The position numbers and the translations under genes were made by a program. From positions 453,242 through 517,241 of the forward strand of contig JAXMGD010000003.1 of NCBI GenBank assembly GCA_046347475.1: a DNA stretch of 64,000 nucleotides, given 5' to 3'. This document shows, piece by piece, positions 1 to 64,000 of this stretch. Source of the stretch: Marinagarivorans sp. (GTDB lineage: Bacteria; Pseudomonadota; Gammaproteobacteria; Pseudomonadales; Cellvibrionaceae). Every line of letters starts with the position of its first letter. The first letter of the stretch is position 1. Below the pieces are notes generated by a model. That model had not been told where the DNA came from. It saw only the letters and a list, made by a program, of their open reading frames with translations, and did no database searches.

Positions 1-1020
1 GCGCTCCACCACAAAACGCGCTTCATCCTGCTCGTTAAAGGCGGCGTAGAGGTCGATGGGCTCGCCCTGCAGGCCTTCGGTCCAGAGGTTCTTGCCCAGG
101 CGGCCGCGATTATTGGCAATAACCGTATTGGCGGCCTCCAAAATAGTTTTACTGGAGCGGTAGTTTTGCTCTAAGCGAGTGGTTTGGGTGGCGGCAAAGT
201 GTTGGTCGAACTGCTGGATATTTTCAATGCGGGCGCCGCGCCAGCCGTAAATGGACTGGTCGTCATCCCCCACCGCCGTCACCTGCCCGCTAGTGCCCGC
301 CAGCACCCGCAGCCAGGCGTATTGCACGGCGTTGGTGTCTTGAAATTCGTCCACCAAAATATGTTTAAAGCGCTGTTGGTAGTGTTTAAGCAGGGCCGGT
401 TTGGTCAGCCACAGCTCGTGGGAGCGCAGCAGCAACTCGGCAAAATCCACCATGCCGCCGCGCTGGCAAGTCTCTTCATAACCCTGGTAAACAGCCTTCA
501 TGGTGGCCAGGTACACATCCGCCCCCTCCACTATATGGGCCGGGCGCACGCCCTCGTCTTTTTGTTCATTGATAAACCACTGCGCCTGTTTGGCGGGCCA
601 GCGCTCCTCATCTAGGTTTAGCTGTTGGCAGACGCGTTTAATCAGGCGCAACTGATCGTCGGAATCAAGGATTTGGAAGTTCTGCGGCAGCCCAGCGTCC
701 TGCCAATGGGCTTTTAATAAGCGGTGGGCAATGGAGTGAAAGGTGCCCACCCAGAGATTGCGAAAGGCGCCGCTGCTCGCTTCACCTAAAGCGGCCTGCA
801 AGCGCTCGCGCATTTCTTTGGCGGCTTTGTTGGTGAAGGTTACCGCCATAATTTGATGGGGCGACACGCCCAACACCTGCACCAGCCAGGCAATACGGTG
901 CACCAGCACGCGGGTTTTCCCCGACCCGGCCCCCGCCAGGATCAACTGATTACTCGGCTCAGCGCACACCGCCTGGCGCTGGGCATCGTTTAAGCCATCG
1001 AGGAGATAAGACACATCCAT
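1..1020 (-). CDS. uvrD: DNA helicase II UvrD, N-terminal part; gene runs off the window edge
   Basis: Reverse translation from 1020 gives MDVSYLLDGLNDAQRQAVCAEPSNQLILAGAGSGKTRVLVHRIAWLVQV..., which has Walker A GSGKT and a characteristic UvrD/Rep N-terminus. The + strand ORF 184..615 is antisense noise. Confidence 0.85.
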   Translation of the reverse strand, partial: MDVSYLLDGLNDAQRQAVCAEPSNQLILAGAGSGKTRVLVHRIAWLVQVLGVSPHQIMAVTFTNKAAKEMRERLQAALGEASSGAFRNLWVGTFHSIAHRLLKAHWQDAGLPQNFQILDSDDQLRLIKRVCQQLNLDEERWPAKQAQWFINEQKDEGVRPAHIVEGADVYLATMKAVYQGYEETCQRGGMVDFAELLLRSHELWLTKPALLKHYQQRFKHILVDEFQDTNAVQYAWLRVLAGTSGQVTAVGDDDQSIYGWRGARIENIQQFDQHFAATQTTRLEQNYRSSKTILEAANTVIANNRGRLGKNLWTEGLQGEPIDLYAAFNEQDEARFVVER

Positions 1021-1402
1021 AACCGACCACTGGGTAAATAAACAGGGGTGGGATTGTACCAGCAACGCCCGTGCTAAAAACCTGCCCAAAGGGCGCACAC
1101 GCCAAATTAAGCCCCGCGGCCAGTGTGAATGCGAGCACCCGGTGGCGGCGGCTAAGCGGTGGTATCCGCCATCAGGACCAGCAAGGTGTGAACCTGTTAA
1201 ATCTAAGATGGCGATTGGAGCCTGCTGCGTATTACCTCAGCCGTGCTTTTTTGCCAACTCTATCCCAATAGAACAACTACCGCGTGGGGGCGAGGGAGGT
1301 GTCGTTAGGCGGGTGTGTCTTGCATCGACCCCTGAGTTTTTTTGGATGTTTAACCCTGCGCAACCAGAAGCTGCTCCAACAGCTCACCCACGGAGATAAA
1401 CC

Positions 1403-4400
1403 ATGAAAAATATTTTTGTACCGGCCGCAGTACTGGGCTCGTTGTTATTAACCGGCTGCACTGGGCAGCAGAGCGAAAAACCCCCCGCTACGACACCACC
1501 GGTTACATCACCGCCTGTGACCAACAGCCGCATTAAAATCAACTCCATCACGTTTAAAGACGAATCCGTTGCCTACTACATGCGGGTGATTTCGGCGGGC
1601 AACCCTGATATGTATGCCGATGAGGTGACCTATCTTGCGCTTGATAAGGCAACTGATTTGAGCTGGTTACCCTATTTCAGCCAATTAAAAGTCTTAACGG
1701 TGAGCGGGCAGGTGCACGATAGGGTTGATTTAGCTTCTAACCCTCTGCTGGAAACGCTCGATATAAAAGCCGATTCATTATTGCTGAGCCACAATAATCG
1801 CCTGCGTGAATTAACCGCCCAGGTGAGCCATATTGAACTGCCCAGCACCGCCGCTCTTACAGTGCTGAATTTAACCCATAGCCCTGTCATCGGGCCGCAA
1901 AGTAAAGAGCTTTACCGCAGTAATAAAAACCCACTGTTGGCCAACCATTTAAAATTGGATTTAAGCCGCCAGCCAAAACTGCAACAATTGTATCTATCCG
2001 GTTCCTTTGAAGAAGTTATTTTGCCTAGCACTAGTGTGTTGGAGTATCTAACTATAAAGGGTTCTGCTACGGCACGTCTTAATGGTCTCGCCCAGCAGGC
2101 CGCTTTGAAAAGACTTGATGTGGTGTTAGATAAAAACCTGCAGGAGGTTGATGTAAGCGGGCTTAAACGGCTGGAATATCTCGCTTTAAAGGCCGATGGC
2201 ATACACAGTCTCGATATTAGTGCACTGCCTCAACTGGATGTGCTGGAGATCAATGGAGATAATTTCAGCCAGCTTGCCAGCAATACATCGCAGCCGTCCT
2301 TACATCATCTGCGCTTGATGGCACCCAAGATTTATTCGTTGGATTTAAACCCCTACCAGAATTTAAATACGTTTTTTTACGCCGACGGTGACTTAGCGCA
2401 TTTAAATGCTTCGCTGCCTAATCTTACTGATATCACTATCGGTAACGCCCCATTGGTAACGCTTAAAACAGGCAGTTGCAGTGCGTTGGCACACGTGGAA
2501 ATCGGCTATAACCTGCTGGATCAACTGGATTTAAGCCAGTGCAAATCCTTGACCGAAGCCTTTATTTTGCCCAGCACCGCGCGCACGGAGGATGTATTAA
2601 ATACACAATTAAAATTGCCCCAAGGTGTTGAGCGCGTCCTTTCTGCTGAGGCGCGGCTTCGCATCAGTGCGCTGACTCAAGAGCACATTCCCGATGCGCG
2701 TTTGTTAGCCTGTGCGCAGGCCGCAGGCAAGGCTGAAAATGCCCTCTACGTGCAGCAGTTAAAAAACATCACCTGCCGGGGCGAGAATAGCAAAGCCTAT
2801 TATCAAGCGTTTGCCAGTTTGCAAGAGGGGCGCGCCGACCCGCTCGTTAACAACTATATATTCGACCTAACTGGCCTCTCATTATTTACCGGCCTGCAAA
2901 ACTTGGATCTGGGCACTAATTGGATTAGCCAGCTGAATTTAAATGGCCTGAATAAACTTAAACGCCTGGTGGCCGACGGCAATATTATTCAGGACGCCGA
3001 CTTTTCTAATCCCGTTTTGCAGCAGGTGGATTTAAGCTCGAACCCACTGGTTCGAGTGGTTCTGCCTGAGGGGCTTGAGCAATTTAAAGCGGCTGCAGGC
3101 ATCAACTCTAATGCCTATGTCTCCTATATATTGGGTAATTATGGGCTTGATATTCTGCGCCGTGGGCCAGAGGGCAAGCTTTTATCTGTCGATGATTTTA
3201 GTAAAAAATTAAATGCGGCTGGCTGGCCTGTGTCGCTGACCGATATTCAAAGCAACCGCGTAACCTGGCCGAGTATCTCTTTGCCTGGCGCCCAGCGCCT
3301 GCGCTTTGCCGATGTGAATATTGAGGATAAAAACCTTAAGGACTGTATTCAGGAGGATTTCGTTTACGCCGATGAGGTGAAGTCTTTAAGTTGCCAAATT
3401 CGTGGAGGCCTGGGGGGCTATGTTATTCGCTCCTTTAAGGGCCTTGAGCAGCTCAGTAATTTAGAAGACGCTTTTCTTTATGGTCTTGATCTGCGCGCGG
3501 CGGATTTAAGCCCACTGAAAAACCTTAAAAAATTAACTATTGGTGATAGCCAAATAGGCGAGTTGAACTTTGGTCACTTGCCTGCGCTGGAGGAATTCTC
3601 CTTAAATAATTTTGGCGTCGTATCATCGCCTAATTTAACACTCGATCTTGCGCAGAATACCTATCTGCGGCGTTTAAATGCATCAGGCATTGGCCAGATT
3701 AAATTGCCCGAGTCCGACAGCCTGGAGTTTTTAACGCTGCGAACCGCGCATGATTCAATTTCGACGGATAATAAATATCCAGACCTGGATCTTTCTCACT
3801 ACACACACTTATACAAAGTAGACATAGACAATCGAGTGGGTGTGCTCACATTGCCTGCCAGCTCTAAATTAGATTCGCTCTCATGTTTTCGCTGTAAACC
3901 CCAACAATTGCTCAACCTGAATCAACAAGAGCGCTTGACCAAGCTCTCTTTTACAGCCCCCTCCGAATGGACTCAACTGGACTTAGCGAACCTGCCTCGC
4001 CTAAACAGCCTGAATCTTGAAGCGCCAAACCTGCAAGGCCTTAACCTTGCTGAAAACCTGCGCTTAAGTGAGTTAATTTTAAATGCGCCGCAGTTAACCC
4101 AGCTGCGCACACCGGCAGTAAGCGGCCTGACAGGTGTGCAATTAACCGCCCCCAAACTGACGCAATTGAATACAGCGGCCATGCCTAAATTGCTGAATCT
4201 CACAGTGAATGAACATGGTTTTAAACAACTGGATCTGTCAGCGTCTAGCCAATTAAAGCAATTGCAATTGGGAGATGGCATGCTGCAGTTATTAACCTTG
4301 GGTGACAATCGCCACCTTGCGGATGTGAATATAGGTGCAGGTAAAATTAAAGCCCTGGATTTTTCTCGCTTAAGCGCATTAAAAAATCTGCGCATCGGCC

Positions 4401-5182
4401 GCAACCCCTTGCAGAGTTTAGATTTACAGGCCAACACGGCATTAATGTCGCTCAGCTATACCGAACCGGCCCCTGCAAATATGCAGCTTCCCACCCTGGA
4501 TTTTGATTTGCCGGTAATCATTGAGCCTGCGGTTAAAAAAATACAGGAATTAACCCAAGCAGATGTGCCGGATGAACTATTGCGCAAGTGCATAATGTCT
4601 ACGGCATTAAAACAGGGCATCGAATTTGTGGATGAATTAACTGAGTTGTCCTGCAGAGGGCTTGATAGCAAGGACCGTACGGTTGCTATGAGCCACTATG
4701 CCAGTGGCGAGAGCCTTAAAGGTTATGCTTGTTGTATCTTCGACCTCAAAGGCCTACGGTTTTTTTACAATCTTAGAACCATCGATTTCACCGGTAATTG
4801 GATTAGCAATGTTTTATTTGAGGACATAAATCTGCCTAAACTTAACTCTCTGAATTTGGATCACAACGCTATTCAAACTCTGGCATTACTTCCTCAGCGA
4901 GGGTTTGGAGGCAGCATTTTCACCCGCTCGATTCGCAACCTCAGTCTTAATGCCAACCCCCTAAGCCATTTGATATTGCCATTTGAATTGCAGTATTTAG
5001 CGGCCTCTGCAGGGGATGACTGGATTTATACCCAAGCAGTCATTGCCTCACAATATAAAAAAGAGCCTATGTTAGATTGGGTCACGCGCTCGCCTCTTAC
5101 AATGAATGAGTACAAAAGACCATTTACGGTAGATTTTTATGGTGAAATGCTCTTTATTGATTCACCTAAATATGCCCGCTGA
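1403..5182 (+). CDS. Large leucine-rich-repeat (LRR) lipoprotein, 1259 aa
   Basis: Signal peptide with lipobox LLLTGC. Dozens of LxxLxLxxNxIxxL units along the whole protein (e.g. LQNLDLGTNWISQLNLNGLNKLKRLVADGNII). Has its own intrinsic terminator. Confidence 0.85.
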   Translation: MKNIFVPAAVLGSLLLTGCTGQQSEKPPATTPPVTSPPVTNSRIKINSITFKDESVAYYMRVISAGNPDMYADEVTYLALDKATDLSWLPYFSQLKVLTVSGQVHDRVDLASNPLLETLDIKADSLLLSHNNRLRELTAQVSHIELPSTAALTVLNLTHSPVIGPQSKELYRSNKNPLLANHLKLDLSRQPKLQQLYLSGSFEEVILPSTSVLEYLTIKGSATARLNGLAQQAALKRLDVVLDKNLQEVDVSGLKRLEYLALKADGIHSLDISALPQLDVLEINGDNFSQLASNTSQPSLHHLRLMAPKIYSLDLNPYQNLNTFFYADGDLAHLNASLPNLTDITIGNAPLVTLKTGSCSALAHVEIGYNLLDQLDLSQCKSLTEAFILPSTARTEDVLNTQLKLPQGVERVLSAEARLRISALTQEHIPDARLLACAQAAGKAENALYVQQLKNITCRGENSKAYYQAFASLQEGRADPLVNNYIFDLTGLSLFTGLQNLDLGTNWISQLNLNGLNKLKRLVADGNIIQDADFSNPVLQQVDLSSNPLVRVVLPEGLEQFKAAAGINSNAYVSYILGNYGLDILRRGPEGKLLSVDDFSKKLNAAGWPVSLTDIQSNRVTWPSISLPGAQRLRFADVNIEDKNLKDCIQEDFVYADEVKSLSCQIRGGLGGYVIRSFKGLEQLSNLEDAFLYGLDLRAADLSPLKNLKKLTIGDSQIGELNFGHLPALEEFSLNNFGVVSSPNLTLDLAQNTYLRRLNASGIGQIKLPESDSLEFLTLRTAHDSISTDNKYPDLDLSHYTHLYKVDIDNRVGVLTLPASSKLDSLSCFRCKPQQLLNLNQQERLTKLSFTAPSEWTQLDLANLPRLNSLNLEAPNLQGLNLAENLRLSELILNAPQLTQLRTPAVSGLTGVQLTAPKLTQLNTAAMPKLLNLTVNEHGFKQLDLSASSQLKQLQLGDGMLQLLTLGDNRHLADVNIGAGKIKALDFSRLSALKNLRIGRNPLQSLDLQANTALMSLSYTEPAPANMQLPTLDFDLPVIIEPAVKKIQELTQADVPDELLRKCIMSTALKQGIEFVDELTELSCRGLDSKDRTVAMSHYASGESLKGYACCIFDLKGLRFFYNLRTIDFTGNWISNVLFEDINLPKLNSLNLDHNAIQTLALLPQRGFGGSIFTRSIRNLSLNANPLSHLILPFELQYLAASAGDDWIYTQAVIASQYKKEPMLDWVTRSPLTMNEYKRPFTVDFYGEMLFIDSPKYAR

Positions 5183-5240
5183 GGGTTTTAAACACTCAGT
5201 TTTCATCGGCGCAATAAAACTTTTTCTATAAACGCGCCGC

Positions 5241-5278
5241 AACAAAAAAAGCGTTGTACCCAGTGCAACGCTTTTTTA
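5241..5278. terminator. Bidirectional rho-independent terminator between convergent genes
   Basis: A-tract aacaaaaaaa, hairpin gcgttgtacccagtgcaacgc (5251-5271), then T-tract tttttt. Confidence 0.7.
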
Positions 5279-5447
5279 TGGGCAGGTTTGATGTGGATGT
5301 ACAACTTATTTAATATCCAGTGATTCATGGCGGAGGCGGCGTCTAGCTGAGCCAAGGTCACTGCATCGACGGCTTCGTTCGCCCTGGGTCTGTCGATGCA
5401 TGGTTCTAAACCAAAGACCCTAGCCACCAGGCTTTCCCGGCAAAAAC

Positions 5448-6647
5448 TTAAGAAATAGGTTTTACCTTCCAAGCCACCCACATACCGACCAAGGTCAGCC
5501 CACAACTGATATACCCCACCCAATCGTAATGCACCAAGCGGCCCGCCTCGTCGCTGGTCATGATGTAGCCTGCCAGCATGGCGGCAAGGCCGGAGCCTAG
5601 GTTCATCACCGCCGAATTAAACGACATCACCCGGCCGCGATATTGCGGCGTGCAGCTGGCGGTGACCATGGCGGAGCAGGGGATGTAGCGGCCGGAGACA
5701 AAAACAAAAAATAAACCTGCCACCAAAAGCTGGTAGGCCAGGCCCAAAGGCAAGCTTTGGGAGACCAGCACTATGGGCAAAAGGCTTACGGCCATGAGTA
5801 CATTTAACACCAGAGCGTGGCGGTGGCGGTCGGTGATGCGGCCAATCAATGGCCGAGTAACCAGAGTGAGCGCGCCGCCGAGTAGGTAGATATAGGGCAA
5901 TTGGCTATGGCTTAAACCCGCGTTGGATACCAGTGACGGCGCTATGTAGGGGATGGTCATAAAGCCCGCCAGCATCACCATAAACGAGGTGGCAAAAGCC
6001 CAGAGGTGGTTGGCGTTACTCAACAAGCCCCGATAACTTTGCAGCAGGTTTTCGTGTTGGGCGGCTATATGCTCAGTAAGGCTCGGCACCCACACCCAGC
6101 AGCCCACAAATACCACACAGGCAACCGCCGCCACCGCAATAAACGGCGCTTGCCAGGCGAAGTGATCGGCAATCCAGATTCCGGCGGGCACACCGGCCAC
6201 GCTCGCTAAGGAAAACGCCAGCATTACCACACCCATGGCGCGGCCGCGCCGCTCAAATGGAACCACATCGCCCACTATAGCCATCACTATGGAAGTGGCC
6301 ACGCCACCAAATAGGCCCGCCAAGCAGCGCGCTACCAGCATTAAGAGGTGATTGGGCGCCAGGGCGCAGGCGGCGGTGGCGAGGATAAGGCCGCCGTAGC
6401 TGATGAGCAAAACTCTGCGCCGGTCGTAGCGGTCGAGAATGGCCGATGCCACCAGGGCGGTAATCCCGGCTGTTAGGGAGTAGGCGGAGATTAACAGGCC
6501 AAACTGCCCGGTGCTGATATCAAACACCGCCATCAGTTGGGCTGAGAGGGGCATCATGATCATAAAATCAAGGATGTTGGTGAACTGGGCTGCCATCAAG
6601 GTGAGCAGGAGCAGCTGTTCGCGGCGGGGGCTTAAAGCCTGGGGCAT
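5448..6647 (-). CDS. MFS transporter
   Basis: 399 aa with 12 predicted TM helices and typical MFS loop motifs (DRYDRRRVLL). Confidence 0.85.
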   Translation of the reverse strand: MPQALSPRREQLLLLTLMAAQFTNILDFMIMMPLSAQLMAVFDISTGQFGLLISAYSLTAGITALVASAILDRYDRRRVLLISYGGLILATAACALAPNHLLMLVARCLAGLFGGVATSIVMAIVGDVVPFERRGRAMGVVMLAFSLASVAGVPAGIWIADHFAWQAPFIAVAAVACVVFVGCWVWVPSLTEHIAAQHENLLQSYRGLLSNANHLWAFATSFMVMLAGFMTIPYIAPSLVSNAGLSHSQLPYIYLLGGALTLVTRPLIGRITDRHRHALVLNVLMAVSLLPIVLVSQSLPLGLAYQLLVAGLFFVFVSGRYIPCSAMVTASCTPQYRGRVMSFNSAVMNLGSGLAAMLAGYIMTSDEAGRLVHYDWVGYISCGLTLVGMWVAWKVKPIS

Positions 6648-7079
6648 AGAGAAAAACCTGGGGTAGGAATTATAGGGTTGGTGGCAGCAAGGGGTTTTGG
6701 GGTTTGAATGTACGCCTGCGCCGGTGTGGCAGGATGCTATAGCCTGCCGCTGGGTTTGTCAGAAATTTCTGGCTTGTTTTAACCGTCAAAGACCCGTCAG
6801 ACGTTTCGGTAGGAGCCTGTAAATCAGCCGCCGTGACGGCCCGTTGTCAGCTGCAACCTATTGAAAAATATAGGCCTTTCCATTTATCCGGCGGCTTTGC
6901 CGCCTGTCGCAGTCTGCTGGCCTTAGGGCCTAAAACTCCGCATACGCCGCCAATGCTGCAAAGCGGTGATTTCTCTAGCCCCTCGGCCAATCACCCCTAT
7001 CACTATGGACAATTTCGCACACGAAGAAGCGTTCGTAGCGACTAAACGCCCCTGCAAATTTGAACCATACTGTCTTCAA

Positions 7080-8075
7080 GTTGAGGCGCTAAGGAATGAG
7101 GCGTTTGCAAACCTAAGGAAAGGGTTATTAGGGTTTAAGAGCCGGATAGAGTTACCAAGGAATAAGTTACCAAGGAGTAACCAAAAGGATTGTTTAAGGA
7201 GCGCGCTGGAGAGTAGCAAGGATCGGCACACGGGAGCGAACTAAAACAGGGAGCCGCTTTTGGGAGGATACAAGGATTTAATTGGGAGCCAGTAAAGGGA
7301 TTAACCCTGGGAGAGAAGAGGGAAGGGCTTAGCGGGGCTAAGCCTGTAACAGGAACACCCACAAGGACGCACGCACAGGAACACAGACAAAGGACTAGGG
7401 CATAAGGAGCACCTACTGTCGCAGGAGGAATAGGAAGGGAGTTGAATAAAGGATAAATACTGGGAGTACACAAAGGATCAAACTGAGAAGGCAATAGGGA
7501 CGGCGGTACACAACAGCATGGTAATGGACACAGCGCCCCTGGCGCAGTGCGTGGAAGGGAGCTGCGCATTAAGGAGCACGAGTAGGTGCAGTGAGGGCAT
7601 ACAAGGAGCCGAAACGGATGGGGGTTATGGATTGCTGCAGGATGAGAGCTGATGGAATGGGGTTTAAACGGAGTACCGAAGGATCAATCCTGTGGAAACA
7701 GGTTTAAGGACGCATGAGAAACCAAGGATACTCACTAAAGGAATGTCACCAAGGGACATTGATAGATGGAGCTGGCAGGAACCGCGTTGGAGTACGCAGC
7801 AAGCCTGAGGAGCGGGCTGCCGGTACAGATTGATTAGGGACCTTCGTGTATCAGGGACATACAGGTATCAGGGACATACAGGTATCAGGGACATAATAGG
7901 AGCCAGACAACAGGAAACTACGGGGCCCGCTAGGCTGTTTGCTTGCCGCAGCGGAACAATTTGGCACCTCTCCAACGGAATGGCCTATCAAGCAAACTCA
8001 TAAGCAAAATGGCGATACATGACTGATTCAATTCGGCTGGCCCTAAATACACAGTATTTGGGGCTTCGTTTTTTT
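7080..8075 (+). ncRNA. Candidate CsrB/RsmZ-family CsrA-sequestering sRNA (unusually long, GGA-motif-rich)
   Basis: No long ORF in any frame. Extreme purine bias on the + strand only. About 60 GGA motifs, many in AAGGA / CAAGGA(N) context. Tandem 15-bp units gttaccaaggaNtaa x2 (7150-7179) and 17-bp units gtatcagggacatacag x3 (7847-7897). Ends in a strong intrinsic terminator at 8040-8075. Confidence 0.45.
8040..8075 (+). terminator. Rho-independent terminator
   Basis: 11-bp stem gccctaaatac / gtatttggggc with loop aca, followed by ttcgttttttt. Confidence 0.75.
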
Positions 8076-8084
8076 AGGTCTGGC

Positions 8085-9406
8085 GAGAGTGTAAACCAGA
8101 TTGTGTAACCGCCCATTGTTGAATAGGGTTTGGCGACCCGCCAAATAAGAGGCAACACAATGGACACCAACACACTGAAAACCCTCGCGCAAGAGCTGGC
8201 CAAAGGGATAAAAACCCCATCTGACCTCAATGCCTTCAGCGCACAACTGACCAAAATGGTGGTAGAAGCCGCGCTGAATGCTGAATTGACTGAACACCTA
8301 GGCTACCCCGCCCACGCCAAAGAAGGGCGCAACGGGGGCAATAGTCGCAATGGCAGCACCCCGAAGAAGCTCAAGGGCGACCACGGCGAAATAATCATCA
8401 ATACGCCCCGTGACCGCGACGGCAGCTTTGAACCGCTGTTAATTAAAAAAGGTCAAACGCGTTTTACGTCCATGGATGAACAAATTCTCAGTCTCTATGC
8501 TCGGGGTATGAGCACACGCGATATTGTGGCTGCATTTCAGGAAATGTACGGCGCTGAGGTTTCGGCGGGGCTGATATCCAAAGTGACCAACGCAGTATTG
8601 GAGCAGGTTGTTCAATGGCAAAATCGACCGCTGGAGGCGGTTTACCCCATCCTGTATTTAGATTGCATCCACATCAAAATTCGCCACGACAAGCGCGTGA
8701 TCAACAAAGCGATGTATTTAGCCTTGGGCGTTAATCTACAGGGTCAAAAAGAATTATTAGGCCTGTGGGTGTCTGAAAATGAAGACGCCAAATTTTGGCT
8801 TCAGGTGCTTACAGAGCTTAAAAATCGCGGGGTTGAACAGATTTTAATTGCCTGTGTCGACGGCCTGACGGGGTTCCCGGCGGCAATCAATGCTGCTTAT
8901 CCCGATGCACGCATTCAGCTGTGTATTATTCATATGACACGCAATTCTTTAAAATATGTATCCTGGAAAGACTATCGGGCGGTGACGGGCGATTTAAAGA
9001 AAATATATCAATCAACCACTGAGGCGGAGGCGTTAATGGAGCTGGATAATTTTGCTAGAACCTGGGATGAAAAGTATCCGCACATAAGCCAATCCTGGCG
9101 AAATCACTGGCCCAACTTGATTACGCTCTTTAATTTTCCTGCCGATATTCGCAAGGTGATCTATACCACGAATGCGATCGAATCGTTAAATAGCGTTATT
9201 CGCAAGGCGGTAAAAACACGCAAACTCTTTCCGAGTGACGAATCGGCTACCAAGGTGATATTTCTTGCTATCCAGGCAGCTTCTAAGAAATGGACCATGC
9301 CGATACGTAACTGGAAAGAGGCTATGAATCACTTTATCATCGAATTTGAGCCGCAGTTAAGGGCTCATATTTAGGCGGGTGGTTACACAGAATGGTTTAC
9401 AGTCTC
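8085..9406 (+). mobile_element. IS256-family insertion sequence, intact
   Basis: Left inverted repeat gagagtgtaaaccagattgtgtaaccgccc. Right inverted repeat (reverse complement) gagactgtaaaccattctgtgtaaccaccc. Element about 1.32 kb, flanked by 8-bp direct repeats GGTCTGGC (8077-8084 and 9407-9414). Confidence 0.85.
8130..9374 (+). CDS. IS256-family (Mutator-like) DDE transposase
   Basis: 414 aa with motifs YLDCIHIKIR and LCIIHMTRNS typical of the Transposase_mut family. True start may be the internal Met (MDTNTLK). Confidence 0.85.
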   Translation: MATRQIRGNTMDTNTLKTLAQELAKGIKTPSDLNAFSAQLTKMVVEAALNAELTEHLGYPAHAKEGRNGGNSRNGSTPKKLKGDHGEIIINTPRDRDGSFEPLLIKKGQTRFTSMDEQILSLYARGMSTRDIVAAFQEMYGAEVSAGLISKVTNAVLEQVVQWQNRPLEAVYPILYLDCIHIKIRHDKRVINKAMYLALGVNLQGQKELLGLWVSENEDAKFWLQVLTELKNRGVEQILIACVDGLTGFPAAINAAYPDARIQLCIIHMTRNSLKYVSWKDYRAVTGDLKKIYQSTTEAEALMELDNFARTWDEKYPHISQSWRNHWPNLITLFNFPADIRKVIYTTNAIESLNSVIRKAVKTRKLFPSDESATKVIFLAIQAASKKWTMPIRNWKEAMNHFIIEFEPQLRAHI

Positions 9407-9996
9407 GGTCTGGCATTCGGCCAGTAGCTCCCCGCTGAATGACGCTGCCTCCTTTTGGGGCTTAAACGAATCCTCTTGGGCGTAATAAACGCTTGGGGGC
9501 GCAGGGTTCACCGCCCACTTAAGTTAAGTGAATCATTAGCCTGCTCCAGTAAATCCGCATTGCGGTTCCCATCTCGCTGGATGTTATTGCCAATCCAGCG
9601 GCTCAGTCTGCAACGGGTATACGCCTTGCTCAACACGCAGCATTTTTAACCCCGCCCATAGCGCAGGATTGACTTGGTTGAACTTAAGAAGGAGCAGCTA
9701 GCTTGTGCGCTGCTCATCCATTCACTATCAACGCACTTGCCCCTTCAGCCAATGGCCTCTCCCACCGCCACTTTTGTTGCTGATGCCTCATCAATACAGG
9801 TTTCTGTTCTGCGTGGAGAGGGGGAATGCTTCGGTCAAAGGCCATTTAGCCTGCTAAGCTTTGGAGAGGCTTGCGCCTGAGTGTTTCGGAAAAATGCCAA
9901 GAAAATCACGTCATTAAAAGCCTGTGGCCAATTTCCGGCCAACGGGTAGTAACTGTGTTATAACTTAGCGAAAAATAACAGCATAAGGGTCTGTTC

Positions 9997-11394
9997 ATGG
10001 CCAAACGCCGCGTACTGATAGTTGATGACTCCAAAACGGCCCAGGTACGCCTGCGCAAAATGCTTGAACGCTTCGATGTTGACGTTGATACGGTCAATTC
10101 GGCTGAAGAAGCCCTGGGGTATCTATCCTATCGTCAACCCAGCGTGATATTTCTGGATCACCACATGGAAGGCATGGATGGTTTGGCGGCGTTAAAAATT
10201 ATTAAAGCCAACCCCGGTACCGCGCTGATTCCGGTGATTATGTACACCTCCGAGCAGGGCGATGTGTATGTAGGCCAGGCGCGGGCCTTGGGGGCTTTGG
10301 ATATTATTTCCAAAGAAGTGATTAAACAGGTGGATTTAGAAAAGCTCATGGGCAGCTTGAATATCTACCTGATCGGCGCGGAGCCACCCGAGGATGAGCA
10401 GGCGCCCCACGCTACCACCCTCGATATAGTGGCTGACTTAGACGAGATGCCCATAGCGCCCGCCGCCAGCCTAGACGATTTACCCCCCGCCAATGATTTA
10501 GCCCGTGTGCAGTTACAAATTGGCCGCCTGTTTGAAATCCACATCGCCAAGGTGCGCCAGGAGATTGAAGACAGCACCAAGTTTTTGATGCGCAGGCTGT
10601 CTAAAGAAATTCAGGAGCGCGCGGCCAAACCCTATGTGCGCCCGGTTACTCCGGTGGCCAACCCTTCGAATGAGCCGCTGCCACCGATTGAGGTGGAAAC
10701 CGATAAAGAGCGCGGCATCTCCACCTTTATCCTCGCCTTGGTGCTGCTGGGTGTGGCGTTTTTGGGGTATCACCTCTACATCAACAATGCGCATTTGCAG
10801 ATGATTGCTGAGAAATACGATGTGTTACAGCAGCAAAACGCCAAGCAAGAAGCCCTCATTAACCGCTTGTTTGAACAGAGTGTGCGCGCCAAAAGCGACC
10901 CAGAATTAGACACTAATATGATGTTGGAAACTCTCAGCTGGGCCTCCAACATGAATAACCAAGTGGCGTTTGGCGAGCAGGCGCTTAACGACCAGCGCAT
11001 TTACCCGGTGGGGGAATTGGTCGGCGTGTTAAAAGCTGCTAATTTTGCGGGCACTGTGTATTTGGATATTCACCTGGGTAACTTCTGCGTGGTGGAAGAC
11101 CCCAGCGGGCGTTACATCTTGCCCGAGCCTGAGAGCAATATTGAAGACTGTGTGTTCCTGGCGGACAAACAACCGCAAGTGCCCCTGGATAGCCATATAT
11201 CGGTGGGATTTTTAAATTATGTTCACTCGGCGCCGGTGCTGACAGAAGGGCCGATTGAGCTGGAGTTCTCCATGCAGGGCTACAGCCAACCTAAGGCCAG
11301 TTACCCGCCTAAAACCTCCGGCACCAGCGCGGGGGATTGGAATGAAGCGGCGCGTAAGAATAATCGGGTGAGTTTTTCTTTTGCGCGCAAATAA
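9997..11394 (+). CDS. Response-regulator receiver protein with a predicted TM helix and an uncharacterised C-terminal domain
   Basis: N-terminal REC domain (RVLIVDDSKTAQ, phospho-acceptor Asp region IFLDHHM). One hydrophobic helix (ISTFILALVLLGVAFLGYHLYI). About 200 aa C-terminal region with no recognisable fold. Confidence 0.7.
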   Translation: MAKRRVLIVDDSKTAQVRLRKMLERFDVDVDTVNSAEEALGYLSYRQPSVIFLDHHMEGMDGLAALKIIKANPGTALIPVIMYTSEQGDVYVGQARALGALDIISKEVIKQVDLEKLMGSLNIYLIGAEPPEDEQAPHATTLDIVADLDEMPIAPAASLDDLPPANDLARVQLQIGRLFEIHIAKVRQEIEDSTKFLMRRLSKEIQERAAKPYVRPVTPVANPSNEPLPPIEVETDKERGISTFILALVLLGVAFLGYHLYINNAHLQMIAEKYDVLQQQNAKQEALINRLFEQSVRAKSDPELDTNMMLETLSWASNMNNQVAFGEQALNDQRIYPVGELVGVLKAANFAGTVYLDIHLGNFCVVEDPSGRYILPEPESNIEDCVFLADKQPQVPLDSHISVGFLNYVHSAPVLTEGPIELEFSMQGYSQPKASYPPKTSGTSAGDWNEAARKNNRVSFSFARK

Positions 11395-11599
11395 GCTTCT
11401 TTAGCCTCATCCGTATTGCGGGCGCGAGATGCGCTACGCAATGCGGTTGGGTTTTTCACCCTCCTACGCCCTCGCACCAATTTTCCTCCTCAATTAGCTG
11501 CTGCTCTAATACAGCCCTTGCTAGGCGCTTTGTCTTTCTTTATCTGTCTCGCGTAGGCGTATAGAAAAAGTAAGCCACTATGAGTAATTACTTCGCGGT

Positions 11600-11710
11600 G
11601 CAGCAGTAATGGATGCAGATTATTTCAGACCGTCAAAAAGAGGGACCTTTTTGACGAGCCTACACGGATGTATTCACGGCGTGTCTGAAATAATCTGCAT
11701 TCATTGCTGC
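11600..11710. repeat. Structured intergenic repeat, family A copy 1 (nested hairpins)
   Basis: Outer 30-bp inverted repeat gcagcagtaatggatgcagattatttcagac / gtctgaaataatctgcattcattgctgc. Inner hairpin cgtcaaaaag-agggacc-tttttgacg. Second copy at 56131-56232. Confidence 0.7.
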
Positions 11711-11789
11711 GGGTGAGATTTAAAGGATTCGTGGCACTCAAGCCCCTCCCGATTGTTTTCAGCCTGGGCTTGGGTTCCCAGGTCGCCCT

Positions 11790-11870
11790 GCCTCGATTTC
11801 ACTCCCGGTAGAAATTCTACCTCCCCCATCCTCGGGGTCGTTCTGCATCCATGCCGTCGTCCGCTTTTTT
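11790..11870. repeat. Intergenic repeat, family C copy 1
   Basis: cctcgatttcactcccggtagaaattctacctcccccatcctcggggtcgttctgcatccatgccgtcgtcc. About 85% identical to 37960-38045 and more diverged at 27125-27250. Confidence 0.6.
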
Positions 11871-11921
11871 TGCCAAATTCGCCTCGCCAGCACTTCGCCG
11901 CCTAGTTTTTTCAGGGCTTCC

Positions 11922-13412
11922 CTAAGCCTCCCGGCGCCAAAACTCCTCCTGCCGTGGCAGGGTTTGCACCATGGTGTCTATGGCTGCCGCTGTTTTGGAC
12001 AATTCCTGATGCAAAAGCGCCGCCGATAGATGTGCAACCTTAGGTGAGAGATGGCGTGGCCTTATGCCCATGCCTTCAAAAATAGCCAGCCAACTGCTGG
12101 GGCGAAATAGGTCATCGCTGCGCTCATCCATTAACCCTTGGGCGGTAAATAAGTCGATGCGCTCTTGCAGGCTGTCGCTGATGGGCAGGCTCTGGCAGTG
12201 GCGCCAAAAAGCGCTGTCTTGGCGCTGGCTTTTTACATAATGCAGCTGCACAAAATCCCGCACCTCGGCAAAGTCTTTATTCATGCGCAGGTTGTAGGCC
12301 CGCGCCAGGCTCGGGTCGCATTGTTTGTGGGGTAAAAAACGCAGGAAAAAATCCAACCCGCGGGTAATTAAATGAATGGCGGTGGCTTCCAACGGCTCGA
12401 TAAAGCCTGCGGCCAGGCCCAAGGCCAGGCAGTTGTGCTGCCAGAACACTTGCCGGTGGCCGGTGGCAAAGGGCAGCACACGGGCCTGTTGCTCATCAAG
12501 GGGCAGCTGCGCTGAGCTGCATAACTCCTGCAGGGCTTTGTCGTCGCTGATGAAATCGCTGGAGTACACATAACCCATGCCTGTGCGTGAGCGCAGGGGA
12601 ATGGCCCAGCGCCAACCGGCTAAGGAGGCTTTGGCTTGGGTGTACAGGTGCGGGCGTGTTTGCGCGGGGGCGCGCAGGGCTAAGGCACGGTTACAGGGTA
12701 AAAAGCGCGACCAGTCGCACAGGGGCACTTTGAGAATCTGCCCGAACAAGAGGCTGTGAAAGCCGCTGCAATCGATAAAAAAATCGGCCCGGTGTTCGCT
12801 GCCATCTTCCAATAACAGGGCTTGCACAAACCCGCTGTCATCTTGCCGGGCGCCTACGACCCTGGCTGCTTGGGCGCTAAACGGGCGGTTCGCGCAGCGC
12901 TGCTTTAAGGCGGTCACTAGGCGCTCGGCATCCACATGCAGAGCGTAGTTGGCGCCGCCGATGGGGGTGTGTTGAGCCAGTTGGGGCGGGAAAAATCGCG
13001 CGTGCTGTGCCATCACCTGGCAGGGCGAAAACGCTTCCAGCGGCGCCACCGGGCCGTGTTCCTGGGCTTTTAACCAGCAGGGGTAAAAGTCCTGGCGCAA
13101 GATTTTGGCGCCGGTGCTGCCAAAGGGGTGAAAAAACCGCGAGTGTTTAACTCGCCAATCCACAAACTCGATGCCTAATTTGTAGGTGGCATCGGTCTGC
13201 TGCATAAATTGGGTTTCATCCAGCCCAAGGGATTTAATTAGGCCTACAAAAGGCGGCACGGTGGACTCCCCTAGGCCAATAGTGCCTATGTCGGGGGATT
13301 CAATTAAATGTATATGGCACTGCTCGCCGATCTCTTGGCTGAGAATGGCGGCGGCCAGCCAGCCTGCGGTGCCGCCGCCGAGAATAGTGATGGAGGTTAG
13401 GGGTTGCGACAT
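11922..13412 (-). CDS. Flavin-dependent tryptophan-halogenase-family protein
   Basis: N-terminal FAD motif ILGGGTAGW and the halogenase signature GWRWAIPL (WxWxIP). 496 aa. Confidence 0.75.
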   Translation of the reverse strand: MSQPLTSITILGGGTAGWLAAAILSQEIGEQCHIHLIESPDIGTIGLGESTVPPFVGLIKSLGLDETQFMQQTDATYKLGIEFVDWRVKHSRFFHPFGSTGAKILRQDFYPCWLKAQEHGPVAPLEAFSPCQVMAQHARFFPPQLAQHTPIGGANYALHVDAERLVTALKQRCANRPFSAQAARVVGARQDDSGFVQALLLEDGSEHRADFFIDCSGFHSLLFGQILKVPLCDWSRFLPCNRALALRAPAQTRPHLYTQAKASLAGWRWAIPLRSRTGMGYVYSSDFISDDKALQELCSSAQLPLDEQQARVLPFATGHRQVFWQHNCLALGLAAGFIEPLEATAIHLITRGLDFFLRFLPHKQCDPSLARAYNLRMNKDFAEVRDFVQLHYVKSQRQDSAFWRHCQSLPISDSLQERIDLFTAQGLMDERSDDLFRPSSWLAIFEGMGIRPRHLSPKVAHLSAALLHQELSKTAAAIDTMVQTLPRQEEFWRREA

Positions 13413-13446
13413 AACACGGCAGCCAAGTGGAAAAGGGGCAGCGGAT

Positions 13447-14409
13447 TTACCATCGGTAATAATCCGCTAGTGCATTAGAGTCGTCCTGTTCCTGCCAATG
13501 GGTGAAATCCCAAAAAACACTGCAGGAGGTAATTAAGGCCCGCTTGAGGGCATCTATTGCGCGGTGCCTGGGGAAGTTACTGCGCCAGTGCAGATACAAG
13601 GGCCTTTGGGGCGCCGGTGTCACCGGCAGCCAGGCCAAAAATTGGTTTTGCGCCACCGCCGCCTGGGCGGAGGATTTGGGCAGCAAGGTCACGGCTAAAT
13701 CCGCCGCCGTCACCTGCTTGAGCAGCTCAGTCCCTACGGTTGCCAGGCTGATTGATTTAAGCCCCATCTGCTGCAGGCAGGCCACCAGTGCGCTATCAGC
13801 GGCGGGAATTTGCAGGCGCTCGGCAATCTGCTCAAGGCTCAAGCAGGTTTGGGTATGAAAGGGATGTTGGCTTGGCAACAGGGCCACATAGGCCTCATCG
13901 GCGAGTTTGAGGGAGACAGTATCCGGCGCTTCGATGGGCTGGCAGTTGAGCAATGTGTCGATTTCCCCCGTGCGCAGATTGGCCACCAGGGCGCTGCTGT
14001 CCGCCTCCTGCAGCACCAGGGGCATCTGCGGCGCCAGCCACTTTAAGTGGCCGAGCACTTGGGGCAGCCACTCAGGCGCCAGTCCCTGTTGCACGCCGAG
14101 TTTTAAGGGCCCGTGCAGGTGATCGCCCAATTGCTGAGCCAGGTCTTTCATGGTTTGCACCTGGCCGAGGGCGACCTGAGCGCAGTGTAAAAGCGGTTCG
14201 GCCTGGGGCAATAAACGCACGCCGAGCTTGCTGCGCTCGAATAACTCAAGCCCCAAGGCGGCTTCGAGTTTTTTAATGCCCATACTTAAATTCGGCTGGC
14301 TCACATGGCACAGCGCAGCGGCTTTACCAAAATGTTGGGTTTTGGCCAGGGCGATAAAAAAGCGCAGTTCGTTGAGTGTCATGGGCGGGCAAAAGGCTAA
14401 GTGTGCCAA
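13447..14409 (-). CDS. LysR-family transcriptional regulator
   Basis: HTH region LNELRFFIALAKTQHFGKAAALCHVSQPNLSMGIKKLE. Likely true start at the internal Met (MTLNEL, about 14382). Confidence 0.8.
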   Translation of the reverse strand: MAHLAFCPPMTLNELRFFIALAKTQHFGKAAALCHVSQPNLSMGIKKLEAALGLELFERSKLGVRLLPQAEPLLHCAQVALGQVQTMKDLAQQLGDHLHGPLKLGVQQGLAPEWLPQVLGHLKWLAPQMPLVLQEADSSALVANLRTGEIDTLLNCQPIEAPDTVSLKLADEAYVALLPSQHPFHTQTCLSLEQIAERLQIPAADSALVACLQQMGLKSISLATVGTELLKQVTAADLAVTLLPKSSAQAAVAQNQFLAWLPVTPAPQRPLYLHWRSNFPRHRAIDALKRALITSCSVFWDFTHWQEQDDSNALADYYRW

Positions 14410-14520
14410 GTTCCGCCGCCAAACGCGAGGCGCCTAAAAATGTTTTGCAACGCGCTTAAAAAAACACGGCGCCAGGCTCAAGGCGCTCGTCCCGAAAGCG
14501 TTTAGAGCCAGGGTGGAATA

Positions 14521-14877
14521 TTAGTGGCTAATCATCCAAGGCCTGGCCGAGGGAAACATTTTTTCGCCCTGGGCTGTGTACAGCAGTGTGCGGGATTTTT
14601 TGTTTTGGCAGCCGCAGCCTTTTTTATGCTGATGATCATCCTCCCTGCGCGCTTTGCTAGAGAACTCCGGCGCGTGTTGGGCTTTTTCATTTAAGGCATG
14701 GGCTTTTTTAACTTCAGCAGGCAGCGTAAACAGCGCAGGATTCACCATAATTACCCGAGGCGATTGTGCGGCGCAGGTGGGGCACGCATTAGGCAGATGA
14801 GCCTCTTCCATAGTGGCCAGTTCAAAAAATAAACCGTGTTCGGCGCATTTATATTCATAGACGGGCATAGAGAACAT
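14521..14877 (-). CDS. fmdB: FmdB-family zinc-ribbon putative regulatory protein
   Basis: MPVYEYKCAEHG...CPTC, a CxxC...CxxC zinc ribbon typical of FmdB. Immediately downstream of the formamidase gene. Confidence 0.65.
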   Translation of the reverse strand: MFSMPVYEYKCAEHGLFFELATMEEAHLPNACPTCAAQSPRVIMVNPALFTLPAEVKKAHALNEKAQHAPEFSSKARREDDHQHKKGCGCQNKKSRTLLYTAQGEKMFPSARPWMISH

Positions 14878-14972
14878 TCTCCCCTGACAGGTTTTGCATC
14901 ACATAATAAAAAGGGGAAGTCGGCAGCTAAACTAATACAGCGAGCAAAAACCACCGAGCTTCCCGAAACCGT

Positions 14973-16202
14973 TTATTTATCTGGCGAGAGCGGAATATCC
15001 ACTGAGCCATCCAGCATTTTCTTCGGCCCATCGGCATTGGGCTTAATATCAAAGGCAAAAATATCCGTCGGCAGCCAGAGCGTTGCACAGGCATTGGGAA
15101 TATCCACCACGCCGCTAATATGCCCCTGCACCGGTGCCGTGCCTAAAATGGCATAGGCCTGTGCTTTGGAATATCCAAATTTGGTCATGTATTCAATGGC
15201 ATTTAAACAGGCTTGGCGGTAGGCGATGTGTACATCCAAATAATGTTGCTTGCCTTTTTCATCCACCGAAATACCTTCAAAAATCAAATAATCATCGTAT
15301 TTGGGGGTGATGGGGCTGGGTTTAAATACGGGGTTTTTAATGCCGTATTTTTTCACGCCATCTTTAATTAAATTTACCCGCAGGTGAATCCAACCGGCCA
15401 TTTCAATGGCGCCGCAAAAAGTGATTTCGCCATCGCCCTGGCTAAAATGTAAATCGCCCACGGATAGGCCGCCGCCTTTTACATACACAGGGAAATACAC
15501 CTTAGCGCCGCGCGATAAGTCTTTAATATCGCAATTGCCGCCGTGCTCCCGCGGCGGCACAGTGCGGGCGCCTTCGGCCGCCGCTGCTTTGGCGGCATCA
15601 CCTTTTAATTTACCCATATGGGCGGTTTCGGCATAGGGCAGGGCAGCCAGGGGCGGTGTGCGTTCAGGCTCGGTATCAAACAGGGCTTTTTCCCGCGCGT
15701 TCCACTCAGCCAACATTTCTTTCGACGGCAGGCAGCCGATTAAACCTGGGTGAATTAAACCGGCAAATTCCACCCCTGGCACATGACGGGAGCTGGTAAA
15801 CATGCCGTTAAAATCCCAAATGGATTTTTGCGCTTCAGGAAAATGTTCGGTTAAAAAGCCGCCGCCATTTTTCTTGGAGAAAAAACCGTTAAAACCCCAG
15901 AGGCTATTGGAAAACGCCCCTATATCTAAAATATCCACCACCAATAAATCGCCGGGCTCAGCGCCTTCAACCCCCACCGGGCCGGTGAGAAAGTGCACCT
16001 GGCTTAGGTCTACATCGCGCACATCATCGGCGTTGTCATTGTTAGCGATCTGCCCGCCGGTCCAGTCGTAACACTCCAAAATAAAATCATCGCCGGGTTT
16101 TACCATGGCGGCCATGGGAATATCCGGGTGCCAGCGGTTGTGAATGCCTTCGTTATCATAGGGTGAAGTGGATAAATCAACTTTTATTAGTGTTTCTGTC
16201 AT
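14973..16202 (-). CDS. fmdA: Formamidase/acetamidase (FmdA_AmdA family)
   Basis: 409 aa, matching the size and motifs of FmdA/AmdA amidohydrolases. Sits in an operon with urt-like ABC genes and fmdB. Confidence 0.75.
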   Translation of the reverse strand: MTETLIKVDLSTSPYDNEGIHNRWHPDIPMAAMVKPGDDFILECYDWTGGQIANNDNADDVRDVDLSQVHFLTGPVGVEGAEPGDLLVVDILDIGAFSNSLWGFNGFFSKKNGGGFLTEHFPEAQKSIWDFNGMFTSSRHVPGVEFAGLIHPGLIGCLPSKEMLAEWNAREKALFDTEPERTPPLAALPYAETAHMGKLKGDAAKAAAAEGARTVPPREHGGNCDIKDLSRGAKVYFPVYVKGGGLSVGDLHFSQGDGEITFCGAIEMAGWIHLRVNLIKDGVKKYGIKNPVFKPSPITPKYDDYLIFEGISVDEKGKQHYLDVHIAYRQACLNAIEYMTKFGYSKAQAYAILGTAPVQGHISGVVDIPNACATLWLPTDIFAFDIKPNADGPKKMLDGSVDIPLSPDK

Positions 16203-16245
16203 AACAAAACCCTCTGGGTTGGCGGGAATTTACTGTGTGTCTAAA

Positions 16246-16935
16246 TTAAACAGAAAGATAAGAAGCGATTTGCGCCTCGTTCACTTCGCTGCGCAATTGG
16301 TTTTTAACAATAATGCCTTTTTCCATCACTAAAATGCGATCGGCAATGTCTAAGGCAAAACTCAACACCTGTTCAGAGACCAAAATAGAAATACCTTTTT
16401 GATCGCGAATTTTTTTGAGGGTGTTGCCCATGTCCTTAATAATATTGGGCTGAATGCCCTCGGTGGGTTCATCCAAAATTAATACCTTGGGCTCGGTGGC
16501 GAGCGCCCGGGCTATGGCCAATTGTTGTTGCTGGCCACCGGATAAATTACCGCCCCGGCGCGCTTTCATCTCCTCCAAAACGGGAAACATCTCGTAAAGG
16601 TATTTGGGGATGCTCGTATTGCGGCCAGTGGCAAGGCCAGTTTGAATATTTTCTTGCACCGTCATGGTGGAAAAAATCATCCGCCCTTGGGGCACAAACG
16701 CAATGCCTGCACCTATGCGCTCATAACTTTTTAATTTAGAGACATTTAAACCATCTAAAATAATCTGCCCGGCTTTATGGGCGATCATGCCCACCAAGGA
16801 TTTCATCAGGGTGGTTTTGCCCATGCCATTGCGGCCCACCACGGCGACAATTTCATTTTTGCCTACAGAAAAATCAATGCCGTGGATCACTTCACTTTGG
16901 CCGTAGCTGACGGTGTAATCGCTGAGACTTAACAT
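16246..16935 (-). CDS. urtE: Urea/short-chain-amide ABC transporter ATPase (UrtE-like)
   Basis: Walker A GRNGMGKTT and ABC signature LSGGQQQ. 229 aa. Last gene of a five-gene ABC cluster. Confidence 0.75.
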   Translation of the reverse strand: MLSLSDYTVSYGQSEVIHGIDFSVGKNEIVAVVGRNGMGKTTLMKSLVGMIAHKAGQIILDGLNVSKLKSYERIGAGIAFVPQGRMIFSTMTVQENIQTGLATGRNTSIPKYLYEMFPVLEEMKARRGGNLSGGQQQQLAIARALATEPKVLILDEPTEGIQPNIIKDMGNTLKKIRDQKGISILVSEQVLSFALDIADRILVMEKGIIVKNQLRSEVNEAQIASYLSV

Positions 16936-16945
16936 AGAGTTCCCC

Positions 16946-17692
16946 TTAGTGACCGAGATAAACTTCTTTGACTTTTGGATCGTTTTTCACTTTCTCCATA
17001 GAGCCTTCAGAGAGCACCTTACCCTGGTGCATCACGGTGACTCGGTCGGCTATATCCTCCACAAATTGCATATCGTGCTCTACCACTAAAACCGAATGGT
17101 TTTTGGTAATGCGGTGTAATAACTCAGCGGTTTGTTTGCGCTCGGCGATGGACATGCCCGCCACCGGCTCATCGAGCATGAGCAGTTTAGGTTTTTGAAT
17201 TAATAACATGCCAATTTCCAACCACTGTTTTTGGCCGTGACTTAACAAACCCGCGGTTTTATACAGGCTATCCTGCAAAAAAATCATCGCGGCGGTTTCT
17301 TCTACACTTTGAATCACCTCCGCATCGCGTTTAAACGCCAGGGCGCCAAACACACTGTGGCCGCGCGGGAAGGAAATTTCTAAGTTTTCAAACACGGTTA
17401 AATCATCGTAAATAGACGGGTTTTGAAATTTGCGCCCCACCCCTGCATGCACTATGGCGTGCTCGCGCAGGCGGGTAAGTTCCTTGCCTCTAAATTTAAT
17501 GGAGCCGGAGGAGGCGCGGGTTTTACCGCAAATTAAATCCAGCACAGTGGTTTTACCTGCGCCATTCGGGCCAATAATCACGCGGATTTCGCCTTCATCT
17601 ACATAAAGGGATAAATCATTGACCGCTTTAAACCCGTCGAAGGAAACCGTCAGGCCTTCAATACTCAACAAAAAATCTTGGCTCATATTCAA
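16946..17692 (-). CDS. urtD: Urea/short-chain-amide ABC transporter ATPase (UrtD-like)
   Basis: Walker A GPNGAGKTT and signature LSHGQKQ. 248 aa. Confidence 0.75.
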   Translation of the reverse strand: MNMSQDFLLSIEGLTVSFDGFKAVNDLSLYVDEGEIRVIIGPNGAGKTTVLDLICGKTRASSGSIKFRGKELTRLREHAIVHAGVGRKFQNPSIYDDLTVFENLEISFPRGHSVFGALAFKRDAEVIQSVEETAAMIFLQDSLYKTAGLLSHGQKQWLEIGMLLIQKPKLLMLDEPVAGMSIAERKQTAELLHRITKNHSVLVVEHDMQFVEDIADRVTVMHQGKVLSEGSMEKVKNDPKVKEVYLGH

Positions 17693-17697
17693 GTCTC

Positions 17698-18852
17698 CTA
17701 GTGGGCGCTGGTGATAACAGGTTTAGTGGCTTTTGGCTTGCCCAGTTGCCCTAAAACGCCTGCCAGTTTTGGCGCTGCATAGGTTTGGTAAATACCGGCT
17801 AAACCATTGGGAAAGGCCATCACCACCGCAATAAACAAAGCGCCCATGGCGAATAACCACAGCTCAGGGAAGGATTCGGAAAAGGCGGTTTTAGAAAAAT
17901 TAATTAATAAGGTGCCGTATACAGCGCCTAAAATAGATAACCTGCCGCCTACGGCGCAGAAAATAACCATTTCAATGGAGGGCACTATGCCCACAAACGA
18001 AGGCGACATAAAACCCACTTGCAAGGTAAACATGGCGCCGCCTATAGCCGAAAATGTGGCCGCCAGGCAGAAAATAAATATTTTAAAGCTGGACACGTCA
18101 TAGCCGGAAAACCGCACCCTATCTTCCCGCTCGCGCATGGCCACCAATAAACGGCCGAATTTACTGGTGCGCACCCACTGAGCCGCTAGCAGGCAAAGTA
18201 TTAACAGCCCGGCGTTGACGAAATAAAGAATATTTTTAGCGCTATCCGTGCGTATATCCCAGCCTAAAAAAGTGCGTAAATCAGTAATGCCATTGACGCC
18301 GCCGGTATAACCCTGCTGGCCAATAATTAAAATGGTTAAAATAGAGGCGACCGCTTGGGTAATAATCGCGAAATAAACACCGCCCACGCGGCGCTTAAAC
18401 ATGGCCACACCAATAATATACGCAAATAAAGCGGGCAAAAATAATACGGCTAAGAGTGTAAAGGGTAGGCTGTGGAAGGGCTCCCAAAAAGCCGGTAAGG
18501 CGGTAATTTGGTTCCAGTCCATAAAGTCTGGAATGCCAGGCGTAGATTGAATTTTGGTGCTTTCAGGGTCAGAGGATTCGAGTTTTAAAAACATCGCCAT
18601 GCAGTAGCCGCCGATGCCAAAAAATACCCCTTGCCCCAGGCTTAAAATACCGCCATAACCCCAACATAAAACCAAACCCACCGCCACAAACGCGTAGGTT
18701 AGGTATTTACCCACCATGTTCAGACGGAAGGCATCTAAAAATAAGGGAAAAACAACTAATAAAATAACCGCTAACACCAAAAAGCCAATAAGGTCATTTT
18801 TGGGCATAAATGAACTAGTACTTGATGACAACATAAACCACCCCGTGTGCAA
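17698..18852 (-). CDS. urtC: ABC transporter permease (UrtC-like, branched-chain-amino-acid permease family)
   Basis: 384 aa polytopic membrane protein of the LivM/UrtC type. Confidence 0.7.
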   Translation of the reverse strand: MHTGWFMLSSSTSSFMPKNDLIGFLVLAVILLVVFPLFLDAFRLNMVGKYLTYAFVAVGLVLCWGYGGILSLGQGVFFGIGGYCMAMFLKLESSDPESTKIQSTPGIPDFMDWNQITALPAFWEPFHSLPFTLLAVLFLPALFAYIIGVAMFKRRVGGVYFAIITQAVASILTILIIGQQGYTGGVNGITDLRTFLGWDIRTDSAKNILYFVNAGLLILCLLAAQWVRTSKFGRLLVAMREREDRVRFSGYDVSSFKIFIFCLAATFSAIGGAMFTLQVGFMSPSFVGIVPSIEMVIFCAVGGRLSILGAVYGTLLINFSKTAFSESFPELWLFAMGALFIAVVMAFPNGLAGIYQTYAAPKLAGVLGQLGKPKATKPVITSAH

Positions 18853-18922
18853 TGGATAGCGATTAACGCTCTACAGGAGCCGGGCATTAATCGCTATTTG
18901 GCAAGTTAAATCGGCAGAATTT

Positions 18923-19864
18923 TTAGTGATGACGCATGCGCAGTGCGAACAAACCCTGCGGCCTGAGCATGAGAATAATGACAATGGCCAGCAGCGTGAG
19001 CACTTTGGACATAGAGCCACTCATAAAAAACTCCATGGTGGATTGTGCTTGAGAAATGGTAAACGCCGATGCAATGGTGCCTAATAAACTGGAGGCGCCG
19101 CCAAATACCACCACTAAAAAGGTATCCACTATATAAAGCTGGCCTGAGGTGGGGCCGGTGGAGCCGATCATGGTAAATGCGCTGCCTGCAACACCGGCAA
19201 TTGCACAACCTAATGCAAATGTCATGGCATCTACTTTGTGTGTATTAATACCCACCGCTGCCGCCATGGGGCGATTCTGCACCACCGCGCGCACTTGTCC
19301 GCCAGAGCGCGAGCGATACATCCAGTAATAAACAGCGAGGGAAATAAATAGGGTTAACACCATAACAAAAATGCCGTTGATGGGAATTTCAATGGAATCG
19401 GTCGGGTGCAGCGAACCCATCATCCACTCCGGCAAACTCACACCCACTTCGCGGGCGCCAAATACTGAGCGGTAGGTTTGCTGCATAATTAAACTTAAAC
19501 CCCAGGTGGCCAATAAGGTATCCAAGGGCCGTTTATATAAGTGCCGGATCATCACCCGTTCGATTAAATAGCCCAGGGCGCCGGCGGCAAAAAAGGCCAC
19601 AATCATCGCCACAAAAAAGTAGGCGGAAAACAAACTCGGCAAGTAGGTGGAAAACAGATTCGAAACTAAATAGGTAATATAGGCGCCGAGAATCATAAAT
19701 TCCCCGTGGGCCATATTAATTACGCCCATCTGGCCAAAAATAATGGCAAGGCCCAAGGCCATAAGCACAAAAACCGAAAAAAGACTTAAGCCTGCAAACC
19801 CTTGCATGGCAAAAATAGATAATAACTCTGCTGTTGAATAATCACCGAACATAAACCACCCCAC
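18923..19864 (-). CDS. urtB: ABC transporter permease (UrtB-like, LivH family)
   Basis: 313 aa polytopic membrane protein. Operon position between the binding protein and the second permease. Confidence 0.7.
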   Translation of the reverse strand: MGWFMFGDYSTAELLSIFAMQGFAGLSLFSVFVLMALGLAIIFGQMGVINMAHGEFMILGAYITYLVSNLFSTYLPSLFSAYFFVAMIVAFFAAGALGYLIERVMIRHLYKRPLDTLLATWGLSLIMQQTYRSVFGAREVGVSLPEWMMGSLHPTDSIEIPINGIFVMVLTLFISLAVYYWMYRSRSGGQVRAVVQNRPMAAAVGINTHKVDAMTFALGCAIAGVAGSAFTMIGSTGPTSGQLYIVDTFLVVVFGGASSLLGTIASAFTISQAQSTMEFFMSGSMSKVLTLLAIVIILMLRPQGLFALRMRHH

Positions 19865-19924
19865 TAATTGTGATTAAAAAAGCCGGAACATCGGGTGCAG
19901 AACGACTTCTGCACCCGAAAACTC

Positions 19925-21196
19925 TTATTGATAACCGGCAGGGAAGGGGTTGGGCTCCATCAGGTCTTTGGTTTCATACACCACCTTGTACTGGCCATCC
20001 GGTTGAGCCAGGCCTATGCGGGTTTTTGACCACAAGTGGTGGTTGGGGTGGATTTTTACGTAGCCTTCCGGTGCGGTTTTAAGCTCAATATCGGGCGAAG
20101 CTTTTTTGATTTTATCTATATCAAAGGAGCCGGCCTTTTCCACCGCTGCTTTCCACAACCAGGGCCCTAAATAGGCGGCTTGAGTCACATCACCGATCAC
20201 CACATTAGCGCCCCATTTTTCTTTAAAGGCTTTTACGAAGGCTTTGTTGTTGTCATTATCCAGGCTTTGGAAATATTTCATGGCGGCAAACGCGCCTGCG
20301 ATATTTTCACCACCGATCCCTTGAATTTCATCTTCAGTAACCGAGATGGTTAAAAGAGTTTGTTTATTCAGCTCAATGCCCGCGGCTTTTAATTGCTTGT
20401 AAAAGGCCACGTTCGAGCCGCCCACCACAATGGCGTAAATAACATCCGGTTTTTTGAGCTTAATTTTGTTGATCACCGAGTTAAATTGGGTATGGCCGAG
20501 CGGATAATATTCTTCACCCACTACGCTTAAGCCCAGCTTTTCAATGTGTTTGCGGGCAATTTTGTTGGAGGTGCGCGGCCAGATATAATCAGAGCCCAAT
20601 AAATAAAAGGTTTTTGCGCCTTTTTCTTTCACTACCCAGTCAATGCCGGCCAATATTTGTTGGGTAGCCTCTTGGCCGGTGTAAATTACGTTAGGCGATT
20701 GTTCTAAGCCTTCGTAAAAGGTCGGGTAATACAACATACCGTTGTACTGTTCAAATACAGGTAACACCGCTTTACGGGAGGCCGATGTCCAGCAGCCGAA
20801 TACGGCAGCCGCCTTATCGTTTACCAAAAGTTTTTTGGATTTTTCAGCGAAGGTTGGCCAGTCGCTGGCGCCATCTTCTTGAATAAATTCTATTTTGCGG
20901 CCTAATACCCCGCCTGCGGCATTAATTTGTTCAATGGCGAGTTTTTCTGCTTGCACAGAACCGGTTTCGCTGATGGCCATGGTACCGGTGACCGAATGTA
21001 AAATACCGACTTTTACTGTGCTGTCGGTAACGGCAAGGCCGGTGGTGTTTACCTCGGCCGTGCTGGTGCCTGCAAAACTGGCTGCACACAGTAGGGAACT
21101 ACTTAAAAACGCCGATATTTTTTTAAGAAATAAAGATGGGGTGTGTTTAATAGCGGTGGAGCGCTTACTTAATGGTAGACAATTTTGACTAAGCAT
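19925..21196 (-). CDS. urtA: Periplasmic urea/amide-binding protein (UrtA/FmdD-like)
   Basis: 423 aa with signal peptide and a type-I periplasmic binding fold (LivK-like). First gene of the cluster. Confidence 0.75.
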   Translation of the reverse strand: MLSQNCLPLSKRSTAIKHTPSLFLKKISAFLSSSLLCAASFAGTSTAEVNTTGLAVTDSTVKVGILHSVTGTMAISETGSVQAEKLAIEQINAAGGVLGRKIEFIQEDGASDWPTFAEKSKKLLVNDKAAAVFGCWTSASRKAVLPVFEQYNGMLYYPTFYEGLEQSPNVIYTGQEATQQILAGIDWVVKEKGAKTFYLLGSDYIWPRTSNKIARKHIEKLGLSVVGEEYYPLGHTQFNSVINKIKLKKPDVIYAIVVGGSNVAFYKQLKAAGIELNKQTLLTISVTEDEIQGIGGENIAGAFAAMKYFQSLDNDNNKAFVKAFKEKWGANVVIGDVTQAAYLGPWLWKAAVEKAGSFDIDKIKKASPDIELKTAPEGYVKIHPNHHLWSKTRIGLAQPDGQYKVVYETKDLMEPNPFPAGYQ

Positions 21197-21647
21197 AATG
21201 TTTCCTCAAAAGACCAGCGGGCAAATCGAGGTGCCATGGTTGATCAAAATGGGCAGGGAAACTATGCGGCAAATGTCGCAGGTGTATACGTCATTTACCC
21301 CAGGTAGTGGCGCAGAGCATTGGAGCGGTTTTTGACGAGTCGTGTGAGCGCGCAGAAATAATGTGCCGAGGACAAATAGAGTTGGCCGCACAGATTGGCA
21401 TAACACTGGCTATAGAAGCAGTGGCATATAATGTCTGCCACCCGAATTTTGGCGGTAATTGTGTCGGCATTGTCTATGATCGCTTGGTTTACACAGGCTT
21501 ATGCGGGGCACTTTTCTTACATGGATGTTTTTGAGCACACGCCAACACAACCTTACTAAGGCTTTTAATTCTTACATTATCGCGATTTTTCGCACTCGCT
21601 TGCTTAGGGCGCGCACTAAAAGCAGTCATTAGAGCGATGTATTTTCT

Positions 21648-24600
21648 ATGAATGCACCACAACAGATCTTTCGCGTGCGCAGGCAATACAACCAGTGGGT
21701 GAATAATCAAACCCTGGAAGATTACGCCCTGCGTTTTACCGCGAAGCATGCGCGCCGCTGGTCGCCTTTAAGTGTGGCGACTACTGCGCTGGGCGGCATT
21801 TCATTTTTAGCCCTTGAGGCCATAGGTGCCGTTAATACTTTAAGTTTTGGCGTTGCCAACACCCTGGTGGCCACCTGTTGTGTGGCGCTGCTTATTTTTA
21901 TTATGGGCACACCCATTTGTTATTACGCCGCCAAATACGGCTTGGATATAGATCTATTAACCCGCGGTGCAGGCTTCGGTTATCTAGGCTCTACCATCAC
22001 CTCATTAATTTACGCATCGTTTACGTTTATTTTTTTCGCCCTTGAGGCCGCTATCATGGCGCTGGCCCTCGAACATCTACTGCATGTGCCCTTATTTATT
22101 GGTTATATCCTCTGCTCCCTGATTATTATTCCCCTGGTCACCTTTGGTATAACGCTCATCAGCCAGCTGCAAAAATTTACCCAGCCCGTGTGGATTGTTT
22201 TGCAGCTATTGCCGTTTATTGCGCTGTTTGCCACCCAGGGCGATATTCTGGCCCAGTGGGTAGACTATCCGGGTAATACTGGCCGGGGTGAGGTGGCCAT
22301 TATGTATTGGGGGGCGGCCGCATCGGTACTATTTGCGCTGGTGGCCCAAATTGGCGAGCAAGTGGATTATCTGCGTTTTATGCCGGAAAAAACCCCGCAT
22401 AATCGCTGGCAGTGGTGGATCAATTTATTCGTGGCAGGCCCAGGTTGGATACTTTTGGGGGCGGCTAAAATTATGGCGGGTTCACTTTTGGCCTATGTGG
22501 CCATTGGGCAGGGATTAAATGCGGCGGATGCCAGTGACCCGACTCATATGTACCGAGTGGGGTTTTCTTTTTTAACCACTTCACCCACATTGGCGCTGGT
22601 GCTAGCGGCTATTTTTGTCATGGTGTCGCAAATAAAAATAAATGTCACCAATGCCTACGCAGGTTCCATTGCCTGGTCGAATTTTTTCTCGCGCTTAACC
22701 CATAGCCATCCAGGCCGTGTGGTATGGCTAATTTTTAATGTATTTATTTCCTTATCCTTAATGGAGCTGGGTATCTACCACGCCTTTGAGGCCACGCTGG
22801 GCATTTATGCTCTGATCGCCCTTGCTTGGCTTGGCAGTTTATTTGCGGATTTAAGCATTAATAAACCGCTTAAACTCAGCCCCCAGCACATCGAATTTAA
22901 ACGCGCTTATTTATATGCCATTAATCCTGTAGGGGTTGGCAGCATGTTACTCGCCAGTGCCCTGGGCGTTACCAGCTATTTAGGCGGCTTGGGTGTGGAA
23001 TTAAAAGCCTGGGCGCCTTTTATTACCCTAGGCAGTACACTCATTTTAGTGCCTGCCATCGCCTGGATTACCGGCGGCCGCTATTATTTGGCGCGGGAAA
23101 ATCAACTGCTCGAGGTGGCCGCTCAGCACACCTGTTGTATTTGCCAAAATTCCTACGAGCCTGAGGATGTAGCCCTCTGCCCGGCGTATAACGGCCCGAT
23201 CTGTTCGTTGTGTTGTTCGCTGGATTCGCGCTGTAATGACGTGTGCAAGCCCAAACACAATGCTACCCAGGCTTTATTGGGCTACCTGCAAAAATACCTG
23301 CGCAACACCATCAACCCTGCTGCGGGTAGGCTGAGCGTACATTTTTTTGCGCTGTTTATTCTGTTGGGGGTTGTCACCGCCGTACTGCTGCATTTGGTGA
23401 TGTTTAATGTGCAGCCTACCTCGGTAGAAACCCGCCAATTGTTACAGCATACGCTGCTAAAAGTCTTTTTTATCCTAATGATTATTGCAGGCGTAATTAT
23501 TTGGCTGGTGGTGTTAGCCCATGAAAGCAGGCAGGTGGCGCAAGATGAATCCCAACGGCAAAACCGTTTATTGTTAGAAGAAATCAGCGCTCACCGCGCT
23601 ACGGATTTGCAATTACAAAAAGCCAAAGAACAGGCCGAAGCAGCCAATAATGCCAAAAGCCGCTATTTAACCGGCATCAGCCACGAGTTGCGCACCCCGC
23701 TAAATGCCATATTAGGCTACGCCCAACTGCTTGAGCACGACCCGGAAATTCCGCCGGCCAAACGGGAAAAAATCGCCGTCATGCGCAACAGCAGCCAACA
23801 CCTGGAAGATTTAATAGAAGGCCTGTTGGATATTTCTAAAATTGAATCTGGCCGCTTGGATATTCGCCGTAATAAAGTGAATATCCGTGAGTTATTTGAG
23901 CAGGTTGTCTCTTTGTTTAGATTGCAAGCCGAAGAGAAAAACCTAGCGTTTATTTATCAGCTCACCAGCCCCTTGCCTGAGCGAGTGATTACGGACGAAC
24001 AGAGGCTACGGCAAATTTTAATTAATCTATTGTCCAACGCCATTAAATACACCCAGGAGGGCTACGTAAAATTGCAGGTAAAATACCGTAATCAGGTGGC
24101 GGAATTTAGTGTTGAAGACTCAGGCGTGGGTATAGACGAGAGCGATAGAGAACTCATTTTTAAACCCTTTGAGCGCATCCGCCGCCCCGGTGTGCCGAGC
24201 GTTACCGGCACTGGCCTGGGCCTTACGATTACGCGTTTATTGGTGGATATTATGGGCGGTGAATTAGAAGTGTGCGCCAATACACCGCGCGGCACGCGTT
24301 TTACCGTTTGGTTAATGCTCTCCTCCGTGGTGGATGCCGAGCCCGTATCGGTGCAAACACCACAACAACCATTGGGTTTTTTAGGCGATAAAAAAACTGT
24401 GGTGGTAGTGGATGATGACCCGGCCCATCGGGGGTTAATTGGCGATATTTTAATTCCCCTCGGCTTTAATGTGGTGGAATGTGCAGATGCCGAAAGCCTA
24501 TTAAAACTGCGCAGCCAATTGGCGCCGGATATATTTTTATTAGATGTGAATTTACCGGGTATGCAAGGCTGGGAATTGGTGCAGCACCTGCGGCGTTATT

Positions 24601-24998
24601 TTCCTGATGTGCCCCTGGTAATGTTATCGGCCAATGTGCATGAAGAGCAGGGCGCCGATCTGATTAACCCCCTGCATACGGCCTATTTATTAAAGCCTAT
24701 TAAAGTAGCCCATTTATTAGGCGTGCTACAAAAATCTCTTCATCTCACCTGGCAATATGCCCCCGCCCTGAACGAGCGCAGTACAAGCGCCCCAGCTGCG
24801 GCTTTAGGGCTTAGTCGCGGGCAAATAGAACAGGCCATGGATTGGGCTAAAAGCGGCTATTTTAGCGCGCTAAAAAATATTTTTAATGAGTGGGAAGCCC
24901 AGTTGGGGGCGGATAACCGCCATATCATTACTTTAAAAACACTGCTGCACGCCATGCAGTTTAACCGCATTAATGAATACCTAAGTGATTGTTTATGA
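21648..24998 (+). CDS. Hybrid sensor histidine kinase with an N-terminal NCS1 (purine-cytosine permease)-like 12-TM domain, a Cys-rich segment, HisKA, HATPase and a C-terminal REC
   Basis: N-terminal region aligns with CodB-type permeases (YAAKYGLDIDLLTRGAGFGYLGST vs CodB GAKTGLTTHLLARFSFGVKGS). 10 Cys in 45 aa (CCICQNSYEPEDVALCPAYNGPICSLCCSLDSRCNDVCKP). H-box SHELRTPLNAILGYAQLL. REC domain VVVVDDDPAHRGLIGDIL...DIFLLDVNLPGMQGWELV. Confidence 0.85.
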   Translation: MNAPQQIFRVRRQYNQWVNNQTLEDYALRFTAKHARRWSPLSVATTALGGISFLALEAIGAVNTLSFGVANTLVATCCVALLIFIMGTPICYYAAKYGLDIDLLTRGAGFGYLGSTITSLIYASFTFIFFALEAAIMALALEHLLHVPLFIGYILCSLIIIPLVTFGITLISQLQKFTQPVWIVLQLLPFIALFATQGDILAQWVDYPGNTGRGEVAIMYWGAAASVLFALVAQIGEQVDYLRFMPEKTPHNRWQWWINLFVAGPGWILLGAAKIMAGSLLAYVAIGQGLNAADASDPTHMYRVGFSFLTTSPTLALVLAAIFVMVSQIKINVTNAYAGSIAWSNFFSRLTHSHPGRVVWLIFNVFISLSLMELGIYHAFEATLGIYALIALAWLGSLFADLSINKPLKLSPQHIEFKRAYLYAINPVGVGSMLLASALGVTSYLGGLGVELKAWAPFITLGSTLILVPAIAWITGGRYYLARENQLLEVAAQHTCCICQNSYEPEDVALCPAYNGPICSLCCSLDSRCNDVCKPKHNATQALLGYLQKYLRNTINPAAGRLSVHFFALFILLGVVTAVLLHLVMFNVQPTSVETRQLLQHTLLKVFFILMIIAGVIIWLVVLAHESRQVAQDESQRQNRLLLEEISAHRATDLQLQKAKEQAEAANNAKSRYLTGISHELRTPLNAILGYAQLLEHDPEIPPAKREKIAVMRNSSQHLEDLIEGLLDISKIESGRLDIRRNKVNIRELFEQVVSLFRLQAEEKNLAFIYQLTSPLPERVITDEQRLRQILINLLSNAIKYTQEGYVKLQVKYRNQVAEFSVEDSGVGIDESDRELIFKPFERIRRPGVPSVTGTGLGLTITRLLVDIMGGELEVCANTPRGTRFTVWLMLSSVVDAEPVSVQTPQQPLGFLGDKKTVVVVDDDPAHRGLIGDILIPLGFNVVECADAESLLKLRSQLAPDIFLLDVNLPGMQGWELVQHLRRYFPDVPLVMLSANVHEEQGADLINPLHTAYLLKPIKVAHLLGVLQKSLHLTWQYAPALNERSTSAPAAALGLSRGQIEQAMDWAKSGYFSALKNIFNEWEAQLGADNRHIITLKTLLHAMQFNRINEYLSDCL

Positions 24999-25906
24999 AA
25001 ACCTCAGAGTTTAGCGGCCCCTGTGTATTGATTGTGGATGATTCGGCCGATACCCTGTCTATGTTGAACGACACTCTTGAACAAGCGGGCATGAATTGTT
25101 TATTAGCGCTGGATGCCAAACAAGCGCTCTCCATCGCGGCGCGTATGCTGCCGGATATTATTCTGGTGGATGCCATCATGCCCAATACCACGGGGTTTGA
25201 TTTATGCCAGCAGCTCAAACACGAGCGGGAATTACACGATATTCCGGTGATTTTTATGACGGGCCTTAACGATGCGGACAGTTTAGTAAAAGCTTTTTCC
25301 GTTGGCGCGGCGGATTTTATTACTAAGCCTATTAACACAGCCGAATTAGTAGCCCGAATGCGCGTGCATATTGCCAACACGCGCATTCGCCAAAGCGCAC
25401 AATCAGCTTTGGATCAAGCGGGCCATTATGTTTTTGCTATTACGCCAACGGGCGCGCTCTTGTGGAGTACACCATTGGTTAATCAACTGCTACAACAGGC
25501 CGGTGCCGATGATGCCTGGATGAGTGCTCAATTAGCGGCACAATTAAAAACCTGGCTTGCGCGCAATCCCATGCAGGGCAATGCCCTAGTCATTCGCGCG
25601 CCTGAGCGAGAATTTAGTTTAATTTTGCTCGGCCACAGCGGCCCCGGGGAAATTCTATTGCGCTTGATGCCCAATCAAGGGTTGGATGAATCCCAGGTAT
25701 TGCGTGAGCAACTGCATTTAACCGGCCGTGAAGCGGATGTTTTATTGTGGATTAGCCGCGGTAAAACCAACCGCGAGATGGCGCAAATTTTAGAAATTAG
25801 CCCGCGCACGATTAATAAACACCTTGAGCAGGTGTTTAAAAAACTGCAAGTGGATAACCGCACCAGTGCAGCGCGGATTGCGCTAGAGGTATTCGCACAG
25901 AAGTAA
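24989..25906 (+). CDS. Response regulator: REC, middle domain, LuxR/FixJ-type HTH
   Basis: CVLIVDDSADTL...LVDAIMP receiver. C-terminal EADVLLWISRGKTNREMAQILEISPRTINKHLEQVFKKL. Overlaps the upstream kinase by 10 nt. Confidence 0.85.
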   Translation: MFMKTSEFSGPCVLIVDDSADTLSMLNDTLEQAGMNCLLALDAKQALSIAARMLPDIILVDAIMPNTTGFDLCQQLKHERELHDIPVIFMTGLNDADSLVKAFSVGAADFITKPINTAELVARMRVHIANTRIRQSAQSALDQAGHYVFAITPTGALLWSTPLVNQLLQQAGADDAWMSAQLAAQLKTWLARNPMQGNALVIRAPEREFSLILLGHSGPGEILLRLMPNQGLDESQVLREQLHLTGREADVLLWISRGKTNREMAQILEISPRTINKHLEQVFKKLQVDNRTSAARIALEVFAQK

Positions 25907-25966
25907 ATAAGCGCAAACCGCATAAAATTTGCCTGCCCCTTGCCGTCGGCCTATTTCAACGAGCTG

Positions 25967-26887
25967 TTAAATAGGCACCTGAAACTTCAGTTCAGCTTGT
26001 TTTGCACAAAAATCGCTAATGCTCATGGATTTTCCTGCCGGGTCAAAAATTACAGGCATGGAAACACCGTCTAATAAATCGACGTAATTTTTGGGATATT
26101 TTTTGTTCAGCAATGGCATGACAGGCGCCACCACGTAGCAGCCGGACGCCAGCGCCGCTTTGCTGCAGAATTCTCGATTGGCTCCTATATTACAGCCGCC
26201 AAACCAGATGACACAGTTGGCCGCCATGCGGCCTTTTAGCGTTTTAAATACGCTTTCTACATTGCCTACATCCATTCGTAAATTGCCTAATTTGAAGCCT
26301 GCGACAAATAAGCAAATTTTGCTCATATCCTGTTTGTCGCGCTCGTTGGGCACGCCGCCATGGCTGGAGATCACTATATGGTGTGTGCCTTCGGCTACGC
26401 CGCTTAAGAGGCCTTGAGGGTTGGTGGCCACTTCACTAAATTTTCGTGTGGTCTGCATTTCATAGGCAACTGCATCGGGTGCATTAATAGCAACTGAGCG
26501 GCCTTCAAGTTTGGTGAGCGATATGGCCGCTGGTGTATTGGCTCTGCGCGCTAACACCTCAACTTGCATATGCACATCATCCATGATTTTGCTCGGATCA
26601 TTTTGGTAAAAATAAATCATCGTGAAACCAGGGCTTTCTGCATAAAACTTTACGCTGGCGCCAGCCCCTTTACTAGTTAGTGTGAGTGCTTTAGGCGCTG
26701 CGGCGCTCGGGCCTAAAACCACGTTAGGATTATTAGAGGCCACCTGTAAACCCGCAGTAAAATGTTCCACATTTAATTCAGCAAAGGCCCATTGGCGCAC
26801 CTGAACTTTCCAGAAGTAACCAGATGGGGTAAAAGAACAATTCGCCTTGGGAAAATTGGGGTGCCGGGTAAATTTGATTGCGGACAT
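25967..26887 (-). CDS. Hypothetical protein (306 aa); C-terminal half has possible His/Cys hydrolase-like motifs
   Basis: No confident family. Motifs IVISSHGG and VIWFGGCNIG resemble His/Cys dyads of caspase-fold or CHAT-like peptidases. This is speculative. Confidence 0.55.
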   Translation of the reverse strand: MSAIKFTRHPNFPKANCSFTPSGYFWKVQVRQWAFAELNVEHFTAGLQVASNNPNVVLGPSAAAPKALTLTSKGAGASVKFYAESPGFTMIYFYQNDPSKIMDDVHMQVEVLARRANTPAAISLTKLEGRSVAINAPDAVAYEMQTTRKFSEVATNPQGLLSGVAEGTHHIVISSHGGVPNERDKQDMSKICLFVAGFKLGNLRMDVGNVESVFKTLKGRMAANCVIWFGGCNIGANREFCSKAALASGCYVVAPVMPLLNKKYPKNYVDLLDGVSMPVIFDPAGKSMSISDFCAKQAELKFQVPI

Positions 26888-27124
26888 AGGATATTCCTGT
26901 GTTAACCAAATTAAAGTTGGCTCAACCCGTTTGGTTGAGTTGAGGGCTTAGATGAGAATAACACTGTTAACGGACCTAATCAGTGTGTCGGCTGCCCACT
27001 TATTTAAAATGCTAGCTATGCCACAGGTTAAGGGATGAGTTATCTCTTTAGGGCGCCTCCGGAAATTCACTTTTCGCGCCCTCGCTGCGTTATTTTCGTG
27101 CTCAGTCGGTCATTTATACCGCAT

Positions 27125-27250
27125 AAACTTCCTTCTTCGGCTTTGGTATCCTCGACTTTGGCTCCTGCATTGCTCTACCGCCTAAATCCATTTCGGCGTG
27201 CGTCACCCTACCTCCTGCATCCATGCATTCGTCCGCGCGAAAATGCCTTG
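27125..27250. repeat. Intergenic repeat, family C (diverged copy)
   Basis: Shares cctcgactttgg...ctacc.cc...ctgcatccatgcattcgtccgcg with copies at 11790 and 37960. Confidence 0.45.
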
Positions 27251-27299
27251 CGAGCATCACAAAAATTGAATTTCCAGAGGTGCCCTTTAGTTTTGAGGC

Positions 27300-27445
27300 G
27301 CCCTTAACCTAAGAAGCGGCTGATTAATTTCAGGTTTTGCCTTTTTTCAATGCGCCCGGCTGTCTCCCTGTAGCGCAGGTAAGGGCTCCATGCCCGCGGC
27401 GGTTTTAAAAAAAAGGAAAAACCCGTAATTACTAAGTAGGTCCGT
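27300..27445. repeat. Palindromic intergenic repeat, family B copy 1 (inverted orientation)
   Basis: Reverse complement matches the 37664-37790 and 53603-53745 copies (ttttgcctttttcaaaa...cgcgggcatggagccc...ctacaggga...gaaaaaaggcaaaacc). Confidence 0.7.
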
Positions 27446-27817
27446 TCAACTGCGCGCTGGCTATTAATAATCAGTACCCTAATTAACACGGTCAAATCCT
27501 TAACCGAAATGGGCAGCTTATTTTCTGCAGCATCGCTCGATTTCTCCTGTGTTTGTCCTGTTGTTTTCCTTGGCGAATCCTATGATGTCCTGGTTATTTC
27601 CTTGGCTGATGGCATCCGTTCATGTGGCCTTATTGGCGCGCGACGGTTTGGGCCGCGGGGGCTGCCATCCCTGCAGGCTAGCGTCCTTGCCTACTGGAGG
27701 TAAGAATAGAGCCCTCGGCTGCGGCCGTCTGTGCGAAAAATTGCCCGCCCCAGGTGATAAATTCACCAAGGGCACAGGGCAGGGTGGCAGGCTCGCTTTT
27801 TTAAAGCCTTATTTTGC

Positions 27818-29419
27818 CTACTGGGTTTTTAGGCTAGAGAGGATCTGTCCAAAACCTAAGCCGAACTTGGCCAGATATTGTTTAAGCCGGTGGCTATCGT
27901 TACTGGAGGCTTTTTGCGTGCGGCTGGCGTTAAATAATGTGCGGCCGGCTTGCGCGAGGCTCACACTGCTTAAACATACTTCCACTACGGCATTTAATTG
28001 CAAGCGGTCAAATAAATCCATGGCGGCGAGGGTTTCATCATCGAGTAAATTTTTTAGATGATCCCTGTGGGAGGGCTGGTTTTGAAAACCACTCCAAGCC
28101 TGTTTTAGGCGGCTAATTTCACCGCTGACTATGTCCTCGCTAATTCGCCCGCCGCTGGCTAAGGTGGCCATGCGCGTAATGCTGGAGTTTAAATCGCGAA
28201 AATTTGCTCGCCACAGAGCTTCAGGCGAGTTGGCAAACTGTAAATACAGGCTGCGGGCTGCGCGATTAAAACTAACTTTGTACCCGGCCGCTTGGGTAAA
28301 TTTAGCCAGTTCATGCTCTAAGTTGGGTTCTAAATCTTCGATGCGCTCTTTTAACGAGGGCAGCCTGTAGGTCCATAAATTAATGCGGGCTAATAAATCT
28401 TCGCGAAATAATCCGTGCCGCACCTGTTCAAATAAATCCCGGTGGGTGCCAGCAATCAGTTGAAAATTGCTGTGTACGGCTTTATCGCTGCCAAGGGGTA
28501 TAAAGGTTTTTTCTTCCACGGCCCGCAATAACATGGCCTGTTCATCAAGGCCCAACTCGGCGATTTCATCGAGAAATAACAAGCCTTTGTCCGCTTCCCG
28601 CAACAGGCCGCTGCGAGCGTTCGCAGCTCCGGTAAAAGCGCCTTTTACATGGCCGAAGAGAGCGCTCATGGCGTTATCACCCCGCAGGGTAGCGCAGTTC
28701 ACCTCAATTAAAGGGCCGCTTAATTGGCCGCGCTGGTGTTTTAATTCATAAATGCGCCGCGCCAATTGGGATTTGCCCGCGCCCGTGGGGCCATTTAATA
28801 AAATCGGCGCGCGGGATTTTATGGACACCTGCTCAATTTGTGCGATAAGCGCATTAAATTCAGCGTTGCGGGTGTGAATACCATTTTTTAAATGGGTGAG
28901 GGCGTCTTGAGTTTCTTTGGCAAAGCGCGAGGCGATTTGATCATAGCGGGAGAGATCCAAATCGATAATCTGGTAGCTGCCTTGGGTGCCTTCTTTACTG
29001 GGCGAAGCCTGAATTAATTTACCCGGCAGGTAATGCGCTTCGGTTAATAAATACAAACAAATTTGTACCACATGGGTACCGGTAGTGATGTTAATAAAAT
29101 ACTGGTTGCGCTCCACATCAAACGCATAGTTGCGGGCTACATCGTGCAGGGCGCCGTACACCTGCTCAAAATCCCATGCATCGGCCACGTCTATAGGCAC
29201 GGCTGTTACCTGGGTGTTGGGCGCAACGCTTGCCATATCCGCAAGGGTTACGCGCAGCAGGGCCTCATCCCCCGGCATATACAGCAACAGATATTCACTA
29301 ATTATCAGCTGCGGGTGCATAAGTAGGGCGAGGCTCGGCCGCCAGCGATCCCAGCGTTTTTTACCCAGCCCACCGTGGTCCAGGCGAGAGCCTAGAATGC
29401 CAATCAATACATTATTCAT
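27818..29419 (-). CDS. rtcR: RtcR, sigma-54-dependent transcriptional activator with N-terminal CARF domain
   Basis: N-terminus MNNVLIGILGSRLDHGGLGKKRWDRWRPSLALL matches the RtcR CARF domain. AAA+ sigma-54 interaction domain (GPTGAGKS, GAFTGA). Divergent from rtcB. Confidence 0.85.
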   Translation of the reverse strand: MNNVLIGILGSRLDHGGLGKKRWDRWRPSLALLMHPQLIISEYLLLYMPGDEALLRVTLADMASVAPNTQVTAVPIDVADAWDFEQVYGALHDVARNYAFDVERNQYFINITTGTHVVQICLYLLTEAHYLPGKLIQASPSKEGTQGSYQIIDLDLSRYDQIASRFAKETQDALTHLKNGIHTRNAEFNALIAQIEQVSIKSRAPILLNGPTGAGKSQLARRIYELKHQRGQLSGPLIEVNCATLRGDNAMSALFGHVKGAFTGAANARSGLLREADKGLLFLDEIAELGLDEQAMLLRAVEEKTFIPLGSDKAVHSNFQLIAGTHRDLFEQVRHGLFREDLLARINLWTYRLPSLKERIEDLEPNLEHELAKFTQAAGYKVSFNRAARSLYLQFANSPEALWRANFRDLNSSITRMATLASGGRISEDIVSGEISRLKQAWSGFQNQPSHRDHLKNLLDDETLAAMDLFDRLQLNAVVEVCLSSVSLAQAGRTLFNASRTQKASSNDSHRLKQYLAKFGLGFGQILSSLKTQ

Positions 29420-29556
29420 AAGGATAAATGCCTATCTATATAGATACATAAAGCTGCCGATCTCAGTGTAGTGGGGCTAGGCAGGCGGCGTCCAGGCAAA
29501 AATAAAACCTTTTAAAAACAGATAGCTATAAATTTTAATCTCGGCGTTTAGGCAGG

Positions 29557-29572
29557 TTGGCAACGGCCTTGC
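29557..29572 (+). promoter_or_regulatory. Sigma-54 (-24/-12) promoter for rtcB
   Basis: TTGGCAACGGCCTTGC is TGGCA-N6-TTGC with exact GG-N10-GC spacing, about 90 nt upstream of the rtcB start codon. Confidence 0.75.
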
Positions 29573-29661
29573 TATTAAGGGTTTATCTGGAGCATCGATC
29601 CAGCCAACACAAGGCGCAATGCCAACAGGCTGAGCGCTTATATAGATTCAAGGTGGAACCC

Positions 29662-30885
29662 ATGACGAACTATGAAGTAATGCATCAACCCGGACAGGTA
29701 CCGGTTAAGGCCTGGACAAAAGGAGTGGCGTTTGACGATAACGCCCGTAAACAAATCAACAACATGGCCAGCATGCCGTTTATTCATAAATGGATTGCCG
29801 TAATGCCCGATGTGCACTTGGGAAAGGGGGCCACTATCGGCAGCGTAATTCCCACTGTGGGGGCAATAATTCCTGCGGCCGTGGGTGTGGATTTAGGCTG
29901 CGGCATGATGGCGGTAAAAACCAGTTTAAACGCGGCGCAATTGCCGGATTCGCTGCAGAATTTGCGCGCTGATATTGAAAAAAATGTACCCCATGGCTCA
30001 AGCCCAACTACCCGTGGCAAGCGTGATACCGGAAGCTGGTTTAACGCCCCGGAAGACGTAATAAATGCCTGGGCGGGATTGGATGCAGGGTTTATTGCGC
30101 TGTGTGAGAAACACCCATTTTTAAAAAATACCAACAATAAAAATCATTTGGGAACTTTGGGATCGGGCAACCATTTTATTGAGGTGTGTGTGGATGAAGA
30201 AAATAGCGTGTGGGTGATGTTGCATAGTGGTTCACGCGGGGTGGGAAACCGTATTGGTACCCATTTTATTGAGCAGGCGAAAAAAGATATGGAGCGTTGG
30301 TTTATTCAATTGCCCGATAGGGATTTAGCCTATATTCCTGAGGGAAGTGAAACATTCAAAGATTATGTAGCGGCCGTGGCCTGGGCGCAGGATTTTGCCC
30401 GCGCCAATCGTGAAGTGATGATGGTGCGGGCTTTAAATGCCTTGCAGCGCAATGTGCCGGTGCCGTTTACCGCGCATTTAGAGGCGGTAAATTGCCACCA
30501 TAATTACATCAGCCGCGAGCACCACTATGGCGAAAATGTCTGGGTAACCCGTAAAGGTGCTGTGCGTGCCGGTGCAGGGGAAATGGGAATTATCCCCGGC
30601 AGCATGGGGGCTAAGTCTTTTATTGTGCGCGGCCTGGGTAATGCGGAGAGTTTTTGCAGCTGTAGCCACGGCGCAGGAAGAATTATGTCGCGCACCGAGG
30701 CAAAAAAACGTGTGTCTATGCAGGAGCATGAATTAGCTACCGCTGGTGTGGAATGCCGTAAGGATGCCAATGTAATCGACGAGACGCCTTCTGCTTATAA
30801 GCCTATAGATGCTGTGATGCAGGCGCAGGCGGATTTGGTGGAAATTGTTCACACACTTAAACAAGTGGTGTGTGTTAAAGGTTAA
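29662..30885 (+). CDS. rtcB: RNA-splicing ligase RtcB (3'-phosphate/5'-hydroxyl RNA ligase)
   Basis: MTNYEVMHQPGQVPVKAWTKGV...MPFIHKWIAVMPDVHLGKGATIGSVIPT closely matches E. coli RtcB. RBS AAGGTGGA lies 7 nt upstream of 29662. The track ORF start at 29557 is an in-frame extension across the promoter. No rtcA follows. Confidence 0.9.
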   Translation: MTNYEVMHQPGQVPVKAWTKGVAFDDNARKQINNMASMPFIHKWIAVMPDVHLGKGATIGSVIPTVGAIIPAAVGVDLGCGMMAVKTSLNAAQLPDSLQNLRADIEKNVPHGSSPTTRGKRDTGSWFNAPEDVINAWAGLDAGFIALCEKHPFLKNTNNKNHLGTLGSGNHFIEVCVDEENSVWVMLHSGSRGVGNRIGTHFIEQAKKDMERWFIQLPDRDLAYIPEGSETFKDYVAAVAWAQDFARANREVMMVRALNALQRNVPVPFTAHLEAVNCHHNYISREHHYGENVWVTRKGAVRAGAGEMGIIPGSMGAKSFIVRGLGNAESFCSCSHGAGRIMSRTEAKKRVSMQEHELATAGVECRKDANVIDETPSAYKPIDAVMQAQADLVEIVHTLKQVVCVKG

Positions 30886-31050
30886 ACATTTAGGCGTGCT
30901 GTAAATAGCATTAATAAATGTTGTGAATTTGGTGGGTTATTTATTTTGGGTATAAATAACACTGTGTAATCTCAGCGATAAGTGCGTAAAAGCACTCTGA
31001 CACGAGGCCGCTGGTTTATTGTGTGTCGAGATGAAACAGCACCAAATAAT

Positions 31051-31112
31051 GCCCCCGTAGCTCAGTCTGGTAGAGCACATTGAGGTCGCAGGTTCGAATC
31101 CTGTCGGGGGCG
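31051..31112 (+). ncRNA. tRNA-like element lacking an anticodon arm (candidate Y RNA-type tRNA mimic)
   Basis: Acceptor GCCCCCG/CGGGGGC, D-arm GCTC-AGTCTGGTA-GAGC, then only CATTG where the 17-nt anticodon arm should be. Variable loop AGGTC, T-arm GCAGG-TTCGAAT-CCTGT. 62 nt. Lies 165 nt downstream of rtcB on the same strand. Confidence 0.5.
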
Positions 31113-31113
31113 C

Positions 31114-31187
31114 AATGCTATAGCTCATCCTGGTAGAGCATCTCACTCATAATGAGACGGTAGCCGGTTCGAATCCGACTAGCAATT
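31114..31187 (+). tRNA. tRNA-Met(CAT)-like gene, possibly degenerate; directly abuts the preceding tRNA-like element
   Basis: Clover-leaf with anticodon stem TCTCA/TGAGA and loop CTCATAA, D-arm GCTC-ATCCTGGTA-GAGC, T-loop TTCGAAT. One mismatch each in the acceptor (A2-A71) and T stems. No encoded CCA. Only 1 nt separates it from the upstream element. Confidence 0.5.
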
Positions 31188-31363
31188 ACCCTGTCACGGT
31201 AAACGTAAAGTAAAAATACACACCGGCGCAGGTGTTAGATAATTAAGGAGTGAATAAACAGGGAAATAAATGGAAATGCTTGTGCAGCAGTGGGCGGCCA
31301 TAACACGTCCGGTTGGATGTGCGCTGCAGGTGCAATTAGGCCTAAGGCCCGCATCACTTCACC

Positions 31364-32581
31364 TTGTTGTGCCCGCTTCGCTGCGGTTGTGTTAATAATT
31401 GGACATTAATGGAGAATACTATGAGATTTAAAAAACGCTATGTGATCAGCGATACCCAATTGGGTTTATTATTTAAAGAACACCAATTTCAGCGCGTGTT
31501 AACCCGCGGTGTCTATGAATTTTGGGATTGGCGCAACACATTGGTGTTGCGCACTATCAGCTTAAATGCCAGCCTCACTGAGGGCGTTCCTGCGGATATT
31601 TTATTTTTAGCTCAGGGCAACCCCGGTGCTTTTGATGCCCATCTGATTAATTGGCAAACCGCCGAGCATGAAGTGGGTTTGGTGTATCAAGACGGCGTGT
31701 TGCGGGACATTAAAGCGCCCGGCCAACAAGGCGCCTATTGGAAAACTCACCAACATGTGGAAATTAAAATCCTCAGCGTTGAAGATGATTTCGCTTTGGG
31801 TGAGTCTTTGGCGCGGGTTTTATCTGGCGCCCGTGAGAGCCTGTTAAGCCGCGCGGCTACCAATGCGGTGGCGGTAAGCTCTGTGGCTGAAGGCTGTGTG
31901 GGTTTTTTAATGGTGAACGGTAATACCGTTAAAACCCTAAGCCCCGGTGTGCATATGTTTTGGAAATTTAACCGTGTTATTGAGGTTAAACAGTACGACT
32001 TGCGTTTGCAGGCAATGGAAGTTAACGGCCAGGAAATTCTTACCAAGGATCGGGTGAGCCTGCGGATTAATTTGTCGGCTACCTGGCAAATTAATAATGC
32101 CGAGCAGGTGCGCGTGAGCTTGGCGGATGCAAAAGAGTATTTATACCGTGAATTGCAGTTGGCGCTACGTGCGGTGGTGAGTACCCAAACCCTGGATGAA
32201 TTGTTGGCAGACAAAAACTCGCTTAATCATCAGGTATTGGACTTGGTGAGTGAAAAAGCCCAGGTGTTTGGTATATCGCTTAATTCGGTAGGGGCGCGGG
32301 ATATTATTTTACCCGGTGAAATGAAAGCTATTTTAACCTCTGTGGTGGAGGCGCAAAAATTGGCCGAGGCGAATTTAATTAAACGCCAAGAAGAGACTCA
32401 AGCCACCCGCTCGTTACACAACACGGCTAAAGTGATGGAGGGTAATCCGATTTTGCTGCGTTTAAAGGAGTTGGAAGTATTGGAGAAAATTACCGGCAAA
32501 ATTAACTCCCTTAATGTTTATGGCGGTTTGGACGGAGTGATGCACGATTTAGTGCGCCTGACGGACAGACGGAGTCAATAA
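31364..32581 (+). CDS. SPFH/band-7 (stomatin/HflC-like) domain protein
   Basis: C-terminal EAQKLAEANLIKRQEETQATR and the preceding region are typical of the SPFH fold. Start may be the internal Met at about 31409 (MENTMRFKK). Confidence 0.7.
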   Translation: MLCPLRCGCVNNWTLMENTMRFKKRYVISDTQLGLLFKEHQFQRVLTRGVYEFWDWRNTLVLRTISLNASLTEGVPADILFLAQGNPGAFDAHLINWQTAEHEVGLVYQDGVLRDIKAPGQQGAYWKTHQHVEIKILSVEDDFALGESLARVLSGARESLLSRAATNAVAVSSVAEGCVGFLMVNGNTVKTLSPGVHMFWKFNRVIEVKQYDLRLQAMEVNGQEILTKDRVSLRINLSATWQINNAEQVRVSLADAKEYLYRELQLALRAVVSTQTLDELLADKNSLNHQVLDLVSEKAQVFGISLNSVGARDIILPGEMKAILTSVVEAQKLAEANLIKRQEETQATRSLHNTAKVMEGNPILLRLKELEVLEKITGKINSLNVYGGLDGVMHDLVRLTDRRSQ

Positions 32582-33115
32582 GCAGTCAGTGCCTGGGTTT
32601 TAAGCCTACTTCTGATGGGGCTATGTTATCTGTTATCTCAGGTGGTTATTGTTGTGGTCGCAGCGTATTAAAGGCTTAAGAGCACCTTCGGGCATTGGAT
32701 GTCCGGAGGTGTCCCTATATTAATCCGCCCGAAACATTCGATTGCCCTAAGTATCTACAAGCTAATAATGGGTCTCTGCCATAACCTTAGCCCGTTATAA
32801 AAAATGTATTGGCAAGGGCAGGCCATTTTATTGCGAATAGTTTTGAATGGATCGCCTAGGTAAGGCTATTATCAATTGAGCCTTGGCGCCTCTAAAATCC
32901 ATTGCTAAAAATGCCAATATGACGCAGGGTTTTACGGAGTTTAGCGTCCGGTGGCTTTACCCGTAGGCGCAGCTTGGCCAGGTAAGCTCCTTGTTTCGCA
33001 CACAGTTGGCTGGTATTTAATGCCGTTTTGTTTGGCTTTATTGTTTTAACAGAAAAAGGCCCTTGTTGTATAAGGGATTAATTAACCCTAAAACCTAATA
33101 TTAAATGGGGTTTTT

Positions 33116-34627
33116 ATGCAGCAGCTTGGTGCCGATGAACGCGCAGCGGCTAAGGTGGAATCAGCCCTCGCTTTGCAGGCCTTCTGCCCACTTATTCTCG
33201 ATACGGTAGCTGCGGCGATCATGCTAATAGCTAAATCGGGACAAATTGTTTATTGCAATAATGAAGTCAACCGCTTGTTCGGCTACACAGGCGCAGAATT
33301 AATTGGCCAACCGGTTGAAACAATTATGCCCGCTGCCCTTTGCACGCAGATAGCGGATTGGTTTGAGCCTCAATTGATTCCTGGCGATCAAACCGAATAC
33401 CCCACACCTCCTAAAAATGAGCCGGGCCGGGATTATCTCGGCGAGCGCAAAGATGGAGTGGTTTTTCCAATAGAAGTCATCCTGCGCCCACTGGCCTATG
33501 GAAGTGAGCAATATGTGGTGGCTTCTGTATTGGATATCGCAGTGCGAAACGAGGCTCAGGATCAATTGGCACGAGTCATTGATTCCTCACCCTATGGGAA
33601 AATAGTGGTGGATAAGAGTGGGATTATTCGCTTGGTGAATGATCGTTTAGTTGATTTATTCGGTTATTCAAAAGAGCAGTTATTAGGGCAGCCCATTGAA
33701 CTATTACTGCCGGAGCGGTACCGCAGCGGCCATCAGGCTATGTTGCAGGGTTTTTTTGCTAATCCTAGCCTGCGCGCCATGGGGGAGGGGCGAGATTTAA
33801 CCGGGCGCCATGTATCAGGGCGAGAAATTCCCATTGAAATAGGGCTTGCACCGCTTGAGTTCGCTGGCGGCTTACATGTACTAGTCTGCATAACGGACAT
33901 CACTCGCCGTAAGCGGCTGGAATTGGATTTGCGTGAGGCCAATGCGCAGCTTGAAGAATTTACTTATGTTGTCTCCCACGATCTTAAATCGCCTATGCGC
34001 GGCATTGCTGATTTAACCGAGTGGATTACGGAGGATTTAGGCCCCGCCGTAGAGCCTGCGGTAGCCCATAATTTGCAGCGCATTCAAACGCGCATTCAGA
34101 GGATGGAAAACCTTACGGAGGATTTATTGCTTTATGCCCGTGCGGCAAAACGTAGCAAAGATGTCACTCAAGTGCATCTGCCGGATGTGGTCAATAGTAT
34201 TTTGGAATTATTAACGTTGCCTGAGCAGGCCCAAGTCAGGCTTGATTTTGCGCAGACGGATTTAGTTACGGCCAAAACTCCGTTGGAAACCGTGTTGCGC
34301 AATTTAATCAGCAACGCAATAAAACATCACCACGCTCCTGAACACTTTCAGTTGGCCATCAGTACAGAGGCGGCCGGCAGTTATTTATGTATCCGCGTAC
34401 AGGATAACGGCCCCGGTATTCCTGCGACGGCCCAAGAGCGAGTTTTTCGTTTATTTCAAACCCTAAACGGGTCTGGCACTGGCCTTGGGGGCGTCGGGCT
34501 TGCGGTTGCTAAGCGGCTAAGCGAGGCCCATGGTGGGCGTTTGGAATTTGATAACCAACCGGGCCTCGGCGGTTGTAGTTTCGCACTTTGGTGGCCCCGA
34601 TTCTTAAGGAGTGATTTCGATGAGTAG
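33116..34627 (+). CDS. Cytoplasmic sensor histidine kinase with two PAS domains
   Basis: Two PAS-like segments, H-box VSHDLKSPMRGIADL, HATPase N/G boxes (ISNAIKHH, GTGLGGVGLAVAKRL). No TM segments. Confidence 0.85.
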   Translation: MQQLGADERAAAKVESALALQAFCPLILDTVAAAIMLIAKSGQIVYCNNEVNRLFGYTGAELIGQPVETIMPAALCTQIADWFEPQLIPGDQTEYPTPPKNEPGRDYLGERKDGVVFPIEVILRPLAYGSEQYVVASVLDIAVRNEAQDQLARVIDSSPYGKIVVDKSGIIRLVNDRLVDLFGYSKEQLLGQPIELLLPERYRSGHQAMLQGFFANPSLRAMGEGRDLTGRHVSGREIPIEIGLAPLEFAGGLHVLVCITDITRRKRLELDLREANAQLEEFTYVVSHDLKSPMRGIADLTEWITEDLGPAVEPAVAHNLQRIQTRIQRMENLTEDLLLYARAAKRSKDVTQVHLPDVVNSILELLTLPEQAQVRLDFAQTDLVTAKTPLETVLRNLISNAIKHHHAPEHFQLAISTEAAGSYLCIRVQDNGPGIPATAQERVFRLFQTLNGSGTGLGGVGLAVAKRLSEAHGGRLEFDNQPGLGGCSFALWWPRFLRSDFDE

Positions 34628-35048
34628 TGCACTACCTCTTTCTGTTTTATTAATTGACGACGACGATGTAGCTTTGGAAGCGGTGCAGCGCAGCCTGCGC
34701 AAACACAATGTATTTTATCCGGTTTATACGGCGTGTGATGGCTTAGAAGGGCTGCAGATTTTGCGTGACATTCATCCTACCCAAAAAATTCCCAAACCCT
34801 ATCTGGTGCTGTTGGATTTAAATATGCCCAGAATGAATGGGTTTGAATTTTTAAATGAGGTGCGTTCGGACCCGCTTTTAAAAGAAACGGTGGTATTTGT
34901 TTTAACTACCTCGAACAATGATGCGGATCGCAATAAGGCCTACAACGAAAATATTGCAGGGTACATGGTGAAATCAGCGGTTGGGCCGCAGTTTCAAAAG
35001 TTGGCGCTATTGTTGGAGCATTTTTCGCAGGCTGTTGTATTTCCATAA
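34611..35048 (+). CDS. Single-domain CheY-like response regulator
   Basis: 145 aa receiver only (SVLLIDDDDVALEAV...LVLLDLNMPRMNG). Overlaps the upstream kinase by 17 nt. Confidence 0.85.
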   Translation: MISMSSALPLSVLLIDDDDVALEAVQRSLRKHNVFYPVYTACDGLEGLQILRDIHPTQKIPKPYLVLLDLNMPRMNGFEFLNEVRSDPLLKETVVFVLTTSNNDADRNKAYNENIAGYMVKSAVGPQFQKLALLLEHFSQAVVFP

Positions 35049-35166
35049 GTTGATAATTATGGGCCTGCAAACCTCTATGGAACTTCATCAGAGATTTCTT
35101 AGGTTTTAGGGCCTCGGCTGTATCAGCAGGATACACTCCCCAGCACACAATGAAGGTAAGGTTAAA

Positions 35167-37647
35167 ATGTCTGCACGACGTTTTTTGGTGGTAGATGACG
35201 ACGATGTCGATCGTGAAAAAGTCATTCGCCTTTTAAAATTTTATCCAACGGAAATCGAAACGGACGAAGCGGCGACTGTCGGTGAAGCACTCATTAAGCT
35301 TAAAAATATCCATTTTGACTGTTTATTAATTGACTACCGGTTAAGTGATGCGCTGGGCACGGAAATATTGTCAGGCCTGCGGGCCAGCGACCGGCGGCCA
35401 TTACCGGTGATTGTGATTAGTGGCAATAGCAGCCCCGAGGTAGTCAAAGAAGTTATGCGTGCAGGCGCGCAGGATTGTTTGGTGAAAAATATGCTCACGC
35501 CCGAGCTATTATGCGACTCCATTAAAAAGGCCTTGGACGATATCAGTGCGCAATGTGTGAGTTGGGATGCGCATACTCGCAATCGCCAATTGGCCGAAGG
35601 ACTACCGCAATTAGCCTGGAGTTGTTTACCCGATGGCAGCTGTGAATATTTAAACCGACGCTGGTGCGAATACACAGGCTTCAGCCAGGAGGAACAATTG
35701 GGTTTTGGTTGGTTAAATGCGGTGCACCCAGAGGATCGCGATCGCTTAGTGCAGGCCTGGATGACGGCTGTGCGCAGCCAAGAACCTATGTATATTTATT
35801 TTCGCGTGCGCCGTCACGATGGGGAATACCGCTGGTTTGATACCCGTGCGCTGCCTGAGCGCAACGATGCGGGCGAGGTGGTGCGCTGGCTGGGTACTAA
35901 TTCCGATGTTACCGAATACGAAACCACGCGGCAGGCCTTGGCCGATAGCGAGCGGCGTTTTCGCGCGGCGTTTGACCACGCCCCCTTAGGCATGGCCATA
36001 GTAACCGTCGAAGGGCATATTTTGCAGGCCAATCCGGCGTTTAATCAGTTGGTGGGGTTTGCCCAGGAGCAACAGCCCAATCGCCGCCGGTTAAATTTAT
36101 TAGGCTTTAAAATGAAGGATATTTCCCACCCCAGTGATTGGGAGTTGGAAGACCGCAAATTGCGCGAAATCCAAAGTTTAGGCCTGCCGGTGGTGCGCTA
36201 TGAAAAGCGTTATTTAACTAAGGATAACGATGTTATTTATACCGTCACTAATGTTTCTCTGGTGCAATTATCCGGTGGTGAGCATTGTTATCTGTATCAA
36301 ATTGTCGATGTGACCGACCGTAAAACCTATGAAAGCCAATTATTAAATCTCGCTCACCACGATGAATTAACGGGCTTATACAACCGCGCAAAACTTTATG
36401 AGATGTTTGATTGTTTTTTGCTGGCGAGCCAACGAGCCGAGCAGTGTTTTGCTGTGTTATTTGTTGACCTGGATAACTTTAAGCAGGTAAATGACAGTTT
36501 GGGCCACGAGGCAGGCGATCAGCTTTTGCGCGTGGTGGCGCGGCGTATGCGCAAATATTTGCGGCAGGATGATTGTGTGGCGCGCCTAGGTGGCGATGAA
36601 TTTATTATTTTGCTGCGCGATGTGGCGGATAAACAGGCCGTCTGCCGAGTGGTGGAATTATTAATTGAAAAAATCAGCTCGCCTATTCGTTTGGATGTGG
36701 CCATGGTGCATGTGGGCATGAGCGTTGGCGTGGCAGTTTATCCCTTTGATGGCGATACAGTGCAAACCCTTATGCGCAATGCCGACTCTGCTCTTTATGA
36801 TGCCAAAGGGCGCGGCCGGGGGTGTTTTCAAGTGTATAGGCCGGAACTAACCGAAAGCGCCAATCTGCGTTTAATGCTGGATGCGGATTTGCGCACCGCG
36901 ATTAATAACGAAGAATTTGAAATCTATTACCAGCCTTTAATTGATATTAACAGCCGGAAGGTTTCTTCAGTGGAGGCGCTGTTGCGCTGGAATCACCCGA
37001 AAAAGGGCCTATTAGAGCCGGAGAGTTTTATTGATTACGCCTTGGAGAGTGGCTTGATTTGCCCTATGGGCGATTGGGCGATTGTGAGCGCCTGCGCGCA
37101 ATTAGCCCGCTGGCGCGATGCGGGCCTTGTGCTGGCAATGAGTATTAATGTGTCCGCGCGCCAATTTCACACCGATGCATTAGTGGCCCGCGTGGCCCGC
37201 TGCCTACAGCAGTTTAATTTGGACCCGCAGTATTTAATTATTGAAATTACCGAGCAAATTTTTATGGATGAGGTGGAAGAGGTGCTGCAACGAGTGCAGG
37301 CCCTGCGCAATTTAGGCGTAAAAATTTCGCTAGATGATTTTGGTACGGGTTATTCATCACTGAATTATATCGTGCGGTTTTCGCCGGATTATTTAAAAAT
37401 TGACCGCTCCTTTGTTGCCCGCATCGGCGAGCAACCCCTGCACAACGGCATGGTAGAAGCCATAGTGGGCCTGGGCCGCATTGTGCCTTTGGGCATAGTG
37501 GCCGAGGGCGTGGAAACTCAAGCGCAATTTGATTTTCTCAAAGCCAGTGGCTGCCACTTTGCGCAGGGGTTTTATTTTTCTAAACCCTGTTGTGCAGAGG
37601 ATTTATCCCGTTATTTGGGGCGGCAGGGGGAGGCGCTGTGCCATTAG
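35167..37647 (+). CDS. REC-PAS-PAS-GGDEF-EAL c-di-GMP signalling protein
   Basis: Receiver (RFLVVDDDDVDREKV). GGDEF motif RLGGDEFIILL. EAL motifs (EALLRWNHP, DDFGTGYSSLNYI). Confidence 0.9.
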   Translation: MSARRFLVVDDDDVDREKVIRLLKFYPTEIETDEAATVGEALIKLKNIHFDCLLIDYRLSDALGTEILSGLRASDRRPLPVIVISGNSSPEVVKEVMRAGAQDCLVKNMLTPELLCDSIKKALDDISAQCVSWDAHTRNRQLAEGLPQLAWSCLPDGSCEYLNRRWCEYTGFSQEEQLGFGWLNAVHPEDRDRLVQAWMTAVRSQEPMYIYFRVRRHDGEYRWFDTRALPERNDAGEVVRWLGTNSDVTEYETTRQALADSERRFRAAFDHAPLGMAIVTVEGHILQANPAFNQLVGFAQEQQPNRRRLNLLGFKMKDISHPSDWELEDRKLREIQSLGLPVVRYEKRYLTKDNDVIYTVTNVSLVQLSGGEHCYLYQIVDVTDRKTYESQLLNLAHHDELTGLYNRAKLYEMFDCFLLASQRAEQCFAVLFVDLDNFKQVNDSLGHEAGDQLLRVVARRMRKYLRQDDCVARLGGDEFIILLRDVADKQAVCRVVELLIEKISSPIRLDVAMVHVGMSVGVAVYPFDGDTVQTLMRNADSALYDAKGRGRGCFQVYRPELTESANLRLMLDADLRTAINNEEFEIYYQPLIDINSRKVSSVEALLRWNHPKKGLLEPESFIDYALESGLICPMGDWAIVSACAQLARWRDAGLVLAMSINVSARQFHTDALVARVARCLQQFNLDPQYLIIEITEQIFMDEVEEVLQRVQALRNLGVKISLDDFGTGYSSLNYIVRFSPDYLKIDRSFVARIGEQPLHNGMVEAIVGLGRIVPLGIVAEGVETQAQFDFLKASGCHFAQGFYFSKPCCAEDLSRYLGRQGEALCH

Positions 37648-37663
37648 GTAATGGGTTTACGGG

Positions 37664-37790
37664 TTAAGGAACCTCTGATGAATTCCGGGGTTTGCCTTTT
37701 TCAAAACCGGCGCGGGCATGGAGCCCTTGCCTGAGCTACAGGGAGGTACTCGGGCGCTTTTGAAAAAGGCAAAACCTGGAATTAATGAGA
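37664..37790. repeat. Palindromic intergenic repeat, family B copy 2
   Basis: ggaacctctgatgaattccggggtttgcctttttcaaaaccggcgcgggcatggagccc...gcgcttttgaaaaaggcaaaacctggaattaatgagag. Internal dyad symmetry. Confidence 0.7.
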
Positions 37791-37904
37791 GCTTACTTAA
37801 AAAAGCCATCACGGCCGTTCACCCTGAGGTGTTGAACCCGCCTTCAACAAGCTGCTAACGGGTATCGGCGTAAGGCTGGGGAGGCGGGAGGCTGGGGGGC
37901 AATG

Positions 37905-38178
37905 TCATTAAGTTAAGCCAAGCCCCCTCACCCTAGCCCTCTCGGTAACCGCTCCTGGCGTGACTCTACCTCGATTTCATTCCCGATGAAATTCTACCTC
38001 CCCCGTCCTTGGGGTCGTCCTGCATCCGTGCAGTCGTCCCAAAGGGAGAGGGGACAGTGTGTGCTAACCCTGGAGGGCTTGCTTTTAGCTCCCTCTCCCT
38101 CTGGGAGAGGGTTGGGGTGAGGGTAAGACAGGGAGCGTGAAACAGGCCCAAATCCTTAACTTAATGACATTGGACTGG
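37905..38178. repeat. About 270-bp composite palindromic element containing family C copy 2 (37960-38045)
   Basis: Perfect outer inverted repeat caatgtcattaagttaag / cttaacttaatgacattg. Inner ccccctcaccct / agggtgagggg-like arms. The minus-strand ORFs called here are artefacts. Confidence 0.65.
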
Positions 38179-38299
38179 AGAGGAAGCTCAGTGCCTTTGT
38201 TACGCTGCCCATAACTTCGATTCACCCAGGTAAAACCGGCAGCCTTTGCTTCCCTAGGTGAAACCAATACCATGGGCGTTTTTGCGCTAAGGTTGCCCC

Positions 38300-39187
38300 A
38301 TGGTGTCATCCCTCACCCCCGCCGCCAGGCTCTACGCCTACGCCCGCTTAATGCGGCTGGATAAACCCATCGGTTTTTTCCTTCTATTGTGGCCGGTGTT
38401 GTGGAGTTTGTGGCTGGCGGCCAAGGGCGCTCCCTCCATCGCCAACCTGCTGATTTTTAGCCTAGGGGCTTTGGTGATGCGCTCGGCCGGGTGTGTGATT
38501 AACGACTATGCCGATCGCAATATCGACGGAGCGGTCAGCCGCACAAAAATGCGGCCATTGGTGCTGGGCCATGTTTCAAGCCGTGAGGCCCTGGGGTTGT
38601 TTGGGGGCCTGTGCCTGCTGGCGCTGCTGCTGGTGAGCCTCACCAACCGCCTCACCCTGTATTTATCCGTCGGCGCCCTGGCCTTGGCCACGGCCTATCC
38701 TTTTATGAAGCGCTACACCTATTTGCCGCAGGTGGTGTTGGGAGCTGCTTTTGCCTGGTCGATCCCTATGGCGTTTGCCGCCGAGACCGGCACTGTGCCG
38801 CCCCAGGCCTGGCTGGTGTACACCGCCGTGGTGATGTGGACCACCGCCTACGATACGTTTTACGGCATGGTGGACCGGGAGGAGGATATAAAAATTGGTG
38901 TGAAATCCACGGCGATTTTATTTGCCGAGCAAGATCGCACCATGACCGGCCTGCTGCAGGGGCTGTTCCTGCTCACCCTGTGGGTGGTGGGCCATAAAAT
39001 GGCCTTGGGCTGGCCCTATTATTTGGGCCTTGTGGCTGCCGCTTTGCTGTCGGGCTACCAGCAGTGGTTGATCCGCGCGCGGGAGCCCGCCGCTTGTTTT
39101 CGTGCCTTCTTGCATAACAATTGGGTGGGCATGGTGATTTTCTTAGGGCTGGTGGCGCAATTTGCTCTTGTCATAAAACCGCAATAA
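38300..39187 (+). CDS. ubiA: 4-hydroxybenzoate polyprenyltransferase
   Basis: 295 aa. [10 protein letters not shown] (NDxxDxxxD) motif and UbiA-type TM topology. Conserved ubiA-phoB-phoR synteny. Confidence 0.85.
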
Positions 39188-39236
39188 AAGGTTTATCTAA
39201 TCGCAACATACTTTCCCCCTAACCAGTTGCGCCTGT

Positions 39237-39944
39237 ATGAGCTTAAGTAAAACGATTTTGATTGTGGATGATGAGCCCGCCATTCGCGACATGCTGCGGG
39301 TGGCCTTGGAAATGGCCAATTACCAGGTGCTTGAAGCTGGCGACGCCAAAGCCGCCCACGGCCTCATAGTGGATAACAAACCGGATTTAATTTTGCTCGA
39401 TTGGATGATGCCCGGCACCAGCGGCATGGAGCTGGCCCGCCGCCTAAAACGCGATGAACTCACCGCCGCCATCCCCATCATCATGCTCACCGCCAAGGTG
39501 GAAGAGGACAACAAAATCCAAGGCCTTGAAGTAGGCGCCGACGATTACATCACCAAACCCTTCTCCCCCCGCGAGCTGGTGGCGCGCCTTAAAGCCGTAT
39601 TGCGCCGCACCGACACCCTCACCAGCGGCGACCCGATAAAAGCCGGTGAGCTGGTGCTGGACCCGGTCAGCCACCGGGTGAGCATTCAAGGCACCCCCGT
39701 GCAAATGGGGCCAACCGAGTACCGCCTGCTGGAGTTTTTCCTCACCCACCAAGAGCGGGTGTACAGCCGCAGCCAATTGCTGGACCATGTGTGGGGCGGC
39801 AATGTGTATGTGGAAGAGCGCACAGTGGATGTACACATTCGCCGCCTGCGCAAAGCCATAGGCATTGCCGATCACGACCAATTTATCCAGACTGTGCGCG
39901 GGGCGGGCTACCGCTTTTCACTCAAGCACACTTCTAACGAATAA
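39237..39944 (+). CDS. phoB: Phosphate-regulon response regulator PhoB
   Basis: ILIVDDEPAIRDML...LILLDWMMPGTSG receiver plus winged-helix OmpR/PhoB C-terminus. Followed by phoR. Confidence 0.85.
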   Translation: MSLSKTILIVDDEPAIRDMLRVALEMANYQVLEAGDAKAAHGLIVDNKPDLILLDWMMPGTSGMELARRLKRDELTAAIPIIMLTAKVEEDNKIQGLEVGADDYITKPFSPRELVARLKAVLRRTDTLTSGDPIKAGELVLDPVSHRVSIQGTPVQMGPTEYRLLEFFLTHQERVYSRSQLLDHVWGGNVYVEERTVDVHIRRLRKAIGIADHDQFIQTVRGAGYRFSLKHTSNE

Positions 39945-39952
39945 GATTATCT

Positions 39953-41248
39953 ATGCCACTTGAAGGTTATCGCCTCGAACTCTTAGGGCTTGCAGGCTTT
40001 ATCAGTGCGCTGGGCTTATTGGGCTATTTTTTTGATGCCACCGCACTGGGCCTGTTAATCGCCACCAGCCTCTACTGCTGCCGCATCCTTTATCAAACCC
40101 ACCGCTTAGGCCGCTGGATCTACCAGGCTCGCCGCAGTACCGAAGCGGATGAGGGGCTATCCAGTGTGTGGAGCGATATAGCCGAAGATGTGCGCTTTTT
40201 ACAGCTGCGCCACGACCGAGAAAAACAACGCCTGCAAGCAGTAGTGGTGCGTGTGCAAGAGATGACCACGGCGCTGACCGACGGCGTTATCCTCATCGAC
40301 AAGCGCGACAACGTCGAATGGTGGAACCAAGCGGCCGGGCATCTGTTCGGTTTTAAAGAGGTCGACCAGGGCCACAAACTCACCAACATCATCCGCGCCC
40401 CCAAATTCGTCCACTACTTCGACCAGCGCAGCTACCAACAACCGCTGGAGCTCAACGCCTTTCGCAAGGACGATTTGCAACTGCAAATTCAAGTACACCC
40501 CTTCGGCCAGGGCGAGCGCTTGGTGGTGGCCCGCGATATCAGCCGGGTTTATAAACTCGAACAAATGCGCAAAGACTTTATCGCTAACCTCTCCCACGAA
40601 CTGCGCACCCCCCTCACCGTCATCAAAGGCTATCTAGAAACCCTCACCGACAGCGAGCAAATGCCCCGCACCTGGCAGCAGCCCATGGCCCAAATGAGCG
40701 GCCAGGCCGCCCGCATGAATAGCCTGATTGAAGACCTGATGACCCTCTCCAAGCTCGAAACCCAAGAGCGCGAACCCCAGCGCCACCCAGTGGCCTTAGG
40801 CCCGCTCTTGACGGGTATCATCGAAGACGCCAAAGCCCTAAGCGCCAGCCGGGGCCACGAATTTGTCCTGCAGGGCGAGCTGGCTACCAGCCTGCTGGGC
40901 AACAGCGATGAACTGCGCAGCGCCTTCGCCAATTTGGTGGTGAACGCCGTAAATTACTCGCCCAATGGCGGCAAGATTATTATCTCGGTGCAGCGCGCAA
41001 GCGGCGGCCTTGAGGTCTCTGTGAAGGACAATGGCGTGGGCATAGACCCCAAACACATCCCGCGCTTAACCGAGCGCTTCTACCGCGTAGACCCCAGCCG
41101 CTCAGTGCTCACCGGCGGCACAGGCTTAGGCCTTGCCATAGTCAAACACATCCTCTTGCGCCACCAGGCCCAACTGCGCATCAACTCCATGCCGGGCAAA
41201 GGCAGCACCTTTTATTGCGAATTTCCCCAAGAGGCGGTGGCTACTTAG
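39953..41248 (+). CDS. phoR: Phosphate-regulon sensor kinase PhoR
   Basis: Two N-terminal TM segments, PAS, H-box LSHELRTPLTVIKGY, HATPase (GTGLGLAIVKH). Confidence 0.85.
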   Translation: MPLEGYRLELLGLAGFISALGLLGYFFDATALGLLIATSLYCCRILYQTHRLGRWIYQARRSTEADEGLSSVWSDIAEDVRFLQLRHDREKQRLQAVVVRVQEMTTALTDGVILIDKRDNVEWWNQAAGHLFGFKEVDQGHKLTNIIRAPKFVHYFDQRSYQQPLELNAFRKDDLQLQIQVHPFGQGERLVVARDISRVYKLEQMRKDFIANLSHELRTPLTVIKGYLETLTDSEQMPRTWQQPMAQMSGQAARMNSLIEDLMTLSKLETQEREPQRHPVALGPLLTGIIEDAKALSASRGHEFVLQGELATSLLGNSDELRSAFANLVVNAVNYSPNGGKIIISVQRASGGLEVSVKDNGVGIDPKHIPRLTERFYRVDPSRSVLTGGTGLGLAIVKHILLRHQAQLRINSMPGKGSTFYCEFPQEAVAT

Positions 41249-41277
41249 TTGCAGGCTGACTCCTGCTGCTGCGGTTC

Positions 41278-41300
41278 AACCCATCGTTGGATGGGTTTTG
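41278..41300 (+). terminator. Probable intrinsic terminator after phoR
   Basis: aacccatc-gttg-gatgggtt followed by a short T-run (ttttg). Confidence 0.45.
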
Positions 41301-41575
41301 CGGCTTAATGGAGGGGCGTACATTGTGCCCGGTATTCCGGCTGTTCATGAACAGCCGCGGCACAGAGTTAAATGCCTCGGCCTTGATGGAAAGCTTGTTG
41401 GGTGTGAAGTGCCTTTTGGTTCTGAATAGAGCGAACAACCCTCAGATTGCCCGGCACTTTTTTCGAGCAGTGTCACAAGGGAAAAATTCTTAACCGATTA
41501 ATCCGGCCGCGTGGTTAATAAAGGCAGCTAAACTAGTGGTTGTCAGCGTGAATATATACAAAGGGGCATCCACAA

Positions 41576-42946
41576 ATGCGTTATATGGATAAAAAATTTT
41601 CCATTCTTATCTTGTGCTTTATGTCTGTATTTTCCGTGGCAGCCGAACAACCCAAATGGGTTGCAGGATCTTGGGTCAGTATTCGCAAAACTATTGACGC
41701 TACTAGCCCGATTGTCGATCACCTCGTTACGAATTCTGCGGTAAACCAAATTAACAAAAACGATAAAGTATGCGAAATATCTTGGGCGCAACAGGGGCGT
41801 GGTTTTGTGCCCTGCGAATTTTTAGGGGATAAACCACTTCAATTTTCCGAACTGCTTGTCAAGCTGGATTCCGCAGTCCCACATCGCGACTCTACGCCTT
41901 TACGAGCATTTTGGCTTAAACCCACTGCGGCGGGCTTATTTCAAGCGGCTGATTATTTTCATGGGACATTGCTAACGGATGCACAACGGCAGGGTGAAGT
42001 AGGTGATTCCAGCGCCTTTGCGCCGGGTAAATTAATCCGCTATGCGGTGCCAGAGCTTGAAGCGATGAAAAGCGTATTAAGCAAAGGAATCGTTGCTCCG
42101 GCAGAAGCGTTTGTACCCTTGATCAGTTGTCGTGAAATTCAATCCGCACAGGATAAAATCAAGGGCGATTGGGAGCAGGTTACATCCTCATGGGCCTCTC
42201 AGATGCGCTTACAATATCCTTATAGTCCCTATACTTCATTTAGAGGCCCCTGCCGAGTTAGTGGCGTACCTAAGCTTAATCTGCCCACTGTTAAACCATC
42301 ATTTTTTACCAATGCGGCACAACTGGCTAGTGGCGATGCTACCGTCGAGGAACTTAGTGCCCGGTTTGGCATTCTGGAAAAGGGCCGAGTTCTGGGCGGG
42401 CCGCGATGGGAGTTAGATTACGACGCCTACCGCTACACGGGGGCTTGGGATATAGGAAAATACGAGCTCCAACTTACGCAGCCCATTTACGAGCATGTCA
42501 TAGGCCGCAACGGGTTAATAGGCGTTTATCGATGGCAACCCAAATCTATCATTACGCCGAACGGTGTAAGTTCCTATTGTGTTGAAGGACTGCGCAACAA
42601 ACGAATGGGCAAAGAATTGGTGCCCGGATATCCAGCCGTAAAAGGCGATTTATTTTGGTTCCAAACCAACACAGCGCTGCCTTTTAAATCTGCCAAAATT
42701 TCGCGCGCAGTGGTTATGGCTCCTGAAAATAAAAACGCCGATCCTTCATTGCAGTTAGCAAATAAAGTGGCAGTTTATGAAATTGACATTAATAGTGACG
42801 GGATAGTTGATTTTGTCCAGTGGGATGCTTGGGGGAAGCCGCAAATTGCGGGACCGGATCCCTTGTTGGTTTCGCGTAGAGTTTTCGTAAATATCTCAGG
42901 TATTTGGTACCCGCTAAGCATGGATGGCTACGGTGAATGTACCTAA
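41576..42946 (+). CDS. Secreted hypothetical protein (456 aa) in a lower-GC islet
   Basis: Signal peptide MRYMDKKFSILILCFMSVFSVAA. No recognisable catalytic motif. Local GC is clearly below the flanks. Confidence 0.6.
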   Translation: MRYMDKKFSILILCFMSVFSVAAEQPKWVAGSWVSIRKTIDATSPIVDHLVTNSAVNQINKNDKVCEISWAQQGRGFVPCEFLGDKPLQFSELLVKLDSAVPHRDSTPLRAFWLKPTAAGLFQAADYFHGTLLTDAQRQGEVGDSSAFAPGKLIRYAVPELEAMKSVLSKGIVAPAEAFVPLISCREIQSAQDKIKGDWEQVTSSWASQMRLQYPYSPYTSFRGPCRVSGVPKLNLPTVKPSFFTNAAQLASGDATVEELSARFGILEKGRVLGGPRWELDYDAYRYTGAWDIGKYELQLTQPIYEHVIGRNGLIGVYRWQPKSIITPNGVSSYCVEGLRNKRMGKELVPGYPAVKGDLFWFQTNTALPFKSAKISRAVVMAPENKNADPSLQLANKVAVYEIDINSDGIVDFVQWDAWGKPQIAGPDPLLVSRRVFVNISGIWYPLSMDGYGECT

Positions 42947-42952
42947 TCATTT

Positions 42953-43582
42953 CTAAATGGACTTTTCATTTTTGCCTATAGGCAAGCCCAGCAACGTACC
43001 CAAAAACAATCCCTGGGCCAACACCAAAAATAGTGCTTTATAGGGCAACAATACGCTCGGCATGCCAGTAAATCGTAAAACCATGGCAAACAATCCCACC
43101 GCCAAAGAGGCCAGTAAAAAGCTCTTTGGCAGAGGGGTTAAGAAATATGGGAGCAGGAAAAATCCAGTTGCAACACCTAGCGCTATTACCAGCAACATAG
43201 GAATTTCTGTAACCCAGTAATATTGGCACAGACTTATCCATTCAAGGCATTGATATTTCCACTGCTCATGCAACATAAATTGCTCATCACACGCCATCAG
43301 CATCAGCGCAATTGCCAGCCAAGCGGATAATAGTGGCGGCAGAGCTCGCTCTTGCCACAGACGCAAACTCAAAATAGCAATTGCCCACATTTGTGCACTT
43401 GAAAGCCAAGCTACTGGAGAATCGTCAGTGCGGAATGCAATTTCTGGTGTTGGCCAATAAAGCGAGAAGCTAACAGCCATGAATACTATGGCTGCCAGTA
43501 CACTTATAAGAATGGGCAGTATGCCAGAGCGTTGTTTGGCCCGAATTAAATGCACCCTAACTCCAAAATATTGACTGAGCAT
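42953..43582 (-). CDS. Hypothetical polytopic membrane protein (209 aa)
   Basis: Five to six hydrophobic helices. No family recognised. Confidence 0.55.
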   Translation of the reverse strand: MLSQYFGVRVHLIRAKQRSGILPILISVLAAIVFMAVSFSLYWPTPEIAFRTDDSPVAWLSSAQMWAIAILSLRLWQERALPPLLSAWLAIALMLMACDEQFMLHEQWKYQCLEWISLCQYYWVTEIPMLLVIALGVATGFFLLPYFLTPLPKSFLLASLAVGLFAMVLRFTGMPSVLLPYKALFLVLAQGLFLGTLLGLPIGKNEKSI

Positions 43583-43656
43583 TTAGGCGGCACCAGTTGG
43601 CTTAAGTGATAAGGATTTTGTTGCGTCAAAATAGGTGTAGTCAATATTAGTTCGGT

Positions 43657-45015
43657 TTATGCCCGCACCGTCCCCTTCACATACCCCACGCGCCCATTGT
43701 CCGTAAAATTCTTATGCAGTGAGGCAATATCAATGCCCAGTGCAACACCAAGAGTTTTGGCGGCGGCGGTGTGGGTGTCGGCGCGGGCAATTGACGCCGA
43801 GGTGATATCGGCGGCGCCATAAATGCCGTTGGCTATCACGCTTACGCCACCGGTAACGCCAGGATTAATATTTTTGCCGATCATGACCATTACAGCATGG
43901 TTACCAAAATGATCGCGACCTGCGCGACTGGTGACCTTGCTGGAGCCGTTTAAATCGCGGCCAAAGACGTTCATGGTGGCGAAGGTGGCTGCATCCTGTT
44001 GGTTTAAAGAGGCTAAAGCATCCATAACCGCTTGAATGCCTGCTACACCTTGTTTGCTGCCGCCATGATCGCTGCCTTGGAACCACTCATCATAAAGGTC
44101 GGCATCTTCGTGGTTGTCTAACCCGAATGGGATGCGCAGGGTCACCACTGGGGAGACTTTTGCCGCTACTAGGGCCGCAGCAGCTAAGGCTTGGCCCTGC
44201 ACACTGTTATCGGTGATCGCCGTTAGCGTGCTGGCGAGGTTATCGGCCAATTTGCGCACCTGGGTTTGGCTGCTGGCGAGGGCATCCAAAAAAGCCAATT
44301 GCGCTTTATTGCCACCTTCTTTTAATAAACCGTTTAAATCATTAAGGGTTTGATCGCGCAGGCTGCGCAGTTTAACCAGCGGATTATTTTTATTGCCGCT
44401 TAATAATTCTTTTAATTGCAAAGGGCTAATGGCTGAAAGCGGGCGACCGGAAAAACTTAATTGCTCCAAACTGTTTCCACCTGCGCCCACCGCTACAGGT
44501 TCGGTTAACACGGTTCCTAAACAGGGTGCTAAATGTTTGGCATAAATGGACGGCAACATTTCATTGTTGGCCGTTTTACCCATTAATTTAAGGGATTTTG
44601 GATGGTCGCCGTGGACCGTTGCCGAGGTGATATGGTGGAAAAAATTCGTGCGGGCGCGCACCGAATCACTCAGGCTTGCCCATATTTTTGCACCATTAAT
44701 ACTGCTGCCGCCGAGGCTAATGGGAGTGCTGGCAAATTCTGCTTGTGCCGGATGAATTAATGCAGGGATGTCGTAGGTGCCCGGCACATTACAATTAATT
44801 GGGCAGCCAGCGCTGGAGGCGCTCACCACTAAAAATTGTGCGCGGCTGCTGGCACTGAGTGCACAGGTTAATTCGTCTGCAGAAGCCGCTTGTGGGTTGG
44901 CTAAAAACCAAGCCGGCAAGCCGGTGGCAAGTGCGCGCAGCCCCAACAAGCCACCGCCAAATAATCCACTTAATAACAGAGCGCGTTTATTGTGATCGTG
45001 CGATGAACGGGTCAT
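43657..45015 (-). CDS. DUF1501-like (sulfatase/alkaline-phosphatase superfamily) secreted protein; tentative
   Basis: 452 aa. N-terminal hydrophobic signal-like region. C-terminal GRDHFGNH resembles the conserved GRDH of DUF1501. Start codon overlaps the stop of the upstream gene. Confidence 0.45.
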   Translation of the reverse strand: MTRSSHDHNKRALLLSGLFGGGLLGLRALATGLPAWFLANPQAASADELTCALSASSRAQFLVVSASSAGCPINCNVPGTYDIPALIHPAQAEFASTPISLGGSSINGAKIWASLSDSVRARTNFFHHITSATVHGDHPKSLKLMGKTANNEMLPSIYAKHLAPCLGTVLTEPVAVGAGGNSLEQLSFSGRPLSAISPLQLKELLSGNKNNPLVKLRSLRDQTLNDLNGLLKEGGNKAQLAFLDALASSQTQVRKLADNLASTLTAITDNSVQGQALAAAALVAAKVSPVVTLRIPFGLDNHEDADLYDEWFQGSDHGGSKQGVAGIQAVMDALASLNQQDAATFATMNVFGRDLNGSSKVTSRAGRDHFGNHAVMVMIGKNINPGVTGGVSVIANGIYGAADITSASIARADTHTAAAKTLGVALGIDIASLHKNFTDNGRVGYVKGTVRA

Positions 45016-45016
45016 G

Positions 45017-47557
45017 TTAAATTCCTAAACCAGTGGATGAAGGCGCCAGGCAAGCGGCGACAAAGGTCGAGCGCAGCGAATTGCTGGCGTTAGCGCCTGA
45101 TGCCAGTGCTGCCGTGTTATGGGCTTTTAAAATGCTTACGGCGCGGGCGTGTTTTGGATCCGCAGGCGGCAGTGCCATCAGCGTGCTCACCATATCCTCA
45201 AGCGCCAGCGCAACATTGCTGCTGCTAAATACTTTGTATTGGCTGCCATCTACCACTAGGTTAGCCGCCGCCTCACACAGCAACTCACTGGCGCTGCGGT
45301 AAAAAATAGTCGGGTCTGCTGCGGTGACCGGTTCGGCCACACCTCGGCTAAACGCATCGGCGGGCAGCGCACCGGCCAAGCGCCCGATACTGCTTTTCTC
45401 TTCAATTAACGGCAGCGCTATTTGGCAAAGGTCGGCCACTTTTAGACGGTTGGACAGCGCCTGACAAAGCTGCTGGCGGCGCACGATACTAATGGTAATT
45501 CCCTGATTGGCCGTGGTTTGCGTACTGCTGCTGCCGGTCACTAAGGGAGAGGTGAATAGATCAATGAGTAAGGATTTAAAATCAAAATTAGCATCGGCAA
45601 AGGCTTTGGCGATCTCGCGCATCTGCGGGTCGGTTTCATCACAACCACTGGAATTGGCGAAGAAACATAATTTCTGCGTCATTTCCAGCGCAAAGCGATT
45701 AATTTTATCGCCCTGCACACTCTCGTCACTCACCTGCTTAATAAATTGGCCAAATTCCAACAGTGATTTTCCATTGCCTGCTACGTCGCCAAAACCAAAA
45801 CTCGGTTGCGCGCCGGAGCCTGCGGCATTACCTGTTTTTGGTTTGTCATTGTCGTTGTACCAGTTTTTAAAGAACTGGCGCATGGGGTCCAAACTCTTGT
45901 GGCAGGCAAAGCACTCTGAGGTGGATACCGCATGGGTGCCATCGACTGCGGCTGTATTGGGCGGTACTGGAATACTCTGTGCGGCGCTGGTAAAACCCTG
46001 CCCGAGCGCCACTAATAATGCCTGATTAACCGTAACGCGATGGGAATTACTGTCGTTGGTATTCCACACACCTAAAAATGCGGGGGTAGTGAAATAACTA
46101 ATACGCGGCGCTACTGAAGGGAGTGTATTGCCCGATGCGCGCAATTTAATTAATTCCCAGGGTTCTATGCGCGTGCCGCGCACTATTTTCACCATTTTCC
46201 AATCGCTTAAATCCTGCGGAGTAAAATAGGGTTTAGTGGCCCGCTCCCAACAGGGCGTATCGCTCATGCCTGGGCCTGTGCCTGTGTCCCTATCCACACT
46301 GCCGAGCAACACATGGAATAAATAAACGTTGCCAGGGAATTGTGCTTCTAAGCTGGAATCACCGTTGCAATTATCGGTAAATTTGCGATCGGCCGTGATG
46401 GTTGTAGGCGCCTCGTAACCGAATACCATGTAATCGGGGCTATTGGGGTTGAGCGTATCGGCCAAGGCCGGGCGACGGCCATAGTTGTAGCGCCATTTCA
46501 TAACATTGGCATTTGAAGCGGTATCGTAATTGGCCTCAATTTGCATATAGAGGCTCTTTAATGCCGTAGTCATCATAAATTCGTCGGTGGTGAGCAGATC
46601 CGCGAAGGAGCGGCCATCTTTGACAAACTGCAGTGCTGTGCGCGCAAAACTCTCCTTCATATTTTTAAATAACATGGGGAAAGCACTGTCACCGTAAATA
46701 CCATAGGGCAAATTAAATGCACCCGGGCGATCGCGTAATTGGCTTTTAAAATCCTCTACTGAAAGCGACGACTGCTGAAACGTATTGGCAAAATAAAACA
46801 GCATTTTTTCGTCAAATTCCGGTGTATTCATCCATTCGCCAATTAAGGTGCGCAGCGCATCCGGTGAGGTACCCTTAGCTAATTCTGCATCCGTGGGCGC
46901 AAGGCCTGTCAGTACATTTTTAATTTTGCGCAGTGCGCTGGCTGCAGGTAAGGGTGCGTCGAACTGACTGCTGCCGGGGTTGTTAGTATTTAAATAATTA
47001 GCGCGGATAAACGCAGTAATTGCCTTGGCACAATTACTATCACAGGCGCCCACATTGCCCTTGGGCATATTGGTCAGGATGAAATCGCTCAGGGCAGCAT
47101 CGGTTACGAATTTTGCGGCATTAATTTTAAATTGGCCCTGACCGTCGGCGCCGGCGATGCTGCTGGAATCGTGGCATGTAGCGCATAACTGCTGATATTT
47201 TCCTTGGCCTACTGTTGCCAAATTACCTGAGCTGGATGAGCTTGAACTAGAACTGCTAGAGCTAGAAGATTTTCCTGAACTGGAGCTGGAGCTGGAGCTG
47301 GAGCTGGAGCTGGAGCTGGAGCTGGAGCTGGAGCTGGAGCTGGAACTTTTGCCCGAGCTAGAGCTGGATGCCTTTCCTGAGCTTGAACTGCTGGAACTAG
47401 AACTGGAGGCTCTGCCACTACTTGATGAGGTGCTGGACGAAGTCCCTCCAATCCCTGAGCTAGAAGAGCCCGACGAGCTAGAGGCGGGATCAGTACCACT
47501 GCAGGCAGCCACGAGGCTCGACAGCAGCAGGCAAATTGCCAAGGAATGTATGCGCAT
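45017..47557 (-). CDS. Lipoprotein with poly-Ser linker, c-type cytochrome motif (CATCH) and a large DUF1549/DUF1553 (or DUF1800)-like domain; tentative family
   Basis: Lipobox LVAACSG. About 90 aa of Ser/Gly linker. CxxCH heme motif with a downstream Met (TNMPKG). About 650-aa C-terminal domain containing ECFACHKSLDP. Translationally coupled to the DUF1501-like gene. Confidence 0.55.
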   Translation of the reverse strand: MRIHSLAICLLLSSLVAACSGTDPASSSSGSSSSGIGGTSSSTSSSSGRASSSSSSSSSSGKASSSSSGKSSSSSSSSSSSSSSSSSSSSSSSSGKSSSSSSSSSSSSSSGNLATVGQGKYQQLCATCHDSSSIAGADGQGQFKINAAKFVTDAALSDFILTNMPKGNVGACDSNCAKAITAFIRANYLNTNNPGSSQFDAPLPAASALRKIKNVLTGLAPTDAELAKGTSPDALRTLIGEWMNTPEFDEKMLFYFANTFQQSSLSVEDFKSQLRDRPGAFNLPYGIYGDSAFPMLFKNMKESFARTALQFVKDGRSFADLLTTDEFMMTTALKSLYMQIEANYDTASNANVMKWRYNYGRRPALADTLNPNSPDYMVFGYEAPTTITADRKFTDNCNGDSSLEAQFPGNVYLFHVLLGSVDRDTGTGPGMSDTPCWERATKPYFTPQDLSDWKMVKIVRGTRIEPWELIKLRASGNTLPSVAPRISYFTTPAFLGVWNTNDSNSHRVTVNQALLVALGQGFTSAAQSIPVPPNTAAVDGTHAVSTSECFACHKSLDPMRQFFKNWYNDNDKPKTGNAAGSGAQPSFGFGDVAGNGKSLLEFGQFIKQVSDESVQGDKINRFALEMTQKLCFFANSSGCDETDPQMREIAKAFADANFDFKSLLIDLFTSPLVTGSSSTQTTANQGITISIVRRQQLCQALSNRLKVADLCQIALPLIEEKSSIGRLAGALPADAFSRGVAEPVTAADPTIFYRSASELLCEAAANLVVDGSQYKVFSSSNVALALEDMVSTLMALPPADPKHARAVSILKAHNTAALASGANASNSLRSTFVAACLAPSSTGLGI

Positions 47558-47988
47558 AGGTAACCTTATAGAACTGGGAGATAAGTACCAGGAAGGAGCG
47601 AGTAGAGTATTAATACTGAAGTCTAATCAAATTCCAAATAGTCCAGCGTGACTGGGCGCGTGTTTTGCGGTGTCTTCTGTGGACGCCAGTTTAGCTGAGT
47701 GTGGGAGTGTGACTTGAGTGGCAATTGGCGCAAAACCAATAGCAAAAACTGCGGTGAAATCGAGGTGGTGTTAGCTTAAGACCAGGCGCTTTACCCTGCT
47801 TACACTCGCGGCTGATGGAGCGCAGCGTAAGAATTATGGTATTGAGGTGACTGAAAAGAGAATCGGTTGAGGCTTGCCGCATTTAAATGGGGGTTTGAAA
47901 AAATAATGATACACCTGGCAAGAAGGAAAAACCTCGTTGCAGATAGCCTTCTGCAACGAGGTGTAATGAGTGCATTTAAATGTTTAGA

Positions 47989-49251
47989 CTAATTCCAAAA
48001 CTGCTGAGCTTGTCGCCCCAATTTCTGCTGGCCAGTGGTGTTGGCGTGGCAGGTGTCGGTGCGATCTGAGCTAGTTAAAGGCCCAAAAGCACCTGGATAC
48101 ACCACATTTAAACTGGTATCAGCCGCCGCTTGTTTAGCCATGCTGTCGGTTTTTTCCGGGCCGCCGGCACCGGCTAAATCACAGGTTAAACCCGACGCAT
48201 ACAGGGGCTGGCCAGTAATATAGATCTTGGCGCCGGGTGCCGCGTGGGAGCGAGCATTGGTGATGAGTTTTTTCACTTCATCGTAGGTCACGCCGTTTTG
48301 GGCAAAAATACAAATCATGATCCACACCTCTGAAGGCTTACCGAATTTGGCCACTTGCTGATCAAATTTGCCCCAGGCGGCTGAGGTATTGCTGGTCCAG
48401 TTTTGCACTACATCACCATTAGTGCCATAGGGCGCCCACATCTTTTTGCCGCCCACGGCGCGATACCCAGTTGCGGTATTTTCAGCCATAGAACAGCCAA
48501 TAAATCCCATAGTATCGTTGCCACCGGTTGTTGGCGGAGGCGGTGGTGGCGTAGTGGTGGTATCTAATTTTCCGTCAGCAGAATAAATGCTGAAGCCGCT
48601 AATAGTGGCGTTATCAACTAGGCTTTCTAACGCAATAGTAAGTTTACCGTCGGTGACACGCACATTTTTAACTTCATAAGAATAAGCACCGTTGCGACCG
48701 GCCAATGTATATAAATCCACGTTGGCTAATTCCGTTTTGCCTTCCACTGCAACGTTAAATGAGCGCTTGCCCGCCGAGGTTTGATAAATTTCGGCAAACT
48801 GTAACCGCACGCGATAGGTGCCTGTGGTAACCGGCACATCGTAGGAAAAAGTGCCGTAGCGTTCGGTTTGATACACGGCCGTTTCACTGCCGCCGGTAAT
48901 CGATTCTGTTGTACTGCTGGTATTACCGCCGGAGAAATATTGGTCGGCAAGATAATTTATATCCCCATAGGTTTGCGCTGTGCCGCCGGCATTTATGGCT
49001 ACAACTAATTTTTCATTGGTGTTAGCGCCGCTGGACGAACTGGATGAAGAGCTCGACGACGAGCTAGAAGAGCTAGTAGAACTCGAGGAGCTAGAAGAGC
49101 TGGATGACGATGAGCTAGACGAGGACGAGCTTGATGAAGAGCTGGAGCTAGACGAGCTTTGGCCGCCGCAGCCGCTTATGAGGGAGGCTACAACCATCAA
49201 CCAACCACACGCCAAGCGATGGGACAGCCAGGGAGATATCTGCGTATTCAT
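47989..49251 (-). CDS. Lipoprotein with poly-Ser linker, malectin-like carbohydrate-binding domain, and an uncharacterised C-terminal domain
   Basis: Lipobox LISGCGG. Malectin signature YRVRLQFAEIY...KRSFNVAVEG. T/P-rich second linker (TTTPPPPPPTTGG). Confidence 0.7.
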   Translation of the reverse strand: MNTQISPWLSHRLACGWLMVVASLISGCGGQSSSSSSSSSSSSSSSSSSSSSSSSSSSTSSSSSSSSSSSSSSSGANTNEKLVVAINAGGTAQTYGDINYLADQYFSGGNTSSTTESITGGSETAVYQTERYGTFSYDVPVTTGTYRVRLQFAEIYQTSAGKRSFNVAVEGKTELANVDLYTLAGRNGAYSYEVKNVRVTDGKLTIALESLVDNATISGFSIYSADGKLDTTTTPPPPPPTTGGNDTMGFIGCSMAENTATGYRAVGGKKMWAPYGTNGDVVQNWTSNTSAAWGKFDQQVAKFGKPSEVWIMICIFAQNGVTYDEVKKLITNARSHAAPGAKIYITGQPLYASGLTCDLAGAGGPEKTDSMAKQAAADTSLNVVYPGAFGPLTSSDRTDTCHANTTGQQKLGRQAQQFWN

Positions 49252-49531
49252 TAAATTACCCCTAAACTTAATTTTTTTATCAGGATGATTGCGCGGCGGC
49301 CGTCATTTGCCAGTTTTGCCTCGCGCCGTGTCGGTACATCACATAAACCCAGTCTAAGCGCGGCTAGGTTTTATATGATCAGGGCGAAAGTCTAAAGAGG
49401 ACTTGTGAGGAAATTATGAGGATTCTTTGAGTAAACAATGAGGCGCATACACTCTGTGAAAGGGTAGAGATTTAAGGCATTGCCTGCTAACAGCTGGTTG
49501 ATTTGACCGAGATAATTTTTATCCTCTGCAC

Positions 49532-51022
49532 ATGCCATTTTGTGGCACAACACATATGTATTTGAGAAACCGTATGACCATAAAATTGGCCCACAAGTTT
49601 TTTATTGCCCACGCCCTCATAATTCTTGTATTGGTGACGGCTTTTTTATCGTTTAGTTACGTATCCAACCAATCCTTAGTTAGCAACGCCATGAACGGCA
49701 TTGATAAAACCGTGATGGAAGAACTCGCGCCACTATTGGCAGGCTCCTATGTACAATCAGGCTCTTTTGATCACTGGATACAAGAACCTGGCAAATGGAA
49801 CGAATTAGTAGATGGGACATTTTTGCGGGTGTTCTTTTCAATTTCACCTATGCCGCATGGGGCGCCTGCGCCTATGTCCGCCCCTTCCGGTGGCCAAGCC
49901 CTCAAACCTTGTGAGCCGCCGTTTGCAACATTTTTGCAGCGTTTAACACTTTTGGCCGCTGATAAAACACCATTAATTAAAGCCCTTAAACCCGCGCCAG
50001 ACACTCATTTAGAAGCAATTAAAGTGCACGGGCGAATAGTTGGTTGGTTGCAAGTGGCAAAAATTAATGTTGATGCATTGCCCTATGCCGGTTATTTCTT
50101 TCATCAGCAGGTGCGTTTTACTCTGTGGGTGGTAGCCTGCGCGGGGCTCTTAGCATTAGCTTTGGGTTATTGGTTGGCGCAACATATGACGCAACCTATT
50201 CGTTTAATTACCGAAGAAACGCAAAAACTCGCCCAGCGAGATTTCACGGTGAATATTGCGGTACACACAGGTGATGAGCTAGAAGCACTAGGCAAACACA
50301 TCACGAGCATCGCGCAAGAGTTAAGTATGTTCAGCCAGCAACAAAAACAATGGCTATTGGATATTTCTCATGAGTTGCGCACACCCTTAACGATTTTATA
50401 CGGCGAGTTTAACGCCATGTTAGAGCATGTCTCGCCCATAAACGCCAGTGCCATAATATCCTTGCATGAAGAGGTGGTGCACCTTAAGCGCATAGTGGAT
50501 GATTTACACGCTTTATCCATGATGGATGCGGTGACGTTTCAATTAAATTGTGCGCCGGTGGATGCTGATGAGTTTATGCGTGAGCAAGTGGCTCGGTATG
50601 GTGAGCGATTTGCTGAGCAGGCAATAAAAATTACCTACGTGGAAGCTAAACCTGGATTATTAATCAATGTTGATGCTGATAGGCTGGGCCAAGTGGTACG
50701 CAATTTATTTGATAACAATGCACGCTACACCGACTCCCCTGGCGAGGTGCAGGTGACGCTGGAATCTGATGACAAAACGGTGCGGATTCAATTCGACGAT
50801 ACGGGGCCGGGGGTCCCTGCGGAGCTTTTAAATAAAGTCTTTGATCGCTTATATCGAGTCGATAGCGCCCGCACCCGCGTAAGCGGTGGGGCGGGTCTGG
50901 GTTTGAGTATTTGTAAAAATATTATCGAGGCACATCAGGGCTATATTCATGCCTCAGCCAGCCGTTTAGGCGGTTTGTGTATTGTGATTGGATTGCCTTT
51001 ATTTAAAGGGGCGCAGCTGTGA
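49532..51022 (+). CDS. Envelope-type sensor histidine kinase (BaeS/CpxA-like: periplasmic domain, HAMP, HisKA, HATPase)
   Basis: Two TM segments, HAMP, H-box ISHELRTPLTILYGE, G-boxes. Probable start at the internal Met at about 49574. Confidence 0.8.
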   Translation: MPFCGTTHMYLRNRMTIKLAHKFFIAHALIILVLVTAFLSFSYVSNQSLVSNAMNGIDKTVMEELAPLLAGSYVQSGSFDHWIQEPGKWNELVDGTFLRVFFSISPMPHGAPAPMSAPSGGQALKPCEPPFATFLQRLTLLAADKTPLIKALKPAPDTHLEAIKVHGRIVGWLQVAKINVDALPYAGYFFHQQVRFTLWVVACAGLLALALGYWLAQHMTQPIRLITEETQKLAQRDFTVNIAVHTGDELEALGKHITSIAQELSMFSQQQKQWLLDISHELRTPLTILYGEFNAMLEHVSPINASAIISLHEEVVHLKRIVDDLHALSMMDAVTFQLNCAPVDADEFMREQVARYGERFAEQAIKITYVEAKPGLLINVDADRLGQVVRNLFDNNARYTDSPGEVQVTLESDDKTVRIQFDDTGPGVPAELLNKVFDRLYRVDSARTRVSGGAGLGLSICKNIIEAHQGYIHASASRLGGLCIVIGLPLFKGAQL

Positions 51023-51693
51023 GCGCGACCATTTTGGTGGTGGAAGATGAAATTAAAATCGCCGACTTAATCGCCAAGTATTTAGCCCTAGAGGGTTATG
51101 AAGCCGTCACAGTACAAAATGGTGCTGATGCTTTAGCGCGATTTAAACAGCTGCGGCCACAATTGGTCATTTTGGATATTATGCTACCTGGTTTGGATGG
51201 GCTGGAAGTCTGTAAGCGTTTGCGCACTATCGCGGATACCCCCATTATTTTTTTAACGGCGCGTATACAGGATGTGGAGCGTTTAATGGGGTTTGCCGCT
51301 GGAGCGGATGACTACGTATGCAAGCCATTTAATCCACAGGAATTAATGGCTCGGGTGAAGGCAATCTTACGTCGCCGCCAACCGCCTGGTGAAGCTGCCC
51401 CCTTGTGTTATGAGGATATTGCGCTTGTATTAAGCGAGCACAGTGCTTTTGTGGGCGGCATAAAAATTCAATTAACCCAAATCGAATTTAAATTACTCAG
51501 TATGTTTGTAGAGCAGCCAAATAAGGTTTTTACTCGCGAAGAGCTGCTATTATCCAGCCATGGTAAATACACCGAATCCTACGAGCGCACGATCGATTTT
51601 CATATTAAAAATTTGCGCAAAAAAATTAATGCACCTTCAGGTAGCCGCTATATTCAAACTATTTACGGTCTGGGGTATAAGTTAGTGAATTAG
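51019..51693 (+). CDS. OmpR-family response regulator
   Basis: TILVVEDEIKIADLI...LVILDIMLPGLDG plus winged-helix C-terminus. 4-nt overlap with the kinase. Confidence 0.85.
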   Translation: MSATILVVEDEIKIADLIAKYLALEGYEAVTVQNGADALARFKQLRPQLVILDIMLPGLDGLEVCKRLRTIADTPIIFLTARIQDVERLMGFAAGADDYVCKPFNPQELMARVKAILRRRQPPGEAAPLCYEDIALVLSEHSAFVGGIKIQLTQIEFKLLSMFVEQPNKVFTREELLLSSHGKYTESYERTIDFHIKNLRKKINAPSGSRYIQTIYGLGYKLVN

Positions 51694-51828
51694 TCGTGTG
51701 CGCCCAATCGCCGAGCGGCAAGGGATTGGGCTGGGTAAATCCGCACGCATAATCGCGCACTTACACAGCCTGTACAGCCGCAGCCAAGGGCGTTAAGGTG
51801 TAGCGCTTGCTCCTGTGGGAGGCGCTTC

Positions 51829-53010
51829 ATGCATTTTGCTTTAATTTCTAGTATTAACCAGGTTCCCGCTGCGGCCTGGCAGGCGCTTTGGCGTACCGAC
51901 TATCCTTTTATTCAGCACGATTTTATGGCCCTGCTTGAGGCCAGCGATTGTGTGGGCGGGCGCAGTGGGTGGGCGCCTTTGCATATTTTGGTGTGGCAGG
52001 GCGAGCAGTTGGTGGCAGCTATGCCGGGTTATCTTAAAACCCATTCCTACGGTGAATATGTATTTGACTGGAGCTGGGCTGATGCCTACGGGCGCCACCA
52101 ATTGGATTATTACCCCAAGTGGATTAACGCCATGCCGTTTACCCCCGCCACTGGCCCCCGTGTGGCCTTTGCGGCGGGGGTGGATGAGGTGGCGGTGGGG
52201 CAGGTTTTAGCGGCGGCCTGGCAGGCGCTGGTTGAGCAGGGCGTGCATAGCCTGCACAGTTTATTTCCCGATGCCGACAGCCTACAAAAAATACCCAATC
52301 AGTGGCACACCCGTTGGGGTTGCCAATATCACTGGATTAATAAAGATAATGTAAAAACCTGGGACGAATTTTTAGCGCTTTGCCATAGCCGCAAACGCAA
52401 AATGATAGTGAAAGAGCGGCAAAAAGTGCAGGCCTCAGGTTTAACGATTGAGGTCAAATCTGCGGCGCAATTAACCCTTAGCGATTGGCAGGCATTTTAT
52501 CGCTTATATCAAAATACCTACGCTAAACGCAGTGGCCGCAGCGGCTATTTAACGCAGCGTTTTTTTACTGGATTACAGTCTATTTTGCCCGGCCAGATTC
52601 ACCGTGTAGATGTAAGCCGAGCCGGGCAATTAATTGCCGCCGCTTTGTATTTTAGTGATGCCAGCACCTTATACGGGCGTTATTGGGGCTGTAGCGAGGA
52701 ATACGACGGCCTGCATTTTGAAGCCTGTTATTACCAGGGCATTGAATTAGCCTTGCAGTTAGGCCTTACTCGTTTTGACCCCGGCGCCCAGGGCGAGCAT
52801 AAAATTGCCCGTGGGTTTACACCTATTTTTACTCGCTCAAAACATTTTTTAGTGCACGCGGGTTTTCATGAGGCGGTGGGTGAATTTTGTCGGGAAGAAC
52901 ATGAGGGGATTGAGCGTTATATTCAAACCGCCCGCCAAGGCTTGCCTTTTAAAGAGGGTATTCGCTGCGAGCCAGCGGATATTTTATATTCGTGTGCGGC
53001 GCCCGATTAA
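51829..53010 (+). CDS. FemAB-like/GNAT-fold acyltransferase-family protein (DUF482-like); tentative
   Basis: 393 aa. The size and two-lobed architecture resemble FemABX-type proteins, and only their overall pattern is recognised. Confidence 0.4.
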   Translation: MHFALISSINQVPAAAWQALWRTDYPFIQHDFMALLEASDCVGGRSGWAPLHILVWQGEQLVAAMPGYLKTHSYGEYVFDWSWADAYGRHQLDYYPKWINAMPFTPATGPRVAFAAGVDEVAVGQVLAAAWQALVEQGVHSLHSLFPDADSLQKIPNQWHTRWGCQYHWINKDNVKTWDEFLALCHSRKRKMIVKERQKVQASGLTIEVKSAAQLTLSDWQAFYRLYQNTYAKRSGRSGYLTQRFFTGLQSILPGQIHRVDVSRAGQLIAAALYFSDASTLYGRYWGCSEEYDGLHFEACYYQGIELALQLGLTRFDPGAQGEHKIARGFTPIFTRSKHFLVHAGFHEAVGEFCREEHEGIERYIQTARQGLPFKEGIRCEPADILYSCAAPD

Positions 53011-53111
53011 GGCGTGAAGGGTTTTAAGGGGCTGTTAATTTTTTGCTCGTGTATGGAATTAATCAGCGCGTCCTTCCGTACCGCTAGTAACAATCAACAG
53101 CGAGTATCACT

Positions 53112-53348
53112 ATGCAAATACTACTGCGTCGAGCGGTTGGTTTGGCGTGTTTAGTCATGGCCGCTTATATTCTTGTGCAGGTGGGGCAAGGCCTAATGGC
53201 TGGGCACGTTAATAAACTCAGCAAACACCATCAGGAGGTTATAGCGCGTGCGGTGCAGCCTGAGCGTTTTTGGCTTGCCATTGGTTTTTGGAGCCTCGGG
53301 GCAGGCATCTTAATCGTTACGGGTGTGAAAAAAATGACTGCGCGCTAA
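53112..53348 (+). CDS. Small two-TM membrane protein (78 aa), hypothetical
   Basis: Two hydrophobic helices. Isolated ORF with plausible spacing. Confidence 0.35.
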   Translation: MQILLRRAVGLACLVMAAYILVQVGQGLMAGHVNKLSKHHQEVIARAVQPERFWLAIGFWSLGAGILIVTGVKKMTAR

Positions 53349-53602
53349 AGCTTAGTTAGGCAATTTTTCTTCCTGTTTCCTTCATTCATTTCTGCCGCCC
53401 CCAACTGCTTAGTCAAGCGGCTTTAATGTCATACCATATGCTTAGTTTGTGTGGCTGCGGTTGACTTGGCCTCTATTCATGAATAAGTCTGTGTTTTGAG
53501 CGTGATGCAAACGGCGGTGTTGTTAGCCGCTGCGGTATACACTTGCAGACTCAACAATTCAGGGCGACAACGATTTCTTTTTTGTAAGCGTTCTGAATTC
53601 TC

Positions 53603-53745
53603 TAAGGAACCTCTAATTAATTCTAGTTTTTGCCTTTTTTCAAAACTGTCGCGGGCATGGAGCCCGCGCCGGAGCTACAGGGATGTGCTCGGGCAGTTTT
53701 GAAAAAAGGCAAAAGCCAGAATTAATCAGAGCCTCCCTAACAGCT
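53603..53745. repeat. Palindromic intergenic repeat, family B copy 3
   Basis: ggaacctctaattaattctagtttttgccttttttcaaaactgtcgcgggcatggagcccgcgccggagctacaggga...ttttgaaaaaaggcaaaagccagaattaatcagag. Confidence 0.7.
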
Positions 53746-54016
53746 TGTTGAACTAGGTTGGCAGCAAGAGTATGGCAAGGCAAATTTGGCGAAAAAACCG
53801 CAGTTTACACCTAGTAAATGAGGATTTTTCGCCAACTTTAACGCCGCCAGACCTAGCTAGGTAGTATTTCAACAAGCTGCTCAGTGACTTTTAGGGTTAA
53901 AACAGGAGCGCTGGGAATTTTTTACTTTATTTTTTGCAATCGACGCGGGTGATGCGTCGTTGGGTCAAAAAAATATCCACTCTTTACTGCGTTTTTACCC
54001 GTACATATAACCGCCT

Positions 54017-56095
54017 GTGGAGGTGATCGTGAAAATAGTTATTCTCTTATTTTTGGCTACCGCCTTATTCGCCTGCGGCGCCTCGCCCGGTGGGGAGGGC
54101 ACCTCGTCTAGCTCATCCAGTTCATCCAGCGGCAAATTGGCCAGCAGTAGCTCAAGTTCCTCGGGTAAAAGCTCAAGTTCATCCAGCAGCAGCTCAAGCT
54201 CCTCGGGCAAAAGCTCAAGTTCTTCCAGCAGTAGTTCCAGTTCCTCCGGTAAAAGTTCAAGTTCTTCTAGCAGTAGTTCAAGTTCCTCCAGCAGCAGTTC
54301 GTCTTCCTCAGGTGCTCCCTTGAGTTGTGAGCTGGGCACAAGCCAGACCCAATGGGCTACCCGCTGCAGCGCGCCGCCCAGTTGTGTGGCGGGCACTTGG
54401 AACCCACCGAAAGACGGCGGCGAAAATGGTGCTCCTCTACGCCTGGAAACAGAGCATTTTGCTTTTTATTGGAAAGACGGCACCAATATTACAGACGCGG
54501 ACGCCAAAGCCGCAGGTGTTACCTTGGAATCTATTTGGGATAAATATTTTACCGCGCCCATAAATTTCCCCGAGCCCTACTGCAACAGCAGTAAAAAATG
54601 GAAAGCGGCTGTGCATTTTGATAACAGCTTCCCCTTGTGGGGCGGTGCCTGGAGCCGCAACGGCATTAATTATGCCGGCATGTGGGTAGGGCCGGGTGCG
54701 GCCAAGGATAATTGGGGCTTGGCCCATGAATTTATGCACGGCGTGCAATCCTTAACGCCTGCGTTTTCTGAATGTGGCGGGCAGGGCTGTTGGATTTTTG
54801 AAAGCCACGCCAATTGGATGCCTCACCAAATATACCGCGACAACGTGCACTGTTCTGAAATGCTCGCCAACGCGCCCCATCTACACTACGGCAATACCCG
54901 CGACCGCTACTGCAACTGGCAATTTTTTGAGTACGTTAAAGATCGTTTTTGCCCCAGCGCTATTAATGATATGTGGACCACTGAAGCGCCCCAAGGCCAA
55001 CGGGACCCCTTTCAAAAACTCATGTATGCCAACCGTTGGACGCTAGAAGAATTAAACGATTTATTTGGCGAGTGGGCCATGCACAACGTCACCTGGGATT
55101 ACATGAACCCCGATGGTAGCAATCAGGGCGCGATTTACCGCAAAAATTACGGTGCAATTACCGATACACAATACAGCCAGCGCCGTTTGCGCATGACACA
55201 ATTAGAGTCATTAGATAATGACTGGGCTAAAAATCGACGCTTTAGCTCACCTTATTATTGGGCGCCCCAACGCTGGGGGTACAACGTTATTCGCCTGTAC
55301 CCCGATGCGGGGGCCAGTAGTGTGCGCATTAAATTTCGCGGGGTGTTACAGCCGGGCGCCAATACCGGTTTTCGTTGGGGGCTGGTCGCCACCGATGGCA
55401 ATATTCAAAATCCGCGTTACAGCAGTATAAAAGCCGGTACCGATGGAGAATTAAATTTTTGTCTTAACGCGAACGAACAATTATTTTTAGTGGTGTTAGC
55501 GGCGCCCACTCAATATCAAAAAATTACCTGGCAACAACCCAGCGACGGCACACCTTACCCCAGTATTTACCGCTACCCCTATATGCTGGAATTAACCAAC
55601 GCCTGGCCGGCCGGTTTTAAAAATGGCAGCCGCGATAATTGCGCGACTAATTTAGTGCGCCATAGCAATGGTGGTGGCTGCGCTCCGGCCAATACACCCA
55701 GCAGTGTTTATGTGGGCCCATACGCCACGGTGGCGGGTGGCAAAGTGAGCGATAATGCGCGCATTGAAGATCAGGCTATGGTGGTAAATGGCACGGTGAG
55801 CGGCAATGCCCGCGTGGGCGCTTTAACCACACTAGGTGTAGCCGCCAACGCGCACCATGGGGCAGCCAGTTTTACTGTAACGGGCAATGCCAGTGTAATG
55901 GCAAGTTTTTATCCCATGGGGTGGTTTGCTAATAATGCTACAGCACAGGGTTCGGTGCAGTTATGGGGTGATCTGGAGTATTACACCAATGCCAAAACCA
56001 GCGGTATTTTTTACGGCTTAGTGGATGAAGCGGCTACAGGGGTTCCCACGGCAGCAGAAGTAACCTTGCCGCCGCCGTATAGTTGGCGTAATTAA
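54017..56095 (+). CDS. Lipoprotein with poly-Ser linker, HExxH metallopeptidase-like domain and C-terminal beta-helix-like repeats
   Basis: Lipobox LFACGAS. About 90 aa Ser linker. GLAHEFMHGVQ (HExxH). C-terminal repetitive G/N/V-rich segment (GGKVSDNARIEDQAMVVNGTVSGNARVGALTT). Confidence 0.7.
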   Translation: MEVIVKIVILLFLATALFACGASPGGEGTSSSSSSSSSGKLASSSSSSSGKSSSSSSSSSSSSGKSSSSSSSSSSSSGKSSSSSSSSSSSSSSSSSSSGAPLSCELGTSQTQWATRCSAPPSCVAGTWNPPKDGGENGAPLRLETEHFAFYWKDGTNITDADAKAAGVTLESIWDKYFTAPINFPEPYCNSSKKWKAAVHFDNSFPLWGGAWSRNGINYAGMWVGPGAAKDNWGLAHEFMHGVQSLTPAFSECGGQGCWIFESHANWMPHQIYRDNVHCSEMLANAPHLHYGNTRDRYCNWQFFEYVKDRFCPSAINDMWTTEAPQGQRDPFQKLMYANRWTLEELNDLFGEWAMHNVTWDYMNPDGSNQGAIYRKNYGAITDTQYSQRRLRMTQLESLDNDWAKNRRFSSPYYWAPQRWGYNVIRLYPDAGASSVRIKFRGVLQPGANTGFRWGLVATDGNIQNPRYSSIKAGTDGELNFCLNANEQLFLVVLAAPTQYQKITWQQPSDGTPYPSIYRYPYMLELTNAWPAGFKNGSRDNCATNLVRHSNGGGCAPANTPSSVYVGPYATVAGGKVSDNARIEDQAMVVNGTVSGNARVGALTTLGVAANAHHGAASFTVTGNASVMASFYPMGWFANNATAQGSVQLWGDLEYYTNAKTSGIFYGLVDEAATGVPTAAEVTLPPPYSWRN

Positions 56096-56130
56096 TTCTA
56101 AGGGTGCACTGATTACTGGCTGTACGGAAG

Positions 56131-56232
56131 CGATGAATACACATCGTTTCGGACCGTCAAAAAGAGAGACTTTTTTGACGCGCCTACAAGGATGTATTTA
56201 CGGCGTGTCAGAAATGATGTGTATTCATTGCC
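56131..56232. repeat. Structured repeat, family A copy 2
   Basis: gaatacacatcgtttcggac / gtcagaaatgatgtgtattc outer stem around a conserved core cgtcaaaaagagagacttttttgacg...ggatgtatttacggcgtgtc. Confidence 0.7.
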
Positions 56233-56241
56233 GGTGCCTAG

Positions 56242-56350
56242 GTAGGAATTCCATTTCAAAATCGCCCGAGTAGCACCCTCGCGGGCTCCATGCCCGCGAG
56301 GGTTTTGAAAAAAGGCAAAGCCAGGAATTAACAGAGGTTCCCTAAGGCAT
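56242..56350. repeat. Family B repeat, partial copy 4, fused to family A copy 2
   Basis: gcgggctccatgcccgcgagggttttgaaaaaaggcaaagccaggaattaacagaggttcc. Confidence 0.6.
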
Positions 56351-57259
56351 TGCCGAGAAATGACGTCGCTTTCGCTGGCGTCGTTCAAGTGTGCACACAA
56401 TATCTTTTTAATCAGCAAATGCTGCGAGTATTGGCGAGGCTCGCGACGGCTTAGGCCGTGGCGCCAAAACCGCTAGTAAAAAACGGGTTAATATCGGTGT
56501 GCCGAGTAAAAATCCAGTTCTATATAGCCAGTGTATTTGGCTCTTCCATTATTGTGCTATGCGCTTAGGGTATTAACCGGGCAGTTTTAATGCGGCGACA
56601 CAATAACTCAGCGCGATCATTTTGTTCCCAGGTGAATAAGCTGCCTGCGCCATCAGCAGATTAATTTAACTAGACTATTATAAGAAGTAGCTAATAGTGT
56701 GACGCGTTTAGCTCTATTTTAATCGTGATTTATTCACTTATTACGGCGGTGAATTGCTATTAATTATATGGGCCTTTGGCTATAGCCGACTGCAACACGC
56801 TGCTAGACGAATTTAGGCTGGGTGCCCGGCAAAAAATAAGGCGCAGGGCTGCTTGGCTATGCCGCAGATGTAGGCTGGAATTCTGTGGGCCCTGCAAGAA
56901 TCACCGCCATCTGGGGATATTGCTGGAGCCTAGGGAATAGCTGGAGCGAATCTGCTAAGTCTCAATTGCACCAAGTCAGAATTCGGCAGTGAGTTTTTAA
57001 GCCTTGTAAGGCTAGGGGGTAGTGAAGGATGCCGGGCAACACAAACCCCACGCGGCTCGGGCAGTATTTTGCTGCTCAGGTGCTGTTTATTTTTAGCATC
57101 AGGGTTATGGGCCCCATTCATACAGGGCGGGAATTAATCAACGCATCGTGAAATCAGACTATTGCTTGTGTCCTTAAGGTGTGTGGCGCTTAAGCTTTTG
57201 GATGCAGCCTGCTGTTGTGGCTACTGGAATTATTATTTTCAAAAGGTGCGTGTAGCTTT

Positions 57260-58957
57260 ATGCCTAACAATCGTCACGCCAAGATTCGGTTGGTGTTATT
57301 TACGCCTTATCACGAAGGGTTTTTCTATGGTGAAATTATTAACCATGTGCGCCTGCTGTGTAAGTTAAAAAACTATGCGTTGGATGTTATAGCTACCCAC
57401 AGTTTGGGTGAATACCACAGTAATTTTTGGCTGGCCAATGTGGGCGCCGTTATTATTGTGCGCAATGCCATCAGCCCAAGCTTCGCCGCCGAGCTAAGTG
57501 CGCGGGGGATTCCCTGTGTATCCATTGCGTATGATTATTTTCCCGCGCCGATCAATATGGTGTGCAGCGATAATCGCCAGGGCGTTAAGTTGGCCTTTGA
57601 ACATTTAGTGGCTAAGGGCCACAGCCGGATTGCTTTTATCGGTGATTTAACCCAGTACGATTTGCGCAAGCGCTATGAGGCCTATTGTGAAGAACACGGT
57701 CGCCATCATTTGCCGCTGGATGAAGAGCTCTCATTTTTTACCCAAACTACTACCTATTTAGGTGGCTTTAACGCCGCCACTGAATTTGTAAAACGCGACT
57801 GCGATGCCACCGCTGTTATTGCCGGAGCGGGGCTTTTGGCGGAAGGATTTAAATCGCGTTTAAATGATATCAGCCCCATGTTGTGTGAGTCGTTGGAAAT
57901 TGTTGCCTTTGATGTAATGCCCGTGCAGATATTATCCAATAAATCCACGGTGGCGATTGATTTAAACCTCATGTTCATCGCCCATAATTGCATCACAATT
58001 ATCGAGCGCATTCGCGCAGGTCACGATGTGGAGCATCAAACCAAAATTGATTGTCGCCTGGTGACCTTGCCCGCATTTGGCGTGGCCGCCGCCGATGATT
58101 TAGCCCCCTGTTTAGAGGACGCGAGTTTCACCAATACCCCCTACGTGAAAAGCCTGATCACGAATATGTACGAGTGGACCATGGCGATTGCCGGCACGGG
58201 GTTGAGCGATGTGATGAGCTTATCGCCGCTGTTTGACCAGCTGTTAAAAATGGGCTTGTTATTTAGGCTGGTCAAGGGCGCAGGCGCCGTGGAGTCGGCC
58301 CGTTTAGTTAAGGTGTGCAAACGGCGGGAAACTTTATTAATGGATAAATACGACCCTGCTAATCAGTGTTTGTCTGAGGAGGTGCAAAACCATTTTGAAT
58401 CGTATTTTGAACACGCCGAATATGAGTTAACCACCAGCTTCCCCATTGTGATTAACGGCAAAATGTGGGGGATGTTTACCGCCTGTGGCCTTAATGAAAT
58501 TAGTGATAGCCGCAATAATTATTTGGCGCTCTTGTGTTATCTGGATTTGTCGATTCAATTTTTAACCAAAAATATCGTCTCCTCCTTGGATGCCGCGGCC
58601 GAGAAAAATCCTACGCCCCATGCCACCACGGCCGATAACTGTGGCATAGTGAAGTGGGATTTAGCCAAGGGCGTAGTGGAGTGGAGTGATGAGGCCTTGG
58701 CGTTTTTAGGTTTAATGTCCCCGCTGGAGAAAAATATTTACCGCTACATGGAGCTGGATGATCGAGTCCATGACGAGGACCAAAGTGTTCTGCGCTCAGG
58801 GCTTTATAAACTGCATGAACAAGCGGTACCCCTGCATGTGCAGGTGCGAATGAAATCCAAAGCGGGGCCTTATCTTTTGATGCGGATAGATGGCCAAGCG
58901 GAACTCGCGCAGAAATTACTTTTATTTGAGCTGCGGCAGGAGTTGGGGGCACTGTAG
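57260..58957 (+). CDS. Cytoplasmic sensor-like protein: LacI/RbsB-type periplasmic-binding-fold domain (no HTH), central GAF-like region, C-terminal PAS
   Basis: IRLVLFTPYHEGFFYGEII...GHSRIAFIGDLTQYDLRKRYEAY matches the LacI-family ligand-binding core. C-terminal WDLAKGVVEWSDEALAFLG...HVQVRMKSKAGPYLLMRIDGQ is PAS-like. No signal peptide and no DNA-binding domain. Low GC. Confidence 0.6.
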   Translation: MPNNRHAKIRLVLFTPYHEGFFYGEIINHVRLLCKLKNYALDVIATHSLGEYHSNFWLANVGAVIIVRNAISPSFAAELSARGIPCVSIAYDYFPAPINMVCSDNRQGVKLAFEHLVAKGHSRIAFIGDLTQYDLRKRYEAYCEEHGRHHLPLDEELSFFTQTTTYLGGFNAATEFVKRDCDATAVIAGAGLLAEGFKSRLNDISPMLCESLEIVAFDVMPVQILSNKSTVAIDLNLMFIAHNCITIIERIRAGHDVEHQTKIDCRLVTLPAFGVAAADDLAPCLEDASFTNTPYVKSLITNMYEWTMAIAGTGLSDVMSLSPLFDQLLKMGLLFRLVKGAGAVESARLVKVCKRRETLLMDKYDPANQCLSEEVQNHFESYFEHAEYELTTSFPIVINGKMWGMFTACGLNEISDSRNNYLALLCYLDLSIQFLTKNIVSSLDAAAEKNPTPHATTADNCGIVKWDLAKGVVEWSDEALAFLGLMSPLEKNIYRYMELDDRVHDEDQSVLRSGLYKLHEQAVPLHVQVRMKSKAGPYLLMRIDGQAELAQKLLLFELRQELGAL

Positions 58958-58961
58958 GCCT

Positions 58962-60878
58962 ATGCAATCACTATGGGCAGTATTAACAACCTATCCCTGG
59001 TTGTGGGCAAGTTTATTCTTGGCTACCACAGGGATTCTTGTGATTTGCCTGGCCAAACAGCACCTGCGCGACAAACAGACTCATCCGACTACAAACAGCA
59101 GCCTAAGCCCAGAAGAGCAGGACCGCGCGATCATTCTGAATTTTTTAGTGGAGCAGTTTGATAAAACAAAACGCCTGCAGGACAACGTGTATTTTCGTCA
59201 CGATGAGCTAGACCGGCACGCCTGCTCGCTGCGCAGTGCCTATTTAAAAATAGAAGAAAAAAGTTTATTAAACCATGCCGATCATCGCAATTATCACCTG
59301 GCTATTAATAAGTCATTAGTTAAATTGCTGAAAATAATTCGTGATGATGCGGTCAAAGCCATCGACCAGGAGGGATTGTCGGATCACTCATTACATGAGG
59401 CCCTCGACGGCTCATCACTGAGCGCCCAAGAGAAGAGCGATTTACTGGACGAAATCGAAACCTTTTGTGACCAACTCAAATCCGGCGCTATAGGCGTTGA
59501 ATACAGGAAAAAACGCTACAAACAGCTCTTGTCCATGATTAAAAATGTAGAGAATACCGAAGAGCGCGTGGCGATGAAAAAATTGCTGCTGTTGGCGGAA
59601 TCCGCCGATGCAAGCTTCACACACTACTCCAATCTATCGGAATCGGTTTTTAATGCAGGCTCTGATGTGGCCGCCTTAGAAGGCGCCTTAGACGGCAGCG
59701 GGCAGGGCCTTAGTGCTCAAGTGCGGGCACAATTAGAGGCCCTGAATAAAGAAAATATGAAACTCTATTCCCAAGTGCAAATGCTGCGGCAGTGGTCTAA
59801 GGAGCATAAAAAACTCGCTTATCCCGAAGGGGTCAGCCTGAGCACCAACGCCATTAATGATGTCTCGGATGAAATTATTAGCAAGCATGAGGAGGAGCTT
59901 AAAGCCTTAAAAGCCCTGGTGCGCAATCAAAAGCTAACCATTGTTGAGCTGGAAAGCAGTTTGGATGAGTACCGCAAGTTAGAACCTGTCAAAGGTGTAA
60001 AACCCGCCTATGAGCAGGAGTTTGGTGCCTTAAACCGCAGGCTTAGCGCCACCGAAGACTTAATTAGCGAGCAGGAGAAAAATGTCGGCCGTATGCGCAG
60101 CGGGCTTGATGCCCTGAGCAGCCAAGCACCCAGTGGAGATGAACGCGCAACTTTGATGCAGTGCATCGATAAACTCAAAAAAGAAGTAGTAGAAGCAAAA
60201 GAGGCTTATAGCACTAAAAATGTAGAGTTCGATTTTATCAGTGAATTAATTCGCGTCGGCTCCCTTGAAGATTTGGCCTTGTTGGTGTTCCAATATTTTT
60301 GTGATCAAAAATGCGACCCATTTTTGCTGATTACCCATAAGGGCCGCAGCATTGAGATGTCCGCTAGTGGGTCTTTATCGGTTAAAGATAAAACCATTAT
60401 TAACGCTATGATGCCCAATGATGCCTCCAAGGATGATGAGCGTTTTCAGTTGCAGTTTCGCTATCAGAATTTTGGCGGCATACTGCGTTTTTTGCCGGGC
60501 AGCACCGATAATTACGACGCCTGTGAGGCCATGTTAAAAATGGCCAAGATTACCGATGCCTTTATTGAAAAAATATCCAGCGGGCAGACTATGCGCGGTG
60601 TTAAAAAACAATTGGAGCAGTGCGCGAATGACGTTAAACAGTTGGCGCAAACCGTAGATGTGGGCTTTGAACACCTCTGTCAAACCCACCGCCAGCTAGT
60701 GGCTAACCATGTGCTTCGCACTCAAAACCTGTTGCGTGTGAAAGGTGCCAGCGCTGCCCAGATTGCCTGCTTAAAACAAATGGAAACTGAGATGTTAGAG
60801 GATATGGTGCTCAACGGCAGTGTGCGCATTAAAATGCGCAAAGAATTTTTAACGCTGGTTAAAAAAGTGGAGTCATGA
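58962..60878 (+). CDS. N-terminally membrane-anchored coiled-coil protein with a C-terminal GAF-like domain, hypothetical
   Basis: TM helix LWASLFLATTGILVICLA. Long heptad-rich region. Starts 4 nt after the stop of the upstream gene. Confidence 0.6.
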   Translation: MQSLWAVLTTYPWLWASLFLATTGILVICLAKQHLRDKQTHPTTNSSLSPEEQDRAIILNFLVEQFDKTKRLQDNVYFRHDELDRHACSLRSAYLKIEEKSLLNHADHRNYHLAINKSLVKLLKIIRDDAVKAIDQEGLSDHSLHEALDGSSLSAQEKSDLLDEIETFCDQLKSGAIGVEYRKKRYKQLLSMIKNVENTEERVAMKKLLLLAESADASFTHYSNLSESVFNAGSDVAALEGALDGSGQGLSAQVRAQLEALNKENMKLYSQVQMLRQWSKEHKKLAYPEGVSLSTNAINDVSDEIISKHEEELKALKALVRNQKLTIVELESSLDEYRKLEPVKGVKPAYEQEFGALNRRLSATEDLISEQEKNVGRMRSGLDALSSQAPSGDERATLMQCIDKLKKEVVEAKEAYSTKNVEFDFISELIRVGSLEDLALLVFQYFCDQKCDPFLLITHKGRSIEMSASGSLSVKDKTIINAMMPNDASKDDERFQLQFRYQNFGGILRFLPGSTDNYDACEAMLKMAKITDAFIEKISSGQTMRGVKKQLEQCANDVKQLAQTVDVGFEHLCQTHRQLVANHVLRTQNLLRVKGASAAQIACLKQMETEMLEDMVLNGSVRIKMRKEFLTLVKKVES

Positions 60879-60950
60879 GGGGAAGGACCTTTTGGCTCAA
60901 ATCTTTACCCTGTGACTCTGCGTGCCGGTTTAGTTGTGTAAAGGCATGAA

Positions 60951-60985
60951 TAAAAACCGCCTAAGGCTTTGCGCCTTAGGCGGTT
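60951..60985. terminator. Rho-independent terminator between convergent genes
   Basis: Perfect 11-bp stem ccgcctaaggc / gccttaggcgg with a 5-nt loop. U-tract on the minus-strand side (taaaaa on +). Confidence 0.75.
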
Positions 60986-60995
60986 GGCCATGCCG

Positions 60996-62711
60996 TTAAA
61001 TTCCGACCCGTGATGGCAGGCGGGTTTGGCATTCGCTGCTGGAGGTGGGCAGTGTGTTTTGTGCCTCTAGACCCTTGGCACTGTACCAAATGCGATACTC
61101 ATCATTGTTGTCAAAACGCAACGCCTGATAAACCGTGCCCTCAATAGTGCGGCTACCGACAGATTTCATGATGGCTTGGTATTTGGCGCCGAGGAATTCA
61201 AAGGTGAGCAGTAGGCTGTAATTATTGGTTTTATTGCCGCGCTCCATCTGGCTCCAAAAACCCTTAATTAATTCGCCGCGGGAATTGCCTTTGCCAAGGC
61301 TGCCATCGGCTTTAGCTTTTTTAATGTATTTTGCACAGGCGGTAAAACTGCCAGCGGTGGCATCGCTGCCGCCGGCAAAATACAGCTCAAATTCAATGTC
61401 TTTTAAATTATTGGGTTTTTGGCCTAAATCCATGTCGGCTACGTGCAGCTGCTTGCCGCCGACAGAATTAAAGGGCACCGCGTTGGCGTCCAGGGCGCCG
61501 AGGTGTTTGATGTTTGCCGGGTTTTTCACATCCTCGGCGGAAAACTCATGTTCCGTTAATTGACTAATATCCGCTTGTTCGCTGCCTAAGCTGGTTAATA
61601 ATTCCTGATGGGACGTGTGGGCGGCGCGGAAAAAATTAAACGCCTCATCAGTGGCGGGGTTTTTTTCTGTTTCGTTAAGCGCTTTTATACCCAGCACCTC
61701 AATGGCGCGCGCACCTGCGCGGGCCTCCTCGGCAGTAGTATTGGCTGTGGGCGGCAGGAGCTGATTAATTAAGGGATTTAACTGCTGAAGGCGGTCCACA
61801 ATGACATCAAACTTTCCGTCATCGCTACTTTGTGCCGGCAGTGGCAATTCTTTTTGCTCATAGCGCTTTTGAACCGCTTGTTCGGCATTTTTAGCTACAC
61901 GTTTTAATAAGCTGGCATCGGTTAAGGCCTCATCCACTGAGCCCTCATATTGAGTGAGTGCTTCGGCCAGGGCTTCATAGGCGTGGCCAGATGCATCGCT
62001 GGGCATGCCGTTTTCATCGCCGAGGGCGGTATAAACAGTGGCGATTTTTTTACCCATTAGACTCGCCACTTTATGTAGCTTAATTGCATTATTTAACAGT
62101 GCGCCATCAACCTTGCTGTCGGGGGCTGTGTAGTCGCTATTTAAATCCGTTGTACTCAGGCCTAATTTGGTTAACAGGGCTGAGCTTTGGCTGGCGGTTA
62201 ATCCGCTGGTTAAACTGCTTAAGGGCGAAATAACATGGTTGTTATTTACATCCTGTAAACGCAGGCTTAATTGCCCGGTAAAAGGCTCTCCGGTCAGCGT
62301 ATCGTAGCCGCCGGTAATGCGCAGGCTGGCATTATCGTATTGGCGGGCCGGTTTTAAACAATATTGGCTTTCTTCTGCCGTGCTCGTATCGGCGCAATAA
62401 TTTTTTTGGCTGTTGGGATTATAGCTGAAATAACCTTCGTTATCCGTAAATGCAAATGGCTCCCAGGCATCGCGCACACCATTATTATCGCTGTCGATAT
62501 ACACTTTGGCGCGCGCTAAATGGCCGTCAATGGCCAGCCCTTTTAACGCCGTTTGGCTGGGCGCTGTGGTGGTCTGTACGGCCGTGCCGCGATCTTGATT
62601 GCCACCGCCGCAGCTGGAGAGTGCCGCAAGGCTTATTGCCAGCACAGTTAATTTAAAACGCTGTGGAGCAGGCTTGGGCAATTGAATAAGGGATGTACGC
62701 ATAGGGACCAC
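60996..62711 (-). CDS. Hypothetical lipoprotein (571 aa)
   Basis: Signal peptide and lipobox LSSCGGG. No family recognised. Confidence 0.65.
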   Translation of the reverse strand: MVPMRTSLIQLPKPAPQRFKLTVLAISLAALSSCGGGNQDRGTAVQTTTAPSQTALKGLAIDGHLARAKVYIDSDNNGVRDAWEPFAFTDNEGYFSYNPNSQKNYCADTSTAEESQYCLKPARQYDNASLRITGGYDTLTGEPFTGQLSLRLQDVNNNHVISPLSSLTSGLTASQSSALLTKLGLSTTDLNSDYTAPDSKVDGALLNNAIKLHKVASLMGKKIATVYTALGDENGMPSDASGHAYEALAEALTQYEGSVDEALTDASLLKRVAKNAEQAVQKRYEQKELPLPAQSSDDGKFDVIVDRLQQLNPLINQLLPPTANTTAEEARAGARAIEVLGIKALNETEKNPATDEAFNFFRAAHTSHQELLTSLGSEQADISQLTEHEFSAEDVKNPANIKHLGALDANAVPFNSVGGKQLHVADMDLGQKPNNLKDIEFELYFAGGSDATAGSFTACAKYIKKAKADGSLGKGNSRGELIKGFWSQMERGNKTNNYSLLLTFEFLGAKYQAIMKSVGSRTIEGTVYQALRFDNNDEYRIWYSAKGLEAQNTLPTSSSECQTRLPSRVGI

Positions 62712-62789
62712 TTTTACCTCGTTGAATAACTATTAATTCGTCGGCCTCCCTACCGCCATTAACAACCCGGCTTTTAATAGCGCAGGGTT

Positions 62790-63947
62790 TTAAAACTGTT
62801 CTGCAATTGCCAATGCAAAACCAAAACTGCGCGGCAGATCGCTGCCATCGACGCGGGTACTATCAAGCGCCCAGGACACATCTAAACTCACCCCTTTAAA
62901 TTCAATACCCAACGCCAGTTGTGTTAATTGGCTACCGGCGAGATTTTTTTGCAGGCCGCTACGTACATTGGGCAACCAGTGAGTGCTGGGTGCATAGTGT
63001 GCGGAAATCGTTAGCCATTGCTGTTCAGTGCCGACAAAATCGTCGTAGGCGGTGAGATCTAAAGCGGCGGATGCCCAGGCATTGCTCTGCCAATAATAGG
63101 TGCCATCAAGCCCAAGATAGGCTGTTTTTTTGTGTGTTTCGCGGGCTTTAATGTCGCCGCGCACCTGGGCAAAATCGGCGGCGGCTTCGCAGTTCGCGCG
63201 GGCGATGGAATTTTCCGCGCGGGTTTGGCAGTTTTCACCTACCGGGCCGTAATCAAACGAGGGCTGATTTAAATTGTATAAAGTGGCGCCGAGTCTGTAG
63301 CGATCCGCCGCCCAGATAACACCCACATCAAGCCCCGGTGCGGTGGTGGATTGGCTGTTGTTATCGTATTCATCGCGTATAACATCACCTATGTCTTTGC
63401 CATCAAGTTTTTGCAACAAAAAAACCTGTTTACTTAAATCCAAGGCGTATACAGATAATTTGGCTCCGGCGTAGAGTTGGCCGCCGTAGCGTTTTTGATC
63501 AGCCCCATCAAACCAGCCCCTTGAATAACCCAATGCAAAAGCCGTTTGCGTGGCACCTTTTAAATAGGCGGCGGTGGCGGTGCTAAAGGATTTATTTTGT
63601 TCATCGTAGCTGAGCGGGGCGTCCAGTACGCGGGCTAGCACTTGGGTATTAAAGCTGATATCGGCCATTAAAGTGCCGTCCCACAGAGGCATTTTCCAAT
63701 ACAGGGGCATGAGCGGCAGGTGTAATTCGGCGCTATTTTTAACGTAACCTTCGTCACCCATTTTGACCAAAATAGAATTAAATCGGTCTAAAACAGTTTG
63801 TACTGGGTCTTTATTTAAACTGGGGTCATCGATCAGATCGATTAAATCATCCAGATCATCCACAAAATTATCAACCTGACCAATTTCCGTCAGTGTGCTA
63901 AGGCTGGGTGTAAACCCTAAGCGAAATTGTTCGCCATCATTCACCAT
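62790..63947 (-). CDS. Putative outer-membrane beta-barrel protein; N-terminus may lie upstream of the listed Met
   Basis: C-terminal ...FGFALAIAEQF ends in Phe, the classic OMP signature. Alternating amphipathic strands. The listed Met has no signal peptide, so the true start is probably further upstream or beyond the window. Confidence 0.5.
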   Translation of the reverse strand: MVNDGEQFRLGFTPSLSTLTEIGQVDNFVDDLDDLIDLIDDPSLNKDPVQTVLDRFNSILVKMGDEGYVKNSAELHLPLMPLYWKMPLWDGTLMADISFNTQVLARVLDAPLSYDEQNKSFSTATAAYLKGATQTAFALGYSRGWFDGADQKRYGGQLYAGAKLSVYALDLSKQVFLLQKLDGKDIGDVIRDEYDNNSQSTTAPGLDVGVIWAADRYRLGATLYNLNQPSFDYGPVGENCQTRAENSIARANCEAAADFAQVRGDIKARETHKKTAYLGLDGTYYWQSNAWASAALDLTAYDDFVGTEQQWLTISAHYAPSTHWLPNVRSGLQKNLAGSQLTQLALGIEFKGVSLDVSWALDSTRVDGSDLPRSFGFALAIAEQF

Positions 63948-64000
63948 TAAATCCCCTAAAGCGGGGTTTAATGCTCCGGCGTATACACTGTGGTGATCAG

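Follow-up and report, generated by a model that had tools for sequence, protein, structure and literature searches.

A conserved array of tRNA-like RNAs between rtcB and a Band-7/SPFH gene in Marinagarivorans sp., probably a variant of the b7a-tRNA module of RNA-repair operons

Introduction

Downstream of rtcB, the gene for an RNA ligase, Marinagarivorans sp. carries two tRNA-like elements, the first of which lacks an anticodon arm, and the question raised by this locus is whether these elements are Y RNAs, remnants of tRNA genes, or RNAs of another kind. They were noticed in a preliminary description of a 64,000-nt stretch of DNA, the whole of which is referred to here as the window. The elements are real and conserved, and represent neither a Ro-type Y RNA nor a decaying tRNA gene. 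As judged by sequence comparison, the spacer between rtcB and the following Band-7 gene is a conserved non-coding array of a structured RNA (RNA X), tRNA-like unit 1, tRNA-like unit 2 and a hairpin, and covarying base pairs maintain each of these elements. The array is more than chance: it recurs (RNA X and tRNA-like units) in 54 of 80 related RtcB loci and its stems show compensatory changes.

The array is very probably a "b7a-tRNA"-type module of an RNA-repair operon. As described in Wang et al. (2018; bioRxiv 10.1101/312249), who cite the prediction by Burroughs & Aravind (2016), RtcB adjoins Band-7 and a predicted non-coding RNA, b7a-tRNA, which strongly resembles tRNA and is proposed there to be redundant with YrlA; the system as a whole is put forward as a counterpart of Ro and YrlA together. 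This kind of module is already known as a prediction, and the array in the window is probably a variant of it.

Organization of the locus

The features of the locus are as follows:

27818 to 29419, minus strand: rtcR, for a CARF plus sigma-54 AAA+ activator, divergent from rtcB (Pfam RtcR, 8e-70, and Sigma54_activat)
29558 to 29572, plus strand: sigma-54 type -24/-12 promoter element TGGCAACGGCCTTGC (sequence inspection)
29662 to 30885, plus strand: rtcB, for an RNA ligase of 407 aa (Pfam RtcB, 3e-133)
30926 to 31048, plus strand: structured RNA X, 123 nt, ending 2 nt before tRNA-like unit 1 (covariance model, RNAalifold)
31051 to 31112, plus strand: tRNA-like unit 1, 62 nt (Rfam tRNA, 52.2 bits; threshold 29)
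31114 to 31187, plus strand: tRNA-like unit 2 (ARAGORN, tRNA-Met(cat); Rfam tRNA, 51.7 bits)
31186 to 31202, plus strand: hairpin UUACC-CUGUCAC-GGUAA, 5 bp with a 7-nt loop starting CU, of the dimensions of an anticodon stem-loop
31203 to 31420, plus strand: remainder of the rtcB to Band-7 spacer, conserved and non-coding, including a hairpin at 31220-31235
31421 to 32581, plus strand: gene for a Band-7/SPFH ("slipin") protein of 386 aa without a membrane segment

The divergent arrangement of rtcR and rtcB had been described before, and the RtcR assignment agrees with Pfam and with the NCBIfam equivalog RNA_repair_RtcR (773 bits; cut-off 650). The -24/-12 promoter of the preliminary description is likewise present; on its own, the pattern occurs in the window about as often as chance predicts (2 occurrences, 1.9 expected), which is offset by the conservation of its position, TTGGCA-N6-TTGC being found at the matching site 5' of rtcB in seven orthologous spacers, out to Methylococcales. 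The start of rtcB was placed at 29662, the first ATG with a Shine-Dalgarno sequence, and the RtcB protein is 71-83% identical to RtcB of 80 genomes. The reported lack of rtcA and rsr holds for the window: no rtcA was found by tblastn, and no RTC or TROVE domains were predicted among its ORFs of at least 330 aa.

The structured RNA X

RNA X is closed by the stem AUUUGGUG/CACCAAAU and further contains a hairpin specific to its clade (30935-30962) and a three-way junction; one arm of the junction is a hairpin at 30981-30996 that is T-arm-like in other clades, the other the helix CUGACAC...GUGUGUC. Its single-sequence fold gave a z of -3.9, and RNAalifold on 21 sequences detected compensatory changes in 10 of 21 pairs. 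The covariance model (R1) gave 55 matches, one per locus and all on the rtcB strand, in which 95% of cells are paired (26-39% with the partners slid) and compensatory changes are seen at 16 of 21 pairs; its single match in the window scored 48.5 bits (E 2e-8), the lowest score in the family clade (62-78 bits otherwise). The window copy reads GUGUGUC at a motif that is GUGUAUC or GUGUACC in the other 54 copies and otherwise invariant. No Rfam match was obtained for RNA X. Neither RNA X nor the hairpin 3' of unit 2 figured in the earlier reading of the locus.

tRNA-like unit 1

Unit 1 begins 165 nt past the rtcB stop and has a fully paired acceptor stem (GCCCCCG/CGGGGGC, 7/7 pairs), D arm, T arm, variable loop AGGUC and discriminator G, as in the preliminary description of a 62-nt element; a 5-nt linker replaces the 17-nt anticodon arm, which bears out the 12 missing nucleotides counted there. 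In the Rfam tRNA alignment, 1 nt substitutes for 13 anticodon-arm model positions, and ARAGORN, the check proposed earlier for the array, made no tRNA call for unit 1. The fold has a z of -3.05; the L-shape is not certain, because in the minimum-energy fold the D arm gives way to a longer hairpin in which the 5-nt remnant takes part.

The comparison with relatives that had been suggested for the anticodon-arm deletion is informative: unit 1 is kept in all close ones (Band-7 83-92% identical), with a linker of 5 nt in four and 10 nt in two, and with double changes in the acceptor stem (GCCCCCG/CGGGGGC vs UCCCCAG/CUGGGGA). As these remnants show, the loss was inherited in steps and is not decay; the arm forms a series of 17 nt, 13 nt in Cellvibrio relatives, and 10 and then 5 nt in the window clade. 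Where unit 1 keeps an anticodon loop, this measures 3-9 nt, and in several other clades an encoded NCCA follows the unit. What stays constant is the perfect acceptor stem and the D/T-loop "elbow", with the anticodon arm free to shrink; its absence in the window is a lineage-specific end point, and the arm is therefore dispensable for function.

tRNA-like unit 2 and the adjoining hairpin

Unit 2 follows after a 1-nt gap and forms a complete cloverleaf. Its 7-nt anticodon loop reads CUCAUAA (CAT), its acceptor stem is weakened at the top, and no CCA is encoded. ARAGORN and Rfam agree with the tRNA-Met(CAT)-like cloverleaf proposed earlier, with one mismatch in each of two stems (A-A in the acceptor stem; C-A in the T stem, replaced by U-A in one relative, L227). 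The label of a degenerate tRNA-Met has to be withdrawn: unit 2 is a conserved unit in which the anticodon differs between relatives. Over 39 units the cloverleaf is paired in 94.7% of cells (27-40% with the partners slid), and the D stem does not vary in any of the 39; pairs 1:72 and 2:71 are frequently unpaired. On this one body, at least 15 different anticodons are found (CAT, GTC, AAT, GTT, TTT and others, including A34 triplets), the common ones being CAT, GTT, TTT, GTA, GTC and ACG, in counts that are phylogenetically non-independent. The anticodon is the most variable part (1.78 and 1.65 bits at positions 34 and 35) and varies (CAT, GTC, AAT) even where Band-7 is 92% identical; six of the eight differences between unit 2 of the window and that of the relative L224 lie in or adjoin the anticodon loop. 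The loop frame CU-NNN-AA is retained.

Directly 3' of unit 2, 26 of 55 X-positive sequences have a hairpin whose stem is 5 bp long and whose loop measures 6 or 7 nt; its stems covary (CUACC/GGUAG, CUGGU/ACCAG, UUACU/AGUAA) and its loops vary, though the fold of 31186-31202 alone is not significant (z -1.4). The whole spacer has a mean column identity of 87% in six close relatives. A 41-codon ORF in 31203-31420 is broken by indels in L227, and the CCUCC...GGAGG pairing seen 5' of Band-7 in other clades is absent in the window.

Two readings of the units as tRNA genes were considered. If the pair were losing function, with unit 1 crippled by deletion, this would account for the lack of its anticodon arm, for the two stem mismatches and missing CCA of unit 2, and for the private change in the invariant motif of RNA X; this reading is highly improbable and already largely refuted by an array kept in two classes of proteobacteria, in which 95% of stem cells are paired and compensatory changes are numerous, and by a truncated unit 1 in at least four distinct relatives, its acceptor stem kept by double substitutions. 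That the units serve as spare decoding tRNAs during tRNA damage is barely credible: the ARAGORN and Rfam calls for unit 2 and the encoded NCCA after unit 1 in several other clades would fit, but one conserved body carries all the anticodons listed above, A34 triplets included, its first two pairs are often open, it lacks CCA, and the loops of unit 1 are irregular in length or missing.

The changing triplet in an otherwise conserved RNA might instead mark a bait or sensor for anticodon nucleases. The loops of unit 2 and of the hairpin would be cleaved, and the 5' fragments, with 2',3'-cyclic phosphate, would activate the CARF domain of RtcR, or the RNAs would soak up the nuclease; RtcB would reseal the bait and real tRNAs. 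The common triplets are those attacked by VapC, colicin E5, PrrC/PARIS and colicin D type nucleases, and the retained loop frame, the clustering of the differences between the window and L224, and the presence of another hairpin, similar in size to an anticodon stem-loop and variable in its loop, all fit. Furthermore, Salmonella RtcR is activated on accumulation of tRNA fragments, the authors of the Salmonella study suggested that the tRNA domain of YrlA might inhibit an anticodon nuclease, and the tRNA gene PA4581.1 of P. aeruginosa (see below) is expressed similarly with or without induction of the Rtc proteins (PMC13637947). Neutrality equally predicts free variation of the triplet, however, many triplets starting with A (ATT, AAT, ACT, ATG, AAG) match no normal bacterial tRNA, and the non-independence of the triplet counts also weighs against this proposal. 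Since the array in the window lies 3' of rtcB and no separate promoter was detected for it, a sensor would rely on leaky transcription; unit 1 and RNA X are left unexplained. Such a role is unlikely, if still conceivable.

Linkage to the Band-7/SPFH gene

The gene order in the window is rtcB, both tRNA-like units, Band-7. The predicted Band-7 protein comprises a beta-rich N-terminal region of about 165-200 aa, the SPFH domain and long C-terminal helices; it is soluble, groups structurally with cage-forming SPFH proteins, and probably forms a ring or cage. Among the assessable loci, 49 have RNA X and Band-7, two have RNA X without Band-7, none has Band-7 without RNA X, and 15 have neither; RNA X, the tRNA-like units and Band-7 thus co-occur in 49 of 51 X-positive loci, and the 15 loci without RNA X also lack the tRNA-like units. 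At one locus (L007), the array and most of Band-7 were lost together. This coupling spans Gamma- and Betaproteobacteria. The earlier statement of a mimic without Ro is correct in that there is no Ro gene in the window, but overlooked the dedicated partner gene at 31421-32581: the mimic is not without a dedicated protein, because Band-7 is linked to the array almost without exception.

The array is always immediately 5' of Band-7 on the shared strand (358-1045 nt from the end of RNA X to the Band-7 start), a place equally compatible with a leader acting in cis and with an RNA acting in trans. In a purely cis-acting role the folds would be processing "punctuation" (RNase P/Z sites) and stabilisers that keep the messages of rtcB and Band-7 apart and determine the expression of Band-7, with no trans-acting product. 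Tandem tRNA-derived units also precede a distant Band-7 clade by 290-900 nt, no terminator-like and no sigma-70-like site was found on the plus strand between rtcB and Band-7, and the conserved part, acceptor stem plus elbow, is what RNase P requires. Nevertheless, such a role is quite unlikely: it leaves unexplained the canonical anticodon stem-loop of unit 2, the 123-nt junction RNA with its covarying closing stem and the tandem retention of two units, and b7a-tRNA has been described beside Rsr and YrlA beside Band-7 (bioRxiv 10.1101/312249), which points to interchangeable RNA partners.

Comparison with YrlA and other related systems

The array resembles YrlA in its RtcR/RtcB operon, in identical D-arm and T-arm sequences with a conserved tRNA elbow, and in the lack of a usable anticodon and of a free CCA; YrlA is proposed in the literature, as given in Wang et al., to be functionally interchangeable with b7a-tRNA. 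YrlA carries the Ro-binding motif GNCGAAN0-1G and adjoins rsr (rsr-yrlBA-rtcBA operons), whereas the motif was not found in the window units and there is no rsr nearby.

With the Rfam model proposed earlier as a check (YrlA, RF02553), the window reached 25.4 bits where 69 is the threshold, in a match confined to the junction of the two units, and a YrlA-type Y RNA was rejected. The YrlA topology is ruled out as well. According to the description in Wang et al. (bioRxiv 10.1101/312249), the order of parts in YrlA is a circular permutation (T arm, closed acceptor-like hairpin, D arm), and both ends of the RNA lie in a long, Ro-binding stem, the equivalent of the anticodon stem. Unit 1, in contrast, is linear; its 7-bp acceptor stem is open and an anticodon stem is missing. 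The preliminary statement that exactly such an anticodon-less mimic is found in YrlA is therefore inaccurate. A true YrlA served by a Ro60 (Rsr) encoded elsewhere in the genome is accordingly very improbable: the sequences of the D arm (UAGCUCA..GGUAGAGC) and T arm (GGUUCGAAUCC) are those of the YrlA consensus and therefore yield sub-threshold matches of 25-41 bits, but the match spans two separate units whose intervening strands (CGGGGGC, AAUGCUA) cannot form a closed hairpin, the Ro-binding motif is missing, no TROVE protein is encoded in the 64 kb, and YrlA genes sit within about 4 kb of rsr. Of the suggested Ro-independent Y-RNA relative, the stand-in role is sound and the YrlA type is not.

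The agreement with b7a-tRNA is closer: a tRNA-like non-coding gene between or beside RtcB and Band-7/SPFH, a resemblance to authentic tRNA as in unit 2, no Ro, and a linkage kept across many genomes. The window differs from b7a-tRNA (NAR 44:8525), as far as the citing paper describes it, in its array of RNA X, two units with complementary defects and a hairpin, and in the absence of an anticodon arm from unit 1.

Distant Band-7 loci (metagenomic L084, L091, L112, L157 and others) similarly carry tRNA-derived RNAs 290-900 nt 5' of Band-7 on the shared strand, often with RtcB near and with a last unit that has a full anticodon stem-loop and a variable triplet. They differ in that the tandem units are YrlA-like, permuted T arm-hairpin-D arm chains (33-52 bits with the YrlA model) and not linear cloverleaves, lack RNA X and are often inside tRNA arrays; their Band-7 is 31-38% and their RtcB 32-36% identical.

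In P. aeruginosa, PA4581.1 ("tRNA-Arg4"), detected by qRT-PCR, lies between rtcR and the cluster PA4582-PA4585 and lacks CCA (PMC13637947). By its description it is a likely counterpart of the array: an odd expressed tRNA gene without CCA and with non-canonical identity features, in a cluster of rtcR, Band-7 (PA4582, the SPFH protein of this rtc locus), rtcB and rtcA. PA4581.1 differs in that it is a single unit between rtcR and the operon.

Proposed function

The preliminary view of a tRNA mimic tied to RNA repair and not to translation is sound, and so is its idea that the mimic replaces a Y RNA in the absence of Ro, which is how b7a-tRNA is treated in the literature. We infer that the sigma-54 promoter would drive a joint transcript of rtcB, the array and Band-7, with no terminator between, and that RNase P would cut at the 5' ends of the tRNA-like units, a cut that would also set the 3' end of RNA X just beyond its closing stem. 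That array RNAs partner Band-7 and RtcB is, taken alone, about an even chance in our analysis; a b7a-type module acting in this way is, as a whole, the best explanation and a somewhat favoured one. Points against it are the position of the array, which would suit a leader equally well, the doubt over the L-shape of unit 1, and the departures of the window copy from features otherwise constant, namely the altered motif and low score of RNA X and the missing CCUCC...GGAGG pairing. The resulting L-shaped RNAs would not be used in decoding and would be RNA partners of the soluble SPFH protein and RtcB, a partnership that would parallel the proposed service of YrlA to Ro60 in rsr-yrlBA-rtcBA operons.

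Organization of the locus

The RtcR/RtcB operon of the window contains a conserved, structurally constrained RNA array that is coupled to a Band-7 gene. The array consists of a structured RNA (X), two tRNA-like elements (units 1 and 2) and a hairpin, and lies between rtcB and the Band-7 gene as follows.

27818-29419, minus strand: rtcR, with RtcR/CARF and sigma-54 activator domains, divergent from rtcB
29558-29572: sigma-54 type -24/-12 promoter element TGGCAACGGCCTTGC, upstream of rtcB
29662-30885, plus strand: rtcB, start at the ATG at 29662
30926-31048, plus strand: X, closed multi-helix RNA (fold z -3.9), inside the 165 nt before unit 1
31051-31112, plus strand: unit 1, with collapsed anticodon arm (Rfam tRNA, 52.2 bits; threshold 29)
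31114-31187, plus strand: unit 2, tRNA-Met(CAT) by ARAGORN (Rfam tRNA, 51.7 bits; threshold 29)
31186-31202: hairpin after unit 2 (5-bp stem, 7-nt loop), missed in the preliminary description
31421-32581: Band-7/SPFH gene, 234 nt after unit 2, also missed there

The setting is that of an RtcR-regulated rtc operon: RtcR, with its CARF and sigma-54 AAA+ domains, is divergently encoded, and a -24/-12 promoter precedes rtcB. This arrangement, proposed in the preliminary description, is borne out by the domain matches, by an RtcR score of 773 bits (NCBI equivalog cut-off, 650) and by the positional conservation of the promoter: the bare TGGCAACGGCCTTGC pattern does not exceed chance frequency within the window, and a TTGGCA-N6-TTGC element is found at the equivalent position in orthologous spacers, out to Methylococcales. 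The reported absence of rtcA and of rsr, the Ro60 gene, also stands; rtcA is absent at the window locus (it is present in Kangiellaceae-type loci of the same family), and neither RTC nor TROVE domains were found in window ORFs of at least 330 aa (64 kb). A simple sigma-70 scan found no promoter of the array's own, which is weak negative evidence, and no internal terminator or sigma-70-like promoter was found within the array. A further sequence, GATAAATGCCTATCTATATAGATA at 29423-29446, adjoins the rtcR start. Relatives keep it between rtcR and rtcB in the form GATA..CCTATC..GATA, and it may be the site bound by RtcR. The rtc locus lies among two-component and c-di-GMP signalling genes whose order is shared with close relatives; a Mutator-family transposase ORF (8130-9374) and a TraF-like ORF (62790-63947) are also present in the window.

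Structure and inheritance of the tRNA-like units

Unit 1 starts 165 nt past the rtcB stop and is separated from unit 2 by one base. The 62-nt element without anticodon arm was recovered as described, with 5 nt replacing the 17-nt arm (ARAGORN made no call for it), and so was the second, tRNA-Met(CAT)-like cloverleaf, in which ARAGORN and Rfam agree and whose acceptor and T stems each contain a single mismatch. Over 39 units, cloverleaf pairing reaches 94.7%, compared with 27-40% for slid partners, with no variation in the D stem GCUC/GAGC or at the pairs G53-C61 and G52-C62.

The defects of the two units complement each other. The acceptor stem of unit 1 is perfect and covarying (7/7 in most loci) and is followed by an encoded NCCA in several clades; across loci, the anticodon arm of this unit is a stem capped by 3 to 9 nt, unlike an anticodon loop. 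Unit 2 has a canonical arm (5 bp/7 nt; loop frame CU-NNN-AA) and no encoded CCA, and its pairs 1:72 and 2:71 are often open. The constrained part of unit 1 is the acceptor stem and elbow, and that of unit 2 the shape of the anticodon stem-loop, not the triplet. In the minimum-energy fold of unit 1, a pairing of CUCAGU with AUUGAG, the latter made up of the 5-nt remnant and the variable loop, replaces the D arm (window 31061-31084), so the truncated unit may take a shape other than that of a tRNA.

An additional minihelix consisting of a T arm only (e.g. GAGUUGGUUCGAAUCCAAC) follows the hairpin in Methylophilaceae/Nitrosomonadales and Ketobacter-type loci (related loci L022, L029, L032, L039, L040 and L043, about 60-70 nt after unit 2; also L031, L036, L038 and L045), with more conserved sequence between this minihelix and Band-7.

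Whether the missing arm reflects decay was examined in five syntenic close relatives, obtained via Band-7 proteins at 83-92% identity and aligned over the whole spacer; they share the flanking PAS kinase, response regulator and GGDEF-EAL genes with the window. Unit 1 is found in all five. Its linker from the D stem to the variable loop is 5 nt long in the window, L224/L225 and L228 (ACAUU, ACUUC, GCUUU) and 10 nt long in L226 and L227, and the arm region of more distant Cellvibrio measures 13-17 nt; because the relatives form this series of 13-17, 10 and 5 nt, the loss of the arm is inherited and stepwise. The acceptor stem is preserved through double substitutions (GCCCCCG/CGGGGGC versus UCCCCAG/CUGGGGA). 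The T-stem C-A mismatch of unit 2 is common to the window, L224 and L228, and is U-A in L227. Retention in five of five relatives, together with compensatory changes in acceptor and T stems, makes a tRNA pseudogene very improbable and favours a functional element over the simple decay that the preliminary description had considered. The arm-less unit 1 is thus a lineage-specific structural variant, and these natural deletions show that its anticodon arm is dispensable.

Anticodon variation in unit 2

In Cellvibrionaceae, the most variable positions of unit 2 are 34 and 35 (1.78 and 1.65 bits). The canonical-loop units of all loci carry the triplets CAT (13), GTT (11), TTT (5), AAT (4), ATT (3) and CGT (2), and one each of GTC, AAG, ACG, GTA, ACT, ATG, TCG, TTG and TAT; one conserved body thus bears at least 15 triplets, some beginning with A. 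The triplet differs even among relatives with Band-7 proteins 83-92% identical, as three genomes read CAT, L224/L225 read GTC (accompanied by a compensating change in the stem) and L227 reads AAT. Comparison with genuine tRNA loops of L037 and L060 indicated that CU-NNN-AA is a generic loop form only. A role as canonical decoding tRNA is made highly improbable for unit 2 by the unconserved anticodon on one conserved body, and for unit 1, which lacks the arm that unit 2 has, by the 5 nt in place of 17.

The main rival explanation holds that the displayed anticodons are bait for tRNA-cutting toxins and thereby feed the CARF sensor of RtcR. It agrees with Hughes et al. 2020 and with the rapid anticodon turnover, but this turnover is here indistinguishable from neutral drift, and we regard the explanation as unlikely. 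Literature searches linking rtcB to decoys, to anticodon nucleases or to catalogued RNA motifs yielded nothing relevant.

Structured RNA X

A scan with the RtcB protein, one genome per species, gave 80 loci at 71-83% identity, most of which have one or two tRNA-like genes with odd or unreadable anticodons after rtcB on the same strand. Alignment of the sequence upstream of these units produced a consensus structure in which 10 of 21 pairs show compensatory changes. The covariance model derived from this alignment detected a single copy in the window and a single copy in each of 54 loci, always downstream of rtcB and on its strand. In this set 95% of cells are paired (26-39% with slid partners) and 16 of 21 pairs show compensatory changes, figures that are biased toward structure because the model guided the alignment. 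The interval between rtcB and unit 1 is thus more than spacer; the preliminary description had missed the folded RNA at 30926-31048. Neither the window nor seven relatives gave an Rfam 15 match for X at permissive thresholds, and X is a candidate RNA family absent from Rfam 15.

Unit 1 starts 1-7 nt past the 3' strand of the X closing stem in most X-positive loci; in several, it lies 19-112 nt downstream of X or the first unit is missed by a simple D-arm/T-arm pattern. The window copy has a private change (GUGUGUC versus GUGUAUC or GUGUACC in all other copies) and the lowest model score of its family clade. Two Methylococcales/Thiotrichaceae loci (L047:5227-5446 and L052:5408-5506) have an extra element between rtcB and X that ends in ...UCCACCA and scores 31.9 and 22.2 bits, respectively, with the Rfam tmRNA model, below the threshold of 47.

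Linkage to the Band-7 gene and its product

The Band-7 protein of the window and a "slipin family protein" from a Marinagarivorans MAG share 100% identity. The Band-7 gene was sought by tblastn with the window protein among the assessable loci, which are not phylogenetically independent; 49 loci have both X and Band-7, two have X only (L026 and L050, with unrelated sequence after the arrays), none has Band-7 only, and 15 have neither. The Band-7 start lies 358-1045 nt after X in the 49 loci with both. In a Cellvibrio MAG (L007:1863-2073), rtcB is followed directly by the last 56 Band-7 codons, the array and most of Band-7 having been deleted together. In Kangiellaceae-type loci, rtcA separates rtcB from X, which indicates that the array keeps with Band-7 and not with rtcB. 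The preliminary description, in which the tRNA mimic occurs without Ro, had overlooked this gene.

Between the array and Band-7, a long-range CCUCC...GGAGG pairing is present in other clades and absent from the window's clade. In relatives L001-L033, one segment of GCAGACCUCCGCG type lies just past the hairpin and another, of GUGGAGGCUCUGC type, some 30 nt upstream of the Band-7 start (both between unit 2 and Band-7, e.g. L013:5500-5745); the two are seemingly complementary and would enclose about 200 nt; the window's clade has neither. A small protein of 41 codons in the spacer (window 31281-31406; called as a gene in L225) was rejected since indels break its frame in L227, and the ORF is more likely part of the non-coding region.

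In an AF2 model of the Band-7 protein (pLDDT 82.5), the N-terminal region is rich in beta structure, and an SPFH domain and long helices are also present. The structures it matches best are those of stomatin, HflK/C, prohibitin, erlin and flotillin, which are all ring- or cage-formers, and the protein has no hydrophobic segment of membrane-anchor length; the partner is accordingly modelled as a soluble SPFH protein of a cage-forming family. Vault-like N-terminal repeats were also considered, and a Foldseek alignment with major vault protein extended over some 430 columns but reached a TM of only 0.34, so the structural claim is limited to the SPFH domain and helix.

Comparison with known systems

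YrlA (RF02553), the Y RNA class of rsr-yrlBA-rtcBA operons, is permuted (T arm, closed acceptor-like hairpin, D arm), with its 5' and 3' ends in a long stem, carries a GNCGAAN0-1G motif in the Ro-binding region and has a same-strand rsr (TROVE) gene within about 4 kb. The proposed Y-RNA identity of the window element did not hold. The YrlA model scores 25.4 bits (threshold 69), over model positions 27-81 only, across the unit 1/unit 2 junction; relatives score 32-41 bits, and the match is always the unit 1 T arm plus the unit 2 D arm, such sub-threshold matches being explained by shared D- and T-arm sequences. In contrast to permuted YrlA, the window units are linear with open 7-bp acceptor stems, and CGGGGGC and AAUGCUA, the strands that lie between them, lack the complementarity of the closed hairpin. 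The YrlA motif has no match in 30886-31420, and the array has no rsr near it among the 64-kb window's ORFs of at least 330 aa.

In 2016, Burroughs and Aravind reportedly described "SPFH/Band-7 modules" with "a novel tRNA-like molecule" as putative cofactors with a scaffolding role in RNA repair. In the window, tRNA-like non-coding genes, both above the Rfam tRNA threshold, start 165 nt past the end of rtcB and adjoin a Band-7 gene, and X and Band-7 occur together in 49 of the 51 assessable X-positive loci. A preprint notes that some bacteria encode RtcB beside both a Band-7 protein and a predicted ncRNA called b7a-tRNA, for Band-7-associated tRNA (Wang et al. 2018, bioRxiv 10.1101/312249, citing Burroughs & Aravind 2016); its account describes b7a-tRNA as strongly tRNA-like, as apparently interchangeable with YrlA and as without experimental validation as of 2018. 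The window array is a member of this known, experimentally unvalidated RtcB/Band-7/b7a-tRNA class and so no novel type of system. The rtc locus of P. aeruginosa includes the SPFH gene PA14_60630, and an odd tRNA-Arg4 gene, PA4581.1, without CCA and with G20, lies between rtcR and PA4582-PA4585 (PMC13637947, 2026). PA4581.1, a putative counterpart of the window units, is detectable by qRT-PCR at similar levels with or without induction of Rtc proteins (PMC13637947), the sole expression evidence for the class.

A metagenome pattern scan for a D arm and a T arm separated by 9-17 nt gave at least 120 stretches. Among the matches listed, 36 of the 74 stretches with at least 1.5 kb downstream are followed after 290-900 nt by a same-strand Band-7 homologue (31-38% identical), and 18 also carry RtcB at 32-36% identity. 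These hits were at first sight arm-less linear units typical of Band-7 systems, a reading rejected as a mis-parse: the flanks form no acceptor stem, and the D and T arms come from successive permuted units. When aligned, this distant clade consists of chains of T arm, hairpin and D arm (YrlA model, 33-52 bits) with a final full anticodon stem-loop; X was not found in it. Its loci are probably the "YrlA adjacent to Band-7" cases of the literature, and they confirm tRNA-derived RNAs as a constant companion of the Band-7 family. The linear arm-less unit linked to Band-7 is so far seen only in the window's clade. Members of the distant clade (L084, L091, L100, L112, L157, L183 and about 30 more metagenomic loci) often lie inside tRNA gene arrays with up to 14 or more members, a setting suggestive of an origin in phages or mobile elements.

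Linear tRNA-likes with a perfect 7-bp acceptor stem and D and T arms only 9-17 nt apart, several followed by CCA, are also present where neither RtcB nor Band-7 is close by, in phage contigs and metagenomes (L201-L223, viral contigs; L086, L118 and L200; L087, L090, L120, L154, L177-L179, L185, L190 and L191). One recurrent family of these is followed by ...UGAAU UUUUUCAGGCU.

Proposed function and significance

We propose that the array would be co-transcribed from the sigma-54 promoter and that RNase P would cut at the 5' ends of the units, the first cut also trimming X just past its closing stem. By analogy with what has been proposed for Ro and YrlA, the resulting RNAs may assemble with the SPFH oligomer and RtcB. 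A purely cis-acting role of the array appears quite improbable; if its RNAs were operon punctuation only, the finding would be minor.

A joint reading, decidedly unlikely in our estimate, takes X and the tRNA parts as an uncatalogued RNA device that baits anticodon nucleases, the 2',3'-cyclic phosphate products being the natural ligand of the RtcR CARF domain. X would then be a new RNA class with a three-way junction and a T-loop-like hairpin, released by RNase P, and the tRNA parts would comprise three mimics: one reduced to acceptor and elbow, one complete with a freely swappable anticodon, and one that is a free anticodon stem-loop. If this device reading were true, the displayed anticodon would track the toxins met by each lineage.

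The activator of bacterial RtcR and the substrates repaired by RtcB are open questions in the field, and Ro/Y-RNA operons have been studied experimentally, whereas the Band-7/tRNA-like alternative has only been predicted. The locus and its 54 relatives provide a testable anatomy of three or four discrete RNAs with clear boundaries, in which the unit 2 anticodon changes between near-identical genomes. The defined anatomy, natural arm deletions, anticodon turnover and SPFH partner make direct experiments possible, and the locus gives unusually clear access to a branch of bacterial RNA repair that is still unstudied.

What the first reader, a model, noticed from the sequence alone, without database searches (positions are those of the whole stretch)
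56420..60880. Low-GC islet encoding an HTH-less LacI-type ligand-binding/GAF/PAS protein coupled to a membrane-anchored coiled-coil/GAF protein
- The region has visibly lower GC (about 42-45% versus about 55%) and begins with about 800 bp of non-coding DNA.
- The first protein has a LacI/RbsB-type sugar-binding core right at its N-terminus, with no DNA-binding domain and no signal peptide. It continues into GAF-like and PAS domains.
- A 662-aa partner starts 4 nt later: TM anchor, then a long coiled coil, then a GAF-like domain.
- This is an unusual two-protein small-molecule sensing module with no obvious output domain. It was possibly acquired horizontally.
Basis: partly seen in the sequence, partly recalled or inferred. 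Interest (0 to 1): 0.55.

Follow-up and report, generated by a model that had tools for sequence, protein, structure and literature searches.

The report
Output-less sugar-type sensor with membrane partner
Two tightly linked genes encode a cytoplasmic sensor built from a Lac-repressor-type ligand-binding core (without its DNA-binding head) plus GAF and PAS domains, and a membrane-anchored coiled-coil protein of an undescribed family; the pair is conserved across Cellvibrionaceae, is not a foreign low-GC island, and its output is still unknown.

Summary
The two genes and most of the stated architecture are real. ORF1 (57260-58957, 565 aa) is an HTH-less, signal-peptide-less LacI-type core followed by a GAF-like domain and a PAS domain. 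ORF2 starts 4 nt after ORF1's stop (58962-60878), so it is 638 aa, not 662. It has an N-terminal membrane anchor, a long helical/coiled-coil region and a small conserved alpha/beta domain, and matches no Pfam, NCBIfam or PADLOC family.

Three claims fail:
- **Low-GC islet:** GC is 47.4% against a window mean of 50.0%, about 1.1 SD low, and GC3 equals the neighbours.
- **Horizontal acquisition:** relatives keep the same synteny, with 71-75% nucleotide identity in pair and flanks alike.
- **GAF in ORF2:** the profile tests found no GAF signal.

New findings:
- The A-then-B pair recurs in more than 20 Cellvibrionaceae loci, in at least six different contexts.
- The two proteins co-diverge (r = 0.97).
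- A solo paralog of A sits in the flagellar/chemotaxis locus.
- A solo paralog of B exists.
- A distant homolog of A is fused to GGDEF-EAL.

Best reading: a cytoplasmic small-molecule receptor that signals by contact to a membrane-tethered effector of a new family. Ligand, contact and output are inferred.

The parts
56096..57259 (.). Long gene-free upstream region (1164 bp). The first 250 bp are interspersed palindromic repeats. The promoter of the A-B operon is presumed to lie here.
   Evidence: Only 101-aa and 63-aa mechanical ORFs, both on the minus strand. No Rfam match. Stretch 56130-56345 has repeat copies elsewhere in the window. The region is only about 465 bp in L005, and little of it is conserved. 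No shared sigma28 or sigma54 consensus.
57260..58957 (+). Gene A: 565-aa cytoplasmic sensor protein (LacI-type core, GAF-like domain, PAS domain; no HTH, no signal peptide).
57281..58075 (+). A, residues 8-272: type I periplasmic-binding-protein fold of the LacI/GalR core. Family-invariant residues are D92 (in the Y-D-Y-F-P motif), D134, R136, R138 (in Y-D-L-R-K-R-Y-E) and D218.
   Evidence: Pfam PF13377 and PF00532 above cut-off. Foldseek hits CcpA, RbsR, PurR and LacI at E 1e-15 to 1e-12. LacI inducer contacts D149, R197 and D274 align to the invariant D92, R138 and D218, whereas N246 aligns to A190.
58112..58609 (+). A, residues 285-450: GAF-like alpha/beta domain that ends in a long connecting helix (421-449).
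   Evidence: Secondary structure of the AF2 model. 12 of 23 members hit PF01590 weakly (best E 8.6e-5) and 9 of 23 hit GAF_2. Nearly all weak PDB profile hits (E 0.03-0.4) are GAF-type domains.
58637..58939 (+). A, residues 460-560: PAS domain (PAS_3 type). The protein ends just after it.
   Evidence: PAS_3 scores 13.9 bits here, below cut-off. PF08447 is listed for many homologs and scores 55.9 bits in L030. The model shows a PAS-like strand/helix order.
58962..60878 (+). Gene B: 638-aa membrane-anchored coiled-coil protein of an unnamed family. It starts 4 nt after A's stop codon.
58992..59054 (+). B, residues 11-31: single N-terminal transmembrane helix. There are no basic residues before it, and K32, R36 and K38 follow it, so the bulk of the protein is predicted to be cytoplasmic.
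   Evidence: The Kyte-Doolittle maximum (2.03) falls at residues 13-31. Topology is inferred from the positive-inside rule.
59124..59336 (+). B, residues 55-125: the most conserved helical block near the membrane, with R91, Y94 and E98 invariant in 52 sequences (L-R-x-A-Y-L-K-I-E-E-K).
59409..60206 (+). B, residues 150-415: long helical, coiled-coil-like region.
   Evidence: The AF2 model is helical here, at low confidence. Pfam and PDB matches are only to coiled-coil proteins.
60219..60596 (+). B, residues 420-545: conserved small alpha/beta domain of unassigned fold (E436 and D437 nearly invariant; S-L-E-D motif).
   Evidence: No Pfam, PDB or GAF similarity.
60597..60878 (+). B, residues 546-638 plus the stop codon: conserved C-terminal helical region.
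60955..60985 (.). 13-bp G+C-rich inverted repeat between the convergent genes B and the 571-aa ORF. It is a terminator-like site.

Best explanation
The region is a two-gene operon that encodes a self-contained cytoplasmic sensing pair specific to Cellvibrionaceae.

**Protein A** is a soluble receptor, probably dimeric. Its Lac-repressor-type Venus-flytrap core has lost the DNA-binding head but keeps the canonical cleft residues. It most likely closes around a small polar metabolite, such as a sugar or sugar derivative.

**Relay.** The change is passed through the GAF-like domain and the long connecting helix to the C-terminal PAS domain. Because A ends there, the signal is handed on by protein-protein contact to protein B.

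**Protein B** is made from the same transcript. An N-terminal helix ties it to the inner membrane, and a long coiled coil with a small conserved alpha/beta domain lies in the cytoplasm. B is the effector or adaptor that acts on a membrane-associated process.

**Leads for the output.** The best leads are motility and c-di-GMP-type lifestyle control. A paralog of A sits in the flagellar/chemotaxis locus, and a distant homolog of A is fused to GGDEF-EAL.

**Shown:** domain make-up, lack of any known output domain, tight spacing, conservation and co-divergence of the pair, and vertical inheritance.

**Inferred:** ligand binding, A-B contact, and the output.
For: **Architecture of A**
- LacI-type core without HTH, GAF-like domain and PAS domain.
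- LacI inducer contacts D149, R197 and D274 correspond to D92, R138 and D218. R138 and D218 are invariant in the 34-member alignment, and D92 is invariant in the 34 sequences of A1.

**Architecture of B**
- One N-terminal TM helix with basic residues on its C-terminal side, then a helical region, then an alpha/beta domain.
- No known family matches.

**The pair as a unit**
- The gap between the genes is 4 nt.
- The neighbours differ among L005, L006, L007, L008, L009 and L034.
- B remains homologous over its full length at 22-26% identity (E 2e-47).
- Pairwise identities of A and B correlate at r = 0.97 over 190 pairs.

**The A module as a signalling input**
- In L030 the same three-domain module is fused to GGDEF-EAL. 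It shares the D-Y-F-P motif, R138-Y139, G-F, I-D-Q-N-L and the PAS tryptophans.
- LacI-type binding domains are listed as unstudied sensory domains of c-di-GMP enzymes (PMC8846402).

**Motility lead**
- A monophyletic solo-A clade always lies beside fliJ-fliE. In 3 of its 4 loci it lies between these genes and a STAS-CheY-CheA-CheW-MCP-CheR cluster.
Against: - No ligand, no A-B contact and no output has been shown.
- Solo paralogs exist for both proteins: L001, L003, L022 and L025 for A, and L032 for B. Each protein can therefore function without an adjacent partner.
- LacI N246 is replaced by Ala in a G-A-G motif. D92 is Glu in T. haidensis and D218 is Gly in L028. The cleft therefore differs from that of sugar-binding repressors.
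- The top structural match, CcpA, uses a protein (HPr-Ser-P) as effector.
- B's structure model is of low confidence (pLDDT 48.9).
- The motility/c-di-GMP link rests on a paralog and on one distant fusion. No shared sigma28 or sigma54 promoter was found.
Confidence: 0.55

Rival explanations
1. A does not sense a small molecule. Its LacI-type core is a protein-binding or purely dimerising scaffold, as CcpA binds HPr-Ser-P. The real input would be the GAF or PAS domain, or a phosphoprotein of carbon-catabolite signalling. B would still be the partner.
For: - CcpA cores are the best structural matches.
- LacI N246 is replaced and the usual N-D motif is G-A-G.
- The strictly invariant basic cluster R136-K137-R138 would suit a phosphorylated partner or an anionic ligand.
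- Cleft positions vary in some members.
Against: - Three of the four polar LacI inducer contacts are kept and invariant across 34 diverse members. Such conservation is what a functioning ligand cleft would show.
- No HPr-type gene is linked in any locus.
Confidence: 0.17
2. A and B are functionally independent neighbours. B is a structural, membrane-tethered coiled-coil protein, for example an organiser of the envelope, division or cell pole in the manner of EzrA. A is an unrelated orphan sensor, and adjacency is only inherited gene order.
For: - Solo A and solo B paralogs exist.
- B is annotated 'Smc' or 'hypothetical' in public records.
- B has no sensor or enzymatic domain.
Against: - The order A then B, with 0-30 nt spacing, is kept at 22-31% identity while every neighbouring gene changes.
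- Gene order that is merely inherited would not survive that many rearrangements.
Confidence: 0.15
3. One reading: a horizontally acquired low-GC islet carrying a foreign sensing module.
For: - GC is slightly below the window mean (47.4% versus 50.0%).
- The upstream spacer is long and poorly conserved, and carries repeat elements.
- The pair lies in different contexts in distant relatives.
Against: - The GC deviation is about 1.1 SD, and GC3 is not lower than in the neighbours.
- Other parts of the window are equally low in GC.
- L005 and L011 show the same synteny and the same divergence in pair and flanks.
- The family is almost confined to Cellvibrionaceae.
- There are no plasmid matches, and no integrase, tRNA or transposase borders the pair.
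Confidence: 0.03

Closest known systems
LacI/GalR-family repressors (LacI, PurR, RbsR, CcpA)
   Same: The type I periplasmic-binding-protein core is homologous (Pfam and NCBIfam hits; Foldseek E about 1e-15). The C-subdomain ligand contacts R197 and D274, and D149, are conserved.
   Different: There is no HTH or hinge helix, so the protein cannot bind an operator. The core is followed by GAF and PAS domains. The N246 position is Ala. The family-specific motifs Y-D-Y-F-P and Y-D-L-R-K-R-Y-E are present.
GGDEF/EAL proteins with cytoplasmic LacI-type (Peripla_BP) sensor domains, such as the 1002-aa protein of L030
   Same: The input module has the same three domains (core, GAF-like, PAS) and shares motifs. 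This class of sensory domain is recognised but unstudied (PMC8846402).
   Different: The window protein stops after the PAS domain and has no GGDEF or EAL. Instead it is coupled to a separate membrane protein.
Binding-protein-dependent membrane sensors (MBP-Tar, LuxP-LuxQ, TorT-TorS, ChvE-VirA)
   Same: The logic is similar: a Venus-flytrap binding protein docks onto a membrane-anchored, coiled-coil-rich signalling partner.
   Different: In those systems the binding protein is periplasmic, and the partner carries a kinase or MCP signalling domain. Here both parts are cytoplasmic, and B has no MCPsignal, HisKA or HATPase domain. This is an analogy only.
EzrA-type N-terminally anchored cytoplasmic coiled-coil proteins
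   Same: The topology matches: one N-terminal TM helix followed by about 600 residues of cytoplasmic helical repeats.
   Different: No sequence similarity was detected. EzrA belongs to Firmicutes and has no adjacent sensor gene. B also has an extra alpha/beta domain. The comparison is recalled from general knowledge and was not tested.

Membership tests
LacI/GalR transcription factors | N-terminal LacI-type HTH (PF00356) and hinge helix | tested here: not met
   ORF1 has no PF00356 hit. Residue 23 aligns to RbsR position 76. A genuine LacI regulator in L030 does hit PF00356 in the same kind of search.
LacI/GalR transcription factors | Type I PBP-fold effector-binding core | tested here: met
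   PF13377 at 29 bits and PF00532 at 25.9 bits, both above cut-off. Foldseek hits on CcpA, RbsR, PurR and LacI have TM-score (target) 0.65-0.81.
LacI/GalR transcription factors | Conserved cleft residues that contact the effector (LacI D149, R197, N246, D274) | tested here: inconclusive
   D92, R138 and D218 align to D149, R197 and D274, and are invariant. N246 aligns to A190. Binding itself was not tested.
Periplasmic solute-binding proteins (RbsB type) | Signal peptide and export to the periplasm | tested here: not met
   The N-terminus MPNNRHAKIRLVLF runs straight into strand 1 and has no hydrophobic leader.
GAF domain (ORF1, residues 285-450) | Match to GAF profiles or fold | tested here: inconclusive
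   The window protein itself has no hit. 12 of 23 family members hit PF01590 (best E 8.6e-5). Nearly all weak PDB profile hits are GAF-type domains. The model's secondary structure is compatible. No domain-level fold search was possible.
PAS domain (ORF1, residues 460-560) | Match to PAS profiles and a PAS-like strand/helix order | tested here: met
   Sub-threshold in the window protein (13.9 bits). PF08447 is listed for many homologs, and L030 scores 55.9 bits. The model has a PAS-like strand/helix order.
   0 of 26 members hit GAF at E up to 10. There are no GAF chains among the PDB profile hits. hhalign against A's GAF alignment gives probability 0.4%. The fold is untested because the model has pLDDT below 50 in this stretch.
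Methyl-accepting chemotaxis proteins (for ORF2) | MCPsignal domain (PF00015) | tested here: not met
   No PF00015 hit in ORF2 or in 52 family members. There is only a coiled-coil-level PDB match to 2ch7 at E 0.002.
c-di-GMP turnover enzymes | GGDEF and/or EAL domain | tested here: not met
   Absent from ORF1 and ORF2. Present only in the distant homolog of L030.
Genomic island / horizontally acquired DNA | Deviant composition, mobility genes, and absence from close relatives at the same site | tested here: not met
   GC is about 1.1 SD below the mean and GC3 is normal. No mobility genes. Syntenic in L005 and L011.
Anti-phage defence systems | Match to PADLOC models | tested here: not met
   No hit for ORF1, ORF2 or the downstream 571-aa ORF.

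The most novel reading that the evidence does not exclude
A and B define an undescribed type of bacterial signalling pair. A cytoplasmic Venus-flytrap receptor (LacI core, GAF, PAS) has no enzymatic or DNA-binding output. It controls, by direct contact, a membrane-tethered coiled-coil effector of a new protein family. The pair would link the intracellular carbohydrate state of polysaccharide-degrading Cellvibrionaceae to flagellar motility or another membrane process.
Probability: 0.25. Interest if true: 0.65.

Novelty: new variant of a known kind. Interest (0 to 1): 0.45.

Why it matters
LacI-type binding cores are normally thought of as repressor parts. They are listed as frequent but unstudied sensory domains in c-di-GMP signalling proteins. 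Here the same input module occurs without any output domain. It is genetically locked to a membrane-anchored protein of a family that has only about 60 sequence clusters among 1.8 billion representatives, and no annotation.

If the proteins do not interact, the finding is simply two lineage-specific hypothetical genes.

Tried and rejected
- **Rfam** on 55900-61200 at E up to 1: no match.
- **Generic promoter/terminator scan:** no more sites than in shuffled sequence.
- **Sigma28 and sigma54 consensus** upstream of A in 33 loci: nothing shared.
- **PADLOC** on A, B and the downstream ORF: nothing.
- **Plasmid collection:** no match with the upstream spacer as DNA or with ORF2 as protein.
- **Third word-indexed homolog search,** using the 52-sequence B profile: returned only the 11 close relatives already known.
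- **afdb50 fold library:** unavailable.
- **Metagenome scan with the 52-sequence alignment:** The 7-sequence alignment worked.
- **AF2 model of ORF2** from 11 sequences: too poor to search (pLDDT 48.9).
- **PDB and Pfam profile searches of B:** only coiled-coil noise, such as sigma-1, GCN4, keratin, Smc and SlyX.
- **Idea that solo-A genomes lack B:** rejected, because T. haidensis has both a pair and the solo A.
- **PilZ-like reading of B's E-x-S-x-x-G motif:** considered by eye and dropped, because the domain is predicted alpha/beta and the R-x-x-x-R half is missing.
- **Literature searches:** nothing on this architecture beyond the census remark in PMC8846402.

Full report
**What is at the coordinates**

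The region 56420-60880 holds two co-directional ORFs preceded by a long gene-free stretch.

- **ORF1.** The mechanical ORF starts at a TTG (57215). All close homologs are 564-565 aa and begin at the ATG at 57260. Gene A is therefore 57260-58957, 565 aa.
- **ORF2.** The 662-aa figure is the maximal ORF from 58890, which overlaps ORF1 by 68 nt. ORF1 ends with TAG at 58957, and four bases later an ATG at 58962 opens a 638-aa frame. Most full-length homologs are 631-638 aa and align from that Met.
- **Upstream spacer.** It runs from the stop of the DUF6055 gene to A's ATG (56096-57259), so it is 1164 bp rather than about 800 bp.

**Composition**

- The finding has 47.4% GC and the whole window 50.0%.
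- Same-length windows have SD 2.2% and a minimum of 47.0%, so the region is about 1.1 SD low. Several other parts of the window are equally low.
- GC3 is 56% for A and 52% for B, against 49-54% in the three flanking genes. The small deficit therefore probably reflects amino-acid composition, not foreign codon usage.
- The stated contrast of 42-45% against 55% is not in the sequence.

**Protein A**

- *Core.* Pfam gives Peripla_BP_3 (29 bits) and Peripla_BP_1 (25.9 bits), both above cut-off. NCBIfam aligns residues 23-268 to positions 76-323 of RbsR. The DNA-binding head is therefore missing, and no LacI HTH is found.
- *Model.* An AlphaFold2 model built on 34 family members is confident (pLDDT 86.6, pTM 0.74). 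It shows three domains: an alpha/beta core (10-270), a second alpha/beta domain (285-420) ending in a long helix (421-449), and a PAS-like domain (460-560).
- *Structural matches.* Foldseek against the PDB returns only LacI-family cores (CcpA, RbsR, AscG, PurR, LacI). E-values are 1e-15 to 1e-12. TM-scores are 0.65-0.81 on the target but at most 0.41 on the query. No solved structure therefore shares the whole architecture.
- *Middle domain.* It is GAF-like at the family level, though not for this sequence alone. 12 of 23 members hit PF01590 (best E 8.6e-5) and 9 hit GAF_2. Nearly all of the weak PDB profile hits are GAF-type domains.
- *PAS domain.* PAS_3 is sub-threshold here (13.9 bits). 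It is listed among the precomputed Pfam hits of many homologs and scores 55.9 bits in L030.
- *Location.* There is no signal peptide.
- *Cleft.* The alignment to LacI is robust in the C-subdomain. LacI S193, R195, R197 and D274 fall on D134, R136, R138 and D218, each invariant in all 34 members, whereas N246 falls on A190. A HMMER alignment to an ancestral LacI structure places the invariant D92 of the Y-D-Y-F-P motif on LacI D149. That LacI D149, R197, N246 and D274 contact the inducer is my own knowledge of the LacI structures. It was not tested here.

**Protein B**

- It matches no Pfam, NCBIfam or PADLOC family. Every weak match is to a coiled-coil protein.
- The only strongly hydrophobic segment is residues 11-31. 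No basic residue precedes it, and K32, R36 and K38 follow it. In distant homologs the following segment is even more basic. By the positive-inside rule the protein is an N-terminally anchored cytoplasmic protein.
- The AF2 model from 11 sequences is poor (pLDDT 48.9). It is helical throughout apart from a small alpha/beta stretch near residues 450-470.
- Conservation across 52 sequences picks out three blocks:
  - a block near the membrane (L-R-x-A-Y-L-K-I-E-E-K, with R91, Y94 and E98 invariant);
  - a central coiled-coil block (E312, L316);
  - a block at residues 420-545 (S-L-E-D).
No member of a 26-sequence alignment of that block hits GAF even at E = 10. No GAF chain appears among the PDB profile hits. 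hhalign against A's own GAF gives probability 0.4%.

**The pair is a conserved unit, not an islet**

- *Rarity.* A full HMMER search of 1.84 billion cluster representatives with the B profile finds only 64 proteins. Nearly all are 600-700 aa and match end to end.
- *Order and spacing.* HMM searches of six-frame ORFs show a B homolog directly after A in about 22 loci.
- *Context.* The neighbours are unrelated from locus to locus:
  - L005 and the window: DUF6055 gene, then TraF_2 gene;
  - L006: amidase and LigB genes;
  - L007: FKBP and GT2 genes;
  - L008: hybrid kinase and SecDF genes;
  - L009: DinB and a sigma-factor cluster;
  - L034: GH3, GH43 and a TonB-dependent receptor.
- *Homology of B.* At this distance B is 22-26% identical to ORF2 yet aligns over its full length (E 2e-47).
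- *Co-divergence.* Pairwise identities of A and B correlate at r = 0.97 over 190 locus pairs. B evolves faster (mean identity 30%, against 39% for A).
- *Vertical inheritance.* Against L005 and L011, nucleotide identity is 71.5% across the pair and 73-75% in both flanks, in the same gene order. This contradicts recent acquisition. There are no plasmid matches and no mobility genes.

**Variants that bear on function**

1. *Solo A clade.* This monophyletic clade comprises T. haidensis, T. waterburyi, Alteromonadaceae Bs31 and one MAG.
   - The gene lies convergent with fliJ-fliI-fliH-fliG-fliF-fliE.
   - In 3 of the 4 loci it is also divergent from a STAS-CheY-CheA-CheW-PAS/HAMP-MCP-CheR cluster.
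   - It is a paralog, not a B-less ortholog. T. haidensis also carries an A-B pair elsewhere: L034, with A 31% identical to ORF1, followed by WP_075184572.1.
2. *Solo B paralog.* It is 30% identical to ORF2 (E 8e-81). It lies about 30 kb from the A-B pair on the same metagenomic contig, behind a SUKH_5 gene and with no A.
3. *Fusion.* In a Spirochaetaceae MAG (L030) the whole three-domain A module is fused to GGDEF-EAL in a 1002-aa protein.
   - It is 21-24% identical to A and scores 309 bits against the family HMM.
   - It shares D-Y-F-P, R138-Y139, G-F, I-D-Q-N-L and the PAS tryptophans.
   - A census review lists LacI-type binding domains among notable unstudied sensory domains of c-di-GMP enzymes (PMC8846402).

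**Most likely mechanism**

A is a cytoplasmic receptor. Its flytrap core binds a small polar metabolite. The signal passes through the GAF-like domain and the long helix to the PAS domain. Because the protein ends there, it is handed on by contact to B, which is made from the same transcript and is tethered to the inner membrane as a coiled coil. The fusion in L030 shows that this input module can be wired to a downstream effector domain. The flagellar-locus paralog and the GGDEF-EAL fusion make motility or lifestyle control the best lead for the output.

- *Shown:* architecture, absence of known output domains, tight linkage, co-divergence and vertical inheritance.
- *Inferred:* ligand binding, A-B contact, dimeric state and output.
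- *Weak lead:* the motif A-[TP]-[CS]-x-[DE] in the linker between core and GAF is present in 17 of 21 paired A proteins and in none of the four flagellar solo ones. It may mark a docking site for B.

**Rivals**

- The core may bind a protein or an anionic partner rather than a sugar. CcpA is the best structural match, the R-K-R cluster is invariant, and N246 is lost.
- A and B may be independent, because solo paralogs exist. Against this, the order and spacing survive at 22-31% identity while all neighbours change.
- The horizontally acquired islet is contradicted.

**Novelty and interest**

The sensor parts are known kinds. A LacI-type core with GAF and PAS but no output, coupled to an unannotated membrane-anchored coiled-coil family, has no described counterpart in the libraries or the literature searched. 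I rate it a new variant of a known kind. Interest is moderate (0.45). The unit is conserved, lineage-specific and experimentally tractable, but no function has been demonstrated.

Noticed in passing
window 56130-56345; other copies at 11609-11707, 27324-27431, 37664-37800 and 53603-53740: Two palindromic repeat elements of about 100 bp, at the start of the spacer upstream of gene A, recur in other intergenic parts of the window at 79-89% identity and in both orientations. They look like REP/MITE-type interspersed repeats.
   Followed up: partly
window 54017-56095 (+): A DUF6055 protein (221 bits) with a lipoprotein-like N-terminus and long poly-serine linkers (S-rich runs separated by G-K). 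The gene is present at the same place in L005 and L011. It is absent in L010, the closest relative with sequence there, so it is a variable gene next to the conserved pair.
   Followed up: partly
L001 8001-9728, L003 8001-9719, L022 6001-7698, L025 6001-7761: A solo paralog of gene A always lies beside the flagellar fliE-fliJ genes. In 3 of the 4 loci it lies between these genes and a STAS-CheY-CheA-CheW-PAS/HAMP-MCP-CheR cluster. It is found in Teredinibacter haidensis, T. waterburyi, Alteromonadaceae Bs31 and a MAG. These proteins share the C-terminal ending C-L-S-L-I-N.
   Followed up: partly
L030 5995-9003: A Spirochaetaceae MAG (isolate tPB_Spir1) encodes the same module (LacI core, GAF-like, PAS) fused to GGDEF-EAL, in a 1002-aa protein. 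It sits beside a MacB-type efflux operon, with an ordinary LacI repressor and uxaC nearby. It is the only hit outside Gammaproteobacteria apart from a probable binning error.
   Followed up: partly
L032 3866-5719: A solo paralog of gene B (617 aa, 30% identical to ORF2) lies about 30 kb from the A-B pair on the same contig, Ga0164241_10000066. A SUKH_5 (SMI1/KNR4) gene precedes it and a convergent EF-G gene follows.
   Followed up: partly
L028 7720-9816 (protein P0097, VUD46914.1): The B homolog of Thalassocella blandensis / Teredinibacter sp. ISS155 is named 'Chromosome partition protein Smc' in its NCBI record. This is most likely a coiled-coil mis-annotation.
   Followed up: no
L017 (contig JBQGED010000137.1, 2498 bp): A 2.5-kb contig carrying an A homolog is binned in a 'Sphingobacterium griseoflavum' MAG. 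In the tree it groups tightly with a proteobacterial MAG (L027), so it is probably a binning contaminant.
   Followed up: no
window 12001-14000 and 38001-41000: Segments with 56-58% GC stand out against a background of about 47-50%. The second probably covers UbiA-type, response-regulator and PhoR-type kinase genes, judged by ORF lengths and order against L005.
   Followed up: no
window 60996-62711 (-) and 62790-63947 (-): A 571-aa protein with a lipoprotein-like N-terminus and no family match is followed by a TraF_2 / PorP-SprF-like outer-membrane protein. The same two genes follow the pair in L005, but not in more distant loci.
   Followed up: no
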